NCBI GenBank assembly: GCA_964461715.1
Contig: CAYWVR010000002.1
Coordinates: 76,453 to 140,452, forward strand
From: an uncultured Anaerolineales bacterium
Lineage (GTDB): Bacteria > Planctomycetota > Phycisphaerae > FEN-1346
Reading direction: 5' to 3'
Length of the DNA: 64,000 bases
The notes below the pieces were generated by a model. That model made no database searches and had not been told where the DNA came from. It saw only the letters and a program-made list of their open reading frames with translations. This document shows positions 1 to 64,000 of the stretch, piece by piece; position 1 is the first letter of the stretch, and each line of letters begins with the position of its first letter. The translations under genes and the position numbers were made by a program.

Positions 1-1
1 C

Positions 2-91
2 CAGAGCCGGGCGCGGCGGAAGGGCTTCGGCTTGGCGCCCGAGGATTTGGCCAACGTGCGGGTCTCCGAGGACGGCCGGGCCGAAGCCTAA
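2..91 (+). CDS. 3' end of an unidentified upstream gene (partial, frame 2, ends TAA 89-91)
   Basis: Open frame from the window edge to TAA at 89-91, with 27 of 29 codons having G/C at the third position (typical of coding DNA in this genome). It is too short to assign a product. Confidence 0.3.
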   Translation, partial: QSRARRKGFGLAPEDLANVRVSEDGRAEA

Positions 92-211
92 GCCGCAAGC
101 CCCTGGCCCCCCTCTCCCTTGGCGGGACAGGGACGGGATGAGGGTGAGGCCGACCCAAGGCTCCCGTTCGCCCCCCCACCCTCCTGTGCGGAGGGAGAGG
201 GACGAAACGAC

Positions 212-1177
212 TTAGTCCCACTCCAGCGGATCGTACGGCGGCTCGGGGCCGTTGCACCCGTTCGGGTCCCTGTTCGGGTTCTCGGGCGGCGGGTTGTTCG
301 TGCCCGGCGGCAGGAACGGCCCCCCGGTGCCCGGCGGCAGCACCTGGTCGAGGTTCCGCCGGCTCGCCGCCTGAATCTCCTCCGGCGTGAACGTGTACGG
401 ATCCATGATCTGCAAGAGCTGCGTGAAGTACAGGTACTGGACCGGCAGCGTGCCCTGCCCGTCGGTCTGTTCGCCCGCCGCCAGCAGCGCCTGGCGCCCG
501 AGCTGGTTCAGCACCGCCAGCAGGCCCGAGTGCGTCAGGCCCGTCTGCGTCCCGAACATCTCGAAGTGCTCGACCTTGACCGTCCGCGTCCCGCGGACCG
601 AGAGGGTGGCCGAGGGCGTGACGATGGCGAAGTCGCTCTGAATCTTCCCTTCCTCAACCACCGACGACGTGTTGCCCTGCTTCATGTAGAGGCGCGTCCG
701 GACCGTGTCGCCCTCCTGCCGCAGCTCGCCGATCCGAACGAGCGTCAGCGGCTCGATCTGCACCAGGCTGTCCCGCATGTCCAGCGTACACAGCGACCGG
801 AACCCCGTCCGGAGGTCCGTGCCCTCGCCGTAGGATTGCCCGACCTCGACCTTCACCCACGCGGCCTCGGCCGACGGGCGGGCCTCCACGGTGCCCTGGA
901 CGGCCTGGACCGTGGCGATGAGGGCGTCGGCGTCGGGCGTCGCATCGGGCGCTTCGGCGGCGGGTCCCTCAGGCTCCGCCTCCTCGACGTCCGCGGCCTC
1001 TTCGAGCAGGTCCCGCTCGGCGGCCGGCTCGACCGGCACGTCCGCGACGAGGGCCTCGGGGGCCTCGGCCGCCGCGGGATTCCCGACCGCGGGCCCCGCC
1101 CGGCTCGCCGACACCGCGAGCGTCCACATCCCTGCGATCACCACCAGCGCGGCCCAACGAAATCGTCGGGGTCTCAT
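212..1177 (-). CDS. secreted hypothetical protein (N-terminal signal peptide, acidic Ala/Glu/Pro-rich linker, Pro-rich C-terminus)
   Basis: 321-aa ORF. The N-terminus MRPRRFRWAALVVIAGMWTLAVSASRAG is a classic signal peptide. The body is compositionally non-repetitive, and the start overlaps the upstream gene by ATGA. No family recognised. Confidence 0.55.
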   Translation of the reverse strand: MRPRRFRWAALVVIAGMWTLAVSASRAGPAVGNPAAAEAPEALVADVPVEPAAERDLLEEAADVEEAEPEGPAAEAPDATPDADALIATVQAVQGTVEARPSAEAAWVKVEVGQSYGEGTDLRTGFRSLCTLDMRDSLVQIEPLTLVRIGELRQEGDTVRTRLYMKQGNTSSVVEEGKIQSDFAIVTPSATLSVRGTRTVKVEHFEMFGTQTGLTHSGLLAVLNQLGRQALLAAGEQTDGQGTLPVQYLYFTQLLQIMDPYTFTPEEIQAASRRNLDQVLPPGTGGPFLPPGTNNPPPENPNRDPNGCNGPEPPYDPLEWD

Positions 1178-1767
1178 TGCTCCCCCCCAGCGGCCCCGCT
1201 CGGGTCGCCTTCCAGCTCGGGCAGCGATTCGCCGGCCTCCTTCAGGCGGAACCGGTCCGCCCGATCGATGATGCCGACCAGCTCGCCGCCGGTCACGTGC
1301 TTATATTCCGCCCCATTCGTCATAAGGTTCAGGTAGACGCACTCCCGGAGCGCATAGCGCGGCACAGGTCCGAAGAGGCGCATCCAGAGCCCGCCCCGGA
1401 TGCCGAGGGCGCGGCACAGGCAGGAGGCCAGGTGGCCCTTCTCGGTCGGGTCGTCCCCGGCCGCCGTCTCCAGCCACCCGCACGTGATGCCCCGGTCGCG
1501 GAGGTACTTCTTGTCGCCGACGAAGTCGCCGCCCGTCTCCGCCCCCTCGCTCACCAGGATCACCAGCGCCCGGGCCGTATCCGCCGCCGTCGCCGCGTCC
1601 TTGTACCCCAGCTCCGCGAAGAACTGGGCGTCGGACGCGACCTCGGCCTCGGCCGGGGCCGCGCGAGCCTCCTCGCCCTCCGCCCCCCACGCCGACCCGA
1701 CGGCCACCAGCACCGCCACCCGCACCGCCACCCGCATCGCCACCCGCATCGCCACCCGGACCTTCAT
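1174..1767 (-). CDS. secreted hypothetical protein
   Basis: Start chosen at MKVRVAMRVAMRVAVRVAVLVAVGSAWGAEG (signal peptide; residue 27 of the 223-aa track ORF). The C-terminal body is non-repetitive (…GITCGWLETAAGDDPTEKGHLASCLCRALG…). The signal-peptide region is encoded by a 12-bp tandem repeat. Confidence 0.5.
   Translation of the reverse strand: MKVRVAMRVAMRVAVRVAVLVAVGSAWGAEGEEARAAPAEAEVASDAQFFAELGYKDAATAADTARALVILVSEGAETGGDFVGDKKYLRDRGITCGWLETAAGDDPTEKGHLASCLCRALGIRGGLWMRLFGPVPRYALRECVYLNLMTNGAEYKHVTGGELVGIIDRADRFRLKEAGESLPELEGDPSGAAGGEQ
1711..1758. repeat. 4 x 12-bp tandem repeat (caccgccacccg / catcgccacccg) encoding the MRVAMRVAVRVAV stretch of a signal peptide on the minus strand
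   Basis: Read directly: caccgccacccg caccgccacccg catcgccacccg catcgccacccg. It is in frame, so copy-number change would lengthen or shorten the signal peptide h-region. Confidence 0.6.
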
Positions 1768-1876
1768 GCATCCCTCCCTTGCCCGCTTCGCGGGCGCACG
1801 GTCTCCCAGCCCCCCTATTCTAATCGACGATCGCCCCCCACGCAAGCCCGTGTTCCGCCCTCACTCCTTCCCTTCG

Positions 1877-2254
1877 TCATGCCTGCGCGACGTCGTCCGG
1901 GCCCCCCTGCTCGTCCCTCAAAGCGGCCATGGCTTCCTCAAGGGTCGCATAGAGATCAAAGAGGCGGTCCATGTGCGACACCTTGAGGACGCCGGCGACC
2001 TTGGAATGGAGGCGGGCGAAGGCGAGGCGCCCGCCGCGCACCGCGAAATGATGATGGACGCGGACCAGGGCCCCGAGGCCCCAGCTCGAGATATAGGTCA
2101 GTCCCTCGAGGTCCAGGAGCACCCGCCGGCGGCCCGTCTCCAGGAGCGCGTCCATCCGCTCGACGAACGGTCCGGTGTTCGTGTGATCGAGTCCCCCGTC
2201 GAGGGCCAGGTGGACGATGCCCCCCGGGCCGGGCGGACGCTCGTGAATCTGCAT
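1877..2254 (-). CDS. STAS-domain anti-sigma-factor antagonist (SpoIIAA-like)
   Basis: 125 aa. The segment …RVLLDLEGLTYISSWGLGALVRVHHHFAVRGGRLAFARLHSKVAGVLKVSHMDRLFDLYATLEEAMAAL matches the STAS/SpoIIAA fold signature (phosphorylatable Ser in the LTYISS context). Confidence 0.75.
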   Translation of the reverse strand: MQIHERPPGPGGIVHLALDGGLDHTNTGPFVERMDALLETGRRRVLLDLEGLTYISSWGLGALVRVHHHFAVRGGRLAFARLHSKVAGVLKVSHMDRLFDLYATLEEAMAALRDEQGGPDDVAQA

Positions 2255-2750
2255 GGCCGGGCTCCCGTTTCGGTGTGGCAGAGGCCATCGTAAGCGAGCC
2301 CGCGCCCCGGTTCAACGGCAAAGACGACGGCAGGGCCGCAGGACCGCGGACCTCCGACGGACGAAGGGACAGCCACGGCGACCGGCCAAGCCCACAACCT
2401 TTCGGCATGTCTCAGCGCACACCCCCTGCCTCGCGCGCCTCGCCGCCCCGCCGACCGCATCCATCCCCATGCGTTGATCCCAACGCGGCCCTGCGGTTCG
2501 CAGAGGTGCGGCGCGAACGTGCCCACGCCGAACCGCGTGGGCATGCCGCCCTGTTTTGCCTTTTGCGGCACCGATTTCGTTTTCCGCGTCACGCGGCACC
2601 CACGGGGCGGCCCGTTAGCGCGCAAGTTCGCGCAAGAAGGGGGGCAAAAGGTGCGAGTTGAGGTCGAGTTCCCCCCTCGTACCCCCCGAAAAGTTGCAGA
2701 AAGTGTGTCGCTTAGGGATACCCCGTGTGTCGATTTCCGCCAAATCGCCG

Positions 2751-2820
2751 CCCATCTTGCCTATCTTAACAGATTTGGAGCTGCGAAGGGGGGCTTCCCC
2801 CATTTTGCCTATCTTGACAC
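2751..2820. promoter_or_regulatory. pair of 19/20-identical direct repeats CAT(C/T)TTGCCTATCTT(A/G)ACA spaced ~50 bp, upstream of the fusA promoter
   Basis: Copy 1 is cccatcttgcctatcttaaca at 2751-2771 and copy 2 is cattttgcctatcttgacac at 2801-2820, in a locally AT-richer non-coding stretch. They look like paired operator or transcription-factor sites. Confidence 0.35.
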
Positions 2821-2932
2821 GCTTGATCGTCCCGGGCGGGGGCGGGGGGCACGCGTTCCGGACCTGCGGCACGGAGCGCGCGGTGGTCGGTCGGGGGCCT
2901 TGTGAAGAATGCGCATAAAGGTGGGCACACGC

Positions 2933-2960
2933 TTGACTTGGAGACCGAGGCGCGTATACT
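2933..2960 (+). promoter_or_regulatory. sigma70-type promoter (TTGACT - 16 bp - TATACT) for fusA
   Basis: TTGACT at 2933-2938, a 16-bp spacer, then TATACT at 2955-2960, about 140 bp upstream of the fusA ATG. It sits in a GC-poorer island. Confidence 0.55.
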
Positions 2961-3101
2961 GATAGGACTTTGACCCACCGCCACGGGCCCCCGTGCGGGG
3001 CCCTCCCCCGCAGGTTCGAGGAGCGGTCGGGGTGTCCGAGAGGCGCGCCCGCCGCTTCCTAAGGTGGGCTTGCCACACGAGTTACGCACGAGGACGGGAC
3101 G

Positions 3102-5189
3102 ATGACGAGTATCGGACGAATTCGAAATATCGGGATCAGCGCCCACATCGACTCGGGCAAAACCACCCTCAGCGAGCGGATGCTCTACTATGCCGGGCGA
3201 ATCCATCGCATGCAGGAGGTGCGCGGCGAGGGCGGCGGGGCGACCATGGATTACATGGACCTGGAGCGCGAGCGGGGGATCACCATCACCTCTGCAGCCA
3301 CTCAAATCGACTGGTCCGACCGCATATTCAATCTGATCGATACGCCCGGCCACGTCGACTTTACCGTCGAGGTGGAGCGGAGCCTGCGGGTCCTGGACGG
3401 GGCCGTGATGGTGCTCTGCGCGGTGGGGGGCGTGCAGAGCCAGTCGGTGACGGTGGACCGGCAGATGAAACGCTATCTTGTGCCTCGCTTGGCGTTCATC
3501 AACAAGATGGACCGCACGGGGGCCGACCCGGAGCGAGTGATCCAGGACCTGCAGGAGAAGCTCGGCCTGGCGGTGGCGCCCATCCAGATGCCCCTGGGCG
3601 TGGGCGAGGGTTTCCGCGGCGTCGTCGATCTGGTGACGATGGAGGCCGTGACGTTCGAGGGCCAAAGGGGCGAAAACGTGGTCCGAGGGGCCATTGCGGG
3701 CGATTTGGCGGATGAGGCCGAGGCGGCCCGCCACCACATGCTCGAAGCCCTGGCCATGCACGACGACGAGCTGATGGAGCTCCACCTCGAGGAGCAGCCC
3801 GTGCCGGAAGCCCTGGTGCGGCGGGTCCTTCGCGAAGCGACCGTCAACCGGGCCATTGTGCCCCTTCTCATGGGTTCGGCGTACAAGAACACGGGCGTTC
3901 AGCCGCTGATGGACGCCGTGGCGGAGTATTTGCCGAGTCCGCTGGATCGGACGAGTTTCGCCCGCGATCACGCCAACGAGGGCGCCGAAGTGCCTCTGGT
4001 GGCCGATCCGGACGCCCCGGCGGTGGCCATGGCCTTCAAGATCGTGGACGAATCGTTCGGGCAACTGAGCTACGCCCGGGTGTACCAGGGAACCTTGGCG
4101 AAGGGCGGTTCGTACCGCAACGCCCGGACGGGGGCCATGGTGCGGGTGGGTCGGATCGTGCGGATGCACGCCGACGACCGCGAGGACCTCGCCGAGGCGG
4201 GACCGGGCGACATCGTGGCCCTGGTGGGGGTCGAATGTGCCTCCGGCGATACGCTATGCGGCCCTGGAGTGAATTATTCACTGGAGAGCATCTTTGTGGC
4301 GAGCCCGGTGATCAGCTTTTCGATCACCCCCGCCTCCAACGACGATCAGGACCGCATGGCCAAGGCCCTGAACCGCTTCATGCGGGAGGACCCGACGTTC
4401 CGCGTCTCGACCGACCCGGAGACCGGCGAGACGGTCATCGCGGGCATGGGCGAACTGCACCTGGACGTGTACGTGGAGCGGATGCGGCGAGAATACCGGG
4501 CGTCGGTGCAAGTGGGGGCCCCCAGCGTCAGCTATCGCGAGGCCCCGACCACCGAATCGACGTTTGACCACCGTCACAAGAAGCAAACGGGCGGTTCGGG
4601 CCAGTTTGCCCACGTTCAGGGCCGCTTGGTGCCCCTTCCGGACGATGCCGAGGACCCCTACGAGTTCGAGGACAACATCCGCGGCGGGGCCATTCCGCGA
4701 GAGTTCATCCCCGCCGTCAGCAAGGGGTTCGCGGACGCCATGGCCGAAGGGCCGCTGGCGGGATACGAGATCGTCGGATGTAAGATGTGCCTCGACGACG
4801 GGTCGGCCCACGACGTGGATTCAAGCGAGATGGCCTTCCGGATTGCGGCCGTGGAGGCCTTCCGGCAGGCGTTCCGGGCCGCCAAACCGTGCCTCCAGGA
4901 GCCGATCATGGCCGTGGAGGTGGAATGTCCGCTGGAGGGCCAGGGCCCCGTCGTGGGCGACCTGAACAGCCGCCGGGGCATCATCCTGGCCACCGAGAAC
5001 CGCGGCGAGCACTGCGTCATCCGGGCCGAGGTACCCCTGGCGACGATGTTCGGCTACGCGACGGTCCTCCGGAGCCTCTCAAAGGGCATGGCGACCTTCT
5101 CGATGGAGATGGCACGGTACGCCCGCGTACCGGAGAAGATCGCCCGGGAAATCATCGCCCAGCGGCGGGCCGAGCGGGAGCGCGTGTAG
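3102..5189 (+). CDS. fusA: translation elongation factor G (EF-G)
   Basis: 695 aa. GTP-binding motifs are IGISAHIDSGKTT, DTPGHVDF and NKMD. There is full-length colinearity with EF-G (domains G', II, III, IV, V; …GAPSVSYREAP…HRHKKQTGGSGQFAHV…). Confidence 0.95.
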   Translation: MTSIGRIRNIGISAHIDSGKTTLSERMLYYAGRIHRMQEVRGEGGGATMDYMDLERERGITITSAATQIDWSDRIFNLIDTPGHVDFTVEVERSLRVLDGAVMVLCAVGGVQSQSVTVDRQMKRYLVPRLAFINKMDRTGADPERVIQDLQEKLGLAVAPIQMPLGVGEGFRGVVDLVTMEAVTFEGQRGENVVRGAIAGDLADEAEAARHHMLEALAMHDDELMELHLEEQPVPEALVRRVLREATVNRAIVPLLMGSAYKNTGVQPLMDAVAEYLPSPLDRTSFARDHANEGAEVPLVADPDAPAVAMAFKIVDESFGQLSYARVYQGTLAKGGSYRNARTGAMVRVGRIVRMHADDREDLAEAGPGDIVALVGVECASGDTLCGPGVNYSLESIFVASPVISFSITPASNDDQDRMAKALNRFMREDPTFRVSTDPETGETVIAGMGELHLDVYVERMRREYRASVQVGAPSVSYREAPTTESTFDHRHKKQTGGSGQFAHVQGRLVPLPDDAEDPYEFEDNIRGGAIPREFIPAVSKGFADAMAEGPLAGYEIVGCKMCLDDGSAHDVDSSEMAFRIAAVEAFRQAFRAAKPCLQEPIMAVEVECPLEGQGPVVGDLNSRRGIILATENRGEHCVIRAEVPLATMFGYATVLRSLSKGMATFSMEMARYARVPEKIAREIIAQRRAERERV

Positions 5190-5238
5190 GCTTCGCCCTG
5201 TCGACGGCAAACGCTCGCCGTCGGCTCGCGGCTGGACG

Positions 5239-7434
5239 CTAAACGGCGCTTTCGATGCCGGTGATCTCCCAGGAGCGTTCTTCGCCGCCCAGGGCTAATT
5301 CCACCGTGTCGCCCACGGATTTGCCCATGAAGGCGAGGCCGAGGGGCGTCCGGTAGTAGTAGACGCCCTTCTCGACGTCCGAGTCCCACGGGCCCAGGAA
5401 CAAGAGCCGCTCTTCTTGCCCCGTGACACGATTGCGGGCCGTGACGGCCGATCCGACCGAGACCGTGTCCCCGCCGCCCATCCCGGGACGCATGACGCGG
5501 GCCTTCGCAAGGCCCTCCTGCATGGAGTTGGCGCGTTCGGTGAGGCGATCGCGTTCCTCCAGGGCGGCGGTCCACTCGGCGTTCTCCGACAGGTCGCCGT
5601 GGGCGGCCGCGTCGCCGATGGCCTTCGAGTTGGCGGGCAGCTTGACGCGGATGAGCTCGTCGAGCTTCTCCCGGCGCTCCCGAAAGGCCTCCTCGGTGGT
5701 GTAGAGGATATCCTCTTCCCACGCCGGGAGGACCTTCTCGGCATAGAGGGAGGGGTGGGCGGCCCGCAGCAGCTCCAGGACCTTCATACGGGCCATGTCC
5801 GTGAGCCCCGCGTTCCGCTCCGTGGCGATCCGCAGGGCCCGGCCCTGGCCGACCTCGGTGTCCTTGACGACGGTCGCCAGGGCCGCATAGTCCCGGGCCG
5901 AGAGCACCCGCTGGACGTCGGAAGCGGCCGTGCGGGCCATGGGACCGGTCGTCTCGTCGCTCCGGGCGAGGGCGTCGGCGACGTTGAGCAGGGCGATGGC
6001 CAGGGCGACCTGCTCGGACGCATCCAGCTCGACCGTCGCCACAGGCCCCGTCGCGGCCTTCCAGAGCCACACCAGGGCCCCCGGGGCCTCCGTCGGCCGC
6101 GCCGGCGCCTCCCGGGCCGCCTCGGCCAAACGGGCGTCGTGGCCGGCGTCGGCAAGGGCGTCGGCGATCCACTCGGCGACCGCCTGAGAGGCCCCCGGCA
6201 GCGTCTGTGCGTAGGTTTCCGGCCATTCGTCCGACCGGCGGCGGACGAACTCGAGGATCGTGCGGACGATGCGGTCGCTGAGGAACGCGTCCGCGAGGGT
6301 CGCCACGCGGTCCGGGTCGGGCACCGGGTCGCCCTCTTCCGGCTCCTCGCCCAGCCTCTGCCGCACGGCCGCCCGGACGGCCCGAATGGCCAGCGAAAGG
6401 GCCTCGTCGAGGCCTGCGGGGCCTTCGGCCATCCGCGTGAGGGTCTCGTCGAAGTACGCCAGAGCGGCCCGTTCGCCCTCGCTCTCCTCGCCGTGCTCGG
6501 CCAAGTGGGCGAGGACGGCGTCGAGGCGGTCGACGGGCTCCTCGGTGGCCTCGAAATCCCGGCGGACCTGGTCCTCGAAGGCCAGGGGCCGATCCCGGAG
6601 GATGAGTTCCGGCTTCGTTCCCCCGGTCATCTCGAGCTGGGGCGAGCGTTTGAGGGCCGGGAGGGTGGATTTCCACCACTTCGGCCAGGCCCCCCGCGGG
6701 ATGATCGGCGCCAGGGCCCGCCGAAGGTCGTCATACGGCATCCGCGGGCCCGCCGAGACGAGCACGCGCCGCACCAGCTCCGCCGGATCGGATTCGGCCA
6801 GGGCGGCCAGCCGGTCGGCGTCGAAGGCCATGACGGCGGTGAAATCGTCCGCCGGGAGCTTCTCCAGGGCGTCCACGCCTCGCGCATCGTAGGTCTTGCC
6901 GCTCTCGCCGAAGGAAACCTCCAGGCCCGGCCGGTCGGGATCGACGCGGACCACACGTCCGGGGCTCTTGCGGCGGGGATCGCGGACGTAGGTGCCGGGG
7001 GGGAGGGCCAGGAGCTTCTCGATCTGCTCGACGGCCCCTTCGAGAGGCATGTCGGCCTTCCCGAACGTCATCGAAACGAGGATTTCGATGCCCTCGGCGT
7101 CCGCACAGGCGGCCCGGTAGACCTCAGCGGCCTGGTCGCGGAGGGTAGGCCGGTCGGGCAGCAGGTCGGCGCACCATCGGGCCAGGTCGCGGGCCTCGGC
7201 GGGTCCCTGCCGCTCCAGCGTCTCGGAGAGGAGATACCAAGCGAGCGATTCGAGTGGCCGGGCGGCCTCCTTTTCCGCCAGGATCCGCAGCACCGCCACG
7301 CAGGCCGAGGGCGGGACGGCGTCGGACTCCAAGGCCTCCAGCCAGGCGGCCTCCAGGTCGTCATAGGCTTCCTGCTCCGCCAGGGCCGCCAGCGGGGCCG
7401 CTTCGGTCGGAAGGTCGGTATCGGCGTCGCTCAT
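5239..7434 (-). CDS. GreA/GreB-family transcript-cleavage factor domain fused to a ~550-aa acidic N-terminal extension of unknown function
   Basis: The C-terminal ~160 aa (…EKLDELIRVKLPANSKAIGDAAAHGDLSENAEWTAALEERDRL…VSVGSAVTARNRVTGQEERLLFLGPWDSDVEKGVYYYRTPLGLAFMGKSVGDTVEL…) is a complete GreA coiled-coil plus FKBP-like domain. The N-terminal 550 aa is Asp/Glu/Ala/Leu-rich with no recognised domain. Confidence 0.75.
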   Translation of the reverse strand: MSDADTDLPTEAAPLAALAEQEAYDDLEAAWLEALESDAVPPSACVAVLRILAEKEAARPLESLAWYLLSETLERQGPAEARDLARWCADLLPDRPTLRDQAAEVYRAACADAEGIEILVSMTFGKADMPLEGAVEQIEKLLALPPGTYVRDPRRKSPGRVVRVDPDRPGLEVSFGESGKTYDARGVDALEKLPADDFTAVMAFDADRLAALAESDPAELVRRVLVSAGPRMPYDDLRRALAPIIPRGAWPKWWKSTLPALKRSPQLEMTGGTKPELILRDRPLAFEDQVRRDFEATEEPVDRLDAVLAHLAEHGEESEGERAALAYFDETLTRMAEGPAGLDEALSLAIRAVRAAVRQRLGEEPEEGDPVPDPDRVATLADAFLSDRIVRTILEFVRRRSDEWPETYAQTLPGASQAVAEWIADALADAGHDARLAEAAREAPARPTEAPGALVWLWKAATGPVATVELDASEQVALAIALLNVADALARSDETTGPMARTAASDVQRVLSARDYAALATVVKDTEVGQGRALRIATERNAGLTDMARMKVLELLRAAHPSLYAEKVLPAWEEDILYTTEEAFRERREKLDELIRVKLPANSKAIGDAAAHGDLSENAEWTAALEERDRLTERANSMQEGLAKARVMRPGMGGGDTVSVGSAVTARNRVTGQEERLLFLGPWDSDVEKGVYYYRTPLGLAFMGKSVGDTVELALGGEERSWEITGIESAV

Positions 7435-7550
7435 CGAGGGTCCTTGTCGTCAGGCCGGGCGGCGCGAGGCGGTGTCCCGGCGGGTTCGAGACAAGGAAGG
7501 ATATCATCCCGGCGGCCGAAGGCAAGGCCGCGCGGCGAAAGGAGGCGAAA

Positions 7551-8744
7551 TCAGGCCTCGTCGACGACTTTTCCGCCCCGGTACCGCGTCCCGCGCCACT
7601 CGATGGTGGCAAGGCCCAGGACCCGGGTCAGGGCCCCGAGCTGGAAGCCCATCGTGATCGTGACCGCCAGCGGATAGACGAGCAGGTACCACGGGTTGCC
7701 CCTGCCAAGGATGAACACACGACGCATGGTCACCGCGATGGCCAGGACCGTGGCCCCCGAGACGGCCAGGACCGCCCAGTCCATGGCCCCGCCCGCCCCG
7801 GCCGCCACCTGAAGCCCCGCCACGGCCAGGGCCACGAACGGGACGAGCGTGAAGAGGCACGTGAGGACCGTGGCCGCCAGGAGCATCATCGGCCGCTTGA
7901 AGGCCCCCGCATAGATCCGCGTCCAGCCCTGCCACATGCGGCCGAGGCTCGTGTACATACGGGTGGTGAAGAGGTCCACGCCGACGGCGTTCAGCAGGCG
8001 GTATCCGCCCCGCTTGACCACGCGGGCCAGGGCAATGTCCTCGACGATCTCGTCTCGGACCGCCCCGAACCCGCCGACGGCCTCGTATACGTTCCGCCGG
8101 ATGAGGATGTACTGGCCGTTCGCGAAGGCGGTGCGGCGGTTGGGATTGTTGACCCATTGCGGCCGGAACCACGCCACCAGCACCGATCCGGCCACCGGCT
8201 GGACGAGGTTCTCCCAGAACCCGTGCATCTCCAGAAGCGGCCAGAGACTGACCATGTCGCCTCCCCGCTCCAACGCGAGGCCCAGGCCGGCCCGGACGCT
8301 GTGGGGGTTCTGGCGGCAGTCCATGTCGACGAAAAGGAGCCATTCGCCTTGGGCCTCGGCCGCCCCCGTGTGCACGGCGTGAGGCTTGCCGAACCAGCCC
8401 TCCGGCAGCCGCTCGACCTGCACGAGCCGCACCCGCGGGTCCTCGGCGGCCACTTCGCGGACGATCTCGGGGGTTCGGTCGGCCGAGCGGTCATCGACGA
8501 CGATGACCTCCAGGGGGGCGTAATCCTGGGCAAGGACCGTCGCCAGGGCCGCCCGCACGTTCTCCTCCTCGTCCTTGGCGGGGATGACGACGGAAACGAG
8601 TTCTCGGTCCGTGAGGCCGGGGTAGGAATCCGCGCTCAGGACCGGTCCCCGGGCCGTCGGCGAATGGACCAGGTACCCGCGATAGAGCCAGACGAGCAGG
8701 AGGGCCGTGAGGATCGCCAGGGAGGCCGCCTCGAGCGCGATCAT
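7551..8744 (-). CDS. family-2 glycosyltransferase (membrane-bound, GT-A fold; HpnI/ceramide-glucosyltransferase-like)
   Basis: The segment VVIPAKDEEENV…LEVIVVDDRSADRT…GWFGKPHA…LFVDMDC carries the GT2 DXD and Q/RxxRW-type signatures, with hydrophobic N- and C-terminal segments. Confidence 0.8.
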   Translation of the reverse strand: MIALEAASLAILTALLLVWLYRGYLVHSPTARGPVLSADSYPGLTDRELVSVVIPAKDEEENVRAALATVLAQDYAPLEVIVVDDRSADRTPEIVREVAAEDPRVRLVQVERLPEGWFGKPHAVHTGAAEAQGEWLLFVDMDCRQNPHSVRAGLGLALERGGDMVSLWPLLEMHGFWENLVQPVAGSVLVAWFRPQWVNNPNRRTAFANGQYILIRRNVYEAVGGFGAVRDEIVEDIALARVVKRGGYRLLNAVGVDLFTTRMYTSLGRMWQGWTRIYAGAFKRPMMLLAATVLTCLFTLVPFVALAVAGLQVAAGAGGAMDWAVLAVSGATVLAIAVTMRRVFILGRGNPWYLLVYPLAVTITMGFQLGALTRVLGLATIEWRGTRYRGGKVVDEA

Positions 8745-9106
8745 GGCCCCTCCAGGGGCCTTCGGGGTCCCGTGCGGGCCCGAGCCCCGGCGACCGCCTT
8801 CTCCAGCATCGCCTGGTCCTCGGGGCTCCCGCGCTTCAGAATCCTGCCGACCTGGCGGATATTCTCGGGGTGGGTCCGGTTGTAGCGGACGTGCGGGATG
8901 CCCTCGGCGACCTCCAGGACGTTATCGCGGACGAGGTTCTCGCGGACGGGCGTGGGCCGCGGGTCCCATCGCCAGCCCACACTGACGCCCGTGTAGGGCA
9001 CGTGGCGGATCTCGTTGTGCACGACCCGCATCCGGGCCGCCAGACCCACCGAGACGCCCACGGCCCCGAAGAACTGCTGTCCGACCGTCTCCACAAGGCC
9101 CGGCAT
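8741..9106 (-). CDS. hypothetical protein (121 aa)
   Basis: ORF immediately downstream of the outer-membrane-barrel gene with a 4-nt overlap into the GT2 gene. G/C at codon third positions is high and in frame. Start set at the first ATG (MPGLVETVG…) after the upstream stop. No family assigned. Confidence 0.4.
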   Translation of the reverse strand: MPGLVETVGQQFFGAVGVSVGLAARMRVVHNEIRHVPYTGVSVGWRWDPRPTPVRENLVRDNVLEVAEGIPHVRYNRTHPENIRQVGRILKRGSPEDQAMLEKAVAGARARTGPRRPLEGP

Positions 9107-9120
9107 GGCCGTCTCCGCGG

Positions 9121-10188
9121 CTAGAAGGTGACCGAGAGGGAGATGACGACCGTGTTCGACCGACCGAAATCCGGCTCCAGCTCCGGGAACATGTGGCTCT
9201 GGTAGGCCACGTCCAGCGAGAACCAGTCGCACGGATAGATGCCCAGCCCCGCCCCCCAGGCCGTGTTGCCGCGCCCGTCGATCGTCACGCCGCTCCGTAC
9301 GTAGAACCCGTCACAGAGCTGGTGGTCGACGCCCACCATGAACCGGTGGACCTGGAGGCGGCCCGTGTCGTCGTGGAACGAGCCGAACTGGTAATCCGCA
9401 TAGACGAGCGAATCGGGCAGGTATTCGTAGGACAGGCCGGGGCGCAATAGGTACTGGTGGCCCGTGTCCTTGATCCGGGCGCCCGTGCCCGGCCCGAAGA
9501 CGGGAAAGATCGTCGTCCGCGAGGGGCTGAAGGCGTAATCGAACACCACGCCGCCGAGGAGCTTGTCGCAGATGCGGCCCAGGACGCCGAATCGCCAGCC
9601 GTACGTCTCGCCGAGGGCGTCGGCGAAGTCGATGTGGCCGGGCAGGTCGAGCTCGGTGTTCGTGCGGGCATAGTTGAAGTTGGCGCCGAAGGCGAAATCC
9701 TCGTTGACGCGTCGGCCCCACTGGAGCTGGAAGACGTCAATGTCGAGGCGAAAATCGAGACCGTCGCGCCGTCTCCCGCGGGTCGAGCGGGCCTGGGCGA
9801 AGGCCGGCTGGAACGTGCCGTGGTCCGGCGTCTGCCACGTCATGGCCTCCGCGGCCACGTGGATGTCCGTGTCCTCGTGGAAGTGGAGACGGGCGTACTG
9901 CGGGCTGAAGGAGAGGTTCAAGTCGCCCGGAATGGGCGTCCAGGCGACGGCGGCCGGGTTGATGGACGAGGACCACTTGCTGCCCGCCGAGGCCCCGCCG
10001 GCCCCCGCCACGTCGCCGTAGGGCGAGAATCGGCTGAGGGCCGCCGGAAGCCGAAGCGACAGGTCCTTGTCGTCGAACCCGCCGGCCCGAGAGACGCCGG
10101 CCGTCAGCAGAACCGCGACCGCTCCTGCGGCCGACACGAGGGCCCGGCCGATCCAGACACGTCCGTTCATGGCACGCTCCTCCTGCAA
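9121..10188 (-). CDS. outer-membrane beta-barrel protein (putative porin)
   Basis: Signal peptide (…RALVSAAGAVAVLLTAGVSRAGG). The sequence shows alternating amphipathic beta-strand pattern rich in Tyr/Gly/Asp/Phe, and the last residue is Phe (…VISLSVTF), the beta-barrel assembly signature. Confidence 0.7.
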   Translation of the reverse strand: MQEERAMNGRVWIGRALVSAAGAVAVLLTAGVSRAGGFDDKDLSLRLPAALSRFSPYGDVAGAGGASAGSKWSSSINPAAVAWTPIPGDLNLSFSPQYARLHFHEDTDIHVAAEAMTWQTPDHGTFQPAFAQARSTRGRRRDGLDFRLDIDVFQLQWGRRVNEDFAFGANFNYARTNTELDLPGHIDFADALGETYGWRFGVLGRICDKLLGGVVFDYAFSPSRTTIFPVFGPGTGARIKDTGHQYLLRPGLSYEYLPDSLVYADYQFGSFHDDTGRLQVHRFMVGVDHQLCDGFYVRSGVTIDGRGNTAWGAGLGIYPCDWFSLDVAYQSHMFPELEPDFGRSNTVVISLSVTF

Positions 10189-10367
10189 CTCATCCCATAC
10201 GGGTATCGTCCCCGAGCGCCCGGTTTGTACACCCTTTCCGTCCTTCGAGCGTCGGACGCCCCCGGAAACACTTTTTCCCTACGCCGCCCCCCGCAAAGCG
10301 CCCGATATACTGGGGGAAGCGGCGCGGGGGGACGCGCTGTCCCCGACCTGCACAAGGAGCGCTGCGC

Positions 10368-11771
10368 GTGCCTTTGGACGGACTGCATCTTGCCCTGGGG
10401 GGCCTGCTGGGGGCGGCAACCGTCGTCGCGACGTGGGCGCTGACCGCCTGGGGCCGGGCCCGGGCCGACGCCCGCGACGCCCGCGACGCCCTCGCCCGCC
10501 GCGAGGACGACCTCGAGCAGACCCGCCGCCGGGCCCGCGCCTTGGCCGTCATGGCCAATAGCGCCAAGGCCATGCGCAACGAGTTCCTCTCCAACATCAG
10601 CCACGAGGTCCGAACCCCCATGAACACCGTCATGGGCATGACCGAGCTGGCCCTCGGGACCGAGCTCTCGGAGAAGCAGCGGCGGTACCTGGAGCGGGTC
10701 CGCGAGGCCGGGGCCTCGCTCCTGGGACTCCTGAACGATCTTCTGGACCTCTCGAAGATCCACGCGCGGCGGCTGCGCGTCGTGCCGCACGAGTTCCACC
10801 TCCGCGACTGCCTGGGCGACATCACGCAGCGGTACCGCGGGAGGGCCCGTCAGAAGGGCCTGACCCTCGTGACGGAGATCGCCGACGACGTGCCCGACGA
10901 GGTCATCGGCGACGCGGGTCGGCTGCGGCAAATGGTCGGGGCGCTGCTCTCGAACGCGGTCAAGTTCTCCGATGGGGGCACCGTCGAGCTCCGGGGCCGG
11001 CTCGTCTCCCGCGAGCGCCAGCGGGCGCTCGTGGAACTGGCCGTCCGCGACGAGGGCGTCGGCATCCCCCGGGCCCGGCAGGCCGCCATCTTCGAGGCCT
11101 TCAAGCAGGTCGACGGCAGCGAGACGCGCTCGGCGGGCGGCGTGGGCATCGGGCTGGCCATCGCCGCCGAGGTCGCCCAGATGATGGGAGGACGGATCGA
11201 CGTCGACAGCCACCCCGGGCGCGGCAGCACGTTCACGCTGACCATCCCCCTGGCCCTGCCGCCCGGCGTGGCCGAGGCCCTGGACGCGGTGCGTCCTTCG
11301 CTGGCGGGGCGGCGGGCCCTGGTCGTCAATGATCATTCCGAGATGCGCGAGGCCCTGGCCGACATGCTCGCCGCCGAGGGCGTCGACGTGCTCCAGGCCC
11401 CCAGCGGGGCGGCCCGGCGGCACCTGGCGGGGGCGGCCGCGGTGGACCGCCCCTTCGACGTCGTCCTCGTCGACGGTTCCGCCCCGCGGACCGACGCCCC
11501 GGCCCTGGCGGCCCAGTTGCTGGAGACCGGCTGGCTGGACGGGGCCCGGCTCATGGTCGTGACCTCCGCCGGCCACCGCGGAGACGCCGCCCGATGCCGC
11601 GATCTGGGCGTCGCAGCGTACCTGACGTTCCCGCTGAGCGCGGAGGACCTGGCGGAGGCCGTGGCCATGGCCCTTCAGGGCCCTGCGGAGGGCCATCCAC
11701 ACCTGATCACGAATCACGCGGCACGCGAGCGGCGCCAGGCGGCACGCCCGACATCCCCCGCCGGGGCCTGA
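10368..11771 (+). CDS. hybrid sensor histidine kinase / response regulator
   Basis: N-terminal TM helix. HisKA H-box FLSNISHEVRTPMN; HATPase N/G boxes (LLSNAVKFS… DEGVGIP… GGVGIGLAIA); C-terminal receiver domain (…RALVVNDHSEM…FDVVLVDGS…). Confidence 0.85.
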   Translation: MPLDGLHLALGGLLGAATVVATWALTAWGRARADARDARDALARREDDLEQTRRRARALAVMANSAKAMRNEFLSNISHEVRTPMNTVMGMTELALGTELSEKQRRYLERVREAGASLLGLLNDLLDLSKIHARRLRVVPHEFHLRDCLGDITQRYRGRARQKGLTLVTEIADDVPDEVIGDAGRLRQMVGALLSNAVKFSDGGTVELRGRLVSRERQRALVELAVRDEGVGIPRARQAAIFEAFKQVDGSETRSAGGVGIGLAIAAEVAQMMGGRIDVDSHPGRGSTFTLTIPLALPPGVAEALDAVRPSLAGRRALVVNDHSEMREALADMLAAEGVDVLQAPSGAARRHLAGAAAVDRPFDVVLVDGSAPRTDAPALAAQLLETGWLDGARLMVVTSAGHRGDAARCRDLGVAAYLTFPLSAEDLAEAVAMALQGPAEGHPHLITNHAARERRQAARPTSPAGA

Positions 11772-11804
11772 GCGATCCCCGGCGTCCGGCCGAAGGAGCC
11801 TTGG

Positions 11805-12731
11805 ATGGAGATCGTCAACGCCCACGTCCATCTCATCGAGCTGGACCGGATGATGGAACGGGGCCGGGGGTTCGCCCTGCCCTCGGGCATCGCCGTCTTC
11901 GAGGAATACCGCGAAAGCCTGCATCTGCTCTCGGAAGACGAGCTTCTGCGGCAGATGGACGAGGCGGGGATCGACCGCTCGATCCTCTTCGCCGTCGACG
12001 CCCCCATCGTCTACGCCTCGAACGAGTACGTTCACGCGGTCTGCCGGCGCCATCCCGACCGACTCCTGGGCTTCGCCTCCGTCCGGCCTCAGGCCCCCGA
12101 CGCGGTCGAGACGTTCGAGCGGGCGATCCAGGGCTTGGGGATGCGGGGCCTGAAGCTCCACCCCCCGCTCCAGGACTTCTACCCGAACGACGAGGCCGTT
12201 TATCCGCTCTACGAGAAGGCTGTGGCCCTGGACGTGCCCGTGGTGTTCCATGTGGGCACGACGCCGTTCGGCAGCCTCTGTCGCCTGGACCAGGCCAATC
12301 CGCTCCTGCTGGACGAGGTGGCGGTGGCATTTCCCGAGATGCGGATTCTGCTTACGCACCTCGGGACGCTGTGGCACCAGGTGGCCCTGATGGTCGTCGA
12401 AAAGAACCCGAACGTGTTTATCGACACGGCGGCGTACCTGTACGAGATCCGCGAGATCATGACGCCCGAGACGGTCGCTCGCGTCGGCGCGGACCGCTTC
12501 ATTTTCGGGACCGATTACCCGACGCCCTACGTCGGCCAGGTGCACCGCCTGGCGGACTTCGTCGACACCGTACGCGGGCTTCCCCTTCCCGCCGAAACGA
12601 TCGAGGCGATCCTCGGTCGCAACGTCGAGCTGCTCCTTAACGGCCGCCCCGACCGCGGACCGGGCATGAGCGCCGAGACCGTGATCGAGGAAGCCGCCCG
12701 TTACATCCGCCGCGAACCCGAAACGACGTAA
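11805..12731 (+). CDS. Amidohydrolase_2 family metal-dependent hydrolase/decarboxylase (TIM barrel)
   Basis: The start MEIVNAHVHL… (metal-binding HxH), followed by …LLGFASV…GLKLHP…VVFHVG…LLTHLG…FGTDYP, fits the Amidohydrolase_2 (ACMSD-like) architecture. Confidence 0.7.
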   Translation: MEIVNAHVHLIELDRMMERGRGFALPSGIAVFEEYRESLHLLSEDELLRQMDEAGIDRSILFAVDAPIVYASNEYVHAVCRRHPDRLLGFASVRPQAPDAVETFERAIQGLGMRGLKLHPPLQDFYPNDEAVYPLYEKAVALDVPVVFHVGTTPFGSLCRLDQANPLLLDEVAVAFPEMRILLTHLGTLWHQVALMVVEKNPNVFIDTAAYLYEIREIMTPETVARVGADRFIFGTDYPTPYVGQVHRLADFVDTVRGLPLPAETIEAILGRNVELLLNGRPDRGPGMSAETVIEEAARYIRREPETT

Positions 12732-12741
12732 GGACGGCCCC

Positions 12742-14139
12742 ATGATGCCGGCCGAGACGCCCGACCCGGAGACACAGGCCGCCAACGCCGTGGTGGCCGA
12801 GGGTGCCGAGCGATTCCTGGAGGCCTTCCGCCGGACGGTCCGCGAGGTCCCGGCCTACCGGGCCATCCTGGACGCCGAGAACCTAAACCCCGGCCAGGTC
12901 AGGGGGCCGGAGGACCTGACGCGGCTGCCCCTGCTGGACAAGCAACGGGTCTTCGGCGAACACCGGCTGGCGGACCTTTGCGTCGGGGGGACACTCGCCG
13001 ATGCCGCGCTGGTCTACTCGAGCAGCGGGCACTCCGGCACGTTCTCGTTCGGCGTCGAGAGCCGCGAGGATCTGGCACGCGGGGCGGCGGGTCTGGAAAT
13101 GCACCTCGACGCCCTCTTTGGAGCCCTGGAGAGGCCGACGCTCCTGGTCAACTGCCTTCCGATGGGCGTCCGCATCCCCACGCGGACGCTCCCGGTGGCC
13201 GAGACGAGCGTCCGGACCGACGCCATCGTTGCCGTCCTGAGGGCCTTGAGGCATGAGTTCGACCAGTTCATCCTCATCGGCGAGCACCTCCTCCAGAAGA
13301 AGGTCGTCGACGAGGGCGCCGACGCGGACCCGGGGTGGGAGGACCTGTGCGTCCACGTCGTGACGGGGGCGGAGTTCATCTCCGAGAGTTGGCGGGGGTA
13401 CATGGCGGCCCGGCTGGGCGTCGACGGCGCCGACCCGCGGCAGGGGATGGTCGGCATCAACATGGGCCTCTCGGAGCTCTCGGTCAGCATCTTCCGCGAT
13501 ACGCCGCGACTGGCCCGCCTGCGCCGCCGCGCCGACGAAGACCCGGACCTACGCCGCGAGATCTTCGGATCGGAGGCCCGCGTCACGCCCGAGATCCTCC
13601 AGTACGACCCCCGCCACACGTGGCTCGAAACGGTCCCGGACAAGGCGGGGCGGCCGGAGCTGGTCGTCTCGACCCTGGACCCCGAGCGCACGTTGCCGCT
13701 GCTTCGGTACCGGACGGGCGATCACGTAGCCCTGCGGCCCTACGCGGACCTGCGGGAGATCCTGGAGCGGACGGGCAACGCCGACCTTCTCCCGCCGCAC
13801 CCCCTGCCCGTGGGGCTTATCTATGGGCGGAACCCCGGCCTCGATCTGCCCGGCGGGGGGCGGGTGACCGTCGCGGACGTCAAGGACGTCCTCTATCGCG
13901 ACCATGAGGCCGCGCGCGACTGGACCGGCCTCTTCCACCTGACGCCTGCCGAGGACGGCATGGGGGCAGTCGAGATCGAGGCCCGCGAGGGCCATCCGCC
14001 GTCGGCGCGCGCAGCCGAAGCCCTCGAAGACCGTCTGGCGGCCTTGGTCGGGGAGCGCGTGCCCGTCGCCGTTCGGCCCTACGGCCGGTTCCAGTACGGC
14101 TGGGGCTTCAATTACGAAAGAAAGCCGTCGTACGTCTGA
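12742..14139 (+). CDS. PaaK/CapK-like adenylate-forming enzyme (phenylacetate-CoA ligase / F390-synthetase family)
   Basis: The N-terminal …AYRAILD…GPEDLTRLPLLDKQ… is a PaaK-type N-domain, and the C-terminal adenylation hinge motif RYRTGD is present. Length is 465 aa. Confidence 0.75.
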   Translation: MMPAETPDPETQAANAVVAEGAERFLEAFRRTVREVPAYRAILDAENLNPGQVRGPEDLTRLPLLDKQRVFGEHRLADLCVGGTLADAALVYSSSGHSGTFSFGVESREDLARGAAGLEMHLDALFGALERPTLLVNCLPMGVRIPTRTLPVAETSVRTDAIVAVLRALRHEFDQFILIGEHLLQKKVVDEGADADPGWEDLCVHVVTGAEFISESWRGYMAARLGVDGADPRQGMVGINMGLSELSVSIFRDTPRLARLRRRADEDPDLRREIFGSEARVTPEILQYDPRHTWLETVPDKAGRPELVVSTLDPERTLPLLRYRTGDHVALRPYADLREILERTGNADLLPPHPLPVGLIYGRNPGLDLPGGGRVTVADVKDVLYRDHEAARDWTGLFHLTPAEDGMGAVEIEAREGHPPSARAAEALEDRLAALVGERVPVAVRPYGRFQYGWGFNYERKPSYV

Positions 14140-14165
14140 AGCACACTTCGCTGGGAGGTTGAGCC

Positions 14166-14999
14166 ATGGCCGACGTGCAAGCGAGCTGGGACCCGGCCTA
14201 CGCCGGGATGGTCGAGCGCAACATCGGGCTTCTCAAGCCCGAGGAACAGGAACGCCTGCGGACGGCCCGCTGTGCGGTGTTCGGGACGGGAGGGCTCGGA
14301 GGGGTGGCCTTCGAGGTCCTCGTACGGAGCGGAGTGGGCCACTTCAACATCGTCGACAAGGACGCCTTCGACGCCTCCAACCTGAACCGCCAGATCCACG
14401 CCACTCGCAAGACGATCGGCCACGTCAAGGTCCAGGCCGCCCGCGAGCGAGCCCTCGAGATCAACCCCACCGTCGAGGTCGCCACCTGGGAGCGCGTCGA
14501 CGGGGAGACCGTCCGGGAGATCCTCCGCGGGGCCGACGTCGCCGTCCAGGCCATCGATACGCTGCGGGCGTCGCTCGTCCTGTCGCGGGCGGCCCGCGAG
14601 ATGGGCGTCCCGTTCGTCGAGGGATGGGCCATCCCCTTCCCGAATTGCCGCACCTTCACCGCCGAGACGCCGAGCCTCGAGGAAGCCTACGGTCTGCCGA
14701 CGGCGGATCGGGCCGTCTCGGACATCCCGGACGAGGAGATCCGGAAGCTCCAGACGAACCTCCTGTTCGGACTCGGGCAGATCGAAGGGGTGGGGGACTT
14801 CTACGATCAGGCCACGATCGACCGGATCGCCGCGGGACACCTCTCCTCGTTCGCCCCCATGGTCTGGGGCACGGCCGTGATGGTGGCCACCGAGGCCCTG
14901 AAGGTGCTGCTCGGCTGGGGTACGCTCGCCCTCGCTCCGCGCTTCGCGGTCTACGACCCGTACGAGCACCGGATGCCCGGGATCCTGCCCGCTCCTTAG
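14166..14999 (+). CDS. ThiF/MoeB/HesA-family E1-like nucleotidyltransferase (TcdA/CsdL-like small form)
   Basis: Rossmann GxGxxG (VFGTGGLGGVAFEVL) followed by IVDKDAFDASNLNRQIHA… No C-terminal CxxC zinc motif or rhodanese domain. From memory it resembles the TcdA subgroup. Confidence 0.7.
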   Translation: MADVQASWDPAYAGMVERNIGLLKPEEQERLRTARCAVFGTGGLGGVAFEVLVRSGVGHFNIVDKDAFDASNLNRQIHATRKTIGHVKVQAARERALEINPTVEVATWERVDGETVREILRGADVAVQAIDTLRASLVLSRAAREMGVPFVEGWAIPFPNCRTFTAETPSLEEAYGLPTADRAVSDIPDEEIRKLQTNLLFGLGQIEGVGDFYDQATIDRIAAGHLSSFAPMVWGTAVMVATEALKVLLGWGTLALAPRFAVYDPYEHRMPGILPAP

Positions 15000-15013
15000 G
15001 CCTTAGGACGCCG

Positions 15014-15895
15014 CTAGGCGGGCGAGATCTCGGTGGTATCGCCTCGGCAGACGGCCCGGAAGAGCGTCCCGCCCCATCGTTCCCGCAGCGCCGTCCGCTC
15101 GCGGTCCGTGAGCCGCGCGAGCAAGTCCAGGCGACCCGCCACCAGCTCTCGCAGGCGCATCGGGTCGCCGAAGGTGCGGCGGTTCATGATCTGCCAGAAA
15201 CGGGCGTAATCGACGTAGGGGTTGGCCTCCAGGAGCCACGAGACCAGGAACGCGCGCCGACCGAGCCGCCGATCGGCCTCGCGAGCCCGGTCGGCCAGGC
15301 AGGAGAGGCTGAGGCGCCGTCCCGTGGGCCGGTCGCCCCACGGCTCGAAAAGGACCACGGCGTCGAAGACCGTCCCGCCGCAGCCGCAGAAGAGGTCGTC
15401 GGCCCCGCCCGCAGCGGCGACGGCCGCGGCCGCCCGCGCCAGCTCCGCCCAGACGGGGAAGGCCGCATCAGGGGCCGCGCATCCGACCATCTCGGCCGCC
15501 TGCCGGCCCATGGAACGCAGGCACGCGAGAGCCCGGCCGAAGGGAGCGTCGCCCGGAAGACCGAACGTCACCGAGTCCCGCACCACGGCCAGGGCGGCGA
15601 CGGGCCGGTCGCCGATCTCGGCCATGAGGACGGCCGTCTCCTCCTGTGCCATGCGCACCGCCGACAGCGGGACGCCGCCGACCGTCTCCCAGCCCTTCGG
15701 GGGCGCGAGCAACAGCCGTCCCGCCGACGTCAGGTCCTCGGGGGTCACGGCCCGCCTGACGCGGAACCGTGTCGTGTCGTCTCCGCTAAGCCACGCGCGC
15801 CCGATCCTCGGGCTGCGTGCCAGATGTTCCATGCCGATCGGGATCATCGGAGGCCTCCATCGGTCCTTAGGCCGTCGGCGGCGATTCCGCGGCAC
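15014..15895 (-). CDS. FeeM/LuxI-like GNAT-fold N-acyltransferase paralogue A (full length; possible real start at MEHL, 15832)
   Basis: Shares the N-terminal block (…TRFRVRRAVTPEDL…AALAVV…) and the C-terminal ~50-aa block (…DPMRLRELVAGRLDLLARLTDRERTALRERWGGTLFRAV…) with paralogues B and C. The track start is GTG. Confidence 0.55.
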   Translation of the reverse strand: MPRNRRRRPKDRWRPPMIPIGMEHLARSPRIGRAWLSGDDTTRFRVRRAVTPEDLTSAGRLLLAPPKGWETVGGVPLSAVRMAQEETAVLMAEIGDRPVAALAVVRDSVTFGLPGDAPFGRALACLRSMGRQAAEMVGCAAPDAAFPVWAELARAAAAVAAAGGADDLFCGCGGTVFDAVVLFEPWGDRPTGRRLSLSCLADRAREADRRLGRRAFLVSWLLEANPYVDYARFWQIMNRRTFGDPMRLRELVAGRLDLLARLTDRERTALRERWGGTLFRAVCRGDTTEISPA

Positions 15896-16232
15896 ACATC
15901 ACTTGCGCGAACGTCGCGGGACCCCAGAAGGCCCGCAGCCAGTCGCGCTCTTGGCTCGTGGCACGGCCCAGGAGGCCGCTTTGCTCGATGAAGAGGCGCG
16001 CGAGAGCCCTCGGATCGTCGAAGAGATCGCCCGCCCGTTCGTTCCATTCGGCCACGGCAATGAAGGTGGCCATGTCGGGCGAGGCCTCGTCGACGCCAAG
16101 GACGGCCGCGCCCGCGGTCGTCTCGGCCACCAGATGGTGGGCCTCGCTCAGCTCATCGACGGTGAGGGCCCGGCGGATGGTTGTGCCGCGGGTGTCGGCA
16201 CCGAAGAGGCCGAGGCGCGTCAGGAGGGCCAT
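15867..16232 (-). CDS. FeeM/LuxI-like N-acyltransferase paralogue B: internally deleted mini-copy (~122 aa from MALLTRLGLF…), keeping only the N-terminal and C-terminal blocks
   Basis: MALLTRLGLFGADTRGTTIRRALTVDEL…MATFIAVAEW joins directly to …LFDDPRALARLFIEQSGLL…ERDWLRAFWGPATFAQV. The catalytic GNAT core present in paralogue C is missing. Possible longer starts exist at 16316 or 16472. Confidence 0.4.
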   Translation of the reverse strand: MALLTRLGLFGADTRGTTIRRALTVDELSEAHHLVAETTAGAAVLGVDEASPDMATFIAVAEWNERAGDLFDDPRALARLFIEQSGLLGRATSQERDWLRAFWGPATFAQVMCAAESPPTA

Positions 16233-16473
16233 CCGCCGCTCGACGCCTCCGGCGCGCGGCCGGCGCCGCGCGCGGCGGGACCGGGCGAGGTCCCGCTCCA
16301 GGGCCAGAAGGTCCATCCAGGAGGGTCGGGCGACGGACTGTGGGGGACGGGCCGCGGGAGAAAAGCCGGAGGGCGCCTGCCCTCGCGGGTCGGTCCCCAG
16401 CGGTCCCATCCGAATCCCCACGTCCTGTCCTTTCGGCGGTTGCGAGCGCGGCGGGCGGCGGGCCGAAGGCATC

Positions 16474-17382
16474 CTAGCACACCGGCACGGCCTGGCCCAC
16501 GTCCCCGGTCACGGCGGCAAAGGTCGCGTCACCCCAGGCCCCGCGGATGGCCTCGCGCTCGGGGCGCGTGCATCCGGGGATCAGGCCGCTGTCCTCGACG
16601 AAGAGCCGCCGGAGGGCCGACTGGTCGTCGAACAGCGTCCGGGCCTCGGCGTCCCACGCCTTGACCTGCTTGCGGTAGGGGTTGCTGACGAGGCAGCGAA
16701 TCTTGATGAAGAGGGTCGCGCTGTCGCTGTCGTCGTTGGCCTGCTCGGCCCGGGCGATCAACTCGGCGACGTTGACCCGCATCACGACCACCGGATCGTC
16801 GGTCTTGCGGGAGTAGCTGCGCACGTCGCTGACCTGCGTGAAGCCCAGGAGGTTGAAGAACCGGGCGTGGCCGGGGCTGACGGTAGTGATGAGTTCGTCG
16901 CATCCGACGGCCAGGCCGTGGGCGAACATGCACCGCATCAGCTCCGTGGGCACGGCGCTCTTGCGGTACTCGGGGGCAATGGCCTGGTTGGTGGCCTCGC
17001 AGACCCGCCGCCTGCCGACCCGAAGCTCGTCCAGCACGTCCTGGAACGCGTCGTCCGAGGGCAGCCCGAGATGCGGCCCGTCGACGGCCAGTCCCTGGAC
17101 GCCCACGACCTTTCCGTCGGCCACAGCGATGAAGGTGGCCATGGACGGCAGGGCCTCGAAGGGACGCATGCGGAGTCCGGTCGCCGTCGGCTGGATGTAG
17201 CCCTGCTCGGCGAACGCGTCGTGGACGAGCCGATAGCCCTGGATAAGGTCATCGTCGGTGACGGCTCGGCGGATGACGGCGCCGCGGGTGTCAGACCCGA
17301 ACAGACCGGCCCGCCTCAGCAGCGCCATCCGGCGCGAGGCCCGGGCCGATTCCGCGTCCCCCCTCCCCTTGTGGACCTTCAT
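16474..17382 (-). CDS. FeeM/LuxI-like GNAT-fold N-acyltransferase paralogue C (N-acyl amino acid synthase-like)
   Basis: Core …YRLVHDAFAEQGY…MATFIAVADGKVVGVQGLAV…RVCEATNQAIAPEYRKSAVPTELMRCMFAHGLAVGCDELITTVSPGHARFFNLLGF… matches the autoinducer-synthase/FeeM acyltransferase fold. A strong SD (AGGAGGGAG) lies 6 nt before the ATG at 17382. Confidence 0.6.
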   Translation of the reverse strand: MKVHKGRGDAESARASRRMALLRRAGLFGSDTRGAVIRRAVTDDDLIQGYRLVHDAFAEQGYIQPTATGLRMRPFEALPSMATFIAVADGKVVGVQGLAVDGPHLGLPSDDAFQDVLDELRVGRRRVCEATNQAIAPEYRKSAVPTELMRCMFAHGLAVGCDELITTVSPGHARFFNLLGFTQVSDVRSYSRKTDDPVVVMRVNVAELIARAEQANDDSDSATLFIKIRCLVSNPYRKQVKAWDAEARTLFDDQSALRRLFVEDSGLIPGCTRPEREAIRGAWGDATFAAVTGDVGQAVPVC

Positions 17383-18346
17383 AGCTTCTCCCTCCTACAG
17401 ATGACGAACGCCTTTCCCCTTGTTCCCATCCTGCCTACTTCCCCAGTTTGCCCCAATTTACCACCCTGTCAAATTTCACACCGGATGCGTAAACCAGAGA
17501 TGCGACGGAAGATCGTAAAACGTTTTTTGACAAGGACTTACAGAGAGATGTGACGCGGGGCCGCTTTTTCGGCCGGCACCGTCGGCTGCGCAACACCGTC
17601 GATTTTCGCCGGGTTTCTTCGCCCAGAGGCATCGCATCTGTCCGGGAAGTCGACCTCCGAAAGTGCTTCGGAAGGCCCGACTTCTCCGCCCCAGACCTGC
17701 CGCCGACCCGCTCGGCGTGAAGCGAGTCCGGCCGCCGTGCCGCTCACCCCCGACGTCGGGGGCGAACGCGTAGCCGCATGGGGGCGAAGATCAGCGGACA
17801 GAGAGACCCGGCTTGCGCCGAATCCTTGAGGGAGGGAAATGCTGTCAGTCTGGTCGTCTTGCGGTAGCGCCCAATCCAGCCGTTGTCCTTCTGCTATCCG
17901 CCTCGACGAGTGGAGTATGGCACGGAGCCGTGCTCTATCAGAAAGATTCCCCTCTTCCCGGTCCCCTCTATCCCCGCTACAGCCCTGCACCTACGTCACG
18001 GCCCGCCCGACCGGGCATCGGTTCAGGTCGTCACTCACGTCTGATAACTGCGATCCGCATGCCAACTCCCGGCAGAATTCCGATCTGTTTGATCCGGCCG
18101 TAAGCGCTTGTCTAAAAAGCACTTAGAACAAGAGTCCACGGTTTCGGGCCGTTCCCCCGGAGGCCGACCCGCCGCCGACCGTTGCCCCAGAGCAACGAAC
18201 TCGCTCGCGAAAGCGTTCTTCTTGGGACGTTAACCCTTGCGAACAAAGGACTTAAGGCCCGTTCCTCCGCATGCAACATGAGTTTCAACGCCGCAACAGA
18301 GAGGGCCGTGAACGCGAGGCACCCGCGATCCGGAGGGCCTGGAACG

Positions 18347-27685: not shown

Positions 27686-28549
27686 GTGGGAAACGTCTGG
27701 GACGCGATGAAGAAGCATAACCGGGAGACGCGACCGCCCGCCAACACCCGGGAATCCCCACCAGCCCCGGCGCCGGCCTCGCCCGATCGAGCCCCCGTCG
27801 CCGACGCCCTCGAGACGGCGCCCGAGACCCCGGCTTCCGAGCCGAAAGGGCCGCGACGCCTCGCGACCCGGGCCCAGCTCAACGGCTACGACCGGACGCT
27901 CGTGGCCCACTACGACCGCGGCGGACGCCTGACCGAGGATTACCGCGCCCTGCGCACGAACCTCCTGGCCCAGTACCGTAAGGGCCGGTTCTGCCTCATG
28001 CTCATCAGCTCCGAGGCCGGCGAGGGAAAGACCGTGACGTGCCTGAACCTGGCCCTCGTGATGGCCGAGATGCCCGACCGCCGCACCGTCGTCGTCGACC
28101 TCGACATCCGCAAGGGCCAAGCCTCGCGCATGATGAAGGTGAGTCGGGACCGTGGCGCCGCCGACGTGCTCCGCGGCGAGGCCGCCGTCGCCGACGTCAT
28201 CAAGCCGACGACCTACCCGAACCTGTCGATCGTCCCGGCCGGCCGGGCCAACCGGGCCGAGATCGGCGAGCTCTTCGGCCAGACCGACCTGGACGAGATG
28301 CTGGGCGAGCTGCGGCGCCGGTTCGATTACGTCCTCATCGACACGCCGCCCGTTGCCGGGTTCTCTGACGCCGGCATGATCGGACGGAGCGTCAACGACG
28401 CCCTCGTGGTCGTCCGCATGAACAAGACCCATCGCGAGTCGGTGGACAAGGCCATCCGGCTCCTCCACGCGGCCAACGTCAACCCGGTCGGCGTCGTCCT
28501 GACCCACCAGCGTTACTACATCCCGGACTACCTCTATCGCTACTCGTGA
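27686..28549 (+). CDS. BY-family protein tyrosine kinase (CpsD/Wzc C-terminal ATPase type)
   Basis: GTG start with AGGAGA 5 nt upstream. Walker A SSEAGEGKT, Walker A' VVVDLDIRKG, Walker B …YVLIDTPP, and a C-terminal tyrosine cluster YYIPDYLYRYS. Confidence 0.8.
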   Translation: MGNVWDAMKKHNRETRPPANTRESPPAPAPASPDRAPVADALETAPETPASEPKGPRRLATRAQLNGYDRTLVAHYDRGGRLTEDYRALRTNLLAQYRKGRFCLMLISSEAGEGKTVTCLNLALVMAEMPDRRTVVVDLDIRKGQASRMMKVSRDRGAADVLRGEAAVADVIKPTTYPNLSIVPAGRANRAEIGELFGQTDLDEMLGELRRRFDYVLIDTPPVAGFSDAGMIGRSVNDALVVVRMNKTHRESVDKAIRLLHAANVNPVGVVLTHQRYYIPDYLYRYS

Positions 28550-28577
28550 CGCCCGGGCGCCGCGCCGGGAGAGCCAT

Positions 28578-29645
28578 GTGGGACCCGCAACCGACATGGA
28601 TTGCCGCACCGTCAACGTCAGACCGGCCGCCGAGGCCGATACCGAGGCGTGGGATGCCTTTATCCAGGCCCGGCCGGACGCCACGGTCTTCCACCGCCGC
28701 GCCTGGTCCGACGCCGTCGCCGACGCCTACGGCCACCGGCCGCGCCATCTCGCGGCCTGGTCCGAGCAGCGCCTCGTCGGCCTGCTGCCGCTGATGGAGG
28801 TCCGGAGCCTTTTGGTGGGGCGAGTGCTCGTCTCGGTGCCATACGCGACGTACGGCGGCATCGTGGCCGAGGACGACAACGTCACGGCCGCCCTGGCCGA
28901 GGGGGCCTGCGCCTTGGCCCGCGATCGCGGGACCCGGTACCTGGAGCTTCGACATCGCGAGGCGCGACCGCTGGACCTGCCGACCATCGACCGCTACGAC
29001 ACGTTCCGCAAGGCCCTGCCCGAGCGGGCCGAGGACGTGCTCCCGGGCCTGCCGCGCAAGACGCGCACCGCCGTCCGCCGCAGCCTCAAGGCCCTGGGCG
29101 AGAAGGCCGTCGAGACGGGGCCGCATCTGCTGGACGTCGTCTACGACCTGTACGCGTTCACGATGCGGCGGCTGGGATCGCCGAACTACCGCCGGCGGTT
29201 CTTCCACGCCTTGGCCGACCGCTACGGCGACGACTGCGTCGCGCTGGTCGTGTGGGACGGGGCGACACCCGTGGCGGGCGTGATCAGTTTCATCTTTCGC
29301 GACGAGATCGTGCCGTACTTCTCCGGCAGCCTGCCCGAGGGCCAGGCGACCCGGGCGAACAACCTGATGTACAGTCGACTGATGGAGATCGCGGTCGAGC
29401 GCGGGCTGCGGGCCTTCGACTTTAACCGCACCCGCCGCGATAACCGCGGACCCTACGACTTCAAGCGTCACCACGGTTTCGAGCCGTCGCCGCTGGCGTA
29501 CCACGTGTATCGGACCGACGGCGGCCCGCTTCCGAACCTGAGTCCGAGCAACCGGAAGTTCGCGCTGGCCGCCCGCCTCTGGCAGCGTCTGCCCCTGTGC
29601 GTGACGCGGCCGGCGGGCGCCTGTGTGACAAAGTGGATCCCCTGA
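28578..29645 (+). CDS. FemAB-family (GNAT-fold) protein, PEP-CTERM-locus type
   Basis: Size and colinearity with FemAB-like acyl/aminoacyl-transferases (…VFHRRAWSDAVADAYGHRP…LLPLMEV…GGI…; second lobe …LYAFTMRRLGSPNYRRRFFHALADRYGD…). Confidence 0.6.
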   Translation: MGPATDMDCRTVNVRPAAEADTEAWDAFIQARPDATVFHRRAWSDAVADAYGHRPRHLAAWSEQRLVGLLPLMEVRSLLVGRVLVSVPYATYGGIVAEDDNVTAALAEGACALARDRGTRYLELRHREARPLDLPTIDRYDTFRKALPERAEDVLPGLPRKTRTAVRRSLKALGEKAVETGPHLLDVVYDLYAFTMRRLGSPNYRRRFFHALADRYGDDCVALVVWDGATPVAGVISFIFRDEIVPYFSGSLPEGQATRANNLMYSRLMEIAVERGLRAFDFNRTRRDNRGPYDFKRHHGFEPSPLAYHVYRTDGGPLPNLSPSNRKFALAARLWQRLPLCVTRPAGACVTKWIP

Positions 29646-29675
29646 CGGGGACGGACCTGCAAACGGAGGGACCCT

Positions 29676-29752
29676 AGGCGGGTAGCTCAGTTGGCAGAGC
29701 GCCCGGAATACACCCGGGAGGTCGCGTGGTTCGAATCCCGCCCCGCCTACCA
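29676..29752 (+). tRNA. tRNA-like gene, anticodon TAC (Val) with encoded CCA; non-canonical features (A32/A33 in the anticodon loop, 1-nt bulge in the T-stem)
   Basis: Hand fold: acceptor AGGCGGG/CCCGCCT (7/7 pairs); D-arm GCTC-AGTTGGCA-GAGC; anticodon stem CCCGG/CCGGG with loop AATACAC; variable loop AGGTC; T-arm GCG(T)GG-TTCGAAT-CCCGC; discriminator A then CCA. The canonical GGTTCGAATCC and TAGCTCAGTTGG boxes are present. Confidence 0.6.
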
Positions 29753-29780
29753 GTCTGGACGCCTCGAGTGGACGGCCCGC

Positions 29781-31028
29781 ATGAAACGGCTGCTCTATAT
29801 CGCCCATCGCGTGCCCTACCCGCCGGACAAGGGGGAGCGCGTCCGCGCCTACCATGAGATCCGCGCCCTCGCCGAGGCGTTCCACGTCACCTTGGCCGCC
29901 CTCGCTCACACCCGGGCCGACGAAACCGCCGCGCGCGAGCTGACGCCTTGGTGCGAGGAGATCCTCGTCGAACGCGCCGGCGGGCTCCGGGGGCTGGTGC
30001 GGGGGGCCTGGAGCCTCCTGACGGGCGGGTCCGTGACGACCGGGTACTTCCGCAGCCGCCGCCTCGCACGCCGTCTTCGCGAGGCCGAGGCGTTCGACGT
30101 CGCCGTGGGCTACGCCTCCAGCGTCCTGCCCTACCTCCTGGCGGCCCCGGCCGCGTCGCGGGTCATGGACCTCGTCGACACCGACAGCGCCAAGTGGGCA
30201 AGCTACGCCCGTTGCGACCGCTGGCCGAAACGGGTCCTCTACCGGGCGGAGGCGCGCGGCGTACGCGCTCTGGAGCGGCGCGCGCTCGAGACGTGCGACG
30301 CCGTGCTCCTGGCGAGCGAGGCCGAGGTCGCCGCCCTCGGCATGTCCGATCCGAAGCTCCGCGCCGTCGCCAACGGCGTCGACACCGAGTACTTCACGCC
30401 GCCCGAGGCGGAGGCCGACGGCCCGCCGTCCCTCGTCTTCACGGGATCGATGGACTACCGGCCGAACGTCGAGGCGGTGACCTGGTTCGCAAAGGAGGCC
30501 TGGCCGGCGCTCCGCGAGGCCGTGCCCGAGCTGCGGTTCGTCATCGTCGGGCGCGACCCGGCCCCCGCCGTCCGCCGGCTCGCGGAGACGCTCGGCATCA
30601 CGGTCACCGGTTCGGTGCCGGACGTGCGGCCCTATCTGGCGTCGGCGACGGCGGTCGTGGCGCCGCTGGGCATCGCGCGAGGCGTCCAGAACAAGGTCCT
30701 GGAGGCGATGGCCATGGGGCGGGCCGTCGTCGCCTCGTCGGGCGCCCTGGAGGGACTGGACGTCGCCGTCGGGGAGGAGGCCCTCCGAGCGGACACGCCG
30801 CCCGAGTGGCGTGTGGCGATCACGGGCCTCTTGGACGATGCCGCGCGGCGCCGCGCCCTGGGCGCGGCCGCCCGGGGGCGGGTCGAATCCGACTCCAGCT
30901 GGCCGGCGCGGATGGCGCCGCTGGTGGACCTTTGCCGCCGTCTCGCCGCCCAAGAGGCCACGGCCGAGGCCGCCGATGCGTCCCCGCGCCCCCTCACGCC
31001 GCCCGTCCACGGGAGGGCCGACGCCTGA
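29781..31028 (+). CDS. GT4-family glycosyltransferase, PEP-CTERM/EpsH-associated sugar transferase (stp1-like)
   Basis: N-terminus MKRLLYIAHRVPYPPDKGERVRAYHEIRALAE matches the conserved stp-family start. C-terminal GT1 motifs are …FTGSMDYRPNVEAV… and …APLGIARGVQNKVLEAMAMGRAVV. The track ORF starts at a TTG inside the tRNA; the real start is taken as Met31. Confidence 0.75.
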   Translation: MKRLLYIAHRVPYPPDKGERVRAYHEIRALAEAFHVTLAALAHTRADETAARELTPWCEEILVERAGGLRGLVRGAWSLLTGGSVTTGYFRSRRLARRLREAEAFDVAVGYASSVLPYLLAAPAASRVMDLVDTDSAKWASYARCDRWPKRVLYRAEARGVRALERRALETCDAVLLASEAEVAALGMSDPKLRAVANGVDTEYFTPPEAEADGPPSLVFTGSMDYRPNVEAVTWFAKEAWPALREAVPELRFVIVGRDPAPAVRRLAETLGITVTGSVPDVRPYLASATAVVAPLGIARGVQNKVLEAMAMGRAVVASSGALEGLDVAVGEEALRADTPPEWRVAITGLLDDAARRRALGAAARGRVESDSSWPARMAPLVDLCRRLAAQEATAEAADASPRPLTPPVHGRADA

Positions 31029-31029
31029 C

Positions 31030-31425
31030 ATGGAATCCTGGTTCCGCAACATGGATTCGCCGCCCATGCACTTCGCCGTGGGCATGGTGTGCGGCGGGGC
31101 GCTCTGGATGCTGGTCGTCCTGATTCGGCCGCGGTGGTGGGTCTACACGCCGATTGCCATGACCCTGGGCGGGCTCTGGGCCGAGGGCCCGGACCTCCCC
31201 CTGCTGTTCCACTACTACCCGAGCCTCTCGCCCGACTGGGTCCGCGGCAACGGCTGGTCCGAGGCCCTGCACGGCAAGTGGGCTAATCTCTTCTTCTTTC
31301 ACGGATGGATCGACACCTCCGGCGAGGGGAGCATGGTCCGGGGATGGGCGCTGACGATTGCGCTCTACGGGGGATGGTGCGCCGTCTTCATGGTCCGCGA
31401 GTGGCTCAGGCGGAGGACCGGGTAA
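31030..31425 (+). CDS. small Trp-rich integral membrane protein (131 aa), unknown function
   Basis: ATG is 1 nt after the upstream stop. There are 3-4 predicted TM helices (…HFAVGMVCGGALWMLVVLI…, …GWALTIALYGGWCAVFMV…). It is wedged between two glycosyltransferase genes. Confidence 0.45.
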   Translation: MESWFRNMDSPPMHFAVGMVCGGALWMLVVLIRPRWWVYTPIAMTLGGLWAEGPDLPLLFHYYPSLSPDWVRGNGWSEALHGKWANLFFFHGWIDTSGEGSMVRGWALTIALYGGWCAVFMVREWLRRRTG

Positions 31426-31429
31426 GGCG

Positions 31430-33103
31430 ATGATCGAAGGCCGGACCATCCTGTGCTTTGCGAGCGGCTACGACGCCCCGCCCACAAGCAAGCACCACGT
31501 CATGCGCCGTCTGGCGGAGCGGAACGTCGTTCTCTGGGTCAACTACCACGCGTCGCGGGTCCCCTCGGCCGGCGCGTCGGACGCCGCCTACATCGTCGCC
31601 AAGCTCGGACAGGTGGCCGGGGGCCTTCGCCGGGCGCATCCGAACCTCTACGTCCTGACCCCCCTGGTCGTCCCTTTGCCCACCTCGCGCTTGGCGAGAG
31701 AGACGAATCGGATACTGCTGGTCATGCAGGTGCGGGCGGCGCTGGCGCGGGTCCGACAGGGGCCGCTCCAGGTCTGGTCCTTCGCCCCGGACGTTGCCTA
31801 TGCTCTGGACGCCTTCGACGCCGAGGCCGTCGTCTACTACTGTGTCGACGACTTCGCGTCGTTCTCCGGCTACGACCGCGGGCAGGTCCTGGCCGACGAG
31901 GAGACTCTCTGCCGCCGCGCCGACCTCGTCGTCACCACCAGCCGCGCGCTCCAGGACGCCAAGGCGCCGCTGAATCCGAACACGATCCTCGTGCCGCACG
32001 GCGTGGACTACGCTCACTTCGCGCGCGCAATCGAGAAGGACCTGCCGGTTCCCGAGGACCTGGCGGACATCCCGCACCCGGTCCTGGGATTCTTCGGGCT
32101 CATCCGCGACTGGGTGGACCTGGACCTCGTGGCCGAGGTGGCGCGGCGGCGGCCCGCGTGGCACGTCGTCCTGGTCGGCGATTCGACGGTGGATCTCACC
32201 CCGTACCGGGACTTGCCGAACCTGCATTTCGTCGGCCGCAAGCCCTACGAAGACCTCCCCGCCTGGTGCCGCCGCTTCGACGTCGGCCTTATCCCGTTCA
32301 AGATCAACGACCTGACGGAGGCCGTGAACCCGATCAAGCTTCGGGAGTACCTGGCAGCGGGTCTGCCCGTGCTTTCGACGCCGCTGCCGGAGGTCGTGGC
32401 CTGCGGCTTCCCGGTGCGCGTCGTCGAGGGCCCGGACGGCTTCGTGGGGGCGTGCGAGGCCGCGCTGGCCGAAGGCGCCGGCATCGAAGCCCGCCGATCT
32501 CGCTCGGCCCCCATGGCCGAGGAGACGTGGGACCGCAAGGTCGACCGGATCGCCGACCGCCTGATCGCCGCCGCGTCCGATCAGCCCGCGAGAGGGGCCG
32601 CGACACGGCGGCGCCGCGTCATGGTCGGCGTCGCGGGCGGGGGATTCGTCATCCAGTGCAAGAATCTCCTCCGCGCCTGCCCCGAGACGGTCGAGCTCCT
32701 CGTGACGGGTCCCGAGCACGCCGTGGCCCAGTACGACGCGTGGCGAGACCGATGGCTCTCGGACGACGGGTCGTGGTTCGCCACGCGCCAGCTCCGGAGC
32801 CACGGACGTCTCCAGTCCGCACTGGCGGCGGCCCTGGGGTCGTTACGGTGTCTGGAGCTGGTGTACGAGCACCGCCCGGACGCGGTCGTGGCAGTCGGGC
32901 ATCGCATCGCCGTCTTCCTGCTGGCAGCCGGACGGCTTCTCGGGACCCGGACGGCTTTCGTCGAGTGCATCACGCGGGTTCGGCGCCCGTCGCGGACCGG
33001 CCGGATCGTCTCGGGCCTCGGGCTGGCGGATCGTGTTTTCGTCCAGTGGCCACAGACCCGTCGCCTCTACCGGAGGGCCGTCTACGGCGGCCGCATCCTA
33101 TGA
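31430..33103 (+). CDS. GT4-family glycosyltransferase fused to a C-terminal Alg14-like (EpsE/Cps14F-type) membrane-anchoring domain
   Basis: An AAGG SD precedes the ATG. The N-terminal ~370 aa has the GT1 C-lobe (…VLGFFGLIRDWVDLDLV…HVVLVGD…FDVGLIPFKINDLTEAVNPIKLREYLAAGLPVLST…). The C-terminal ~170 aa (…VMVGVAGGGFVIQCKNLL…LLVTGPEH…PDAVVAVGHRIAVFLLAAGRLLG…FVECITRV…) is Alg14-like. Confidence 0.65.
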   Translation: MIEGRTILCFASGYDAPPTSKHHVMRRLAERNVVLWVNYHASRVPSAGASDAAYIVAKLGQVAGGLRRAHPNLYVLTPLVVPLPTSRLARETNRILLVMQVRAALARVRQGPLQVWSFAPDVAYALDAFDAEAVVYYCVDDFASFSGYDRGQVLADEETLCRRADLVVTTSRALQDAKAPLNPNTILVPHGVDYAHFARAIEKDLPVPEDLADIPHPVLGFFGLIRDWVDLDLVAEVARRRPAWHVVLVGDSTVDLTPYRDLPNLHFVGRKPYEDLPAWCRRFDVGLIPFKINDLTEAVNPIKLREYLAAGLPVLSTPLPEVVACGFPVRVVEGPDGFVGACEAALAEGAGIEARRSRSAPMAEETWDRKVDRIADRLIAAASDQPARGAATRRRRVMVGVAGGGFVIQCKNLLRACPETVELLVTGPEHAVAQYDAWRDRWLSDDGSWFATRQLRSHGRLQSALAAALGSLRCLELVYEHRPDAVVAVGHRIAVFLLAAGRLLGTRTAFVECITRVRRPSRTGRIVSGLGLADRVFVQWPQTRRLYRRAVYGGRIL

Positions 33104-33552
33104 TCCTCGTGACCGTGGGCACGACCTATTACGACGAGCTGGTGCGTGAGGTCGACCGGCTGGTGGTCGTCGGGGCCATCACCGAGCCGGTCTTCGCCCA
33201 GATCGGCATGGGGAAGTACGAGCCGCAGCACATGGAATGGACTCGCTACGTTGACCGTCTCGAGCCGCTCTATCGGGAGGCGAGCCTCGTCATCTGCCAC
33301 GGCGGCGTAGGGACGGTGTTCGAGCTGTTGGCGCTGGGGCGGCCGACGATCGCCGTCGCCAACCGGGCCCTCGCGGACGATCACCAGGCCGACCTGCTCC
33401 GCGCCATTGCCGGGCGAGGCTGGTGCACGTGCTGCTTCTCGCCGACCGAGCTCGAAGCGGCGCTCAAGACGCCCCGCCCGGCGATTCCCTATCCGGACGA
33501 GCCGGTCCTGGCAGGCCGCATCTGGGACTATCTGACCACCCCGAGGACGTGA
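33100..33552 (+). CDS. Alg13-like (EpsF/Cps14G-type, Glyco_tran_28_C) glycosyltransferase catalytic partner
   Basis: ATGA start/stop overlap with the upstream fusion gene. The sequence MILVTVGTTYYDELVREVDRL…ASLVICHGGVGTVFELLALGRPTIAVAN… is the Alg13/MurG-C-like fold. It lies immediately after the Alg14-like domain, as in Cps14F/G pairs. Confidence 0.7.
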   Translation: MILVTVGTTYYDELVREVDRLVVVGAITEPVFAQIGMGKYEPQHMEWTRYVDRLEPLYREASLVICHGGVGTVFELLALGRPTIAVANRALADDHQADLLRAIAGRGWCTCCFSPTELEAALKTPRPAIPYPDEPVLAGRIWDYLTTPRT

Positions 33553-33554
33553 CC

Positions 33555-35033
33555 ATGGACCTTCGGATGCACAAGGTGCCGGACTGGCCGAAGCTCGCCT
33601 GGGTCGCGCGCATGCGTCCCGGCGGCGCGGCCGTCGAGGCACTCCACGGCCCGTACGTGGAGCGCCGCCGGGACTGGTGCGTCGAGGCCGTGTGGGCGGG
33701 ACGCTTCGAGGAGGGCGACTTCGACCGGACGGACCTCGTCTTCGGAACGGGCGTTCGCCTCCGCGACGGCGTCGTCCGGTTCGTCAATGCGGGCACGGGG
33801 GTGGACCGCCTGTGGCACGTGGCCCACGAGGGCGGGTACGCTGTCAGCAACTCGCTGCCCGCGCTGCTGGCGGTGACGGGCCTGGCCCTCCGCGAGGACT
33901 ATACGGGCTACTCCGACGACATCCAGAGCGTCGAGGTGCGGGGCATCCGGCACTATGTCCGCGAGATTCCCTCGTCCGGGCCGCCCCTCGGCGTCCTTTA
34001 CTTCGACGACCTGGTCTATGACGGACGGACGCTCGTCGCGGCCGAGAAACCGAGCGTCGCCCCGCCCTTCCCGACCTTTGCCGCCTACGAGGCATTTCTC
34101 ATCGAGACGGCCCATGCCCTGGGCGAGAACAGCCGCGCGCGGGACCGCCGGTGGCCGGTGACCGGGATCGTCGGCGTCTCGTCGGGCTACGACTCGCCGG
34201 CCGTCGCCGTTGTCGCGCGGCACGCCGGATGCACGCGGGCGGTCACGATCCACCAGTCGCGGAGTCTCTGGCGGGGTCCGGACTCCGGGGAGCCCGTCGC
34301 GCGAGCCTTGGGGCTCCCGTGCGCCGTCTACGACCACAGCCCGCGGAACTATCGCCTGGAGCACGCCGTGTGGGCGGCCACGGGCCTGGCAGGCGGACTG
34401 AACCTCACGCTTTTCGACTACCCGGAGCCGCTGGCCATGTTCTACAGCGGCAGCTACGGCGACAAGGTCTGGGACCGGCGCCCGCACGACCTCTCGGAGC
34501 CGGTGGGCGACCGCGACCACCTGCTGGGCGAGTTCCGGCTGATCCAGGGGCTCTTCCAGTGCGTCGTCCCCTGGTGGGGCATTCACCGCGCCGGCGAGAT
34601 CAACGCCCTCGGCGCCCGCGAGGAGATGGCCCCGTGGACCCTCGGCAACTCCTACGATCGGCCGGTTGCCCGGCGGTTGGCGGAGGAGGCGGGGATCCCG
34701 CGCAAGGCCTTCGGCATCCGCAAGAAGGACACCTCCTCGAACGTGTCCTTCCTCTGGCCGCGCACGCGCGAGGCGCAGGCCCGCTTCGCGCGGTGGCTCC
34801 GAGACCGGGGCCTGGAGGCGCCGAGCCGGGCGCGCGTGGGCCTCTTCCGGAAGCTCGCCAAGCTCGAGGGGCTCATCTACTACAACCTCCCCGCGAAGCT
34901 GCGCCCCAAGCGGCGCCTCCGGCCGTGGCTGCGCCTGGCAGGGACCCGGCGGCTCTTTCAGTGGGGCAACGAGGAACTGAAGGCCGTCTATGCGGCCGGC
35001 CTGGACGCCTTTCGGCGAGAGGCATCTCCGTGA
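33555..35033 (+). CDS. asparagine-synthetase-like PP-loop (SGGxDS-type) protein lacking the N-terminal glutaminase Cys; paralogue 1
   Basis: 492 aa. …PVTGIVGVSSGYDSPAVAVVARHAG… is a degenerate PP-loop ATP-pyrophosphatase motif placed about 230 aa from the N-terminus, as in AsnB. The N-terminus is MDLRM…, with no Cys2 nucleophile. Confidence 0.5.
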   Translation: MDLRMHKVPDWPKLAWVARMRPGGAAVEALHGPYVERRRDWCVEAVWAGRFEEGDFDRTDLVFGTGVRLRDGVVRFVNAGTGVDRLWHVAHEGGYAVSNSLPALLAVTGLALREDYTGYSDDIQSVEVRGIRHYVREIPSSGPPLGVLYFDDLVYDGRTLVAAEKPSVAPPFPTFAAYEAFLIETAHALGENSRARDRRWPVTGIVGVSSGYDSPAVAVVARHAGCTRAVTIHQSRSLWRGPDSGEPVARALGLPCAVYDHSPRNYRLEHAVWAATGLAGGLNLTLFDYPEPLAMFYSGSYGDKVWDRRPHDLSEPVGDRDHLLGEFRLIQGLFQCVVPWWGIHRAGEINALGAREEMAPWTLGNSYDRPVARRLAEEAGIPRKAFGIRKKDTSSNVSFLWPRTREAQARFARWLRDRGLEAPSRARVGLFRKLAKLEGLIYYNLPAKLRPKRRLRPWLRLAGTRRLFQWGNEELKAVYAAGLDAFRREASP

Positions 35034-36448
35034 CACTTGATGCCGAGCTGATGATCGACCAGTTTATCCTGGGCCGGGACGCCGACGCGATCCCGGACGG
35101 GTGGCCCGTGCGCGCTCACGACGGCCGGCGTCTCGGCCATCACCCTCATCTGCCCGTCGCGGAGATCACCGACGGCGAGGGGACGTTCCTCGGCTGGCTC
35201 CTCGGTTGGGCCGTCGGTCCGGACGGCCGGATGGTGCGGAAGAAAGCCGTCTTCAAACAGGCTTTCGAGGCGGCGGTCGCCGAGCACGGGGGGCGCTTCG
35301 CCGCGGTGCGCTTTGCGCCGTCGGGCCCACGTTTCTACCTGGGTCCGTGCGGAGCGTTGGCGGCGGTGTACTCGCGCGAGCGAGAGGTCGTGGCGTCCTC
35401 GCTCTACATGATTCCGGGGGCGCGCGACGCCGAGACGCGCTTGATGCCCGAGCTGGGTGTGCCGGAGAGCGACCACTTCTACCCCTTCGGCCTCACCCCC
35501 CGCCGGGGGATCGAGCGACTGATCCCGCACCACTACCTCGACCTCGCGACCTGGCAGCCCGTGCGCCACTGGCCCGCCGGCGACATCCCCGAGACGCGGG
35601 ACGTCGACGCGACCGGCGAGGCGATCGGGGCGCTCGTCGAGCGGCAGATCGCGGGCGTCATCAAGGCCGACGGACCGATCTACATGTCGCTGACCGCGGG
35701 CCGGGACTCGCGGCTGATGGCGGCCTGCGCGCGGGACCATGCCGCGCACGTCACCTTCTTCACGATGATCGTACCGAGCGAGGGAGGGCGGCTGGATCGG
35801 CAGGCCGCTCGGAAGCTGGCCCGGCGCTGCGGCCTGGACCACCTCGTTCTGCCGCGCAAGACCCCCACAGAGGCCGACAAGCGCCTTCACATGCAGCGCA
35901 CAGGCGATTGCGTAGGCTCATGGCAAAACCTGGCGACGATGGGGCAACTGCCCGAGCGGCGTCCCGTGCTCCTCGGCATGGCCGGCGAGTTGGGCCGGGG
36001 GTTCCACTGGAGACGCGGTGACACCGAATCGAGCCGGATCACGCCCGCCGATCTCCTCGATCGCCGTGGCTTGCCGCACACGCGCGCCATCCTGGACCGC
36101 GCCGAGGCGTGGCTCGCCGGCGTGCCGGCAACCAACGCCCTGACCATCTGGGGCCTCTACTACCTGGAGCAGTACCTGGGGTGCTGGAGCGGACCGGCTC
36201 AGTACAACCCGCACAACGGGTGTTACCGCCTGTCGCCGTACTGCCATCGCGAGATTCACCAAGCCATGATGAGCCTGCCCCGGGAGTATCGCCTCCGCTG
36301 CCGCCTCGAGGACGACCTCGTCGGTCGGCGGTGGCCGGAGATGCTGACCGTCCCGTTCAACTGGCCGATGGGTCTGGGGCGCTACGTCGCGTTCCTGAAG
36401 CGGCGTGCGGGGAAGCTGGTGGGCAAACTCGGCGCGACCGACGCCTAG
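35030..36448 (+). CDS. asparagine-synthetase-like PP-loop protein; paralogue 2
   Basis: GTG start overlaps the upstream stop (GTGA). …DGPIYMSLTAGRDSRLMAACARDHAA… is a PP-loop-like motif at the equivalent position. The overall architecture parallels paralogue 1, and there is no N-terminal Cys. Confidence 0.5.
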   Translation: MTLDAELMIDQFILGRDADAIPDGWPVRAHDGRRLGHHPHLPVAEITDGEGTFLGWLLGWAVGPDGRMVRKKAVFKQAFEAAVAEHGGRFAAVRFAPSGPRFYLGPCGALAAVYSREREVVASSLYMIPGARDAETRLMPELGVPESDHFYPFGLTPRRGIERLIPHHYLDLATWQPVRHWPAGDIPETRDVDATGEAIGALVERQIAGVIKADGPIYMSLTAGRDSRLMAACARDHAAHVTFFTMIVPSEGGRLDRQAARKLARRCGLDHLVLPRKTPTEADKRLHMQRTGDCVGSWQNLATMGQLPERRPVLLGMAGELGRGFHWRRGDTESSRITPADLLDRRGLPHTRAILDRAEAWLAGVPATNALTIWGLYYLEQYLGCWSGPAQYNPHNGCYRLSPYCHREIHQAMMSLPREYRLRCRLEDDLVGRRWPEMLTVPFNWPMGLGRYVAFLKRRAGKLVGKLGATDA

Positions 36449-36461
36449 ACGGATAGAGACG

Positions 36462-38030
36462 ATGCCGGAACTCGTGGATAAGACGCCAACCGAGGTCCCG
36501 CCCGGGGCCGCGGCCGCCAAGCCCGCCGGGGGCGTGAGCAGCCGGGAGCTGACCCGTTCGGCCGGCCGCGGGGCCCTGTGGCAGTTCGCCGGCGCGGGAT
36601 GGATGACGCTTGTCCAGCTCGGATCAAGCGCGGTTCTGGCACGCGTGCTCTTCCCGGAGGACTTCGGCCTCTTGGGAATGGCCCTTTTGGGCCACGCCCT
36701 GATCCGGCGGCTCGGGACCCTGGGGACGACGGCGGGCCTCATCGCGAAGGTGGACGTGACGGAGGACGACCTCTCGACCGCCTTCTGGACGACGTTCGCC
36801 GTGCAGGGGGCGCTCTTCGGGGTCGCGGTGGCGGCGGCGCCGCTGGCGGCCCTCTTCTTCGACACACCGGAGGTCACGTGGGTGATGCGGGCCGTGGCCT
36901 TGACGTTCGTGCTGACGGCGCTGGGGGCCGTGCCGGGCGCGATCCTGCGGAAAAAGCTTCGTTTCGGGGCCCTGAAGATCATCGAGTGCGGCGGCGCGAT
37001 GCTCCAGGCGGGCCTGGCCATCCTTTTCGCGGTGGTCTACGACATGAACTACTGGGCCTTGGTGGCCGGGATGCTGATCTCGGAGGCGTGCCAGGGGGTG
37101 GCGACGCTCATCCTGGCCCGGTGGCGGCCGAGCCTGAGGTTCCGGCGGGAGAGCTTCCGGTACATGTTCCGCTTCGGCTACAACGAGTTCGGCTCGGAGC
37201 TGGCGGGGTATTTCCACCACAACATCGACTATCTGCTGGTGGGCCGGCTACTGGGGCCGGCGCTGCTGGGCCTCTATGAGTTCGCCTACCGCATACCGCA
37301 CATGATCGTGAACCGGCTGGCGATGCCCGTCGGCCGGGTGCTCTTCCCGTCGCTGGCGAAGATCCAGTCCGACAACGCGAGGCTGGCGAAGGGCTACACG
37401 AAGTGCGCCCAGTACGTCTCGATCGCCGTCTTTCCGCTGATGACGGGGTTGGCGGTGCTGGCGCGGCCGACCGTGCTCGTCCTCTGGGGCGAGAAGTGGG
37501 TAGACGCCATTCTTCCGCTGCAGATCCTGTGCGGCAGCGCCGCGGTGCGGTCGGCCCTTTCAGGAGTCGGCACAATCTTCCTCTGCAAGAACCGCCCGGA
37601 CATCCCCCTCAAGTTCAGCCTGGCGACGCTGGCGTTCACCTTTGCGGCCGTGGCCACCCTGGGTTACTTCTTCGGGATGGTGGGCGTGGCGACAGGCATG
37701 CTGGTATCCCTGGCCCCGTACGTGATCTACCTTGGGCTGGCCTTCCGGATGGTCGATACACCGGTGCGGCAGTTCTTCGCCGCCCTGGGCCCGGTCGTGC
37801 TGTGCGCGGCGGTCTGCGGCCTGGCGGCGTGGGGGACGATGCGCCTGGTGTGCCTCGCGGAAGGGCCGGATTACGTGATTCTGCTGGCCGCGGTGCCGGC
37901 GGGCGCGGCGGCCTACGCGGCCGGCATGCGCCTGCTGTATCCGAAGCTGGTGGCGGACGTGTGGGAGACGGCGCGCGTCGTCCTCGGACGCCGATCGAGC
38001 GAAGCCGTGGCGGAGGAACAAGCGCCGTGA
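36462..38030 (+). CDS. Wzx-type oligosaccharide-lipid flippase (MOP/PST family polysaccharide biosynthesis protein)
   Basis: About 12 predicted TM helices. The conserved PST N-terminal region is …SAGRGALWQFAGAGWMTLVQLGSSAVLARVLFPEDFGLLGMAL… Length 522 aa. Confidence 0.75.
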   Translation: MPELVDKTPTEVPPGAAAAKPAGGVSSRELTRSAGRGALWQFAGAGWMTLVQLGSSAVLARVLFPEDFGLLGMALLGHALIRRLGTLGTTAGLIAKVDVTEDDLSTAFWTTFAVQGALFGVAVAAAPLAALFFDTPEVTWVMRAVALTFVLTALGAVPGAILRKKLRFGALKIIECGGAMLQAGLAILFAVVYDMNYWALVAGMLISEACQGVATLILARWRPSLRFRRESFRYMFRFGYNEFGSELAGYFHHNIDYLLVGRLLGPALLGLYEFAYRIPHMIVNRLAMPVGRVLFPSLAKIQSDNARLAKGYTKCAQYVSIAVFPLMTGLAVLARPTVLVLWGEKWVDAILPLQILCGSAAVRSALSGVGTIFLCKNRPDIPLKFSLATLAFTFAAVATLGYFFGMVGVATGMLVSLAPYVIYLGLAFRMVDTPVRQFFAALGPVVLCAAVCGLAAWGTMRLVCLAEGPDYVILLAAVPAGAAAYAAGMRLLYPKLVADVWETARVVLGRRSSEAVAEEQAP

Positions 38031-38097
38031 TGCGCGCACAGACCACGGTCCCGAGTTTCCCGGCGGCCAAGGACGACCGCGCGCGAGGTGGCCAGGC

Positions 38098-39477
38098 ATG
38101 ACGCCACGCGTCTCATCCCGAGACGACGTCCGACGTCGCCGCCCCAAGGGTGCGCGCCCTCATGTCTGCATGTTCGTCAACAACCCGGGCCTGCGGGACC
38201 CGCGCGTGACGCGTGAGGCCGAGGTCGCGGTCGAGGCGGGATTCGACGTGACGGTCGTCGCCTGCCAGAACCACGACGAGGACGGTCCGACGCGCGTCCT
38301 CCAGCGGGGCGTGGAGTTCCTGCGGCCCAAGGTCGGGTCCAGCCGTCTGGCCGGGGCCTTGAGGCACGTCCTCGGCCTCCGCCGGACGTTCTCCGCATCG
38401 CCGGCCGCGCCCCGCGAGGCGTCTCCGTCCGCAGACGCGTCGGCGACGGCCGCGGAAAAGGCAAGGCCCAGTCTGATGCGTCGCCTGCACGGATGGGGAT
38501 GGGGATGGCGGCGGACGCTGGTCAGCCTCGGCCAACGGATTCGTCTCGGCCTTGCCGTGTCGGCCGACGCCTACCATGCGCACGACTGCGACACCCTTCC
38601 GATCGCGTGGCTCTGCGCGCGCCTGCGCGGGAAACCCTTCATCTACGACTCGCACGAACTCTGGGTCGATTGGAAACGGATGCGCGGGGCCGGCCGATGG
38701 CGCCTCGCACTTTGGAGGGCGCTCGAAGCGACCTTCTGCCGGCAGAGCGCCCTATGCGTGACGGTCAGCGAGGGACTGGCGGAGATTCTGCGGCGCGAAC
38801 TGGGCTTGAGGCGACTGGCCGTGGTCCGGAACTGCGCCCGGCGGCCGCGGGCGCTCCCGACGGACACCCACCTCGCCGGCCGCGCCCAGGTCCGGGCGGA
38901 GCTGGGCCTCGGGCCCGACGCGCCGGTCACGATCTATCAGGGCGGCCTGTGGCCCTACCGGGGACTGGAGACGCTGATCCGTGCCGCGACGCACGTGCCG
39001 AAGGTCTCGGTCCTCATCGTCGGCCCGATCACACCGTACGCGGAGTCGCTCCGCGCCCTGTCGATCGAGCACCGTGCGGCCAACGTCCGCTTCCTGGGCC
39101 ACCAGCCGGAGGAGCGGCGGTCGGCGCTGATGGGCGCGGCCGACCTGGGAGTCGTCCTGATCCAGGACGGAGGGTTGTCGTACCGGCACTCCTTTGCCAA
39201 CAAGAACGGCGAGTACTTCGCGCACGGCCTTCCGGTCCTGGCGTCGGACCTGCCGGAGCATCGTCGGGTGCTGATGCGTGTGGGCGCAGCCCTGCTCGCC
39301 GACCCGGAGTCGGCGTCCGACGTGGCGGCCAAGATACAGGCATTCTTCAGGATGACGAAAGCCCAGCGGCGCGGGCTCGCCGCCCTCGCCCGGTCCTTTG
39401 TGGACCGGGAGCTGAACATGGACGTGCAGTTCCGCCCCGTCCTAGACTTCTATCTGGCCCTCGGGCGGAACCGGTGA
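38098..39477 (+). CDS. GT4-family glycosyltransferase (tandem paralogue 1)
   Basis: GT1 C-lobe motifs (…IYQGGLWPYRGLETLIRA…VLIVGP…FLGHQPEE…ADLGVVLIQD…NKNGEYFAHGLPVLASD…). The N-terminal 175 codons are near-identical to the next gene at DNA level. Confidence 0.8.
   Translation: MTPRVSSRDDVRRRRPKGARPHVCMFVNNPGLRDPRVTREAEVAVEAGFDVTVVACQNHDEDGPTRVLQRGVEFLRPKVGSSRLAGALRHVLGLRRTFSASPAAPREASPSADASATAAEKARPSLMRRLHGWGWGWRRTLVSLGQRIRLGLAVSADAYHAHDCDTLPIAWLCARLRGKPFIYDSHELWVDWKRMRGAGRWRLALWRALEATFCRQSALCVTVSEGLAEILRRELGLRRLAVVRNCARRPRALPTDTHLAGRAQVRAELGLGPDAPVTIYQGGLWPYRGLETLIRAATHVPKVSVLIVGPITPYAESLRALSIEHRAANVRFLGHQPEERRSALMGAADLGVVLIQDGGLSYRHSFANKNGEYFAHGLPVLASDLPEHRRVLMRVGAALLADPESASDVAAKIQAFFRMTKAQRRGLAALARSFVDRELNMDVQFRPVLDFYLALGRNR
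38164..38678. repeat. ~515-bp direct repeat, copy 1 (≥99% identical to 39552-40066)
   Basis: Direct comparison of the two stretches gave only two mismatches (gtgacg/gtaacg and gaact/gagct) over ~515 bp. Flanking sequence on both sides is diverged. Confidence 0.8.
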
Positions 39478-39482
39478 CGGAC

Positions 39483-40856
39483 ATGACCTCGAGTCGCTCA
39501 ACATGCCGCGACACCGTCGTGGAGGCGATCGCCCGCCCCGCGCGCGTGCGCGTCTGCATGTTCGTCAACAACCCGGGCCTGCGGGACCCGCGCGTAACGC
39601 GTGAGGCCGAGGTCGCGGTCGAGGCGGGATTCGACGTGACGGTCGTCGCCTGCCAGAACCACGACGAGGACGGTCCGACGCGCGTCCTCCAGCGGGGCGT
39701 GGAGTTCCTGCGGCCCAAGGTCGGGTCCAGCCGTCTGGCCGGGGCCTTGAGGCACGTCCTCGGCCTCCGCCGGACGTTCTCCGCATCGCCGGCCGCGCCC
39801 CGCGAGGCGTCTCCGTCCGCAGACGCGTCGGCGACGGCCGCGGAAAAGGCAAGGCCCAGTCTGATGCGTCGCCTGCACGGATGGGGATGGGGATGGCGGC
39901 GGACGCTGGTCAGCCTCGGCCAACGGATTCGTCTCGGCCTTGCCGTGTCGGCCGACGCCTACCATGCGCACGACTGCGACACCCTTCCGATCGCGTGGCT
40001 CTGCGCGCGCCTGCGCGGGAAACCCTTCATCTACGACTCGCACGAGCTCTGGGTCGATTGGAAACGCATGGGCGGCGTGGGTCGCGTACCCGTCGCCCTC
40101 TGGGAGATGGCCGAGCGGGCGTTCGTCCGGCAGGCCGCCGCGTGCGTGACGGTCAGCGAGGACATGGCGGCGTTGCTGAAGCGCCGCCATAGCCTCGGCT
40201 GCATGCTCGTCGTCCGGAACTGTCCCCGCCGAGGGACCTCGGAAGCGACCGTGCCGCGCGACGTCGCCCGCCGGGCGTGCGGCATCGAGAACGGCCAGCG
40301 GATCGTCCTCTACCAGGGCGGCCTTTGGGCGAACCGCGGACTCGACGTCCTGGTCGAGAGCGCCCGGCACGTCCCGGAGGTGGACGTTCTGCTCGTGGGG
40401 CGGCTCAATTCGTACGGGGCCGGGCTCCAGCAGATCCGTCGCGACCTGGGCTGCCGCAACGTCCGTTTCCTGGGCCACAGGGACGAGGCCGAGCGCAACG
40501 CCTTGATGGCCGCGGCGGACCTGGGCGTCGTCCTGACGCAGGACCGCTCGCTCTCATATCGGCTGACCCTGTCAAACAAGATCTTCGAGTACTTCGCGAA
40601 CGGGCTGCCCGTGCTGGCGTCGGACCTGCCGCCCCACCGGCGGATTGAGGCGCAGACGGGCGCCTGCCGGCTCACGAATCCGGAGGACGCGGTGATTCTG
40701 GCCGAGGACATCCGCCGCTTCTTCTCGATGGACGAAACCGGTCGGCGCCGGATGGGCGAGCGGGCCCGCCGCGCCGCCCTCGACCAACTCAACATGGAAC
40801 GCCAGATGACCCCGCTCCTCGAACTCTACCGCGGCGTCGCGCGGATCGGGCGATAG
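39483..40856 (+). CDS. GT4-family glycosyltransferase (tandem paralogue 2)
   Basis: Same architecture as the preceding gene. The 3' two-thirds are diverged (…LYQGGLWANRGLDVLVESA…LLVGR…FLGHRDEAE…ADLGVVLTQD…NKIFEYFANGLPVLASD…). Confidence 0.8.
   Translation: MTSSRSTCRDTVVEAIARPARVRVCMFVNNPGLRDPRVTREAEVAVEAGFDVTVVACQNHDEDGPTRVLQRGVEFLRPKVGSSRLAGALRHVLGLRRTFSASPAAPREASPSADASATAAEKARPSLMRRLHGWGWGWRRTLVSLGQRIRLGLAVSADAYHAHDCDTLPIAWLCARLRGKPFIYDSHELWVDWKRMGGVGRVPVALWEMAERAFVRQAAACVTVSEDMAALLKRRHSLGCMLVVRNCPRRGTSEATVPRDVARRACGIENGQRIVLYQGGLWANRGLDVLVESARHVPEVDVLLVGRLNSYGAGLQQIRRDLGCRNVRFLGHRDEAERNALMAAADLGVVLTQDRSLSYRLTLSNKIFEYFANGLPVLASDLPPHRRIEAQTGACRLTNPEDAVILAEDIRRFFSMDETGRRRMGERARRAALDQLNMERQMTPLLELYRGVARIGR
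39552..40066. repeat. ~515-bp direct repeat, copy 2
   Basis: See copy 1; the offset between copies is exactly 1388 bp. Confidence 0.8.
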
Positions 40857-40865
40857 GAGAGCGTC

Positions 40866-41843
40866 GTGCCTGAATCCCGACCGGAAACCTCCCGGCTGAC
40901 CCTCGCCGCGGTTATCCCCGTCTACAACCAGCGGGAGACCGTGTGTGCGGCCATCGACAGCGTCCTGGCTCAGACGCGGCCGGCCGACGAGATCATCGTC
41001 GTCGACGACGGGTCGACGGACGGGTCGGGGGACCTGGTGGCCCGCCAGTACGGCGACCGCGTCCGCCTCATCCGCCAGGAGAACCGCGGCGCGGGCGGAG
41101 CCTTCAACACCGGCATCCGCGCCGGCTCCACCGACCTCATCTCGCTCCTCGGCGCCGACGACGGATGGATGCCCGACCGGCTCGAGAAACAGGTCGCCTT
41201 TATGGAGGCCCATCCCGACTGCATGCTCAGCTTCACGGCCGCCGAGCTTCGCGACGAGATCAACGACCGCGTCCTTCTCGAGAACACCGAGATCGACAAG
41301 GAGCGGTACGTCACCCGGTACTTCTTCCGCGACGAGAACCTTCCCGCCGGCAACGGCGTCATGGTGCGGCGGGAGGTGTTCGAGGAGCTCGGGTACTTCG
41401 ACGAATCGCTCCGCCGGTGCCAGGACACGGACATGTGGCTGCGGATCATGATCCGCTACGGCTTCGAGCACATCCCCGAGCCGCTCGTCTGGGTCCACCG
41501 GGGGCAGCATCGCACGATGACGGACCACTCGAAAGGCTTCCGGTACCACGAGGTGTATTACGCGAAGCACCGGTACACCTTTGGTCGCGGGTGGCGCGGC
41601 CAGGCCATCTGGCGGGCCGGATACGGCGCGGCCCTGCGGTTCCACGCCATCTGGTACTTCCGCCAGAAGAAGGGCGGCCTCGCGATGCGCGAGCTCATGA
41701 AGGCCGTCCTCGTCTGGCCCTTCTTCAACCCGACGTGGGTGGTGCGGGCGGCTTCCGAGTACCTCCTCGGCACCGCCGCCTACGATCATGTCGTCTCCCG
41801 GGTCAAACGGTTCCCCGGACTGCGTCCCGAGGCGAGGGGATAG
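40866..41843 (+). CDS. family-2 glycosyltransferase (soluble GT-A)
   Basis: AAVIPVYNQRETVCAAIDSVLAQTRPADEIIVVDDGSTDGS… plus DXD (LLGADDGW). 325 aa. Confidence 0.8.
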   Translation: MPESRPETSRLTLAAVIPVYNQRETVCAAIDSVLAQTRPADEIIVVDDGSTDGSGDLVARQYGDRVRLIRQENRGAGGAFNTGIRAGSTDLISLLGADDGWMPDRLEKQVAFMEAHPDCMLSFTAAELRDEINDRVLLENTEIDKERYVTRYFFRDENLPAGNGVMVRREVFEELGYFDESLRRCQDTDMWLRIMIRYGFEHIPEPLVWVHRGQHRTMTDHSKGFRYHEVYYAKHRYTFGRGWRGQAIWRAGYGAALRFHAIWYFRQKKGGLAMRELMKAVLVWPFFNPTWVVRAASEYLLGTAAYDHVVSRVKRFPGLRPEARG

Positions 41844-41847
41844 GGCC

Positions 41848-43047
41848 GTGAGAGTCGCCCTTCTATCCGGACCGGCCGTCAGCGCCCGCCACGGGTCGGG
41901 CGTCCAGATCCTGCGCCTCTTCGAGGGCGCCCGGGACGACGTCCGACACCTGTACTGGCGGGGCACCGCCGGGCCGGAGAGCGACCTGCCCCACGCCCAC
42001 TACCTCAAGACGCTGCCCGGCCTGAAGCGGCTTCGCGGCGGGCGACTGATGGATCTTGCGGAGCGGGCCCTAGGGGTGGCGTGGTGGGACGGAGACCGGG
42101 TCAACGCCGCCAAGCTCGAGCGGCTGCTCCGAGACCGCGGGTGGGGTTGCGATGTCGCCTACGTCTGTGTCGCGCGCGAAACCGAGGCCCGCGAGGCCCT
42201 CTCCATCCTCGACGTCCTCGACCGACCCTACGTGGTCCACCTGATGGACCTCTGCCACGACGAGGGCCTCGACCCGGAGCGGATGCCCGGCTACCGGCGG
42301 CTGCTCGGGGAGGCGGCAACGGTCTTCGCGGCGAGCGCGCCGATGGCCGAACAGGCCCGGAAGGTGCGGGCCGACAACGTCCGGGCGGTCGCGCTCGCGA
42401 AGACGGTCGGCGGGCGGGCGTCGCCGCCGCCCGATGCCGACGGTCGGACGCGCCTTATTCTCCTCGGCAGCCTGGGAAGCGCCGACAACCCGGCCCTCGC
42501 CCTTCTGGACGAGGCCTGGCCGGCGCTTGAGCGACGGGTGCCCGGATTCGAGTGCCTCTACATGGGCCAGCATGTCCACCTGCTACCGTCCCGCCTGCGC
42601 GAACGCGTGACGTGCCCCGGGCGGCTCGACCTGGAGACCTTCGAGCGGAAGCTCCTGACGGGCCATCTCGCGTATCTGCCCTCGCCGCGCGCGATGGATT
42701 GCTACGGGCGCTTTGCGCCGGTGGCCCGAATCGTCGATTACTTCATGGCGGGCCTGCCCGTTCTGTATTCGATCGCGAAGGGCTCGGCGCCCGAGGGGCT
42801 GCTCCGCGAGATGGCCCCCGCGACGGCCCGCGTAGATTCCCCCTCGGGGCTGGTCGACGCGGCGGCGCGGCTGGCAGCGCCCGCGGCGTGGCAAGCCGCC
42901 GGCGACCGGGTCCGCGCCTACGCCGAGACGCACTTCGACCTGGCGCGCCTGAGAGACGAGGTCATGACGGCGATCGAGCAGGCCACCTCGGCTCCGCGGG
43001 GCGCAGGTGCCGAACCGTCCCGAGAGGACGTTCATGCGAAACGGTGA
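41848..43047 (+). CDS. hypothetical protein, possibly a divergent GT-B glycosyltransferase-like protein
   Basis: GTG start after the upstream TAG with GGAG upstream. The C-terminal segment …RIVDYFMAGLPVLYSIAKGS… resembles the GT1 E-x7-E region weakly. No firm family. Confidence 0.45.
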   Translation: MRVALLSGPAVSARHGSGVQILRLFEGARDDVRHLYWRGTAGPESDLPHAHYLKTLPGLKRLRGGRLMDLAERALGVAWWDGDRVNAAKLERLLRDRGWGCDVAYVCVARETEAREALSILDVLDRPYVVHLMDLCHDEGLDPERMPGYRRLLGEAATVFAASAPMAEQARKVRADNVRAVALAKTVGGRASPPPDADGRTRLILLGSLGSADNPALALLDEAWPALERRVPGFECLYMGQHVHLLPSRLRERVTCPGRLDLETFERKLLTGHLAYLPSPRAMDCYGRFAPVARIVDYFMAGLPVLYSIAKGSAPEGLLREMAPATARVDSPSGLVDAAARLAAPAAWQAAGDRVRAYAETHFDLARLRDEVMTAIEQATSAPRGAGAEPSREDVHAKR

Positions 43048-44248
43048 GCCGCGATACCTTCTGCTCTCGGAGCAGTATCTGCCCTTGAAGGGCGGGCACA
43101 TCGTCCTCATGCACGAACTGGCGAAACGGATCGGCGGCGTGACGGTGGTGACGGCGGCAGCGCCGGAACGCCCGGCGACCGAGACCATCGACGGCGTCGA
43201 GGTGCGGCGGGTGGACCTCGACCGCCGGGCGTACCTCCGACCGGAGTCCCTGGCCCTGTACGCGAACCTCTTCATCCAGACGGCCCGGCTGGCGAAGCGG
43301 GTACGGCCGGCGGCCTTGCTGGCCGCCCGGGTCCTGCCGGAGGGGCTCATCGCGACGGCCGTGGGCCGCCTCCGAGACCTGCCCGCGCTGATCTTCGCGC
43401 ACGGCGAGGAGATCACGCCGTGGCTGCCCGGCCTCGATCGCGCCTCCTCCCGCCGCATGACCTCCCGCATCAAGGGCCGGTGCGTATGGCACGCGTATCG
43501 CGGGGCCGCCCGCATCATCGCCAACAGCCGCTTCACACGCGACCTCCTGGCCCGCGGCGGGCTGCCGAAGAAGCGCATCCGCATCGTCCATCCCGGCACC
43601 GACCCGGAGCGATTCCGTCCCGGCCTGCCGGACGGCGGGACGGCCGCGAGGCTCGGCCTCGAAGACAAGCGAGTGCTTTTGACCGTGGGCCGGGTGACGT
43701 GGCGAAAGGGCCAGGACACGGTCGTCCGGGCCCTGCCGACGATCCTCGAGACGGTCCCCGACACCGTCTACGCGGTGGCGGGAACGGGCCCGATGGAGGA
43801 CGACCTCCGCCGCCTGGCGCGCGAGTGCGGCGTCGGGGACCACGTCCGATTGCTCGGCGAAGTGTCCGATGAGGACCTGCTCGGGCTCTACCACCTGGCC
43901 GACGTGTTCGTCATGGCGGGAAGGGTGTCCGAGGGGACCCGGGACGTCGAAGGCTTCGGCATCGTCTTCCTGGAAGCCGGGGCCTGCGGGGTGCCGGTGA
44001 TCGCGGGCCAGGCCGGCGGGGTCGGCGACGCCGTCGTCAACGGTCAAACGGGTCTGCGGGTGGACGGACGCGACCCCGACGCCGTGGCGGAGGCCTGCCG
44101 GCGGCTGCTGACGGATGCCGGGCTGGCCCGCCGCATGGGCGAGGCCGGCCGGCGCCGGGCGGTCGAGGAGTTCTCGTGGGACCGGGTTGCGGAACAGGCC
44201 CGGCAGGTGCTTGAAGAAGCGTCAGGAGACCGGCGATGCCTCCTCTGA
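43034..44248 (+). CDS. GT4-family glycosyltransferase
   Basis: …GRVTWRKGQDTVVRALP… and …EGFGIVFLEAGACGVPVIAGQAGGVGDAVVNGQTGLRV… are the GT1 C-lobe EX7E region. Confidence 0.8.
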   Translation: MRNGEPRYLLLSEQYLPLKGGHIVLMHELAKRIGGVTVVTAAAPERPATETIDGVEVRRVDLDRRAYLRPESLALYANLFIQTARLAKRVRPAALLAARVLPEGLIATAVGRLRDLPALIFAHGEEITPWLPGLDRASSRRMTSRIKGRCVWHAYRGAARIIANSRFTRDLLARGGLPKKRIRIVHPGTDPERFRPGLPDGGTAARLGLEDKRVLLTVGRVTWRKGQDTVVRALPTILETVPDTVYAVAGTGPMEDDLRRLARECGVGDHVRLLGEVSDEDLLGLYHLADVFVMAGRVSEGTRDVEGFGIVFLEAGACGVPVIAGQAGGVGDAVVNGQTGLRVDGRDPDAVAEACRRLLTDAGLARRMGEAGRRRAVEEFSWDRVAEQARQVLEEASGDRRCLL

Positions 44249-45606
44249 AGACCTTGCTGTTCCTGGCCGGTTTTGTGGCGGCCACCGTCGGGTGTCTCTG
44301 GTTCCCGCTGGCGGGGGTCCTGGGATACGTCCTGCACTACAGCATCGGACCGGAACGCCAGTGGTGGGAGGCCCCGATCAGCCACCTCCACCTGCGCTAC
44401 TCGTTCACGCTGGCAGCCGCCACGGCCATCGGTTTGCTGCTCCACCATCGCAAGCTCCGTTGGGGCGACCGGCTCCTGACGAAGCAGGAAGTCCTGATGC
44501 TCGTGTTCCTGGGCGTGGTGTGGCTCACGTTCCTGATGGGCGACACGACGCGGGAGTCAAGCGCGGTCGTGGATCACCCCTCCATGAAGGTCACAAAAGT
44601 TTTTATCTTCACGCTCATGTTAACACACATCGTGACGAGGCAACAAGACCTGAACCTCCTGTTCTGGGCCTTCACCAGCGGCGCTTTGATCCTCGGTCTC
44701 CAGGCTTACTACACGCCGCGGTACATGTTCATGCAAGGGCGGCTCGAGACGATCGGCGGCCCGGACTTCGCCGAGGCCAACAGCCTGGCGGCGTACCTGG
44801 CGGCCCTGCTGCCGATCATCGGCGTCCAGTTCATGCGGAGCCGCTGGCCGGCCCGCATCGCGTGCCTGGCGGCGGGGGGGCTCGCCTGCAACGCCATCAT
44901 CCTGACCCGAAGCCGCGGGGCGATCGTCGCGCTGGCCGCCGGGGGAATCGCGGCCCTCTTCATGGCCCCGAAACGGTACCGCGCAGCGGTGGCCGTCGGG
45001 CTGGTCGTGGCTCTGGTCGGGTTCGTGTATCTCGGCGACGTCGGCTTCATGGGCCGCATGAGCACGCTGAACTCCCCCGCGGGCGAACTCGACGAGTCCG
45101 CCCAGAGCCGCATCGCCATCTGGCGGGGAGGCCTGAAGATGATCGCGGCCCACCCGCTGGGCGTCGGGCCGGGCAACTTCCTCCAGACCATCGGCCACTA
45201 CGCGCCGAACCACGCGAATCGCGACGCACACAGCACGCTCATCCGCTGCGCCGCCGAGCTGGGCTTGGTGGGGCTCATCGTGCTCATCGTGCTGATCGTC
45301 AACGCCTTCCGCGTCTTGCGCAACACCCACGCCCGTCTCGTGCGCCACCGGTCCAAGGCCGACGCCCCCCTCCTCCTCTACACGTACGCCGCCATGTTGG
45401 CCCTGATCATCTACCTGATATGCGGCTTCTTCGGCTCGTTCGTGTACATCGAGGTCTTCTGGTGGCTGCTCGCGCTGCCCGTGTGCCTGAGCCGCGCCGT
45501 CGAGAACGCGGTCGCGCAGCCCTTGGAGGAGGGTGCGCCGAGCCGCAAACGCGCCGTCTCCCGCACGCGAAGCCGGACGCCCCGACCGCAAGTGGAGGTC
45601 ACGTGA
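44236..45606 (+). CDS. O-antigen ligase/Wzy-family polysaccharide polymerase (Wzy_C domain membrane protein)
   Basis: About 10-12 TM helices. The central large periplasmic loop …ILTRSRGAIVALAAGGIAALFM… and …IAHPLGVGPGNF…HSTLIRCAAELGLVGLIVL… are typical of the Wzy_C/O-antigen ligase family. Confidence 0.7.
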   Translation: MPPLKTLLFLAGFVAATVGCLWFPLAGVLGYVLHYSIGPERQWWEAPISHLHLRYSFTLAAATAIGLLLHHRKLRWGDRLLTKQEVLMLVFLGVVWLTFLMGDTTRESSAVVDHPSMKVTKVFIFTLMLTHIVTRQQDLNLLFWAFTSGALILGLQAYYTPRYMFMQGRLETIGGPDFAEANSLAAYLAALLPIIGVQFMRSRWPARIACLAAGGLACNAIILTRSRGAIVALAAGGIAALFMAPKRYRAAVAVGLVVALVGFVYLGDVGFMGRMSTLNSPAGELDESAQSRIAIWRGGLKMIAAHPLGVGPGNFLQTIGHYAPNHANRDAHSTLIRCAAELGLVGLIVLIVLIVNAFRVLRNTHARLVRHRSKADAPLLLYTYAAMLALIIYLICGFFGSFVYIEVFWWLLALPVCLSRAVENAVAQPLEEGAPSRKRAVSRTRSRTPRPQVEVT

Positions 45607-46982
45607 CCGTGCCGCACGCACTCCGAACCGCGATCTCCGCCGCCTATCACGCCCTCGCGCCGGCCCTCCGGCCGCGCGGGTTCATGGGCCGGTTTCGCGC
45701 GGCCCGGGCGGCCCGGGACGGGGCGGAATGGGACCCGCCCGAGGCGGTCTGGGCCCGTCAGCGCGACCGTATCAACGCGCTGCTCGAAACGGCGCGGACG
45801 CACGTGCCGTACTACCGTCGTCTGGCGGCGGTCGGCCGGATCCCCCCCCATATCGAGCGGCCGGAGGACCTCGCCGAGGCGCCGATCCTCACGAAGGCAA
45901 TCATCCGGGCCGAAGGGCGCGACCTGCTGGCCGAGAACTTCCCGCCCGAACGACTCCACGCCACGGCGACCGGCGGCTCGACCGGCGAACCGCTCCACTT
46001 CTGGAACGACGCCGACGCCGTCCTCGCCGCCAACGCCGGCGAAGCCTGGGCCCTGTCCGTTGCCGGCGTCGGCCTGGCGGACCCCGTGGCGTACCTCTGG
46101 GGGGCGGCCCGGTTCGAGCGGGCGATGGGGCGGGACCTCAAGGACCACCTCGTCCAGCTCCTGAACAACCGGTGCGTCGTCGACTGCTTCCACATGAAAC
46201 GCGACGATCTGGCCGCCGCCCATCGCCGGTTCACGCGGTTCGGCCCGGCGGCGCTGCTCGGGTACTCGAGCGCCCTGGTGGAGCTGGCCCGGTACCTCAA
46301 GACCGAGGGCCGCCGCCCGAGCTACCCGGACCGCGCGGTCATCAGCGCGGCCGAGGTCCTCGACGACGTCTCGCGCGAGGTGCTGGAGGAGACTTTCGGC
46401 GGGCCCGTCTTCGACCGGTACGGAAGCCGCGAGATGGGCCTCATCGCCATGGAGTGCGATCGGCATCGGGGCCTGCACGTCGACGCGGAGAACGTTTTCG
46501 TCGAGCTGGTCGAGGCGCCGGACGCGCCGGGCCTTTCGCGCATCGTCGTTACACGGCTGAACCAGTTCAGCATGCCGTTCCTGCGGTACGACAGCGGCGA
46601 CCTGGCCGAGGGCCCCCTCGAGACGTGCCCCTGCGGACGGGGGTACGCGGTGCTCAAGCGCGTCGTTGGACGCGTCACCGAGACGATCCGGTTCCCGGAC
46701 GGCGGCTCGCTGCCCGGCGAGATCTTCCCGCACCTCTTCAAGGACTGCGGGATCCTCTCGTATCGGGTGGTGCAGGCTGAGGACTACGCCGTCGACGTCG
46801 AGCTCGTGCGCACGCCCGACCAGACCGAGGCCCAGGACGCCACCCTCCGCCGCATCGTCCGCGAGCATCTCGGCAAGGACGTGCCGGTGACGTTCCGCTA
46901 CGCCGAGGCGATCGAGCGATCGCGCACGGGCAAGCTCCTGCCCGTCAGCAGCCATGCCCCGCGCGACGGAGGCTCCAGATGA
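45603..46982 (+). CDS. CapK/PaaK-like adenylate-forming enzyme (second of three in window)
   Basis: GTG start overlapping the upstream stop. …HATATGGSTGEPLHFW… is an AMP-binding-like motif. …FLRYDSGDL… (PaaK-type hinge; compare RYRTGD) and the C-terminal …RSRTGKLLPV… are present. Confidence 0.7.
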   Translation: MTVPHALRTAISAAYHALAPALRPRGFMGRFRAARAARDGAEWDPPEAVWARQRDRINALLETARTHVPYYRRLAAVGRIPPHIERPEDLAEAPILTKAIIRAEGRDLLAENFPPERLHATATGGSTGEPLHFWNDADAVLAANAGEAWALSVAGVGLADPVAYLWGAARFERAMGRDLKDHLVQLLNNRCVVDCFHMKRDDLAAAHRRFTRFGPAALLGYSSALVELARYLKTEGRRPSYPDRAVISAAEVLDDVSREVLEETFGGPVFDRYGSREMGLIAMECDRHRGLHVDAENVFVELVEAPDAPGLSRIVVTRLNQFSMPFLRYDSGDLAEGPLETCPCGRGYAVLKRVVGRVTETIRFPDGGSLPGEIFPHLFKDCGILSYRVVQAEDYAVDVELVRTPDQTEAQDATLRRIVREHLGKDVPVTFRYAEAIERSRTGKLLPVSSHAPRDGGSR

Positions 46983-48496
46983 AGGATGCAAGGATGAGCC
47001 ACCCCCGGGTCGCGATGGCGCGAAGCGACGGGGACCCCGCGCGCCCCTACCCCGAGTTCCCCTACGACCCGGGGGAGGCGTACCCGGAGCTCGCGGGGCG
47101 CGGCGTCGGGACAGTCGCCCCGCCCAACCCGGTCTACGCGGCCGTGCGGGCGGCGCTTGCGCGTCTCGGTTTCGACCGGGACCGCGCGGGCTCACCCGAG
47201 TGGGACCCCCTCGGCGACCTCATCGAACCCGGGCAGCGGGTCCTCGTCAAGCCCAACTGGGTCCGCCACGATGCGGCCGACGGCGGGCCGGGGCCGTGCC
47301 TGCGGACGCACACGAGCGTGCTCCGCGCGGTCCTCGATTACGTGCTTCTCGCCTTAAAGGGCGATGGCCGCGTCATCGTCGGGGACGCCCCCCTCCAATC
47401 GGCCGACGGGGGACGCCTCTTCGCCCAGACGCGCATCCACGAACTGCTCGACCGTCTCGACGCCGGCGGCATCGAGATCACGGTCCGCGACTTCCGCGAG
47501 AACGTCTGCGACCTGGACGCGCGCGGCCGCATCGTCGGCCACCGCAAGCTCGACGGCGACCCCGACGGATACGCGACCGTGGACCTCGGCGCGGAGAGCC
47601 TGTTCGGGCCGGTGGACGAGGCCTTCGAGCGGTTCCGCGTCACGAACTACGACCCGGCCGTCATGCGCGCGCACCACGCGCGCGGGCGCCACGAGTACCT
47701 CATCGCCGGATCGGTGCTCGCCTCCGACACCGTCGTCAGCGTCCCCAAGCTGAAGACCCATCGCAAGGCGGGCCTGACGTGTGCCCTGAAGAACGTCGTC
47801 GGCATCAACGGGAGCAAGGACTACCTGCCGCACCACCGCAAAGGCCCCGTCGACGAGGGCGGCGACGAGTACGAAAGACGGTGCGTATGGAAGCGGCTCG
47901 CGTCGCACTGCACGGACCTTGTCGAGTCCGACCCGAGCCCCGGCCTGCGGGCGACGGCCCGGCTGGTCCTTCGCGTCGCGCGGCGGGTGGCCCGAAGCGC
48001 CGCCCCGGACCCGTACACCGAGGGGAGCTGGTTCGGCAACGATACCGTCTGGCGGACCGTGCTGGACCTGAATCGCGTGTTGGTCTTCGCGCGGCCGGAC
48101 GGGACGCTCGCGCCGGAGCCTCAGCGGCGCGTGCTGCACCTGGTCGACGCGATCGTCGCCGGCGAGGGCGAAGGGCCGCTGGTCCCCGACCCGGCGCCGC
48201 TCGGCCTCGTCCTGGCGGGGACGGAGGCCGCCGCCGTGGACGCCTTTGCCGCACGGCTGGCGGGTCTCGACCCGGAGAAGATTCCACTCGTCCGGAACGG
48301 CCTCGCACAGCGCGACGGCCTCGCCGAGAAGATGCGCTTCGTCCGCGACGACGCCGACGCGTCTCTGGCCCTGCATGAGGTCCGGCCCGTGCGCTGTCTC
48401 AGACCGCCCGCCGGGTGGGCCGGACACGTCGAGCTCGAGACCTGCCCCCTCCGCGAGACCGACATTCCGGTGGCCGGCTCGGTCCCCGAGGAGTGA
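46979..48496 (+). CDS. conserved hypothetical cytoplasmic protein (505 aa; possibly DUF362-like)
   Basis: Contiguous with flanking genes (4-nt overlaps) and has coding-type codon bias. The motif …VLVKPNWV… and a Gly-rich segment are suggestive only. No catalytic family assigned. Confidence 0.45.
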   Translation: MKDARMSHPRVAMARSDGDPARPYPEFPYDPGEAYPELAGRGVGTVAPPNPVYAAVRAALARLGFDRDRAGSPEWDPLGDLIEPGQRVLVKPNWVRHDAADGGPGPCLRTHTSVLRAVLDYVLLALKGDGRVIVGDAPLQSADGGRLFAQTRIHELLDRLDAGGIEITVRDFRENVCDLDARGRIVGHRKLDGDPDGYATVDLGAESLFGPVDEAFERFRVTNYDPAVMRAHHARGRHEYLIAGSVLASDTVVSVPKLKTHRKAGLTCALKNVVGINGSKDYLPHHRKGPVDEGGDEYERRCVWKRLASHCTDLVESDPSPGLRATARLVLRVARRVARSAAPDPYTEGSWFGNDTVWRTVLDLNRVLVFARPDGTLAPEPQRRVLHLVDAIVAGEGEGPLVPDPAPLGLVLAGTEAAAVDAFAARLAGLDPEKIPLVRNGLAQRDGLAEKMRFVRDDADASLALHEVRPVRCLRPPAGWAGHVELETCPLRETDIPVAGSVPEE

Positions 48497-48498
48497 TC

Positions 48499-50739
48499 AT
48501 GCCCGCAGGCGACGCCCACATCCTGCACGTCGTCCCCGGCCTGGTTCCGGGCGGCATGGAGCTGACGCTCGTGCGCATCATTCGCGGGCTCCAGGGGCGG
48601 GACGGGTTGCGCCACTCGGTCGTGGCCCTGAAGGGCGACCCGGTCCTCGCGCCCGAGCTTCCGCCGGACGTGCCGGTCCACGGTCTGCGGTCGAGGCCGA
48701 ACGAGCCGGCCCTGCCGTGGCGGCTGTGGCGGCTCATGCGGGAGGTCCGCCCGACCGTCATCCACGCCCGTAACTGGGGCGGGTGGCCGGACGTGGCCCT
48801 GGCGCGACTCGCCCTTTGGCCGCCCGTCCCCCTCATCTTCAGTTTCCACGGCTTCGCCGACCCGCGCAAGACGCCGTTGCGGCGGCGCCTGGCGTTCCGC
48901 GCCCTCAGCCGGATGACTACCTGCCTCTTCACGGTGAGCGAAAACGCCAGGAACATGCTCGTCGAACGGTTCGGCTGGCCCAGGCACCGCGTCGGCATCA
49001 TCCCCAACGGCGTGGACGTCGACCGGTTCCGGCCGGGACCCGTCGCGCGCGAGCCGGACGGGGAAATCGCCATCGGAACCGTGGGAAGCCTGACCCCCGT
49101 CAAGAACCACGCCCTGCTCGTGCGGGCGTGTGCGGCCATGCGAGCTGCCGGCGTCGCGTGCCGACTCCGAATCGCGGGCGAGGGCCCCGAGCGGCGGCGG
49201 TTGGAGGAGCTGGCCCGGTCGCTCGACTATGCCGCCCACCTCGACCTGCCGGGCCACGTCGAGGACGTGCCCGGCTTTCTCCGGACGCTCGACGTCTTCT
49301 CTCTCCCGAGCGCGAGCGAGGCACATCCCAACGCGCTCCTGGAAGCCATGGCCTGCGGCCTTCCGTGCGTCGCGACGCGCGTGGGCGGGGTCGAGGAAAT
49401 CCTGGGGCGAGGGGCCTTCGGACGCATCGTCGAGCCGGGCGACGAGGCGGGTCTTGCAGAGGTTCTGTCGGACCTCGCGGGCGATGCCGAAGCACGAAGG
49501 AAGCTCGAGGCCGCAGGTCGGCAGCGCGTCCGCGACGCCTACAGCCTCGAAGGGATGCTCGAGACGTACGCGGAGCTCTATACGCGGGTCTCCGAGGGCG
49601 GGCTCAGGACGCCCGTCGAGCCCCGCGGCTTCGACCCCGTCGCCAACCGGCCGCGCGTCCTGATGCTCGGGCCGCTCCCGCCGCCCATCGGGGGCATGGC
49701 CACCGTGACGGAGAACCTCCGCACAAGCGCGCTGGCGCGCCGGTGCCGCCTGACGGTCCGCGAGAACGGCAAGGCCACGCCGGAGGGACGGCCCCTGGCC
49801 CGGGGCGTCGCGGCGCAGATGAAGCTGCTGGCGGACGTCGCGGGCCTCATCGTCCGCGGGCGGTCGCGGATCGTGCACTTCCAGACGTGCGCCCTGTTCA
49901 CCTTTTGGCGCGACATGGTGCACGCGGCGGTCGCGCGCCTCGCGGGGGCCCACGTCGTGTTCCACGTGCACGACGGGACGTTCGAGTCGTTCCTGGGCGA
50001 CGCGCCGCCGCTTAAGAAGGCCCTGCTGTCGCTCGCGCTGCGCGCGGCGTCGCGGGTAATCGTCCTGTCGGAGGAAACGCGTGAACGGCTCGCGCCGCTG
50101 GAACGGCGGGCCCGGTGGGCCGTCGTCTCGAACGGCGTGCCGGTGCCGTCGGCCGCCGAGACCGAGCGCGCGCCGCGGTTCCTTTTCATGGGGAACCTGA
50201 CTCGCCGCAAGGGGGCCTACGACCTGGTGGAGGCGACCTCCCGGGCCTTTGCAAACGGGGGCCCGGGGGAGGTGCTCCTGGCCGGCGGGGAGCGCGACGC
50301 GGGCGACCGCCAGGCCCTCCTCGACCACATCGCCGCTTGCGGGTGCGCGGAGCGGGCCCGGCTGCTTGGCCTCATCCAGGGCCCCGAGAAGGAGGCGGCC
50401 CTGGCGTCGGCCGGCGTCCTGGTCCTCCCGAGCTACGCCGAGGGCCTGCCGATGGCGATCCTCGAAGGGATGGCCTACGCCCTGCCCGTCATCGCCACGC
50501 GCGTCGGCGCGGTGCCGGAGGCCGTGGCCGAGGGCGTCGAAGGGTTCCTCATCGAGCCCGGCGACGTCGAAGCCCTGGCCGACCGGATGCGCCGCCTCGC
50601 CGAGGACGCAGCGCTCCGCCGCCGCATGGCCCAGGCCGCCCGCCGCCGCGCCCGGGCGCAGTACGGCATGGACGTGATGGTGGACCGGATTCTGGCCCTG
50701 TATCGCGAGATTCTGACGCCCGACCGAGGCCGCGCATGA
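48499..50739 (+). CDS. tandem double GT4 glycosyltransferase (two complete GT-B modules in one 746-aa polypeptide)
   Basis: Module 1 is …HVVPGLVPGGMEL… to …SEAHPNALLEAMACGLPCVATRVGGVEEIL… Module 2 is …RVLMLGPLPPPIGGMATV… to …YAEGLPMAILEGMAYALPVIATRVGAVPEAV… A GGAG SD precedes the ATG. Confidence 0.8.
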   Translation: MPAGDAHILHVVPGLVPGGMELTLVRIIRGLQGRDGLRHSVVALKGDPVLAPELPPDVPVHGLRSRPNEPALPWRLWRLMREVRPTVIHARNWGGWPDVALARLALWPPVPLIFSFHGFADPRKTPLRRRLAFRALSRMTTCLFTVSENARNMLVERFGWPRHRVGIIPNGVDVDRFRPGPVAREPDGEIAIGTVGSLTPVKNHALLVRACAAMRAAGVACRLRIAGEGPERRRLEELARSLDYAAHLDLPGHVEDVPGFLRTLDVFSLPSASEAHPNALLEAMACGLPCVATRVGGVEEILGRGAFGRIVEPGDEAGLAEVLSDLAGDAEARRKLEAAGRQRVRDAYSLEGMLETYAELYTRVSEGGLRTPVEPRGFDPVANRPRVLMLGPLPPPIGGMATVTENLRTSALARRCRLTVRENGKATPEGRPLARGVAAQMKLLADVAGLIVRGRSRIVHFQTCALFTFWRDMVHAAVARLAGAHVVFHVHDGTFESFLGDAPPLKKALLSLALRAASRVIVLSEETRERLAPLERRARWAVVSNGVPVPSAAETERAPRFLFMGNLTRRKGAYDLVEATSRAFANGGPGEVLLAGGERDAGDRQALLDHIAACGCAERARLLGLIQGPEKEAALASAGVLVLPSYAEGLPMAILEGMAYALPVIATRVGAVPEAVAEGVEGFLIEPGDVEALADRMRRLAEDAALRRRMAQAARRRARAQYGMDVMVDRILALYREILTPDRGRA

Positions 50740-51983
50740 CCCCAACCCACACAACCACCGACCCCCGCCGCGTCCTCGCCATCGTCGGCAACACGCAGGT
50801 CGGCCTGTGGGTGGCCCGGAGCCTGGGCCGGGCGGGCCTCCACGTGGAGGCCGTCGCGACCAGCCCCGACGCGCTCGTCGCGCGCAGCCGCTTTGCGGAC
50901 GGCGTCCACGTCGTCGAGGGCCCGAGCGACGAGGGGGCGTGGATCGACCGGATCGAGGCGCTCGCGCGGGAGCGGGGCGTCGGCAGCATCCTCGCCATTG
51001 CCGAAGCCTACCATGCCGCGCTCATCCGCCACCGCGACCGCTTCGAGCCCGACGTCCACGTCTTCAGCCCGCCCGCCGAGTGCTTCCGCCGGGCCACCGA
51101 CAAGGACGAGATGCACCGCCTCTGCGAGGAGCTGGGCGTGCCCGTCGCGAAGGGCATGACCCTTGACGCCCTTCTCGCCCGGACCGGCGAGGACCCGCTC
51201 CACTATCCCCTGGTCCTTCGGACCCGCAACCAGAACATCGAGACGGGCCGGACCCCGTGGAAAGCCGCCTACGCCCGCGATCGTGCGGAGCTCGAGCGCC
51301 TGGCCGCAGAGGTCGAGGCCATCACGTCGAACGTCCTCGTCCAAGAATACCACGCGGGCGTCGAGGACCATATCCAGGTCCTGATGCACGAGGGCATGCC
51401 GTTCATGGTGGGCGAGTACATCGGCGAGCACCATTTCCCGCTCGCGGGCGGCGTGACGGTGCAGCGGGTCACCTGCCGCCATGAGCCGCTCGAGCGGGAC
51501 GCCGTGCGGCTGCTGGAGGCCCTCCAGTGGGACGGCATCGCGGGAGTCCAGTTCCACTACGACCCGGCGACGGACGAGTACATCTTCCTCGAGATCAACC
51601 CGCGGTTCATCGGCGGGTTGCCGACGGTGATCATGGCGGGCTTCGACGCGCCGTACCTTCTCTGGCAGGGCCGCTTCGAACCCGAGCGGATGGAGCGGAC
51701 GCGGTACCGGCAGGGCATGCGGACGCGGATCATGGGCGGCGATGCGAACTGGATGCTGGGGATGATGCGAGGCGACCCCCTGCCGCCCGACCAGCGTCGC
51801 CTCGGCCGCGCGAGCGCCGCCCTGCGGTTCCTCTGGAACTCGGGGCCATGGACGAAGGACGACGTCTTCTGGTGGCGGGACCCGCGGCCGTTCCTGGCAG
51901 ACCTTCGTCAGATGGTCGCCAAGGTCCGCAGCCGCCGCGTCGACCTCATCGGGAACCCCGAGACCGCGGAGGTCGACGCGTGA
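50736..51983 (+). CDS. ATP-grasp superfamily ligase
   Basis: ATGA overlap with the upstream gene. …YPLVLRTRNQ…LVQEYHAG…GVQFHYDPATDEYIFLEINPRFIGG… matches the ATP-grasp central and C-domain (the E…N pair binding Mg-ATP). Confidence 0.7.
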   Translation: MTPTHTTTDPRRVLAIVGNTQVGLWVARSLGRAGLHVEAVATSPDALVARSRFADGVHVVEGPSDEGAWIDRIEALARERGVGSILAIAEAYHAALIRHRDRFEPDVHVFSPPAECFRRATDKDEMHRLCEELGVPVAKGMTLDALLARTGEDPLHYPLVLRTRNQNIETGRTPWKAAYARDRAELERLAAEVEAITSNVLVQEYHAGVEDHIQVLMHEGMPFMVGEYIGEHHFPLAGGVTVQRVTCRHEPLERDAVRLLEALQWDGIAGVQFHYDPATDEYIFLEINPRFIGGLPTVIMAGFDAPYLLWQGRFEPERMERTRYRQGMRTRIMGGDANWMLGMMRGDPLPPDQRRLGRASAALRFLWNSGPWTKDDVFWWRDPRPFLADLRQMVAKVRSRRVDLIGNPETAEVDA

Positions 51984-52984
51984 AGCCGGGCCTCTTCCTC
52001 ACGTTCGACGTCGAGTGCAGCATGGGCGGCGCGTTCGAGGACCCGTCGGCGCTGCCGGTGCCGCCGGCGCGGGCCGTGTGGGGCGAGTACGGCGGCCGGT
52101 CGCTGGGTCTGGGGCGGATTCTGGAGGTCCTCGGCCGACACAGCCTCAAAGGCACGTTCTTCGTCGAGCCGTTCATGGAGGAGCAGGGCTATCCCGGCGA
52201 GGGCAAGCGGATCACGGACGCCCTCGCCGAGGCCGGCCAGGACGTCGAGCTCCACATCCACCCGTGCCACAGCTTCTACGCGAAGCACCTGCGGGGCGAG
52301 CCGTACCCGCCAACCGACACGATGGCCGACCTGGGGCCCCGGATGCAGACGGCGCTTTTTGCCGAGGGCGCCGACCGCCTGGCCTCCTGGACCGGTCGGC
52401 GCCCGGTGGCGTTCCGGGCCGGCAACATGGGGGCGTCGGAGGCGACGCTCGAAGCCCTGGCCGCGGCGGACCTCGCGCTCGATTCGAGCTACACGTTTCC
52501 CTACGCGGGGGGCCAGTGCCGCTTCCCGCCCGGCGATCCGTACAACGGTTCGCGGCGGTACGGCGAGGTGGTGGAGCTCGCGCTCTCGGGCTTCACGCAG
52601 CCACGTTTCCCGGGCCTGCACCCGGCGAAACCGCTGGACCTGGCGGGCGTCTCGTTCGCGGAGATGCGCGAGGCGACGCTTCGAATCATCGAGGCCGGGG
52701 CCGACGCGGTGATGATCCTTCATCCGTTCAGCCTCCTGAAGGTCCGGAACCTGGCGTATGATGGAGGCCGGCCGGACCGGGTCGTCGTCCGGCGGTTCGA
52801 GCGATTTTGCCGCTGGCTCGACGAGGTGAGGGACACCGTCGGCGCGCGGACGTTCGCGGACGTGGCGACGGCGCTCGCCGACGGACGCGATGAGCCGCGC
52901 GAGGCGCCGCCGCCGCGGCTGGGCCTTGGGCGGGCGCTCATGCGAAAGGCCGTCCAGGCCTGGAACCGGCCGCATTGGACGTGA
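51980..52984 (+). CDS. polysaccharide deacetylase family protein (NodB-like, PEP-CTERM-locus subfamily type)
   Basis: GTG overlapping the upstream stop. LFLTFDVE…SLKGTFFVEP… (NodB motifs 1 and 2: TFDD-like, H-x-x-H region …ELHIHPCH…) and …AFRAGNMG… are present. 334 aa. Confidence 0.7.
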   Translation: MKPGLFLTFDVECSMGGAFEDPSALPVPPARAVWGEYGGRSLGLGRILEVLGRHSLKGTFFVEPFMEEQGYPGEGKRITDALAEAGQDVELHIHPCHSFYAKHLRGEPYPPTDTMADLGPRMQTALFAEGADRLASWTGRRPVAFRAGNMGASEATLEALAAADLALDSSYTFPYAGGQCRFPPGDPYNGSRRYGEVVELALSGFTQPRFPGLHPAKPLDLAGVSFAEMREATLRIIEAGADAVMILHPFSLLKVRNLAYDGGRPDRVVVRRFERFCRWLDEVRDTVGARTFADVATALADGRDEPREAPPPRLGLGRALMRKAVQAWNRPHWT

Positions 52985-53006
52985 GACTCGCGAGTGGGAG
53001 CCGACG

Positions 53007-54386
53007 ATGATGCCGACCGTGGCCCGAACGATCTACCGCCTCCAGGAGCGGGTGCTGAAGCGTCCGACGTTCGCCGTCTTCCGCGAGCTCGAGGCCAGCC
53101 AGCACGGGCCGCGCGAGCGCCGCGAGACGTTTCAGCTCGATCGGTTGCAGTCGCTGGTCGCGGCGGCCCATGCCCACACGCCGTATTGGCGCGAGGTGAT
53201 GGACGCCGAAGGCTTCGGGCCGCACGACATCCGATCGCTCCGGGACGTCGGCCGGTTCCCGCTCCTGGAGAAGGAGACGCTCCGGTCGCGGCGCGAGGAG
53301 ATGGTCTGGCGCGACGAGGGCCCCGGCCTCAAGGTCGTCCGCACAAGCGGGTCGACGAACGAGGCCCTCCAGTTCTATACGAGCGCGTCGCGCGAGGCGG
53401 CGATCAACGCCGCCCGCATGCGCGGGCACCGGTGGATCGGCATCGAGAAGGGCGACCGCGAGGTCTACTTCTGGGGCTCGCCCGTCGAGCTCGACACCCA
53501 GGGCCGCCTCAAGCACTGGCGCGACCGGCTCTGCAACGAGCCCCTCACGAACGGGTTTGAGATCACCCTCGACCGCGTCCGAGACTTCGTCGAGGATTGG
53601 AAGCGCTGGCGGCCGAAGTGCATCTTCGGCTATCCGAACAGCTTCGTCCTGACGGCCCGCATGGCCGAGCAGCTGGACCTCGATCTGACGGTCCTCCGGG
53701 ACCGGGGCCTCAAGTGCATCGCGACCACCAGCGAGATGCTCGGCGAGGTGAACCGCCGCATCATCGAGGAGGCCTTCGGCGTCCCGTGCTACGACTCCTA
53801 CGGCCTGCGGGAGGCGGGCCTGGTGGGCCACGAGTGCCGCGAGAAGGTCATGCACACCATCGACGAGCAGGTGCTCCTCGAGACGATCGACCCGGCCACA
53901 CTCGAGCCGACCGACGGCGAAGGCGAGCTGGTCGTGACGAGCCTGATCAGTCGGGCCATGCCCGTGATCCGCTACCGGACGGGCGACATCGTGACGCTCG
54001 GCGAGGGCCCGTGCGCGTGCGGGTTGGACCTGGGGCGGATCGAGATCAGCGGGGGACGGATCGCGGACTTCGTCGTCACGCGGGCGGGCAAGTGGGTGGC
54101 GGGGTACTTCATCATCTACATCTGCCGCTCGACGCCCGGCGTCGTCAAGTTCCAGGTCCGCCAGGAGCGGATCGGGGCGCTGCGGGTCCTCCTGGTCGTG
54201 GACGAGAACTTCCCCGAGGACGGGTGCGAACGCGTCACACGGGCCGTCGAGCAGCGCCTGGGCGGCGACGACGAGGTCGAGGTCGAGGTCGTCGAGGACA
54301 TCGCCCCGGCCCCCTCGGGCAAGTACCGGCCAGTCATCAGTCGCGTGGCCGAGGAACGGATGGAGACGGGAAAGCCGGGGATGTAG
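53007..54386 (+). CDS. CapK/PaaK-like adenylate-forming enzyme (third in window)
   Basis: …VVRTSGSTNEALQFY…, …YDSYGLREAGLVGHEC… and the hinge IRYRTGDIV are present. Confidence 0.75.
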   Translation: MMPTVARTIYRLQERVLKRPTFAVFRELEASQHGPRERRETFQLDRLQSLVAAAHAHTPYWREVMDAEGFGPHDIRSLRDVGRFPLLEKETLRSRREEMVWRDEGPGLKVVRTSGSTNEALQFYTSASREAAINAARMRGHRWIGIEKGDREVYFWGSPVELDTQGRLKHWRDRLCNEPLTNGFEITLDRVRDFVEDWKRWRPKCIFGYPNSFVLTARMAEQLDLDLTVLRDRGLKCIATTSEMLGEVNRRIIEEAFGVPCYDSYGLREAGLVGHECREKVMHTIDEQVLLETIDPATLEPTDGEGELVVTSLISRAMPVIRYRTGDIVTLGEGPCACGLDLGRIEISGGRIADFVVTRAGKWVAGYFIIYICRSTPGVVKFQVRQERIGALRVLLVVDENFPEDGCERVTRAVEQRLGGDDEVEVEVVEDIAPAPSGKYRPVISRVAEERMETGKPGM

Positions 54387-54388
54387 CC

Positions 54389-55510
54389 CTACTCCGCCCG
54401 CCCGGCCCGCACCAGCGAGGCCAGCGCGCGGCGGATTTTGGACCACCGAAGGGTTTTCAGGCGAGACCACCGAAAATGCGCGAAGATGGGACGCATCGTC
54501 GTCACCCAGAAGTACGCGCGCCGGTAGCGGCCGAGGGTCACCCCGCGCGCAAGGGCCCGGCCGGCGCGGCCGACCATCCGGTCGCCGATGCCGCTCGGGT
54601 CGAAGGTCACGGTCCGGCCCGAGTCGACGACCGGCCGCGGGCGAGCCTCGCAAACCCCGTCCGGGCCCAGCGTCGCCTCCACCAACAGGCCCGTGCGTCC
54701 GCGGCGATCCCAGACGATGCGGTCGCCGCTCGTAAAGGGCACGTCGTCGGCGACGAAGTTGCCGAGCGAGTAGGCGATGGGGACGCCCTCGTGGACCTCG
54801 AAGCCCTGAAGCACGTGAGGATGGTGGCCGAGGACGAGCGACGCCCCCGCCTCGGCGAGGGCCCGGGCGTTGCCAACTTGCCGCGGCGAGGGGATCGGCA
54901 GCCGCTCCTCGCCCCAGTGCAGCGAGACGATGACGTGATCGACCTCCTCGCGCAGCTGCCGCACGTCCGTGGCGAGCCGTTCGACGTCCAGCGGTGCGAC
55001 GCCCGGGCTCTCGGGGCCCGCGAATCGGTTCGGTCCGCTCCGCTCGTCAACCGCGCCGATGAAGGCGAGGCGCAGACCGCGGACCTCGACGAACGCTGGG
55101 GCGGCGGCCTCGGCCCGCGTCTCGCCCGCGCCGAAATGCGCGACGCCCATCTCGTCCAGGAGGCCCCGCAGCTTCCGGAACCCCGCCTCCAGCCCGTCGA
55201 ACGCGTGGTTGTTGGCAAGCGTCACGACCGTGATACCGCTCGCGAGGACCGCGCGGATCGTCTCCGGCGGCACGATGACGCGCGGCTCGGTCGGCACGAC
55301 GCCCGCCCCGGCCTCGACGGTGCATTCGAGGTTCGCAAGGACGCAGTCGTAGCCCCGCCAGAGGAGCGCCAGACCGGCGGCCAGGGCCTCGGCGGCGCGA
55401 AGCGGCGTGCCGTCGGGGGTCGTCGTCAGGAGCAGGTCGCCGACGGCCGCGAGGCGCACCGGCCGCTCCTCGCTCGCTGGGTCGCGTTGGCTCACTCGTC
55501 TCTCCGACAT
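54389..55510 (-). CDS. CapA/PGA_cap-family protein (poly-gamma-glutamate-capsule-synthesis CapA-like, metallophosphatase-fold)
   Basis: MSERR…LAAVGDLLL…TLANNHAFDG…HWGEERLPIPSPRQV…LVLGHHPHVLQGFEVHEGVPIAYSLGNFV… are PGA_cap signature blocks. This is the C-terminal 373 aa of an 811-aa track ORF whose upstream part is antisense artefact. Confidence 0.7.
   Translation of the reverse strand: MSERRVSQRDPASEERPVRLAAVGDLLLTTTPDGTPLRAAEALAAGLALLWRGYDCVLANLECTVEAGAGVVPTEPRVIVPPETIRAVLASGITVVTLANNHAFDGLEAGFRKLRGLLDEMGVAHFGAGETRAEAAAPAFVEVRGLRLAFIGAVDERSGPNRFAGPESPGVAPLDVERLATDVRQLREEVDHVIVSLHWGEERLPIPSPRQVGNARALAEAGASLVLGHHPHVLQGFEVHEGVPIAYSLGNFVADDVPFTSGDRIVWDRRGRTGLLVEATLGPDGVCEARPRPVVDSGRTVTFDPSGIGDRMVGRAGRALARGVTLGRYRRAYFWVTTMRPIFAHFRWSRLKTLRWSKIRRALASLVRAGRAE

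Positions 55511-64000: not shown

Follow-up and report, generated by a model that had tools for sequence, protein, structure and literature searches.

The duplicate tuf genes lie far apart on the chromosome and are functionally equivalent. At the lgt locus of Neisseria, switching occurs mainly by homopolymer slippage, and hybrid lgt genes exist. Gene conversion has been described between the duplicate genes tufA and tufB of Salmonella (Paulsson et al. 2017, PMC5485169). The Neisseria lgt locus consists of tandem homologous glycosyltransferase genes that are rearranged among strains, with strain 15253 retaining only lgtA and lgtE (PMC2192810). In the group 1 capsule operon of Vibrio vulnificus, recombination deletes the repeat-flanked wzb gene and gives rise to phase-locked acapsular variants (reviewed in PMC7247339).

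Here we examined a 64-kb window (the whole stretch of DNA analysed) from an uncultured high-GC bacterium, in which two adjacent glycosyltransferase genes, GT4a and GT4b, share a near-identical block (Table 1). We attribute this block, with a probability of roughly 80%, to ectopic gene conversion that took place recently between tandem paralogues of ancient divergence. The process is known, and the pair is a fresh example of gene conversion of a kind ordinary in bacteria, with nothing unexpected in principle. As in tufA/tufB, the pattern is that of a non-reciprocal, homology-dependent transfer between paralogous genes of one chromosome, with synonymous sites homogenised and tracts bounded where homology stops. 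In contrast to the tuf copies, which are near-identical over the whole gene, only ~37% of each GT4 gene is homogenised; the two are adjacent direct repeats, and their remainders share ~48% protein identity and belong to different sub-lineages. The locus resembles lgt in carrying tandem paralogous glycosyltransferases for a surface glycan, with candidate strain-dependent gene loss that would alter the glycan, as loss from the lgt array does; the enzyme families differ. As in V. vulnificus, direct repeats within a polysaccharide operon form a substrate for irreversible deletion that would alter the surface polysaccharide. The V. vulnificus repeats are short intergenic octamer arrays and their deletion abolishes the capsule; the GT4 repeats, in contrast, are 515-bp coding segments, and a deletion there would retain a hybrid transferase in frame and probably active.

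Table 1. Features of the GT4a/GT4b region (window coordinates)
Feature	Position	Strand	Description and evidence
Wzx-type flippase (Polysacc_synt_3), left neighbour	36405..38030	+	Pfam and relatives
GT4a, upstream GT-B/GT4 glycosyltransferase	38098..39477	+	459 aa; ORF, Pfam, AF2 and Foldseek
Leader A	38098..38163	+	22 diverged codons
Repeat copy A (R)	38164..38678	+	515 bp; GT4a codons 23-194
Perfect 449-bp core, copy A	38209..38657	+	Partner 39597-40045
Segment X	38679..39551	+	GT4a-specific 3' part and leader B
GT4b, downstream GT-B/GT4 glycosyltransferase	39474/39483..40856	+	ORF and Pfam
Leader B	39483..39551	+	23 diverged codons; weak but significant match to leader A
Repeat copy B (R)	39552..40066	+	515 bp; GT4b codons 24-195 (from ATG 39483)
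GT2 glycosyltransferase, right neighbour	40866..41843	+	Pfam; adjoins the single GT4 in relatives too

Two GT4 glycosyltransferase genes in an exopolysaccharide locus

The GT4a reading frame opens with an ATG at 38098 that has GAGGTGG 8-14 nt upstream; the NCBI annotation places the start at Met 38170, giving a 435-aa product (P0001). GT4b may start at ATG 39483 (457 aa, P0002) or at GTG 39474 (460 aa, P0015), the latter overlapping the GT4a stop codon as GTGA, and a promoter/terminator scan between the genes found neither element. GT4a matched the Pfam models Glyco_trans_4_4, Glyco_transf_4, Glycos_transf_1 and Glyco_trans_1_4 at 45.9-50.2 bits, and GT4b matched these four plus Glyco_trans_1_2 at 37.4-53.7 bits (cut-offs 25-29.7 for both). 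The AF2 model of GT4a (pLDDT 77.8) displayed a GT-B fold, with two Rossmann-like domains and a C-terminal helix crossing back. Comparison of this model by Foldseek returned MshA, SPS, GlgM, BshA, PimA and WaaG (E 1e-14 to 1e-18, probability 1.00), and a profile search matched the same GT4 PDB entries. The initial assignment of both genes to GT4 thus holds by Pfam and by predicted fold; no NCBIfam equivalog model reached its cut-off for either protein.

The proteins belong to a rare GT4 subfamily with the hallmark motifs HAHDCDT and YDSHELWVDW, for which a search of 1.84-billion-protein representatives returned one 50% cluster for the whole subfamily (P0003) and two useful fragments. Fold and Pfam families are the same as in the solved GT4 enzymes (MshA 3C48/3C4Q, sucrose-phosphate synthase 6KIH, GlgM 6TVP, BshA, PimA and WaaG), but identity to them is only 12-18%, and unlike these enzymes the subfamily carries motifs of its own in the N domain and a disordered insert of 40 residues. 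In the AF2 model the disordered stretch corresponds to residues 82-124 (pLDDT <50). All family-invariant residues, including R288, G289, N368, K369, E372 and D384, are intact in both copies, and both enzymes are predicted to be active.

By its gene content the locus is a Wzx/Wzy-type, exosortase-associated (XrtA-like/PEP-CTERM) exopolysaccharide operon. Matches to TIGR03019 (XrtA-associated FemAB-family; 325 versus a cut-off of 260), TIGR02602 (exosortase; 120 versus 105.6) and the EpsI domain (70.5 versus 42.8) were identified, and the ATPase, chain-length determinant and tyrosine kinase models gave best matches that were under their cut-offs. In the two relatives whose flanking sequence is long enough to show it (L001 and L002), the order is flippase, one GT4, GT2; the 3' part of this single GT4 is a-type in one and b-type in the other.

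Extent and origin of the shared block

Self-alignment of the region confirmed exactly the near-identical segment of ~515 bp with two substitutions described in the initial annotation: the two copies match at 513/515 positions (99.6%) without gaps and differ only at 38208 (G/A) and 38658 (A/G). The same pair, offset by 1,388 bp, was recovered by a repeat finder and by a k=31 self-comparison, and was the sole direct repeat with ≥80% identity within the window. Both substitutions are synonymous (Val37 GTG/GTA and Glu187 GAA/GAG), so that residues 23-195 are identical in the two proteins. The ungapped local alignment as a whole extends over 38164-38711 versus 39552-40099, and a 449-base run without mismatch, as found in the core, would arise by chance with a probability of ~1e-75 at ~68% background identity. 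Identity in 50-column windows was 0.98-1.00 within the block; from 38679 mismatches crowd (38679, 38683, 38688, 38690, 38691 and onwards), and identity was 0.60-0.72 in most downstream windows, with 0.80 in the last full one. The leaders 5' of the block have diverged to the same degree as the 3' parts and are only faintly alignable (z = 3.05, P = 0.0035). The diverged leaders and 3' parts noted at the outset are thus borne out, and the faint homology of the leaders argues that the identical tract is internal to an old whole-gene duplicate. A leader B copied from sequence past the GT4b stop codon was ruled out (no similarity, z = -0.6). GC and GC3 were uniform over the block and both 3' parts, and a foreign origin of segment X found no support.

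Synonymous divergence was low in the block (pS 0.022, pN 0; Nei-Gojobori, NG86) and near saturation in the 3' parts (pS 0.44, pN 0.38; GC3 ~0.9). The homogenised synonymous sites argue that block identity does not reflect protein constraint, and the disordered linker at residues 82-124, the least conserved part of the protein, was also 100% identical between copies. At the protein level the 3' parts of GT4a and GT4b share 47.6% identity, comparable to the 42-53% between either of them and homologues in other organisms.

Tree analysis revealed a conflict between the two portions of the genes. In the 3' part, simple neighbour-joining trees (196-248 columns) with moderate bootstrap support for the clades (62-88%) grouped GT4a with P0003 and P0004 (81%) and GT4b with P0005 (71%); when extra fragments were added, GT4a grouped with P0020 (88%), GT4a/P0020/P0003/P0004 formed a clade (71%), and GT4b again grouped with P0005 (62%). 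In the block tree, GT4a and GT4b were sisters at 100%. The GT4a-specific motifs IQDGxLSYRxSFANKNxEY, PEHRRVL and ADPESASDVA recur in P0020, which comes from another source, and those of the GT4b type in P0026 and P0005, indicating that the a-type and b-type lineages are both conserved. Taken together, an abruptly bordered tract of high identity, synonymous sites homogenised within it and near-saturated outside, and tree incongruence of moderate support all point to gene conversion, the origin proposed in the initial annotation.

Under this mechanism, ~450-515 bp would have been copied non-reciprocally and very recently from one gene into the other by homologous recombination, presumably RecA-dependent, acting inside a single chromosome or across sister chromosomes. 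The outcome would be an identical β1-β6 of the N-terminal (acceptor-side) Rossmann domain in both enzymes, which would still differ in the remainder of the N domain, in the C domain that binds the donor and in the C-terminal helices. Direction may have been from GT4a to GT4b: the block is closer to P0003/P0004 (57-58% identity) than to P0005 (51%), as in the GT4a 3' part, and a conserved His just before the block, the final codon of leader A, fits the family consensus H-[IV]-C and is present in GT4a only. Both are weak hints.

Each visible end of the tract falls within one of the two coding motifs that are best conserved, VCMFVNNPGLxDPRVTREAE at the left border and YDSHELWVDWK at the right. 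Conversion between sequences that are only ~70% identical is normally very inefficient, so that a one-off event would need either lucky short anchors or repeated homogenisation. Prior local identity in the two motifs could have anchored the exchange; their positions partly support this, although among distant homologues these motifs reach only 73-88% nucleotide identity. In the AF2 model the block ends at residue 195/196, between two N-domain helices and past the invariant YDSHELWVDW motif. The interdomain linker lies at ~243-256, so ~50-60 residues beyond the block end. On this model a domain swap, for which the border would be expected at the linker of the GT-B fold, was rejected, and the initial description of diverged 3' "catalytic halves" was right about the divergence but imprecise about the border.

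A variant of the conversion reading, whose probability forms part of that given above and is not added to it, is that homogenisation of the 5' block has recurred since duplication rather than taking place in one recent event. Here the 3' part would have escaped, selection for differing specificity having let divergence block heteroduplex extension at a fixed border. We regard such recurrence as less likely than not. It would sidestep the need to recombine 70%-identical DNA, and it suits the very sharp border, at which identity falls from 100% to ~70% within a few bases. The block of a third strain (L087) also carries an excess of differences that suggests a recombinationally active block, with 3-4 in 494 bp versus 4 across 8,485 flanking bp (Fisher P = 0.005 and 0.0005). 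Three of the changes are private, but this assembly merges the block into one copy, which may be a popped-bubble consensus. No close sister species carrying the pair, in which within-genome identity could be set against between-genome divergence, turned up in the protein-representative search or in two further scans: a genome-contig collection from which the source genome is absent gave nothing above 40% identity, and a metagenome scan returned two loci, one of them not new. Elsewhere in the wider family, tandem pairs (L040, L059, L061, L074 and others) contained no near-identical segment.

Partial duplication, which the initial annotation offered as an alternative to conversion, would have pasted a copy of the 5' block before an N-terminally truncated paralogue by illegitimate insertion; equally, an a-type 3' half gained horizontally could have been joined to a duplicated 5' half. 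The mosaic pattern alone cannot tell conversion from a precise cut-and-paste, and relatives have one gene only at this position. We nevertheless regard both versions as improbable. Both junctions keep the reading frame and match the register of the family alignment exactly, the leaders are homologous, composition is uniform, and the block ends within conserved motifs as homology-dependent exchange predicts; such an insertion would also require at least two rare events.

Assembly evidence for the gene pair

Independent short-read k=31 assemblies (Logan contigs) of near-identical strains were compared with the window. One contig from SRR7048227 (L084) opens at 38633 with 46 nt of R bearing the copy-A allele, leads directly into the GT4a 3' part, and continues through leader B and the entire GT4b to 50856 with 1 mismatch in 12.2 kb. 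This physically links segment X to GT4b and confirms the junction from the GT4a 3' half through leader B to GT4b. Leader A was joined to R in three contigs (L083, L087 and L088), for 494 nt of R in L087. No single independent contig covers leader A, R and the GT4a 3' part together; contigs of these assemblies break at the repeat ends, as the assembly hazard flagged initially would have it. To see whether X occurs in the single-gene samples, the GT4a 3' fragment was looked up by exact match and occurred in SRR7048227 only; ten alternative starts of this fragment were absent from the protein collection. None of P0001, P0002, the 459-aa GT4a or the GT2 of the window gave a match on look-up, and a literature search on the SRA runs returned nothing.

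These contigs bear on the reading that the pair is an assembly artefact, in which there is one GT4 gene only, or the true 5' half of GT4a differs and GT4b reads were threaded into it. A one-gene structure does occur in Logan contigs of two samples, and the SRR7048227 contig ends at 38183 and 38633, which lie 10 and 5 nt off the expectation for a clean two-copy repeat, hint at a further haplotype between these positions. However, X and leader B assembled independently upstream of a complete GT4b, which counters the mis-assembled single gene raised at the outset; the copy-A allele runs into the GT4a 3' part in L084, leader A joins R in L087, and a unique diverged GT4a 5' half would assemble without a break. 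The copies in the window also differ at two sites and are therefore not a copy-paste product. We consider an artefact very unlikely. Selection at the nucleotide level without recombination (an embedded RNA, an overlapping gene or extreme codon selection) is effectively refuted by identical synonymous sites across the poorly conserved linker, in which the third strain tolerates L88V and H90R, and by homologues with the same motifs that differ at 12-27% of nucleotides in their most conserved stretches. Long antisense ORFs overlap the block, as is usual in 70% GC DNA.

Deletion structure and consequences for the locus

As a by-product, conversion would have left 515-bp direct repeats at a spacing of 1,388 bp. 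If these underwent unequal crossing-over, the GT4a 3' part and leader B would be deleted, leaving one in-frame hybrid of leader A, the shared block and the GT4b body between the flippase and GT2; this hybrid would probably be active. Two contigs from SRR7048225 (L083 and L086) equal the window minus 1,388 bp, the exact predicted deletion product, in which the missing unit corresponds to X plus one copy of R; a similar 34-kb contig shows the same structure. SRR7048224 carries the same SNP set as SRR7048225 and the same contig break at 40994, and ~6-8 sites per 10-12 kb separate this second strain from the window. Any one 31-mer occurs only once among the Logan contigs of a sample, so the single-gene contigs are no proof of a deletion haplotype and could be a graph collapse of a two-gene locus; we put a real haplotype at slightly less than an even chance. 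The initial suggestion that recombination could delete one transferase therefore gains deletion contigs in two sister-strain samples, which may yet be graph collapse, but the label phase-variable is not established, since deletion alone is irreversible and the contigs may be collapsed.

A stronger reading is that recurrent conversion keeps the block identical as a built-in recombination joint, through which populations switch between a two- and a one-transferase operon. We consider this unlikely. If true, unequal crossing-over would remove one transferase gene and recombination with DNA of two-gene cells would restore it, the polymer repeat unit would vary at the strain level, for example under phage or grazing pressure, and the contig-end anomalies in SRR7048227 would represent additional haplotypes of the GT4a 5' half that co-exist.

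For annotation, we regard the pair as real, yet short-read and k-mer assemblies will break or collapse at the repeat; GT4a and GT4b should not be merged, and gene-content differences between MAGs or strains at this site are suspect until reads are inspected. The locus appears to be a clean natural case of conversion limited to part of one domain in two otherwise very different glycosyltransferases, and is a candidate mechanism for strain-level exopolysaccharide change in an uncultured high-GC bacterium. A hybrid with an a-type/shared N part and a b-type body would be at least encoded, and possibly fixed, in the sister strain, and would provide a ready chimera for separating acceptor from donor specificity in the parts of a GT-B enzyme.

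A near-identical block in two diverged glycosyltransferase genes

The tandem GT4 genes GT4a and GT4b lie between genes for a Wzx flippase and a GT2 glycosyltransferase, inside a long exopolysaccharide locus (table). Local alignment of the two genes delimited an ungapped 515-bp block (R; copy A in GT4a, copy B in GT4b), repeated at an offset of 1,388 bp. The initial annotation had described two substitutions in near-identical 5' parts, and this proved exact to the base: the copies differ solely at 38208 (G/A) and 38658 (A/G). The 449 bp in between are identical, a perfect run with a probability near 1e-75 at ~68% background identity. The self-comparison that it had suggested returned the same pair by repeat search and at k=31; within the 64-kb window no other direct repeat reaches 80% identity. 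Both substitutions are synonymous (Val37 GTG/GTA, Glu187 GAA/GAG), leaving no difference between the proteins over residues 23-195.

Past 38679 the differences are dense, with most later 50-column windows at 0.60-0.72 identity. Outside R, GT4a and GT4b share 47.6% protein identity, and thus stand about as far from each other as either does from homologues elsewhere (42-53%). Synonymous differences per site were 0.022 in R; in the 3' part they reached 0.44, almost saturated given a GC3 of ~90%. The corresponding non-synonymous values were 0 and 0.38. The leaders preceding R (22-23 codons), described at the outset as diverged like the 3' halves, differ as much as the 3' parts do, yet their alignment beats shuffled sequences (z=3.05, p=0.0035). 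It follows that the old duplication took in the gene from end to end, with the identical tract inside it.

Positions of the two glycosyltransferase genes, the shared block and other features in the window
Feature	Position	Strand	Remarks
GreA/GreB-domain protein	5239-7434	-	731 aa; domain at C-terminus (578-728)
FeeM-type N-acyl amino acid synthase	16474-17382	-	upstream of polysaccharide locus
Priming sugar transferase	22380-23036		Bac_transf
Exosortase-type exopolysaccharide locus	24091-59549		one continuous stretch
Glycosyltransferase-Alg14-like fusion	31358-33103
Glyco_tran_28_C (Alg13-like) gene	about 33100-33552		small
Wzx flippase	36405-38030
GT4a	38098-39477		ATG, preceded by GAGGTGG
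Antisense ORF over copy A	38113-38655	-
Copy A of R	38164-38678
GT4b	39483-40856, or from GTG 39474		GTG overlaps GT4a stop as GTGA
Antisense ORF over copy B	39498-40478	-
Copy B of R	39552-40066
GT2 glycosyltransferase	40866-41843
Double GT4 protein	48415-50739		774 aa
Exosortase fused to EpsI	57873-59549

A scan of the DNA between GT4a and GT4b found no promoter-like or terminator-like site; the genes are probably co-transcribed, and their translation may be coupled. Both products scored above cut-offs for the Pfam GT4 N-domain and group-1 C-domain models, reached no NCBIfam equivalog, and keep every subfamily-invariant residue. The AlphaFold model of GT4a (pLDDT 77.8) has the GT-B two-Rossmann fold, and profile and structure matches show resemblance to MshA, sucrose-phosphate synthase, GlgM, BshA, PimA and WaaG. 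In this model R corresponds to the N-domain segment beta1-beta6, which has a disordered insert (82-124), plus the short helix 189-195. A clean domain swap was ruled out because R stops ~50-60 residues ahead of the interdomain linker (~243-256). GT-B enzymes bind the acceptor mainly through the N domain and the nucleotide sugar through the C domain; thus, GT4a and GT4b may have much of the acceptor side in common and differ on the donor side. In the long antisense ORFs over both copies of R, GC is distributed over the codon positions as in the frame opposite a real gene, and these ORFs were set aside as artefacts of the high GC content (70%).

Probable gene conversion between old paralogues

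Neighbour-joining (NJ) analysis of the 3' part placed GT4a with the homologues P0003 and P0004 (81%) and GT4b with P0005 (71%). When two fragments from a search of 1.84 billion proteins were added, GT4a joined P0020 (88%) within a GT4a/P0020/P0003/P0004 clade (71%), and GT4b again joined P0005 (62%). The tree of R united GT4a and GT4b (100%). The composition of R and the 3' parts gave no hint of foreign DNA. Taken at the sequence level, the internal tract, sharp borders, homogenised silent sites and tree incongruence are together the textbook mark of a recent ectopic conversion between old paralogues; by these criteria the pair qualifies, which supports the initial reading. The mosaic adds one more case to a known process: the mechanism resembles that of tuf gene conversion in Salmonella (PMC5485169), but here it is limited to ~37% of two neighbouring genes that otherwise differ strongly.

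On its left, R begins where the conserved fold does (V-C-M-F-V-N-N, strand beta1), and the right border comes just after the invariant YDSHELWVDWK motif; these motifs show 73-88% nucleotide identity between distant homologues. They are plausible anchors for homology-dependent exchange, because the diverged copies would be locally most alike there. Weak hints point to GT4a as the donor: R, like the GT4a 3' part, is closer to P0003/P0004 than to P0005, and a family-conserved His ahead of R occurs in GT4a only. The unusual C-domain motifs of GT4a (IQDGxLSYRxSFANKNxEY, PEHRRVL, ADPESASDVA) recur in P0020, which marks the a-type as a conserved lineage and not a decaying copy.

The immediate subfamily is rare, comprising five full-length proteins, one metagenome locus and two fragments. 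Flanking sequence sufficed in two relatives, L001 and L002, and both carry a flippase, one GT4 and a GT2, with an a-side GT4 3' part in L001 (P0003) and a b-type in L002 (P0005). This could reflect loss of one gene or the other from lineages whose ancestor had both, or horizontal movement of one copy. Adjacent or nearby pairs of distant members of the wider family (loci L024, L035, L040, L059, L061, L072, L074 and L075, e.g. in Solirubrobacterales and Thermoleophilaceae MAGs) contain no near-identical segment; tandem duplication of such GT4 genes is recurrent, the mosaic is not.

Independent assemblies and single-gene contigs

The structure was compared with Logan assemblies of four SRA runs with near-identical strains. 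For the window strain (SRR7048227, 0-1 mismatch), contig L084 starts at 38633 in copy A with the copy-A allele and runs through the GT4a 3' part, the GT4b leader and the whole of GT4b to 50856; the left-flank contig L088 ends at 38183. In a third strain (SRR7048218), contig L087 joins the GT4a leader to R; its end at 38657 is one base short of the second variable site. These ends within R (38183, 38633, 38657) bear out the assembly hazard foreseen in the initial annotation. Since the independent contig L084 runs the intervening segment (38679-39551) into GT4b, this segment and its junction are real, and for the window strain no structure other than the two-gene one closes the graph. The SRR7048227 ends (38183/38184, 38632/38633) fall 10 and 5 nt short of clean two-copy-repeat ends (k=31), which implies extra branches and could reflect another haplotype of the GT4a 5' half.

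A second strain (SRR7048225 and SRR7048224) carries the same 6-8 SNPs per 10-12 kb in both runs. Its 32-kb contig from SRR7048225 (L083/L086) equals the window minus 1,388 bp, with flippase, GT4a leader, R, GT4b body and GT2, and R has both copy-B alleles. An additional 34-kb contig with the one-gene structure of L083 was counted, and may come from SRR7048224. Deletion of one glycosyltransferase through R had been anticipated, as a possible source of phase-variable exopolysaccharide structure, and the single-gene contigs match exactly the structure predicted for unequal crossing-over. A collapsed path is equally possible, because in Logan a 31-mer is retained a single time per sample and SPAdes-like heuristics simplify the graph (PMC12424806). 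We place a real single-gene haplotype at slightly under even odds. Its consequence would resemble that in the Neisseria lgt array, where strains vary in which tandem transferase genes remain (PMC2192810), and the irreversible, repeat-mediated wzb deletion in the Vibrio vulnificus capsule operon (PMC7247339).

In the two samples of the second strain the contigs break within GT2 at 40994-41023 (end of L083; start of L092 from SRR7048225 and, at 40994 with an identical SNP set, of L093 from SRR7048224). This 30-mer holds the palindrome CGTCGTCGACGACG; SRR7048227 continues straight across. In the third strain R had 3-4 differences in 494 bp and the flank 4 in 8,485 bp (Fisher p=0.005 and 0.0005), making R ~13-17 times more diverged between strains than the 8.5-kb flank. 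The clustered differences at 38346, 38359 and 38366 (L087 8668, 8681, 8688) are unlike both window copies; all are AT to GC (synonymous Arg83, L88V, H90R), two of them altering residues of the disordered insert.

The exopolysaccharide locus and neighbouring genes

The locus further encodes Poly_export, a chain-length determinant, an XrtA-type ATPase, a tyrosine kinase, an XrtA-associated FemAB-family protein (TIGR03019 above cut-off), several further glycosyltransferases, Wzy, an AsnB-like protein, DUF362, an ATP-grasp protein and a CapK-like protein. Window GC is 70%, and among the genomes of the species collection Myxococcota MAGs come closest (37-39% protein identity). The double GT4 protein is a single chain of two complete GT4 modules, one after the other; the wider family has further double GT4 proteins of ~790-890 aa in P0006, P0007 and several top representative-search matches. 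The Alg14-like fusion and the Alg13-like gene that follows look like a split Alg13/Alg14-type transferase pair. In the GreA/GreB-domain protein this domain is the only recognisable part, the ~570-residue N-terminal extension having no family match. The FeeM-type gene lies near the priming sugar transferase gene.

Follow-up and report, generated by a model that had tools for sequence, protein, structure and literature searches.

A conserved planctomycete gene block that may decorate a glycan with amino acids, located in a PEP-CTERM/exosortase island

Introduction

What is the function of four neighbouring genes, encoding an ATP-grasp ligase, a NodB-like hydrolase, a CapK-like enzyme and a CapA-like protein, in an EPS island of a planctomycete genome? 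These four enzyme types have not been described before as working together. The initial annotation of the window (the whole 64,000-nucleotide stretch of DNA analysed here) read them as a pathway, in which an N-acetylated amino sugar is deacetylated and then acylated with an amino acid or a small acid. Decoration of polysaccharides with amino acids is known in bacteria, while assignment of the enzymes has only begun: VimA/VimE in 2020, Cj1438C in 2022 and VpsH in 2026. A K40 serine transferase was reportedly the subject of Amor et al. (1999), and Iyer et al. (2009) reportedly treated amidoligases. To our knowledge, it has been an open question since 2006 what exosortases attach their substrates to.

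Results

GC3 frame analysis reproduced the exact limits of all four genes, and catalytic motifs are kept in each of them. The plus strand carries the ATP-grasp ligase (50736-51983, 415 aa, ATPgrasp_Ter/PRK12767-like), the CE4-fold (NodB-like) hydrolase of an unnamed subfamily (51980-52984, 334 aa) and the CapK/PaaK-like adenylate-forming enzyme (53007-54386, 459 aa). The CapA/MslH-like PGA_cap protein of calcineurin-like fold (54389-55510, minus strand, 373 aa, without membrane anchor) is convergent, its stop codon lying 2 nt from that of CapK, tail to tail. Neither transmembrane segments nor signal peptides were found in the four proteins, which are predicted to be soluble and cytoplasmic and, for this reason, to act before export.

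Directly upstream lies a double GT4 glycosyltransferase gene of the conserved block (48493-50739, plus strand), stp2-like and composed of two tandem GT4 units according to Pfam and NCBIfam. Overlaps of 4 nt connect it to the ATP-grasp gene and the ATP-grasp stop to the CE4 start, so that GT4, ATP-grasp and CE4 are, as judged from these junctions, translationally coupled; the same coupling is seen in other loci. The first three of the four genes are judged to be coupled in this way to the upstream glycosyltransferase. PGA_cap is on the opposite strand and therefore not co-transcribable with them. The scan of positions 50000-58500 for promoters and terminators gave nothing exceeding shuffle expectation.

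The grouping of these genes, initially described as a sub-cluster, is far beyond chance. The order Wzy_C, GT4, GT4, ATP-grasp, CE4, CapK, PGA_cap (minus strand), FemAB recurs in about 13 other independent loci, which come from various planctomycete lineages (Stieleria mannarensis JC639 is one of the carriers) and show 47-77% identity of the block proteins; 8 loci were found by the genome scan. ATP-grasp orthologues share 59-77% of their residues with the protein of the window and form one tight cluster. The GT4 unit is represented in related loci by one fused gene or by two separate ones, directly upstream of ATP-grasp. The Wzy_C/O-antigen-ligase-like membrane protein of the block (44254-45606, plus strand) scored 92.7 bits with TIGR03097, below the cutoff; Pfam Wzy_C is matched by the identical gene of locus L001, and Wzy_C is present in 13 of 14 loci. 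Between Wzy_C and GT4 the plus strand of the window contains a second PaaK/F390-like gene (45603-46982), having an orthologue (PaaK1, 63% identity) in locus L005, followed by a DUF362 protein gene (46994-48496). This PaaK/F390-like gene is one of two further CapK-like genes which were initially placed in the island; the other (12742-14139) is a distant relative lying outside. UDP-GlcNAc 2-epimerase is encoded beside the block in 3 loci. The PGA_cap gene adjoins a FemAB gene in 10 related loci and is missing in 4 of 14, the Stieleria block having an EEP-family phosphoesterase instead.

In nearly all loci the deacetylase and ATP-grasp genes are neighbours that overlap by 4 nt. Five fusion proteins, in which ATP-grasp is joined to a canonical NodB/CE4 domain (Polysacc_deac_1), occupy the same position in the block; these two observations are the reason to consider both enzymes as functionally linked. 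More distant relatives combine ATP-grasp with CE4 and GT4, with a FemAB-type GNAT domain, or with LMWPc and GT2.

The ATP-grasp protein belongs to its superfamily by the three-domain fold and by the Mg-ATP-binding E-x-N motif with the catalytic Arg (E286, N288 and R290 in FLEINPRF), invariant among 40 homologues. At E <= 0.01 Pfam reported only ATPgrasp_Ter, ATP-grasp_3 and CPSase_L_D2; assignment to TupA-like sugar amidoligases of the Cj1438C type was rejected, as ATPgrasp_TupA was not matched at this threshold. The nearest sequence relatives are biotin carboxylase, PurK, PurT and CPS enzymes, while structural neighbours include the amino-acid ligases BL00235 and PylC, and identity to any solved structure is only 13-21%. 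The search for the closest characterised homologue found no close one, and the protein resembles no characterised sugar ligase.

The deacetylase label was justified in respect to fold. The AF2 model (pLDDT 90) has the CE4 (beta/alpha)7 barrel, and Foldseek matched it to 3rxz (E = 1e-11), HP0310 (3e-9), ArnD (2e-7) and PuuE. In sequence, the window protein is under the Pfam threshold, scoring 17.8 bits with Polysacc_deac_1 against the gathering score of 23.1; PF01522 was matched at E <= 0.1 by 41 of 41 members of its family, weakly (best E = 8e-9). Invariant in the family are D10 and E12 (TFDVE), H92 and H94 (HIHPCH), R146 (FRAGN) and H248 (ILH). Compared with canonical motifs TFDDG (Asp-Asp), H(S/T)xxH, RxPY and LxH, the first two are non-canonical. 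ArnD, one of the top five fold matches, deformylates an amino sugar that is linked to a lipid, and the window protein could also be a deformylase or other hydrolase instead of a deacetylase. The XrtA-system deacetylase TIGR03006 was rejected, with no match at E <= 1 for the window protein and one (E = 0.026) among 41 homologues.

The CapK-like label stood up to verification: PaaK structures matched at E = 3e-24, and a precomputed match to Pfam CapK_C (PF27533) exists for the identical L001 protein and orthologues. The ANL core motifs TSGSTNE, YGLREAG, YRTGD and SGKYRPV are present. Resemblance to PaaK is confined to the superfamily level, since 93 bits with NCBIfam TIGR02155 against the cutoff of 646 rejects a true PaaK.

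The convergent protein was identified as PGA_cap (200 bits in Pfam against the cutoff of 27), and it matches MslH (8gq9) at E = 7e-14. The metal ligands of MslH are E44, N87, H259 and H261; its catalytic dyads are H88/D91 and H295/D11. Its residues E44, N87, H88, D91, H259 and H295 align with E62, N100, H101, D104, H198 and H231 of PGA_cap; D25 is probably the seventh match of eight, and H261 falls on G200. The aligned residues are conserved in 5 homologues. With NCBIfam MslH the protein scored 65 bits against the cutoff of 700. Epimerase and phosphoesterase are both conceivable functions of PGA_cap. The data led to rejection of a poly-gamma-glutamate system: PgsB (Mur-ligase-like) and PgsC families are absent among annotated window genes, and there is no membrane anchor.

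As initially noted, the sub-cluster lies within an EPS island, which is a PEP-CTERM/exosortase polysaccharide locus and, according to its gene content, a true PEP-CTERM system. Its exosortase (57873-59549, plus strand) is fused to an EpsI domain (169 bits with Exosortase_EpsH, 100 bits with DUF3485/EpsI). Named subtypes (XrtA, XrtD and others) were rejected, because every NCBIfam subtype cutoff was missed (at best 218 bits versus 400 for XrtD; 127 versus 208 for XrtA) and only the general TIGR02602 passes. Three PEP-CTERM proteins are encoded on the minus strand (19368-20354, 20588-21496 and 21559-22236); they end in VPEP or APEP, a hydrophobic helix and an Arg/Lys-rich tail, and are the presumed exosortase substrates. 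The VimA-like FemAB-family XrtA/PEP-CTERM-associated protein (28596-29645, plus strand; 325 bits with TIGR03019, cutoff 260; 68 bits with Acetyltransf_6) is a probable partner of the CE4 enzyme. A match to Asn_synthase at 35051-36448 gave only 20-25 bits, the AsnB-like proteins being weak and devoid of the glutaminase domain. Within the window we found neither WbpA/B/D/E sugar-nucleotide genes nor WbpS (TIGR03108) amidotransferase, nor genes for amino-sugar or uronic-acid nucleotide sugars. In the literature, nothing relevant was found that combines ATP-grasp with exosortase.

Discussion

Based on these data one can assume, with moderate confidence and inferring every step, that the four genes form a conserved cytoplasmic glycan-tailoring block, the product of which is a repeat unit decorated with an amino acid or short peptide. 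Most likely, judging by its gene content, the block deacetylates an amino sugar and then attaches amino acids. The GT4 pair would assemble a short lipid-linked oligosaccharide containing an N-acetylated amino sugar and possibly a uronic acid, and CE4 would remove the N-acetyl group at the cytoplasmic face, like VimE and ArnD. The freed amine would then be re-acylated with an amino acid by ATP-grasp (through acyl-phosphate), by the FemAB-type enzyme (from aminoacyl-tRNA), or by both in turn. The CapK-like enzyme might adenylate a carboxylate, either at sugar C6 or of the amino acid, for a further amide, like VpsH, and PGA_cap would be an accessory metal enzyme, epimerising the attached residue like MslH or removing phosphate. 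The repeat unit would finally bear an amino acid or short peptide; the zwitterionic EPS initially expected is purely conjectural. Speaking against the scheme are the distance of ATP-grasp from solved structures and from TupA-like amidoligases, the TFDVE motif and subthreshold Pfam score of CE4, the lack of amino-sugar and uronic-acid nucleotide-sugar genes in the window, and the opposite strand and incomplete distribution of PGA_cap.

Precedents exist for separate parts of this scheme. VimE (CE4) and VimA, which matches TIGR03019, make a 2-N-seryl or 2-N-glycyl sugar, the linking sugar used in type IX secretion (PMC7468200). The glycine amide on the lipid-linked GulNAcA disaccharide of a Vibrio polysaccharide requires the CapK/PaaK-like VpsH, a putative enzyme (PMC13463779), and GlcA is amidated by the ATP-grasp domain of Cj1438 (PMC11800379). 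MslH, a PGA_cap homologue, is a metal-dependent epimerase of the C-terminal residue, and CapA was proposed to act alike (PMC10406935, PMC8179263). The fusions together with the first three precedents support the connection between deacetylation and ligation, and this part of the initial reading, also favoured by gene adjacency, is retained, while its assignment of particular enzymes to particular acylations is not supported. Attachment of amino acids as such agrees with the precedents, but the one that concerns an amine is of FemAB/VimA type, an enzyme missing from the initial reading, and that for CapK concerns a uronate carboxyl.

There is a small though real possibility that the block builds an aminoacyl- or peptidyl-amino-sugar nucleophile, the free amine of which would take over the C-terminus of PEP-CTERM proteins after cleavage, so that they become amide-linked to the glycan by exosortase-EpsI. 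This is a specialised form of the glycan-tailoring scheme. Its parallels, similarly tentative, would be, for type IX secretion, the Wbp/Vim linking sugar and, for sortase, the pentaglycine cross-bridge of lipid II. In the window and in loci L003, L004 and L013 the immediate neighbours of the block are the fused exosortase-EpsI and a gene for a PrsT-like TPR protein, and the three PEP-CTERM proteins and the TIGR03019 FemAB protein are encoded in the same island. Identity of 59-77% is unusually high for glycan decoration enzymes, and Veith et al. put this idea forward with respect to exosortase loci and their FemAB, deacetylase and AsnB genes (PMC7468200). However, exosortase is missing near the block in at least 7 loci for which the sequence extends 5-10 kb downstream, and the Wzy_C gene and the flippase are equally consistent with an ordinary polymer.

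It is unlikely, in our estimation, that after deacetylation the acetyl group is exchanged for a small acid in place of an amino acid, with ATP-grasp installing a formyl, carboxyl/carbamoyl or short acyl group by PurT-, PurK- or CPS-type chemistry and CapK activating an organic acid. This would conform to the neighbours of ATP-grasp in sequence and Foldseek comparisons (biotin carboxylase, PurK, PurT, CPS), which activate bicarbonate or formate, and to PaaK relatives, mostly activating aromatic or short organic acids. Quite improbable is plain partial de-N-acetylation giving a cationic polymer like PNAG or Pel, in which case ATP-grasp, CapK and PGA_cap would serve an unrelated small metabolite or poly-amino-acid. 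The CE4 fold and the naming of PGA_cap after poly-gamma-glutamate systems fit it, but deacetylases of PgaB, IcaB and PelA type are extracytoplasmic, whereas the window enzyme has no signal peptide; fusions and conserved 4-nt overlaps bind ATP-grasp to CE4 and glycosyltransferases; a PgsB/PgsC-like (Mur-ligase-type) gene is absent among annotated window genes and PGA_cap has no PgsA-type anchor.

The gene block is conserved across Planctomycetota, and fusions tie its ATP-grasp to a deacetylase. Since it stands beside an exosortase in several genomes, it is a definite candidate, open to testing, for the pathway that makes the acceptor. If this is true, planctomycetes would have in it their equivalent of the Wbp/Vim linking sugar and the lipid II cross-bridge of sortases. 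The block also offers a setting to examine CapA-like proteins as epimerases versus phosphoesterases.

Among known systems, canonical XrtA/PEP-CTERM EPS loci (Haft 2006, PMC1569441) share with the island PEP-CTERM proteins, exosortase, EpsI, PrsT-like TPR and FemAB (TIGR03019), as well as stp1/stp2 GT4, chain-length determinant, tyrosine kinase and ATPase. Unlike them, the window has exosortase fused to EpsI and below every subtype cutoff; where they have TIGR03006 deacetylase and TIGR03108 amidotransferase, it has CE4, ATP-grasp, CapK and PGA_cap. In contrast to CapA/PgsA, the window PGA_cap has neither a membrane anchor nor PgsB/PgsC partners; it differs from MslH in the absence of lasso-peptide genes from the window and in Gly replacing H261, as in canonical CapA (HWGxE). 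The Campylobacter jejuni Cj1438 C-terminal amidoligase (PMC11800379), forming a sugar amide, is likewise an ATP-grasp enzyme of a polysaccharide locus, but it is TupA-like and fused to GT2, unlike the ATPgrasp_Ter/PRK12767-like window protein; Cj1435 phosphatase, acting after Cj1438, is a possible analogue of PGA_cap, the EEP enzyme or LMWPc. VpsH of Vibrio cholerae (PMC13463779), likened by family, is a putative CapK/PaaK-like adenylate-forming enzyme from an EPS locus of Wzx/Wzy type. Its target would likewise be an intermediate still linked to lipid and not yet exported, but it works with no partner of the ATP-grasp, CE4 or PGA_cap kind. The Wbp/Vim system of Porphyromonas gingivalis and Tannerella forsythia (PMC7468200) comprises VimE CE4, VimA FemAB-like transferase and WbpS amidotransferase. 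The window has no Wbp genes, its CE4 is of a different, unnamed subfamily, and ATP-grasp, CapK-like and PGA_cap proteins have no Wbp/Vim counterpart. Both, nevertheless, combine a cytoplasmic CE4 and a TIGR03019-type FemAB in a glycan locus tied to sortase-like protein anchoring, and the block would follow the same logic of deacetylation and subsequent aminoacylation.

Results

Since the G+C content of the window is about 70%, raw lists of open reading frames were mostly noise; gene limits in the flagged interval were resolved by third-position GC frame analysis. The limits that the initial annotation had assigned to four genes at 50736–55510 were matched exactly: an ATP-grasp protein of the ATPgrasp_Ter type (50736–51983, + strand, 415 aa), a CE4-fold hydrolase (51980–52984, +, 334 aa), a CapK-like (PaaK/F390-like) adenylating enzyme (53007–54386, +, 459 aa) and a PGA_cap protein (54389–55510, − strand, 373 aa). 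The ATP-grasp gene shares 4 nt with the end of the double-GT4 gene upstream of it (48493–50739), and the CE4 gene in turn shares 4 nt with the ATP-grasp gene. The genes for the CapK-like and PGA_cap proteins converge tail to tail with 2 nt between their ends. None of the four products was predicted to have a transmembrane segment or signal peptide, so that they should act on nucleotide- or lipid-linked precursors inside the cytoplasm.

Family searches upheld the ATP-grasp, CapK-like and PGA_cap labels. The ATP-grasp protein scores 42 bits with ATPgrasp_Ter, which is above the cutoff, and retains the invariant motif E286-x-N288-x-R290. Neither the PDB sequence search nor Foldseek found a close characterised relative: the top sequence match was the uncharacterised 2pn1 (E = 5e-7), and biotin carboxylase, PurK, PurT and CPS enzymes led the Foldseek matches at 14–21% identity. 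A TupA-like assignment, of the Campylobacter sugar amidoligase type (PMC11800379), was dropped after the Pfam search. The substrate to be activated may be an amino acid or, as in the nearest relatives, a small acid (for example formate or bicarbonate).

The name “NodB deacetylase” holds at the level of family and fold, but the window protein itself stays below the threshold of Pfam Polysacc_deac_1 (17.8 against 23.1 bits). PF01522 was matched by all 41 of its 41 homologues, and its structural model (pLDDT 90) matches the CE4 structures 3rxz, HP0310, ArnD and PuuE. Judged by the invariant residues T8-F-D10-V-E12, H92-x-H94, R146 and H248, the active site is complete-looking but non-canonical, and the group removed may be acetyl or another acyl. 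Identity with TIGR03006, the deacetylase of classical XrtA loci, was ruled out by the NCBIfam model search. The CapK-like protein has every core adenylation motif and a precomputed CapK_C match on record; it scores far under the PaaK equivalog cutoffs and was rejected as a true PaaK.

The PGA_cap protein reaches 200 bits in Pfam. Its alignment with the epimerase MslH shows that E44, N87, H88, D91, H259 and H295 are kept, while the position of MslH H261 is occupied by Gly, as in canonical CapA; the aligned residues are kept in five homologues. The protein may be an epimerase or a phosphoesterase. A poly-gamma-glutamate system was rejected, the protein having no membrane anchor and the PgsB/PgsC partners being absent among the annotated genes of the window. 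PGA_cap proteins also keep a basic C-terminal tail, LRWSRLKxLRWxxVRRALA, and wherever the gene is present (in the window and the related planctomycete loci L003–L006, L011 and L013–L015) it is encoded on the other strand and meets the CapK-like gene tail to tail. Strand and tail together suggest separate regulation and perhaps association with the membrane or a partner protein.

Fourteen loci were compared: the window, eight obtained by genome scan and the remainder by contig look-ups. Orthologues of the ATP-grasp protein, hundreds of metagenomic proteins with 59–77% identity to it, formed essentially one cluster when the library was clustered at 50% identity, with the next relatives at about 30%. 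Annotations place homologues in the Planctomycetes, Phycisphaerae or Pirellulales. The order Wzy_C, GT4, GT4 (fused or split), ATP-grasp, CE4, CapK-like was registered in 13 of 14 loci; PGA_cap comes next within the block in 10 of 14, on the opposite strand every time, and a FemAB-type (Acetyltransf_6) gene flanks the block in the same proportion (10/14). The 4-nt overlap of the ATP-grasp and CE4 genes is kept in other loci.

Recurring neighbours were drawn from L011, L014, L015 and L016 and from the contig that carries P0054. A UDP-GlcNAc 2-epimerase gene (PF02350) flanks the block in three loci, which would fit an amino sugar of the ManNAc type. VanZ-LLP1 recurs beside the block in three loci and SAM methyltransferases in several; in L016 a B12-binding radical SAM pair sits between CE4 and CapK.

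The most telling result is a set of five fusions (P0241, P0390–P0393; 769–790 aa, 53–55% mutual identity), where an ATP-grasp orthologue is joined to a canonical NodB domain (motifs TFDDG and HTHRH). The P0391 fusion occupies the ATP-grasp position in an otherwise identical block. Among distant relatives ATP-grasp is fused with CE4 and GT4, with a FemAB-type GNAT, or with an LMW phosphatase with or without GT2. Such fusions link this family of ATP-grasp proteins with de-N-acetylation, glycosyl transfer and transfer of the FemAB type, and together with the kept gene order they speak for the coupling of deacetylation with ligation put forward in the initial annotation, whose interpretation is borne out in part. 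A second CE4 gene, of the window type, follows the ATP-grasp::NodB fusion. There is also a large family of paralogues that share about 30% identity with the window ATP-grasp (P0256, P0260, P0297 and L009:4224-6101), in which the ATP-grasp domain is joined to an LMW phosphatase domain and sometimes to a GT2 too; its member L009:4224-6101 lies inside the block of the cultured Stieleria mannarensis JC639, where PGA_cap is lacking and the other genes include an EEP-family phosphoesterase, two copies of CE4 and two methyltransferases.

The block is part of a complete PEP-CTERM/exosortase EPS island extending from position 22380 to beyond 64000. The island encodes an initiating phosphoglycosyl transferase (22380–23036), a Wza-like exporter, a chain-length determinant, a system ATPase and a tyrosine kinase, a FemAB-family protein above the TIGR03019 cutoff, an stp1 GT4, also above cutoff, and several more glycosyltransferases, a PssD/PssE pair among them. 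There are also a MOP flippase, a Wzy_C-like protein, a PaaK-like + DUF362 pair, the double GT4 and the four focal genes, then a secreted GH42-like protein, an exosortase-EpsI fusion and a very large PrsT-like TPR protein. Just upstream, three proteins of the minus strand (19368–22236) end in VPEP/APEP followed by a hydrophobic helix and a tail rich in Arg/Lys, and by these C-termini are PEP-CTERM substrates; their genes are consecutive and adjoin that of the initiating transferase. The exosortase-EpsI fusion (57873–59549, +) scores below every named subtype cutoff (best XrtD, 218 against 400 bits) although the substrates bear classical PEP motifs, and is probably an undescribed planctomycete subtype. 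The GH42-like protein (55577–57742, +), with a signal-peptide-like N-terminus, is encoded between PGA_cap and the exosortase, at a position taken in related loci by a second FemAB-type gene. Two tandem AsnB-like proteins (33549–36448, +) have PP-loop-like motifs SGYDS and TAGRDS, match Asn_synthase weakly and lack the glutaminase domain; in the island they may represent additional enzymes that amidate carboxylates. Two additional CapK-like genes had been placed in the island: the one at 45603–46982 is indeed inside, but the other, a distant PaaK/F390-like relative (12742–14139), lies outside, between Amidohydro_2 (11805–12731) and a ThiF/E1-like adenylyltransferase (14166–14999). Opposite this group are three paralogous small proteins (15014–17382), one with a PRK14852-like N-terminal match, and the whole set at 11805–17382 could form a system for adenylation or conjugation.

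Discussion

According to the best-supported reading, the focal proteins would tailor a lipid-linked oligosaccharide in the cytoplasm. The CE4 enzyme would strip an N-acetyl group, and the ATP-grasp, the FemAB-type enzyme or both would then couple an amino acid to the freed amine. The CapK-like enzyme would make a further amide via an acyl-adenylate, with PGA_cap as a putative accessory metal enzyme. For every step there is experimental precedent in other systems. VimE (CE4) and VimA, a match to TIGR03019, together yield sugars with a 2-N-seryl or 2-N-glycyl group, which are the anchor site of type IX secretion cargo (PMC7468200). The glycine amide on the lipid-linked GulNAcA disaccharide of Vibrio polysaccharide requires the PaaK/CapK-like VpsH (PMC13463779), and in Cj1438 an ATP-grasp domain amidates glucuronate (PMC11800379). 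MslH, which is homologous to PGA_cap, epimerises a C-terminal residue in a Ca-dependent manner, and CapA has been proposed to work like it (PMC10406935, PMC8179263).

One can also assume that the block builds the acceptor for exosortase-mediated protein attachment. This fits the window and three other loci (L003, L004 and L013), these 4 of 14 having the exosortase-EpsI fusion and the TPR gene directly after the block. The assumption is weakened, however, by the many loci without an adjacent exosortase, in several of which none is present within 5–10 kb downstream, and we consider it unlikely. A literature search for ATP-grasp enzymes linked with exosortase loci found none.

Compared with the Wbp/Vim pathway, which makes the linking sugar of type IX secretion, the focal system has in the window neither Wbp genes nor a WbpS-type amidotransferase. 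Its deacetylase is distinct from the TIGR03006 enzyme of classical XrtA loci, its ATP-grasp does not belong to the TupA-like type of the Campylobacter sugar amidoligase, its CapK-like enzyme falls outside PaaK, and the features that mark PGA systems are missing from its CapA-like protein. The focal system would work like known amino-acid tailoring pathways and is a member of none of them.
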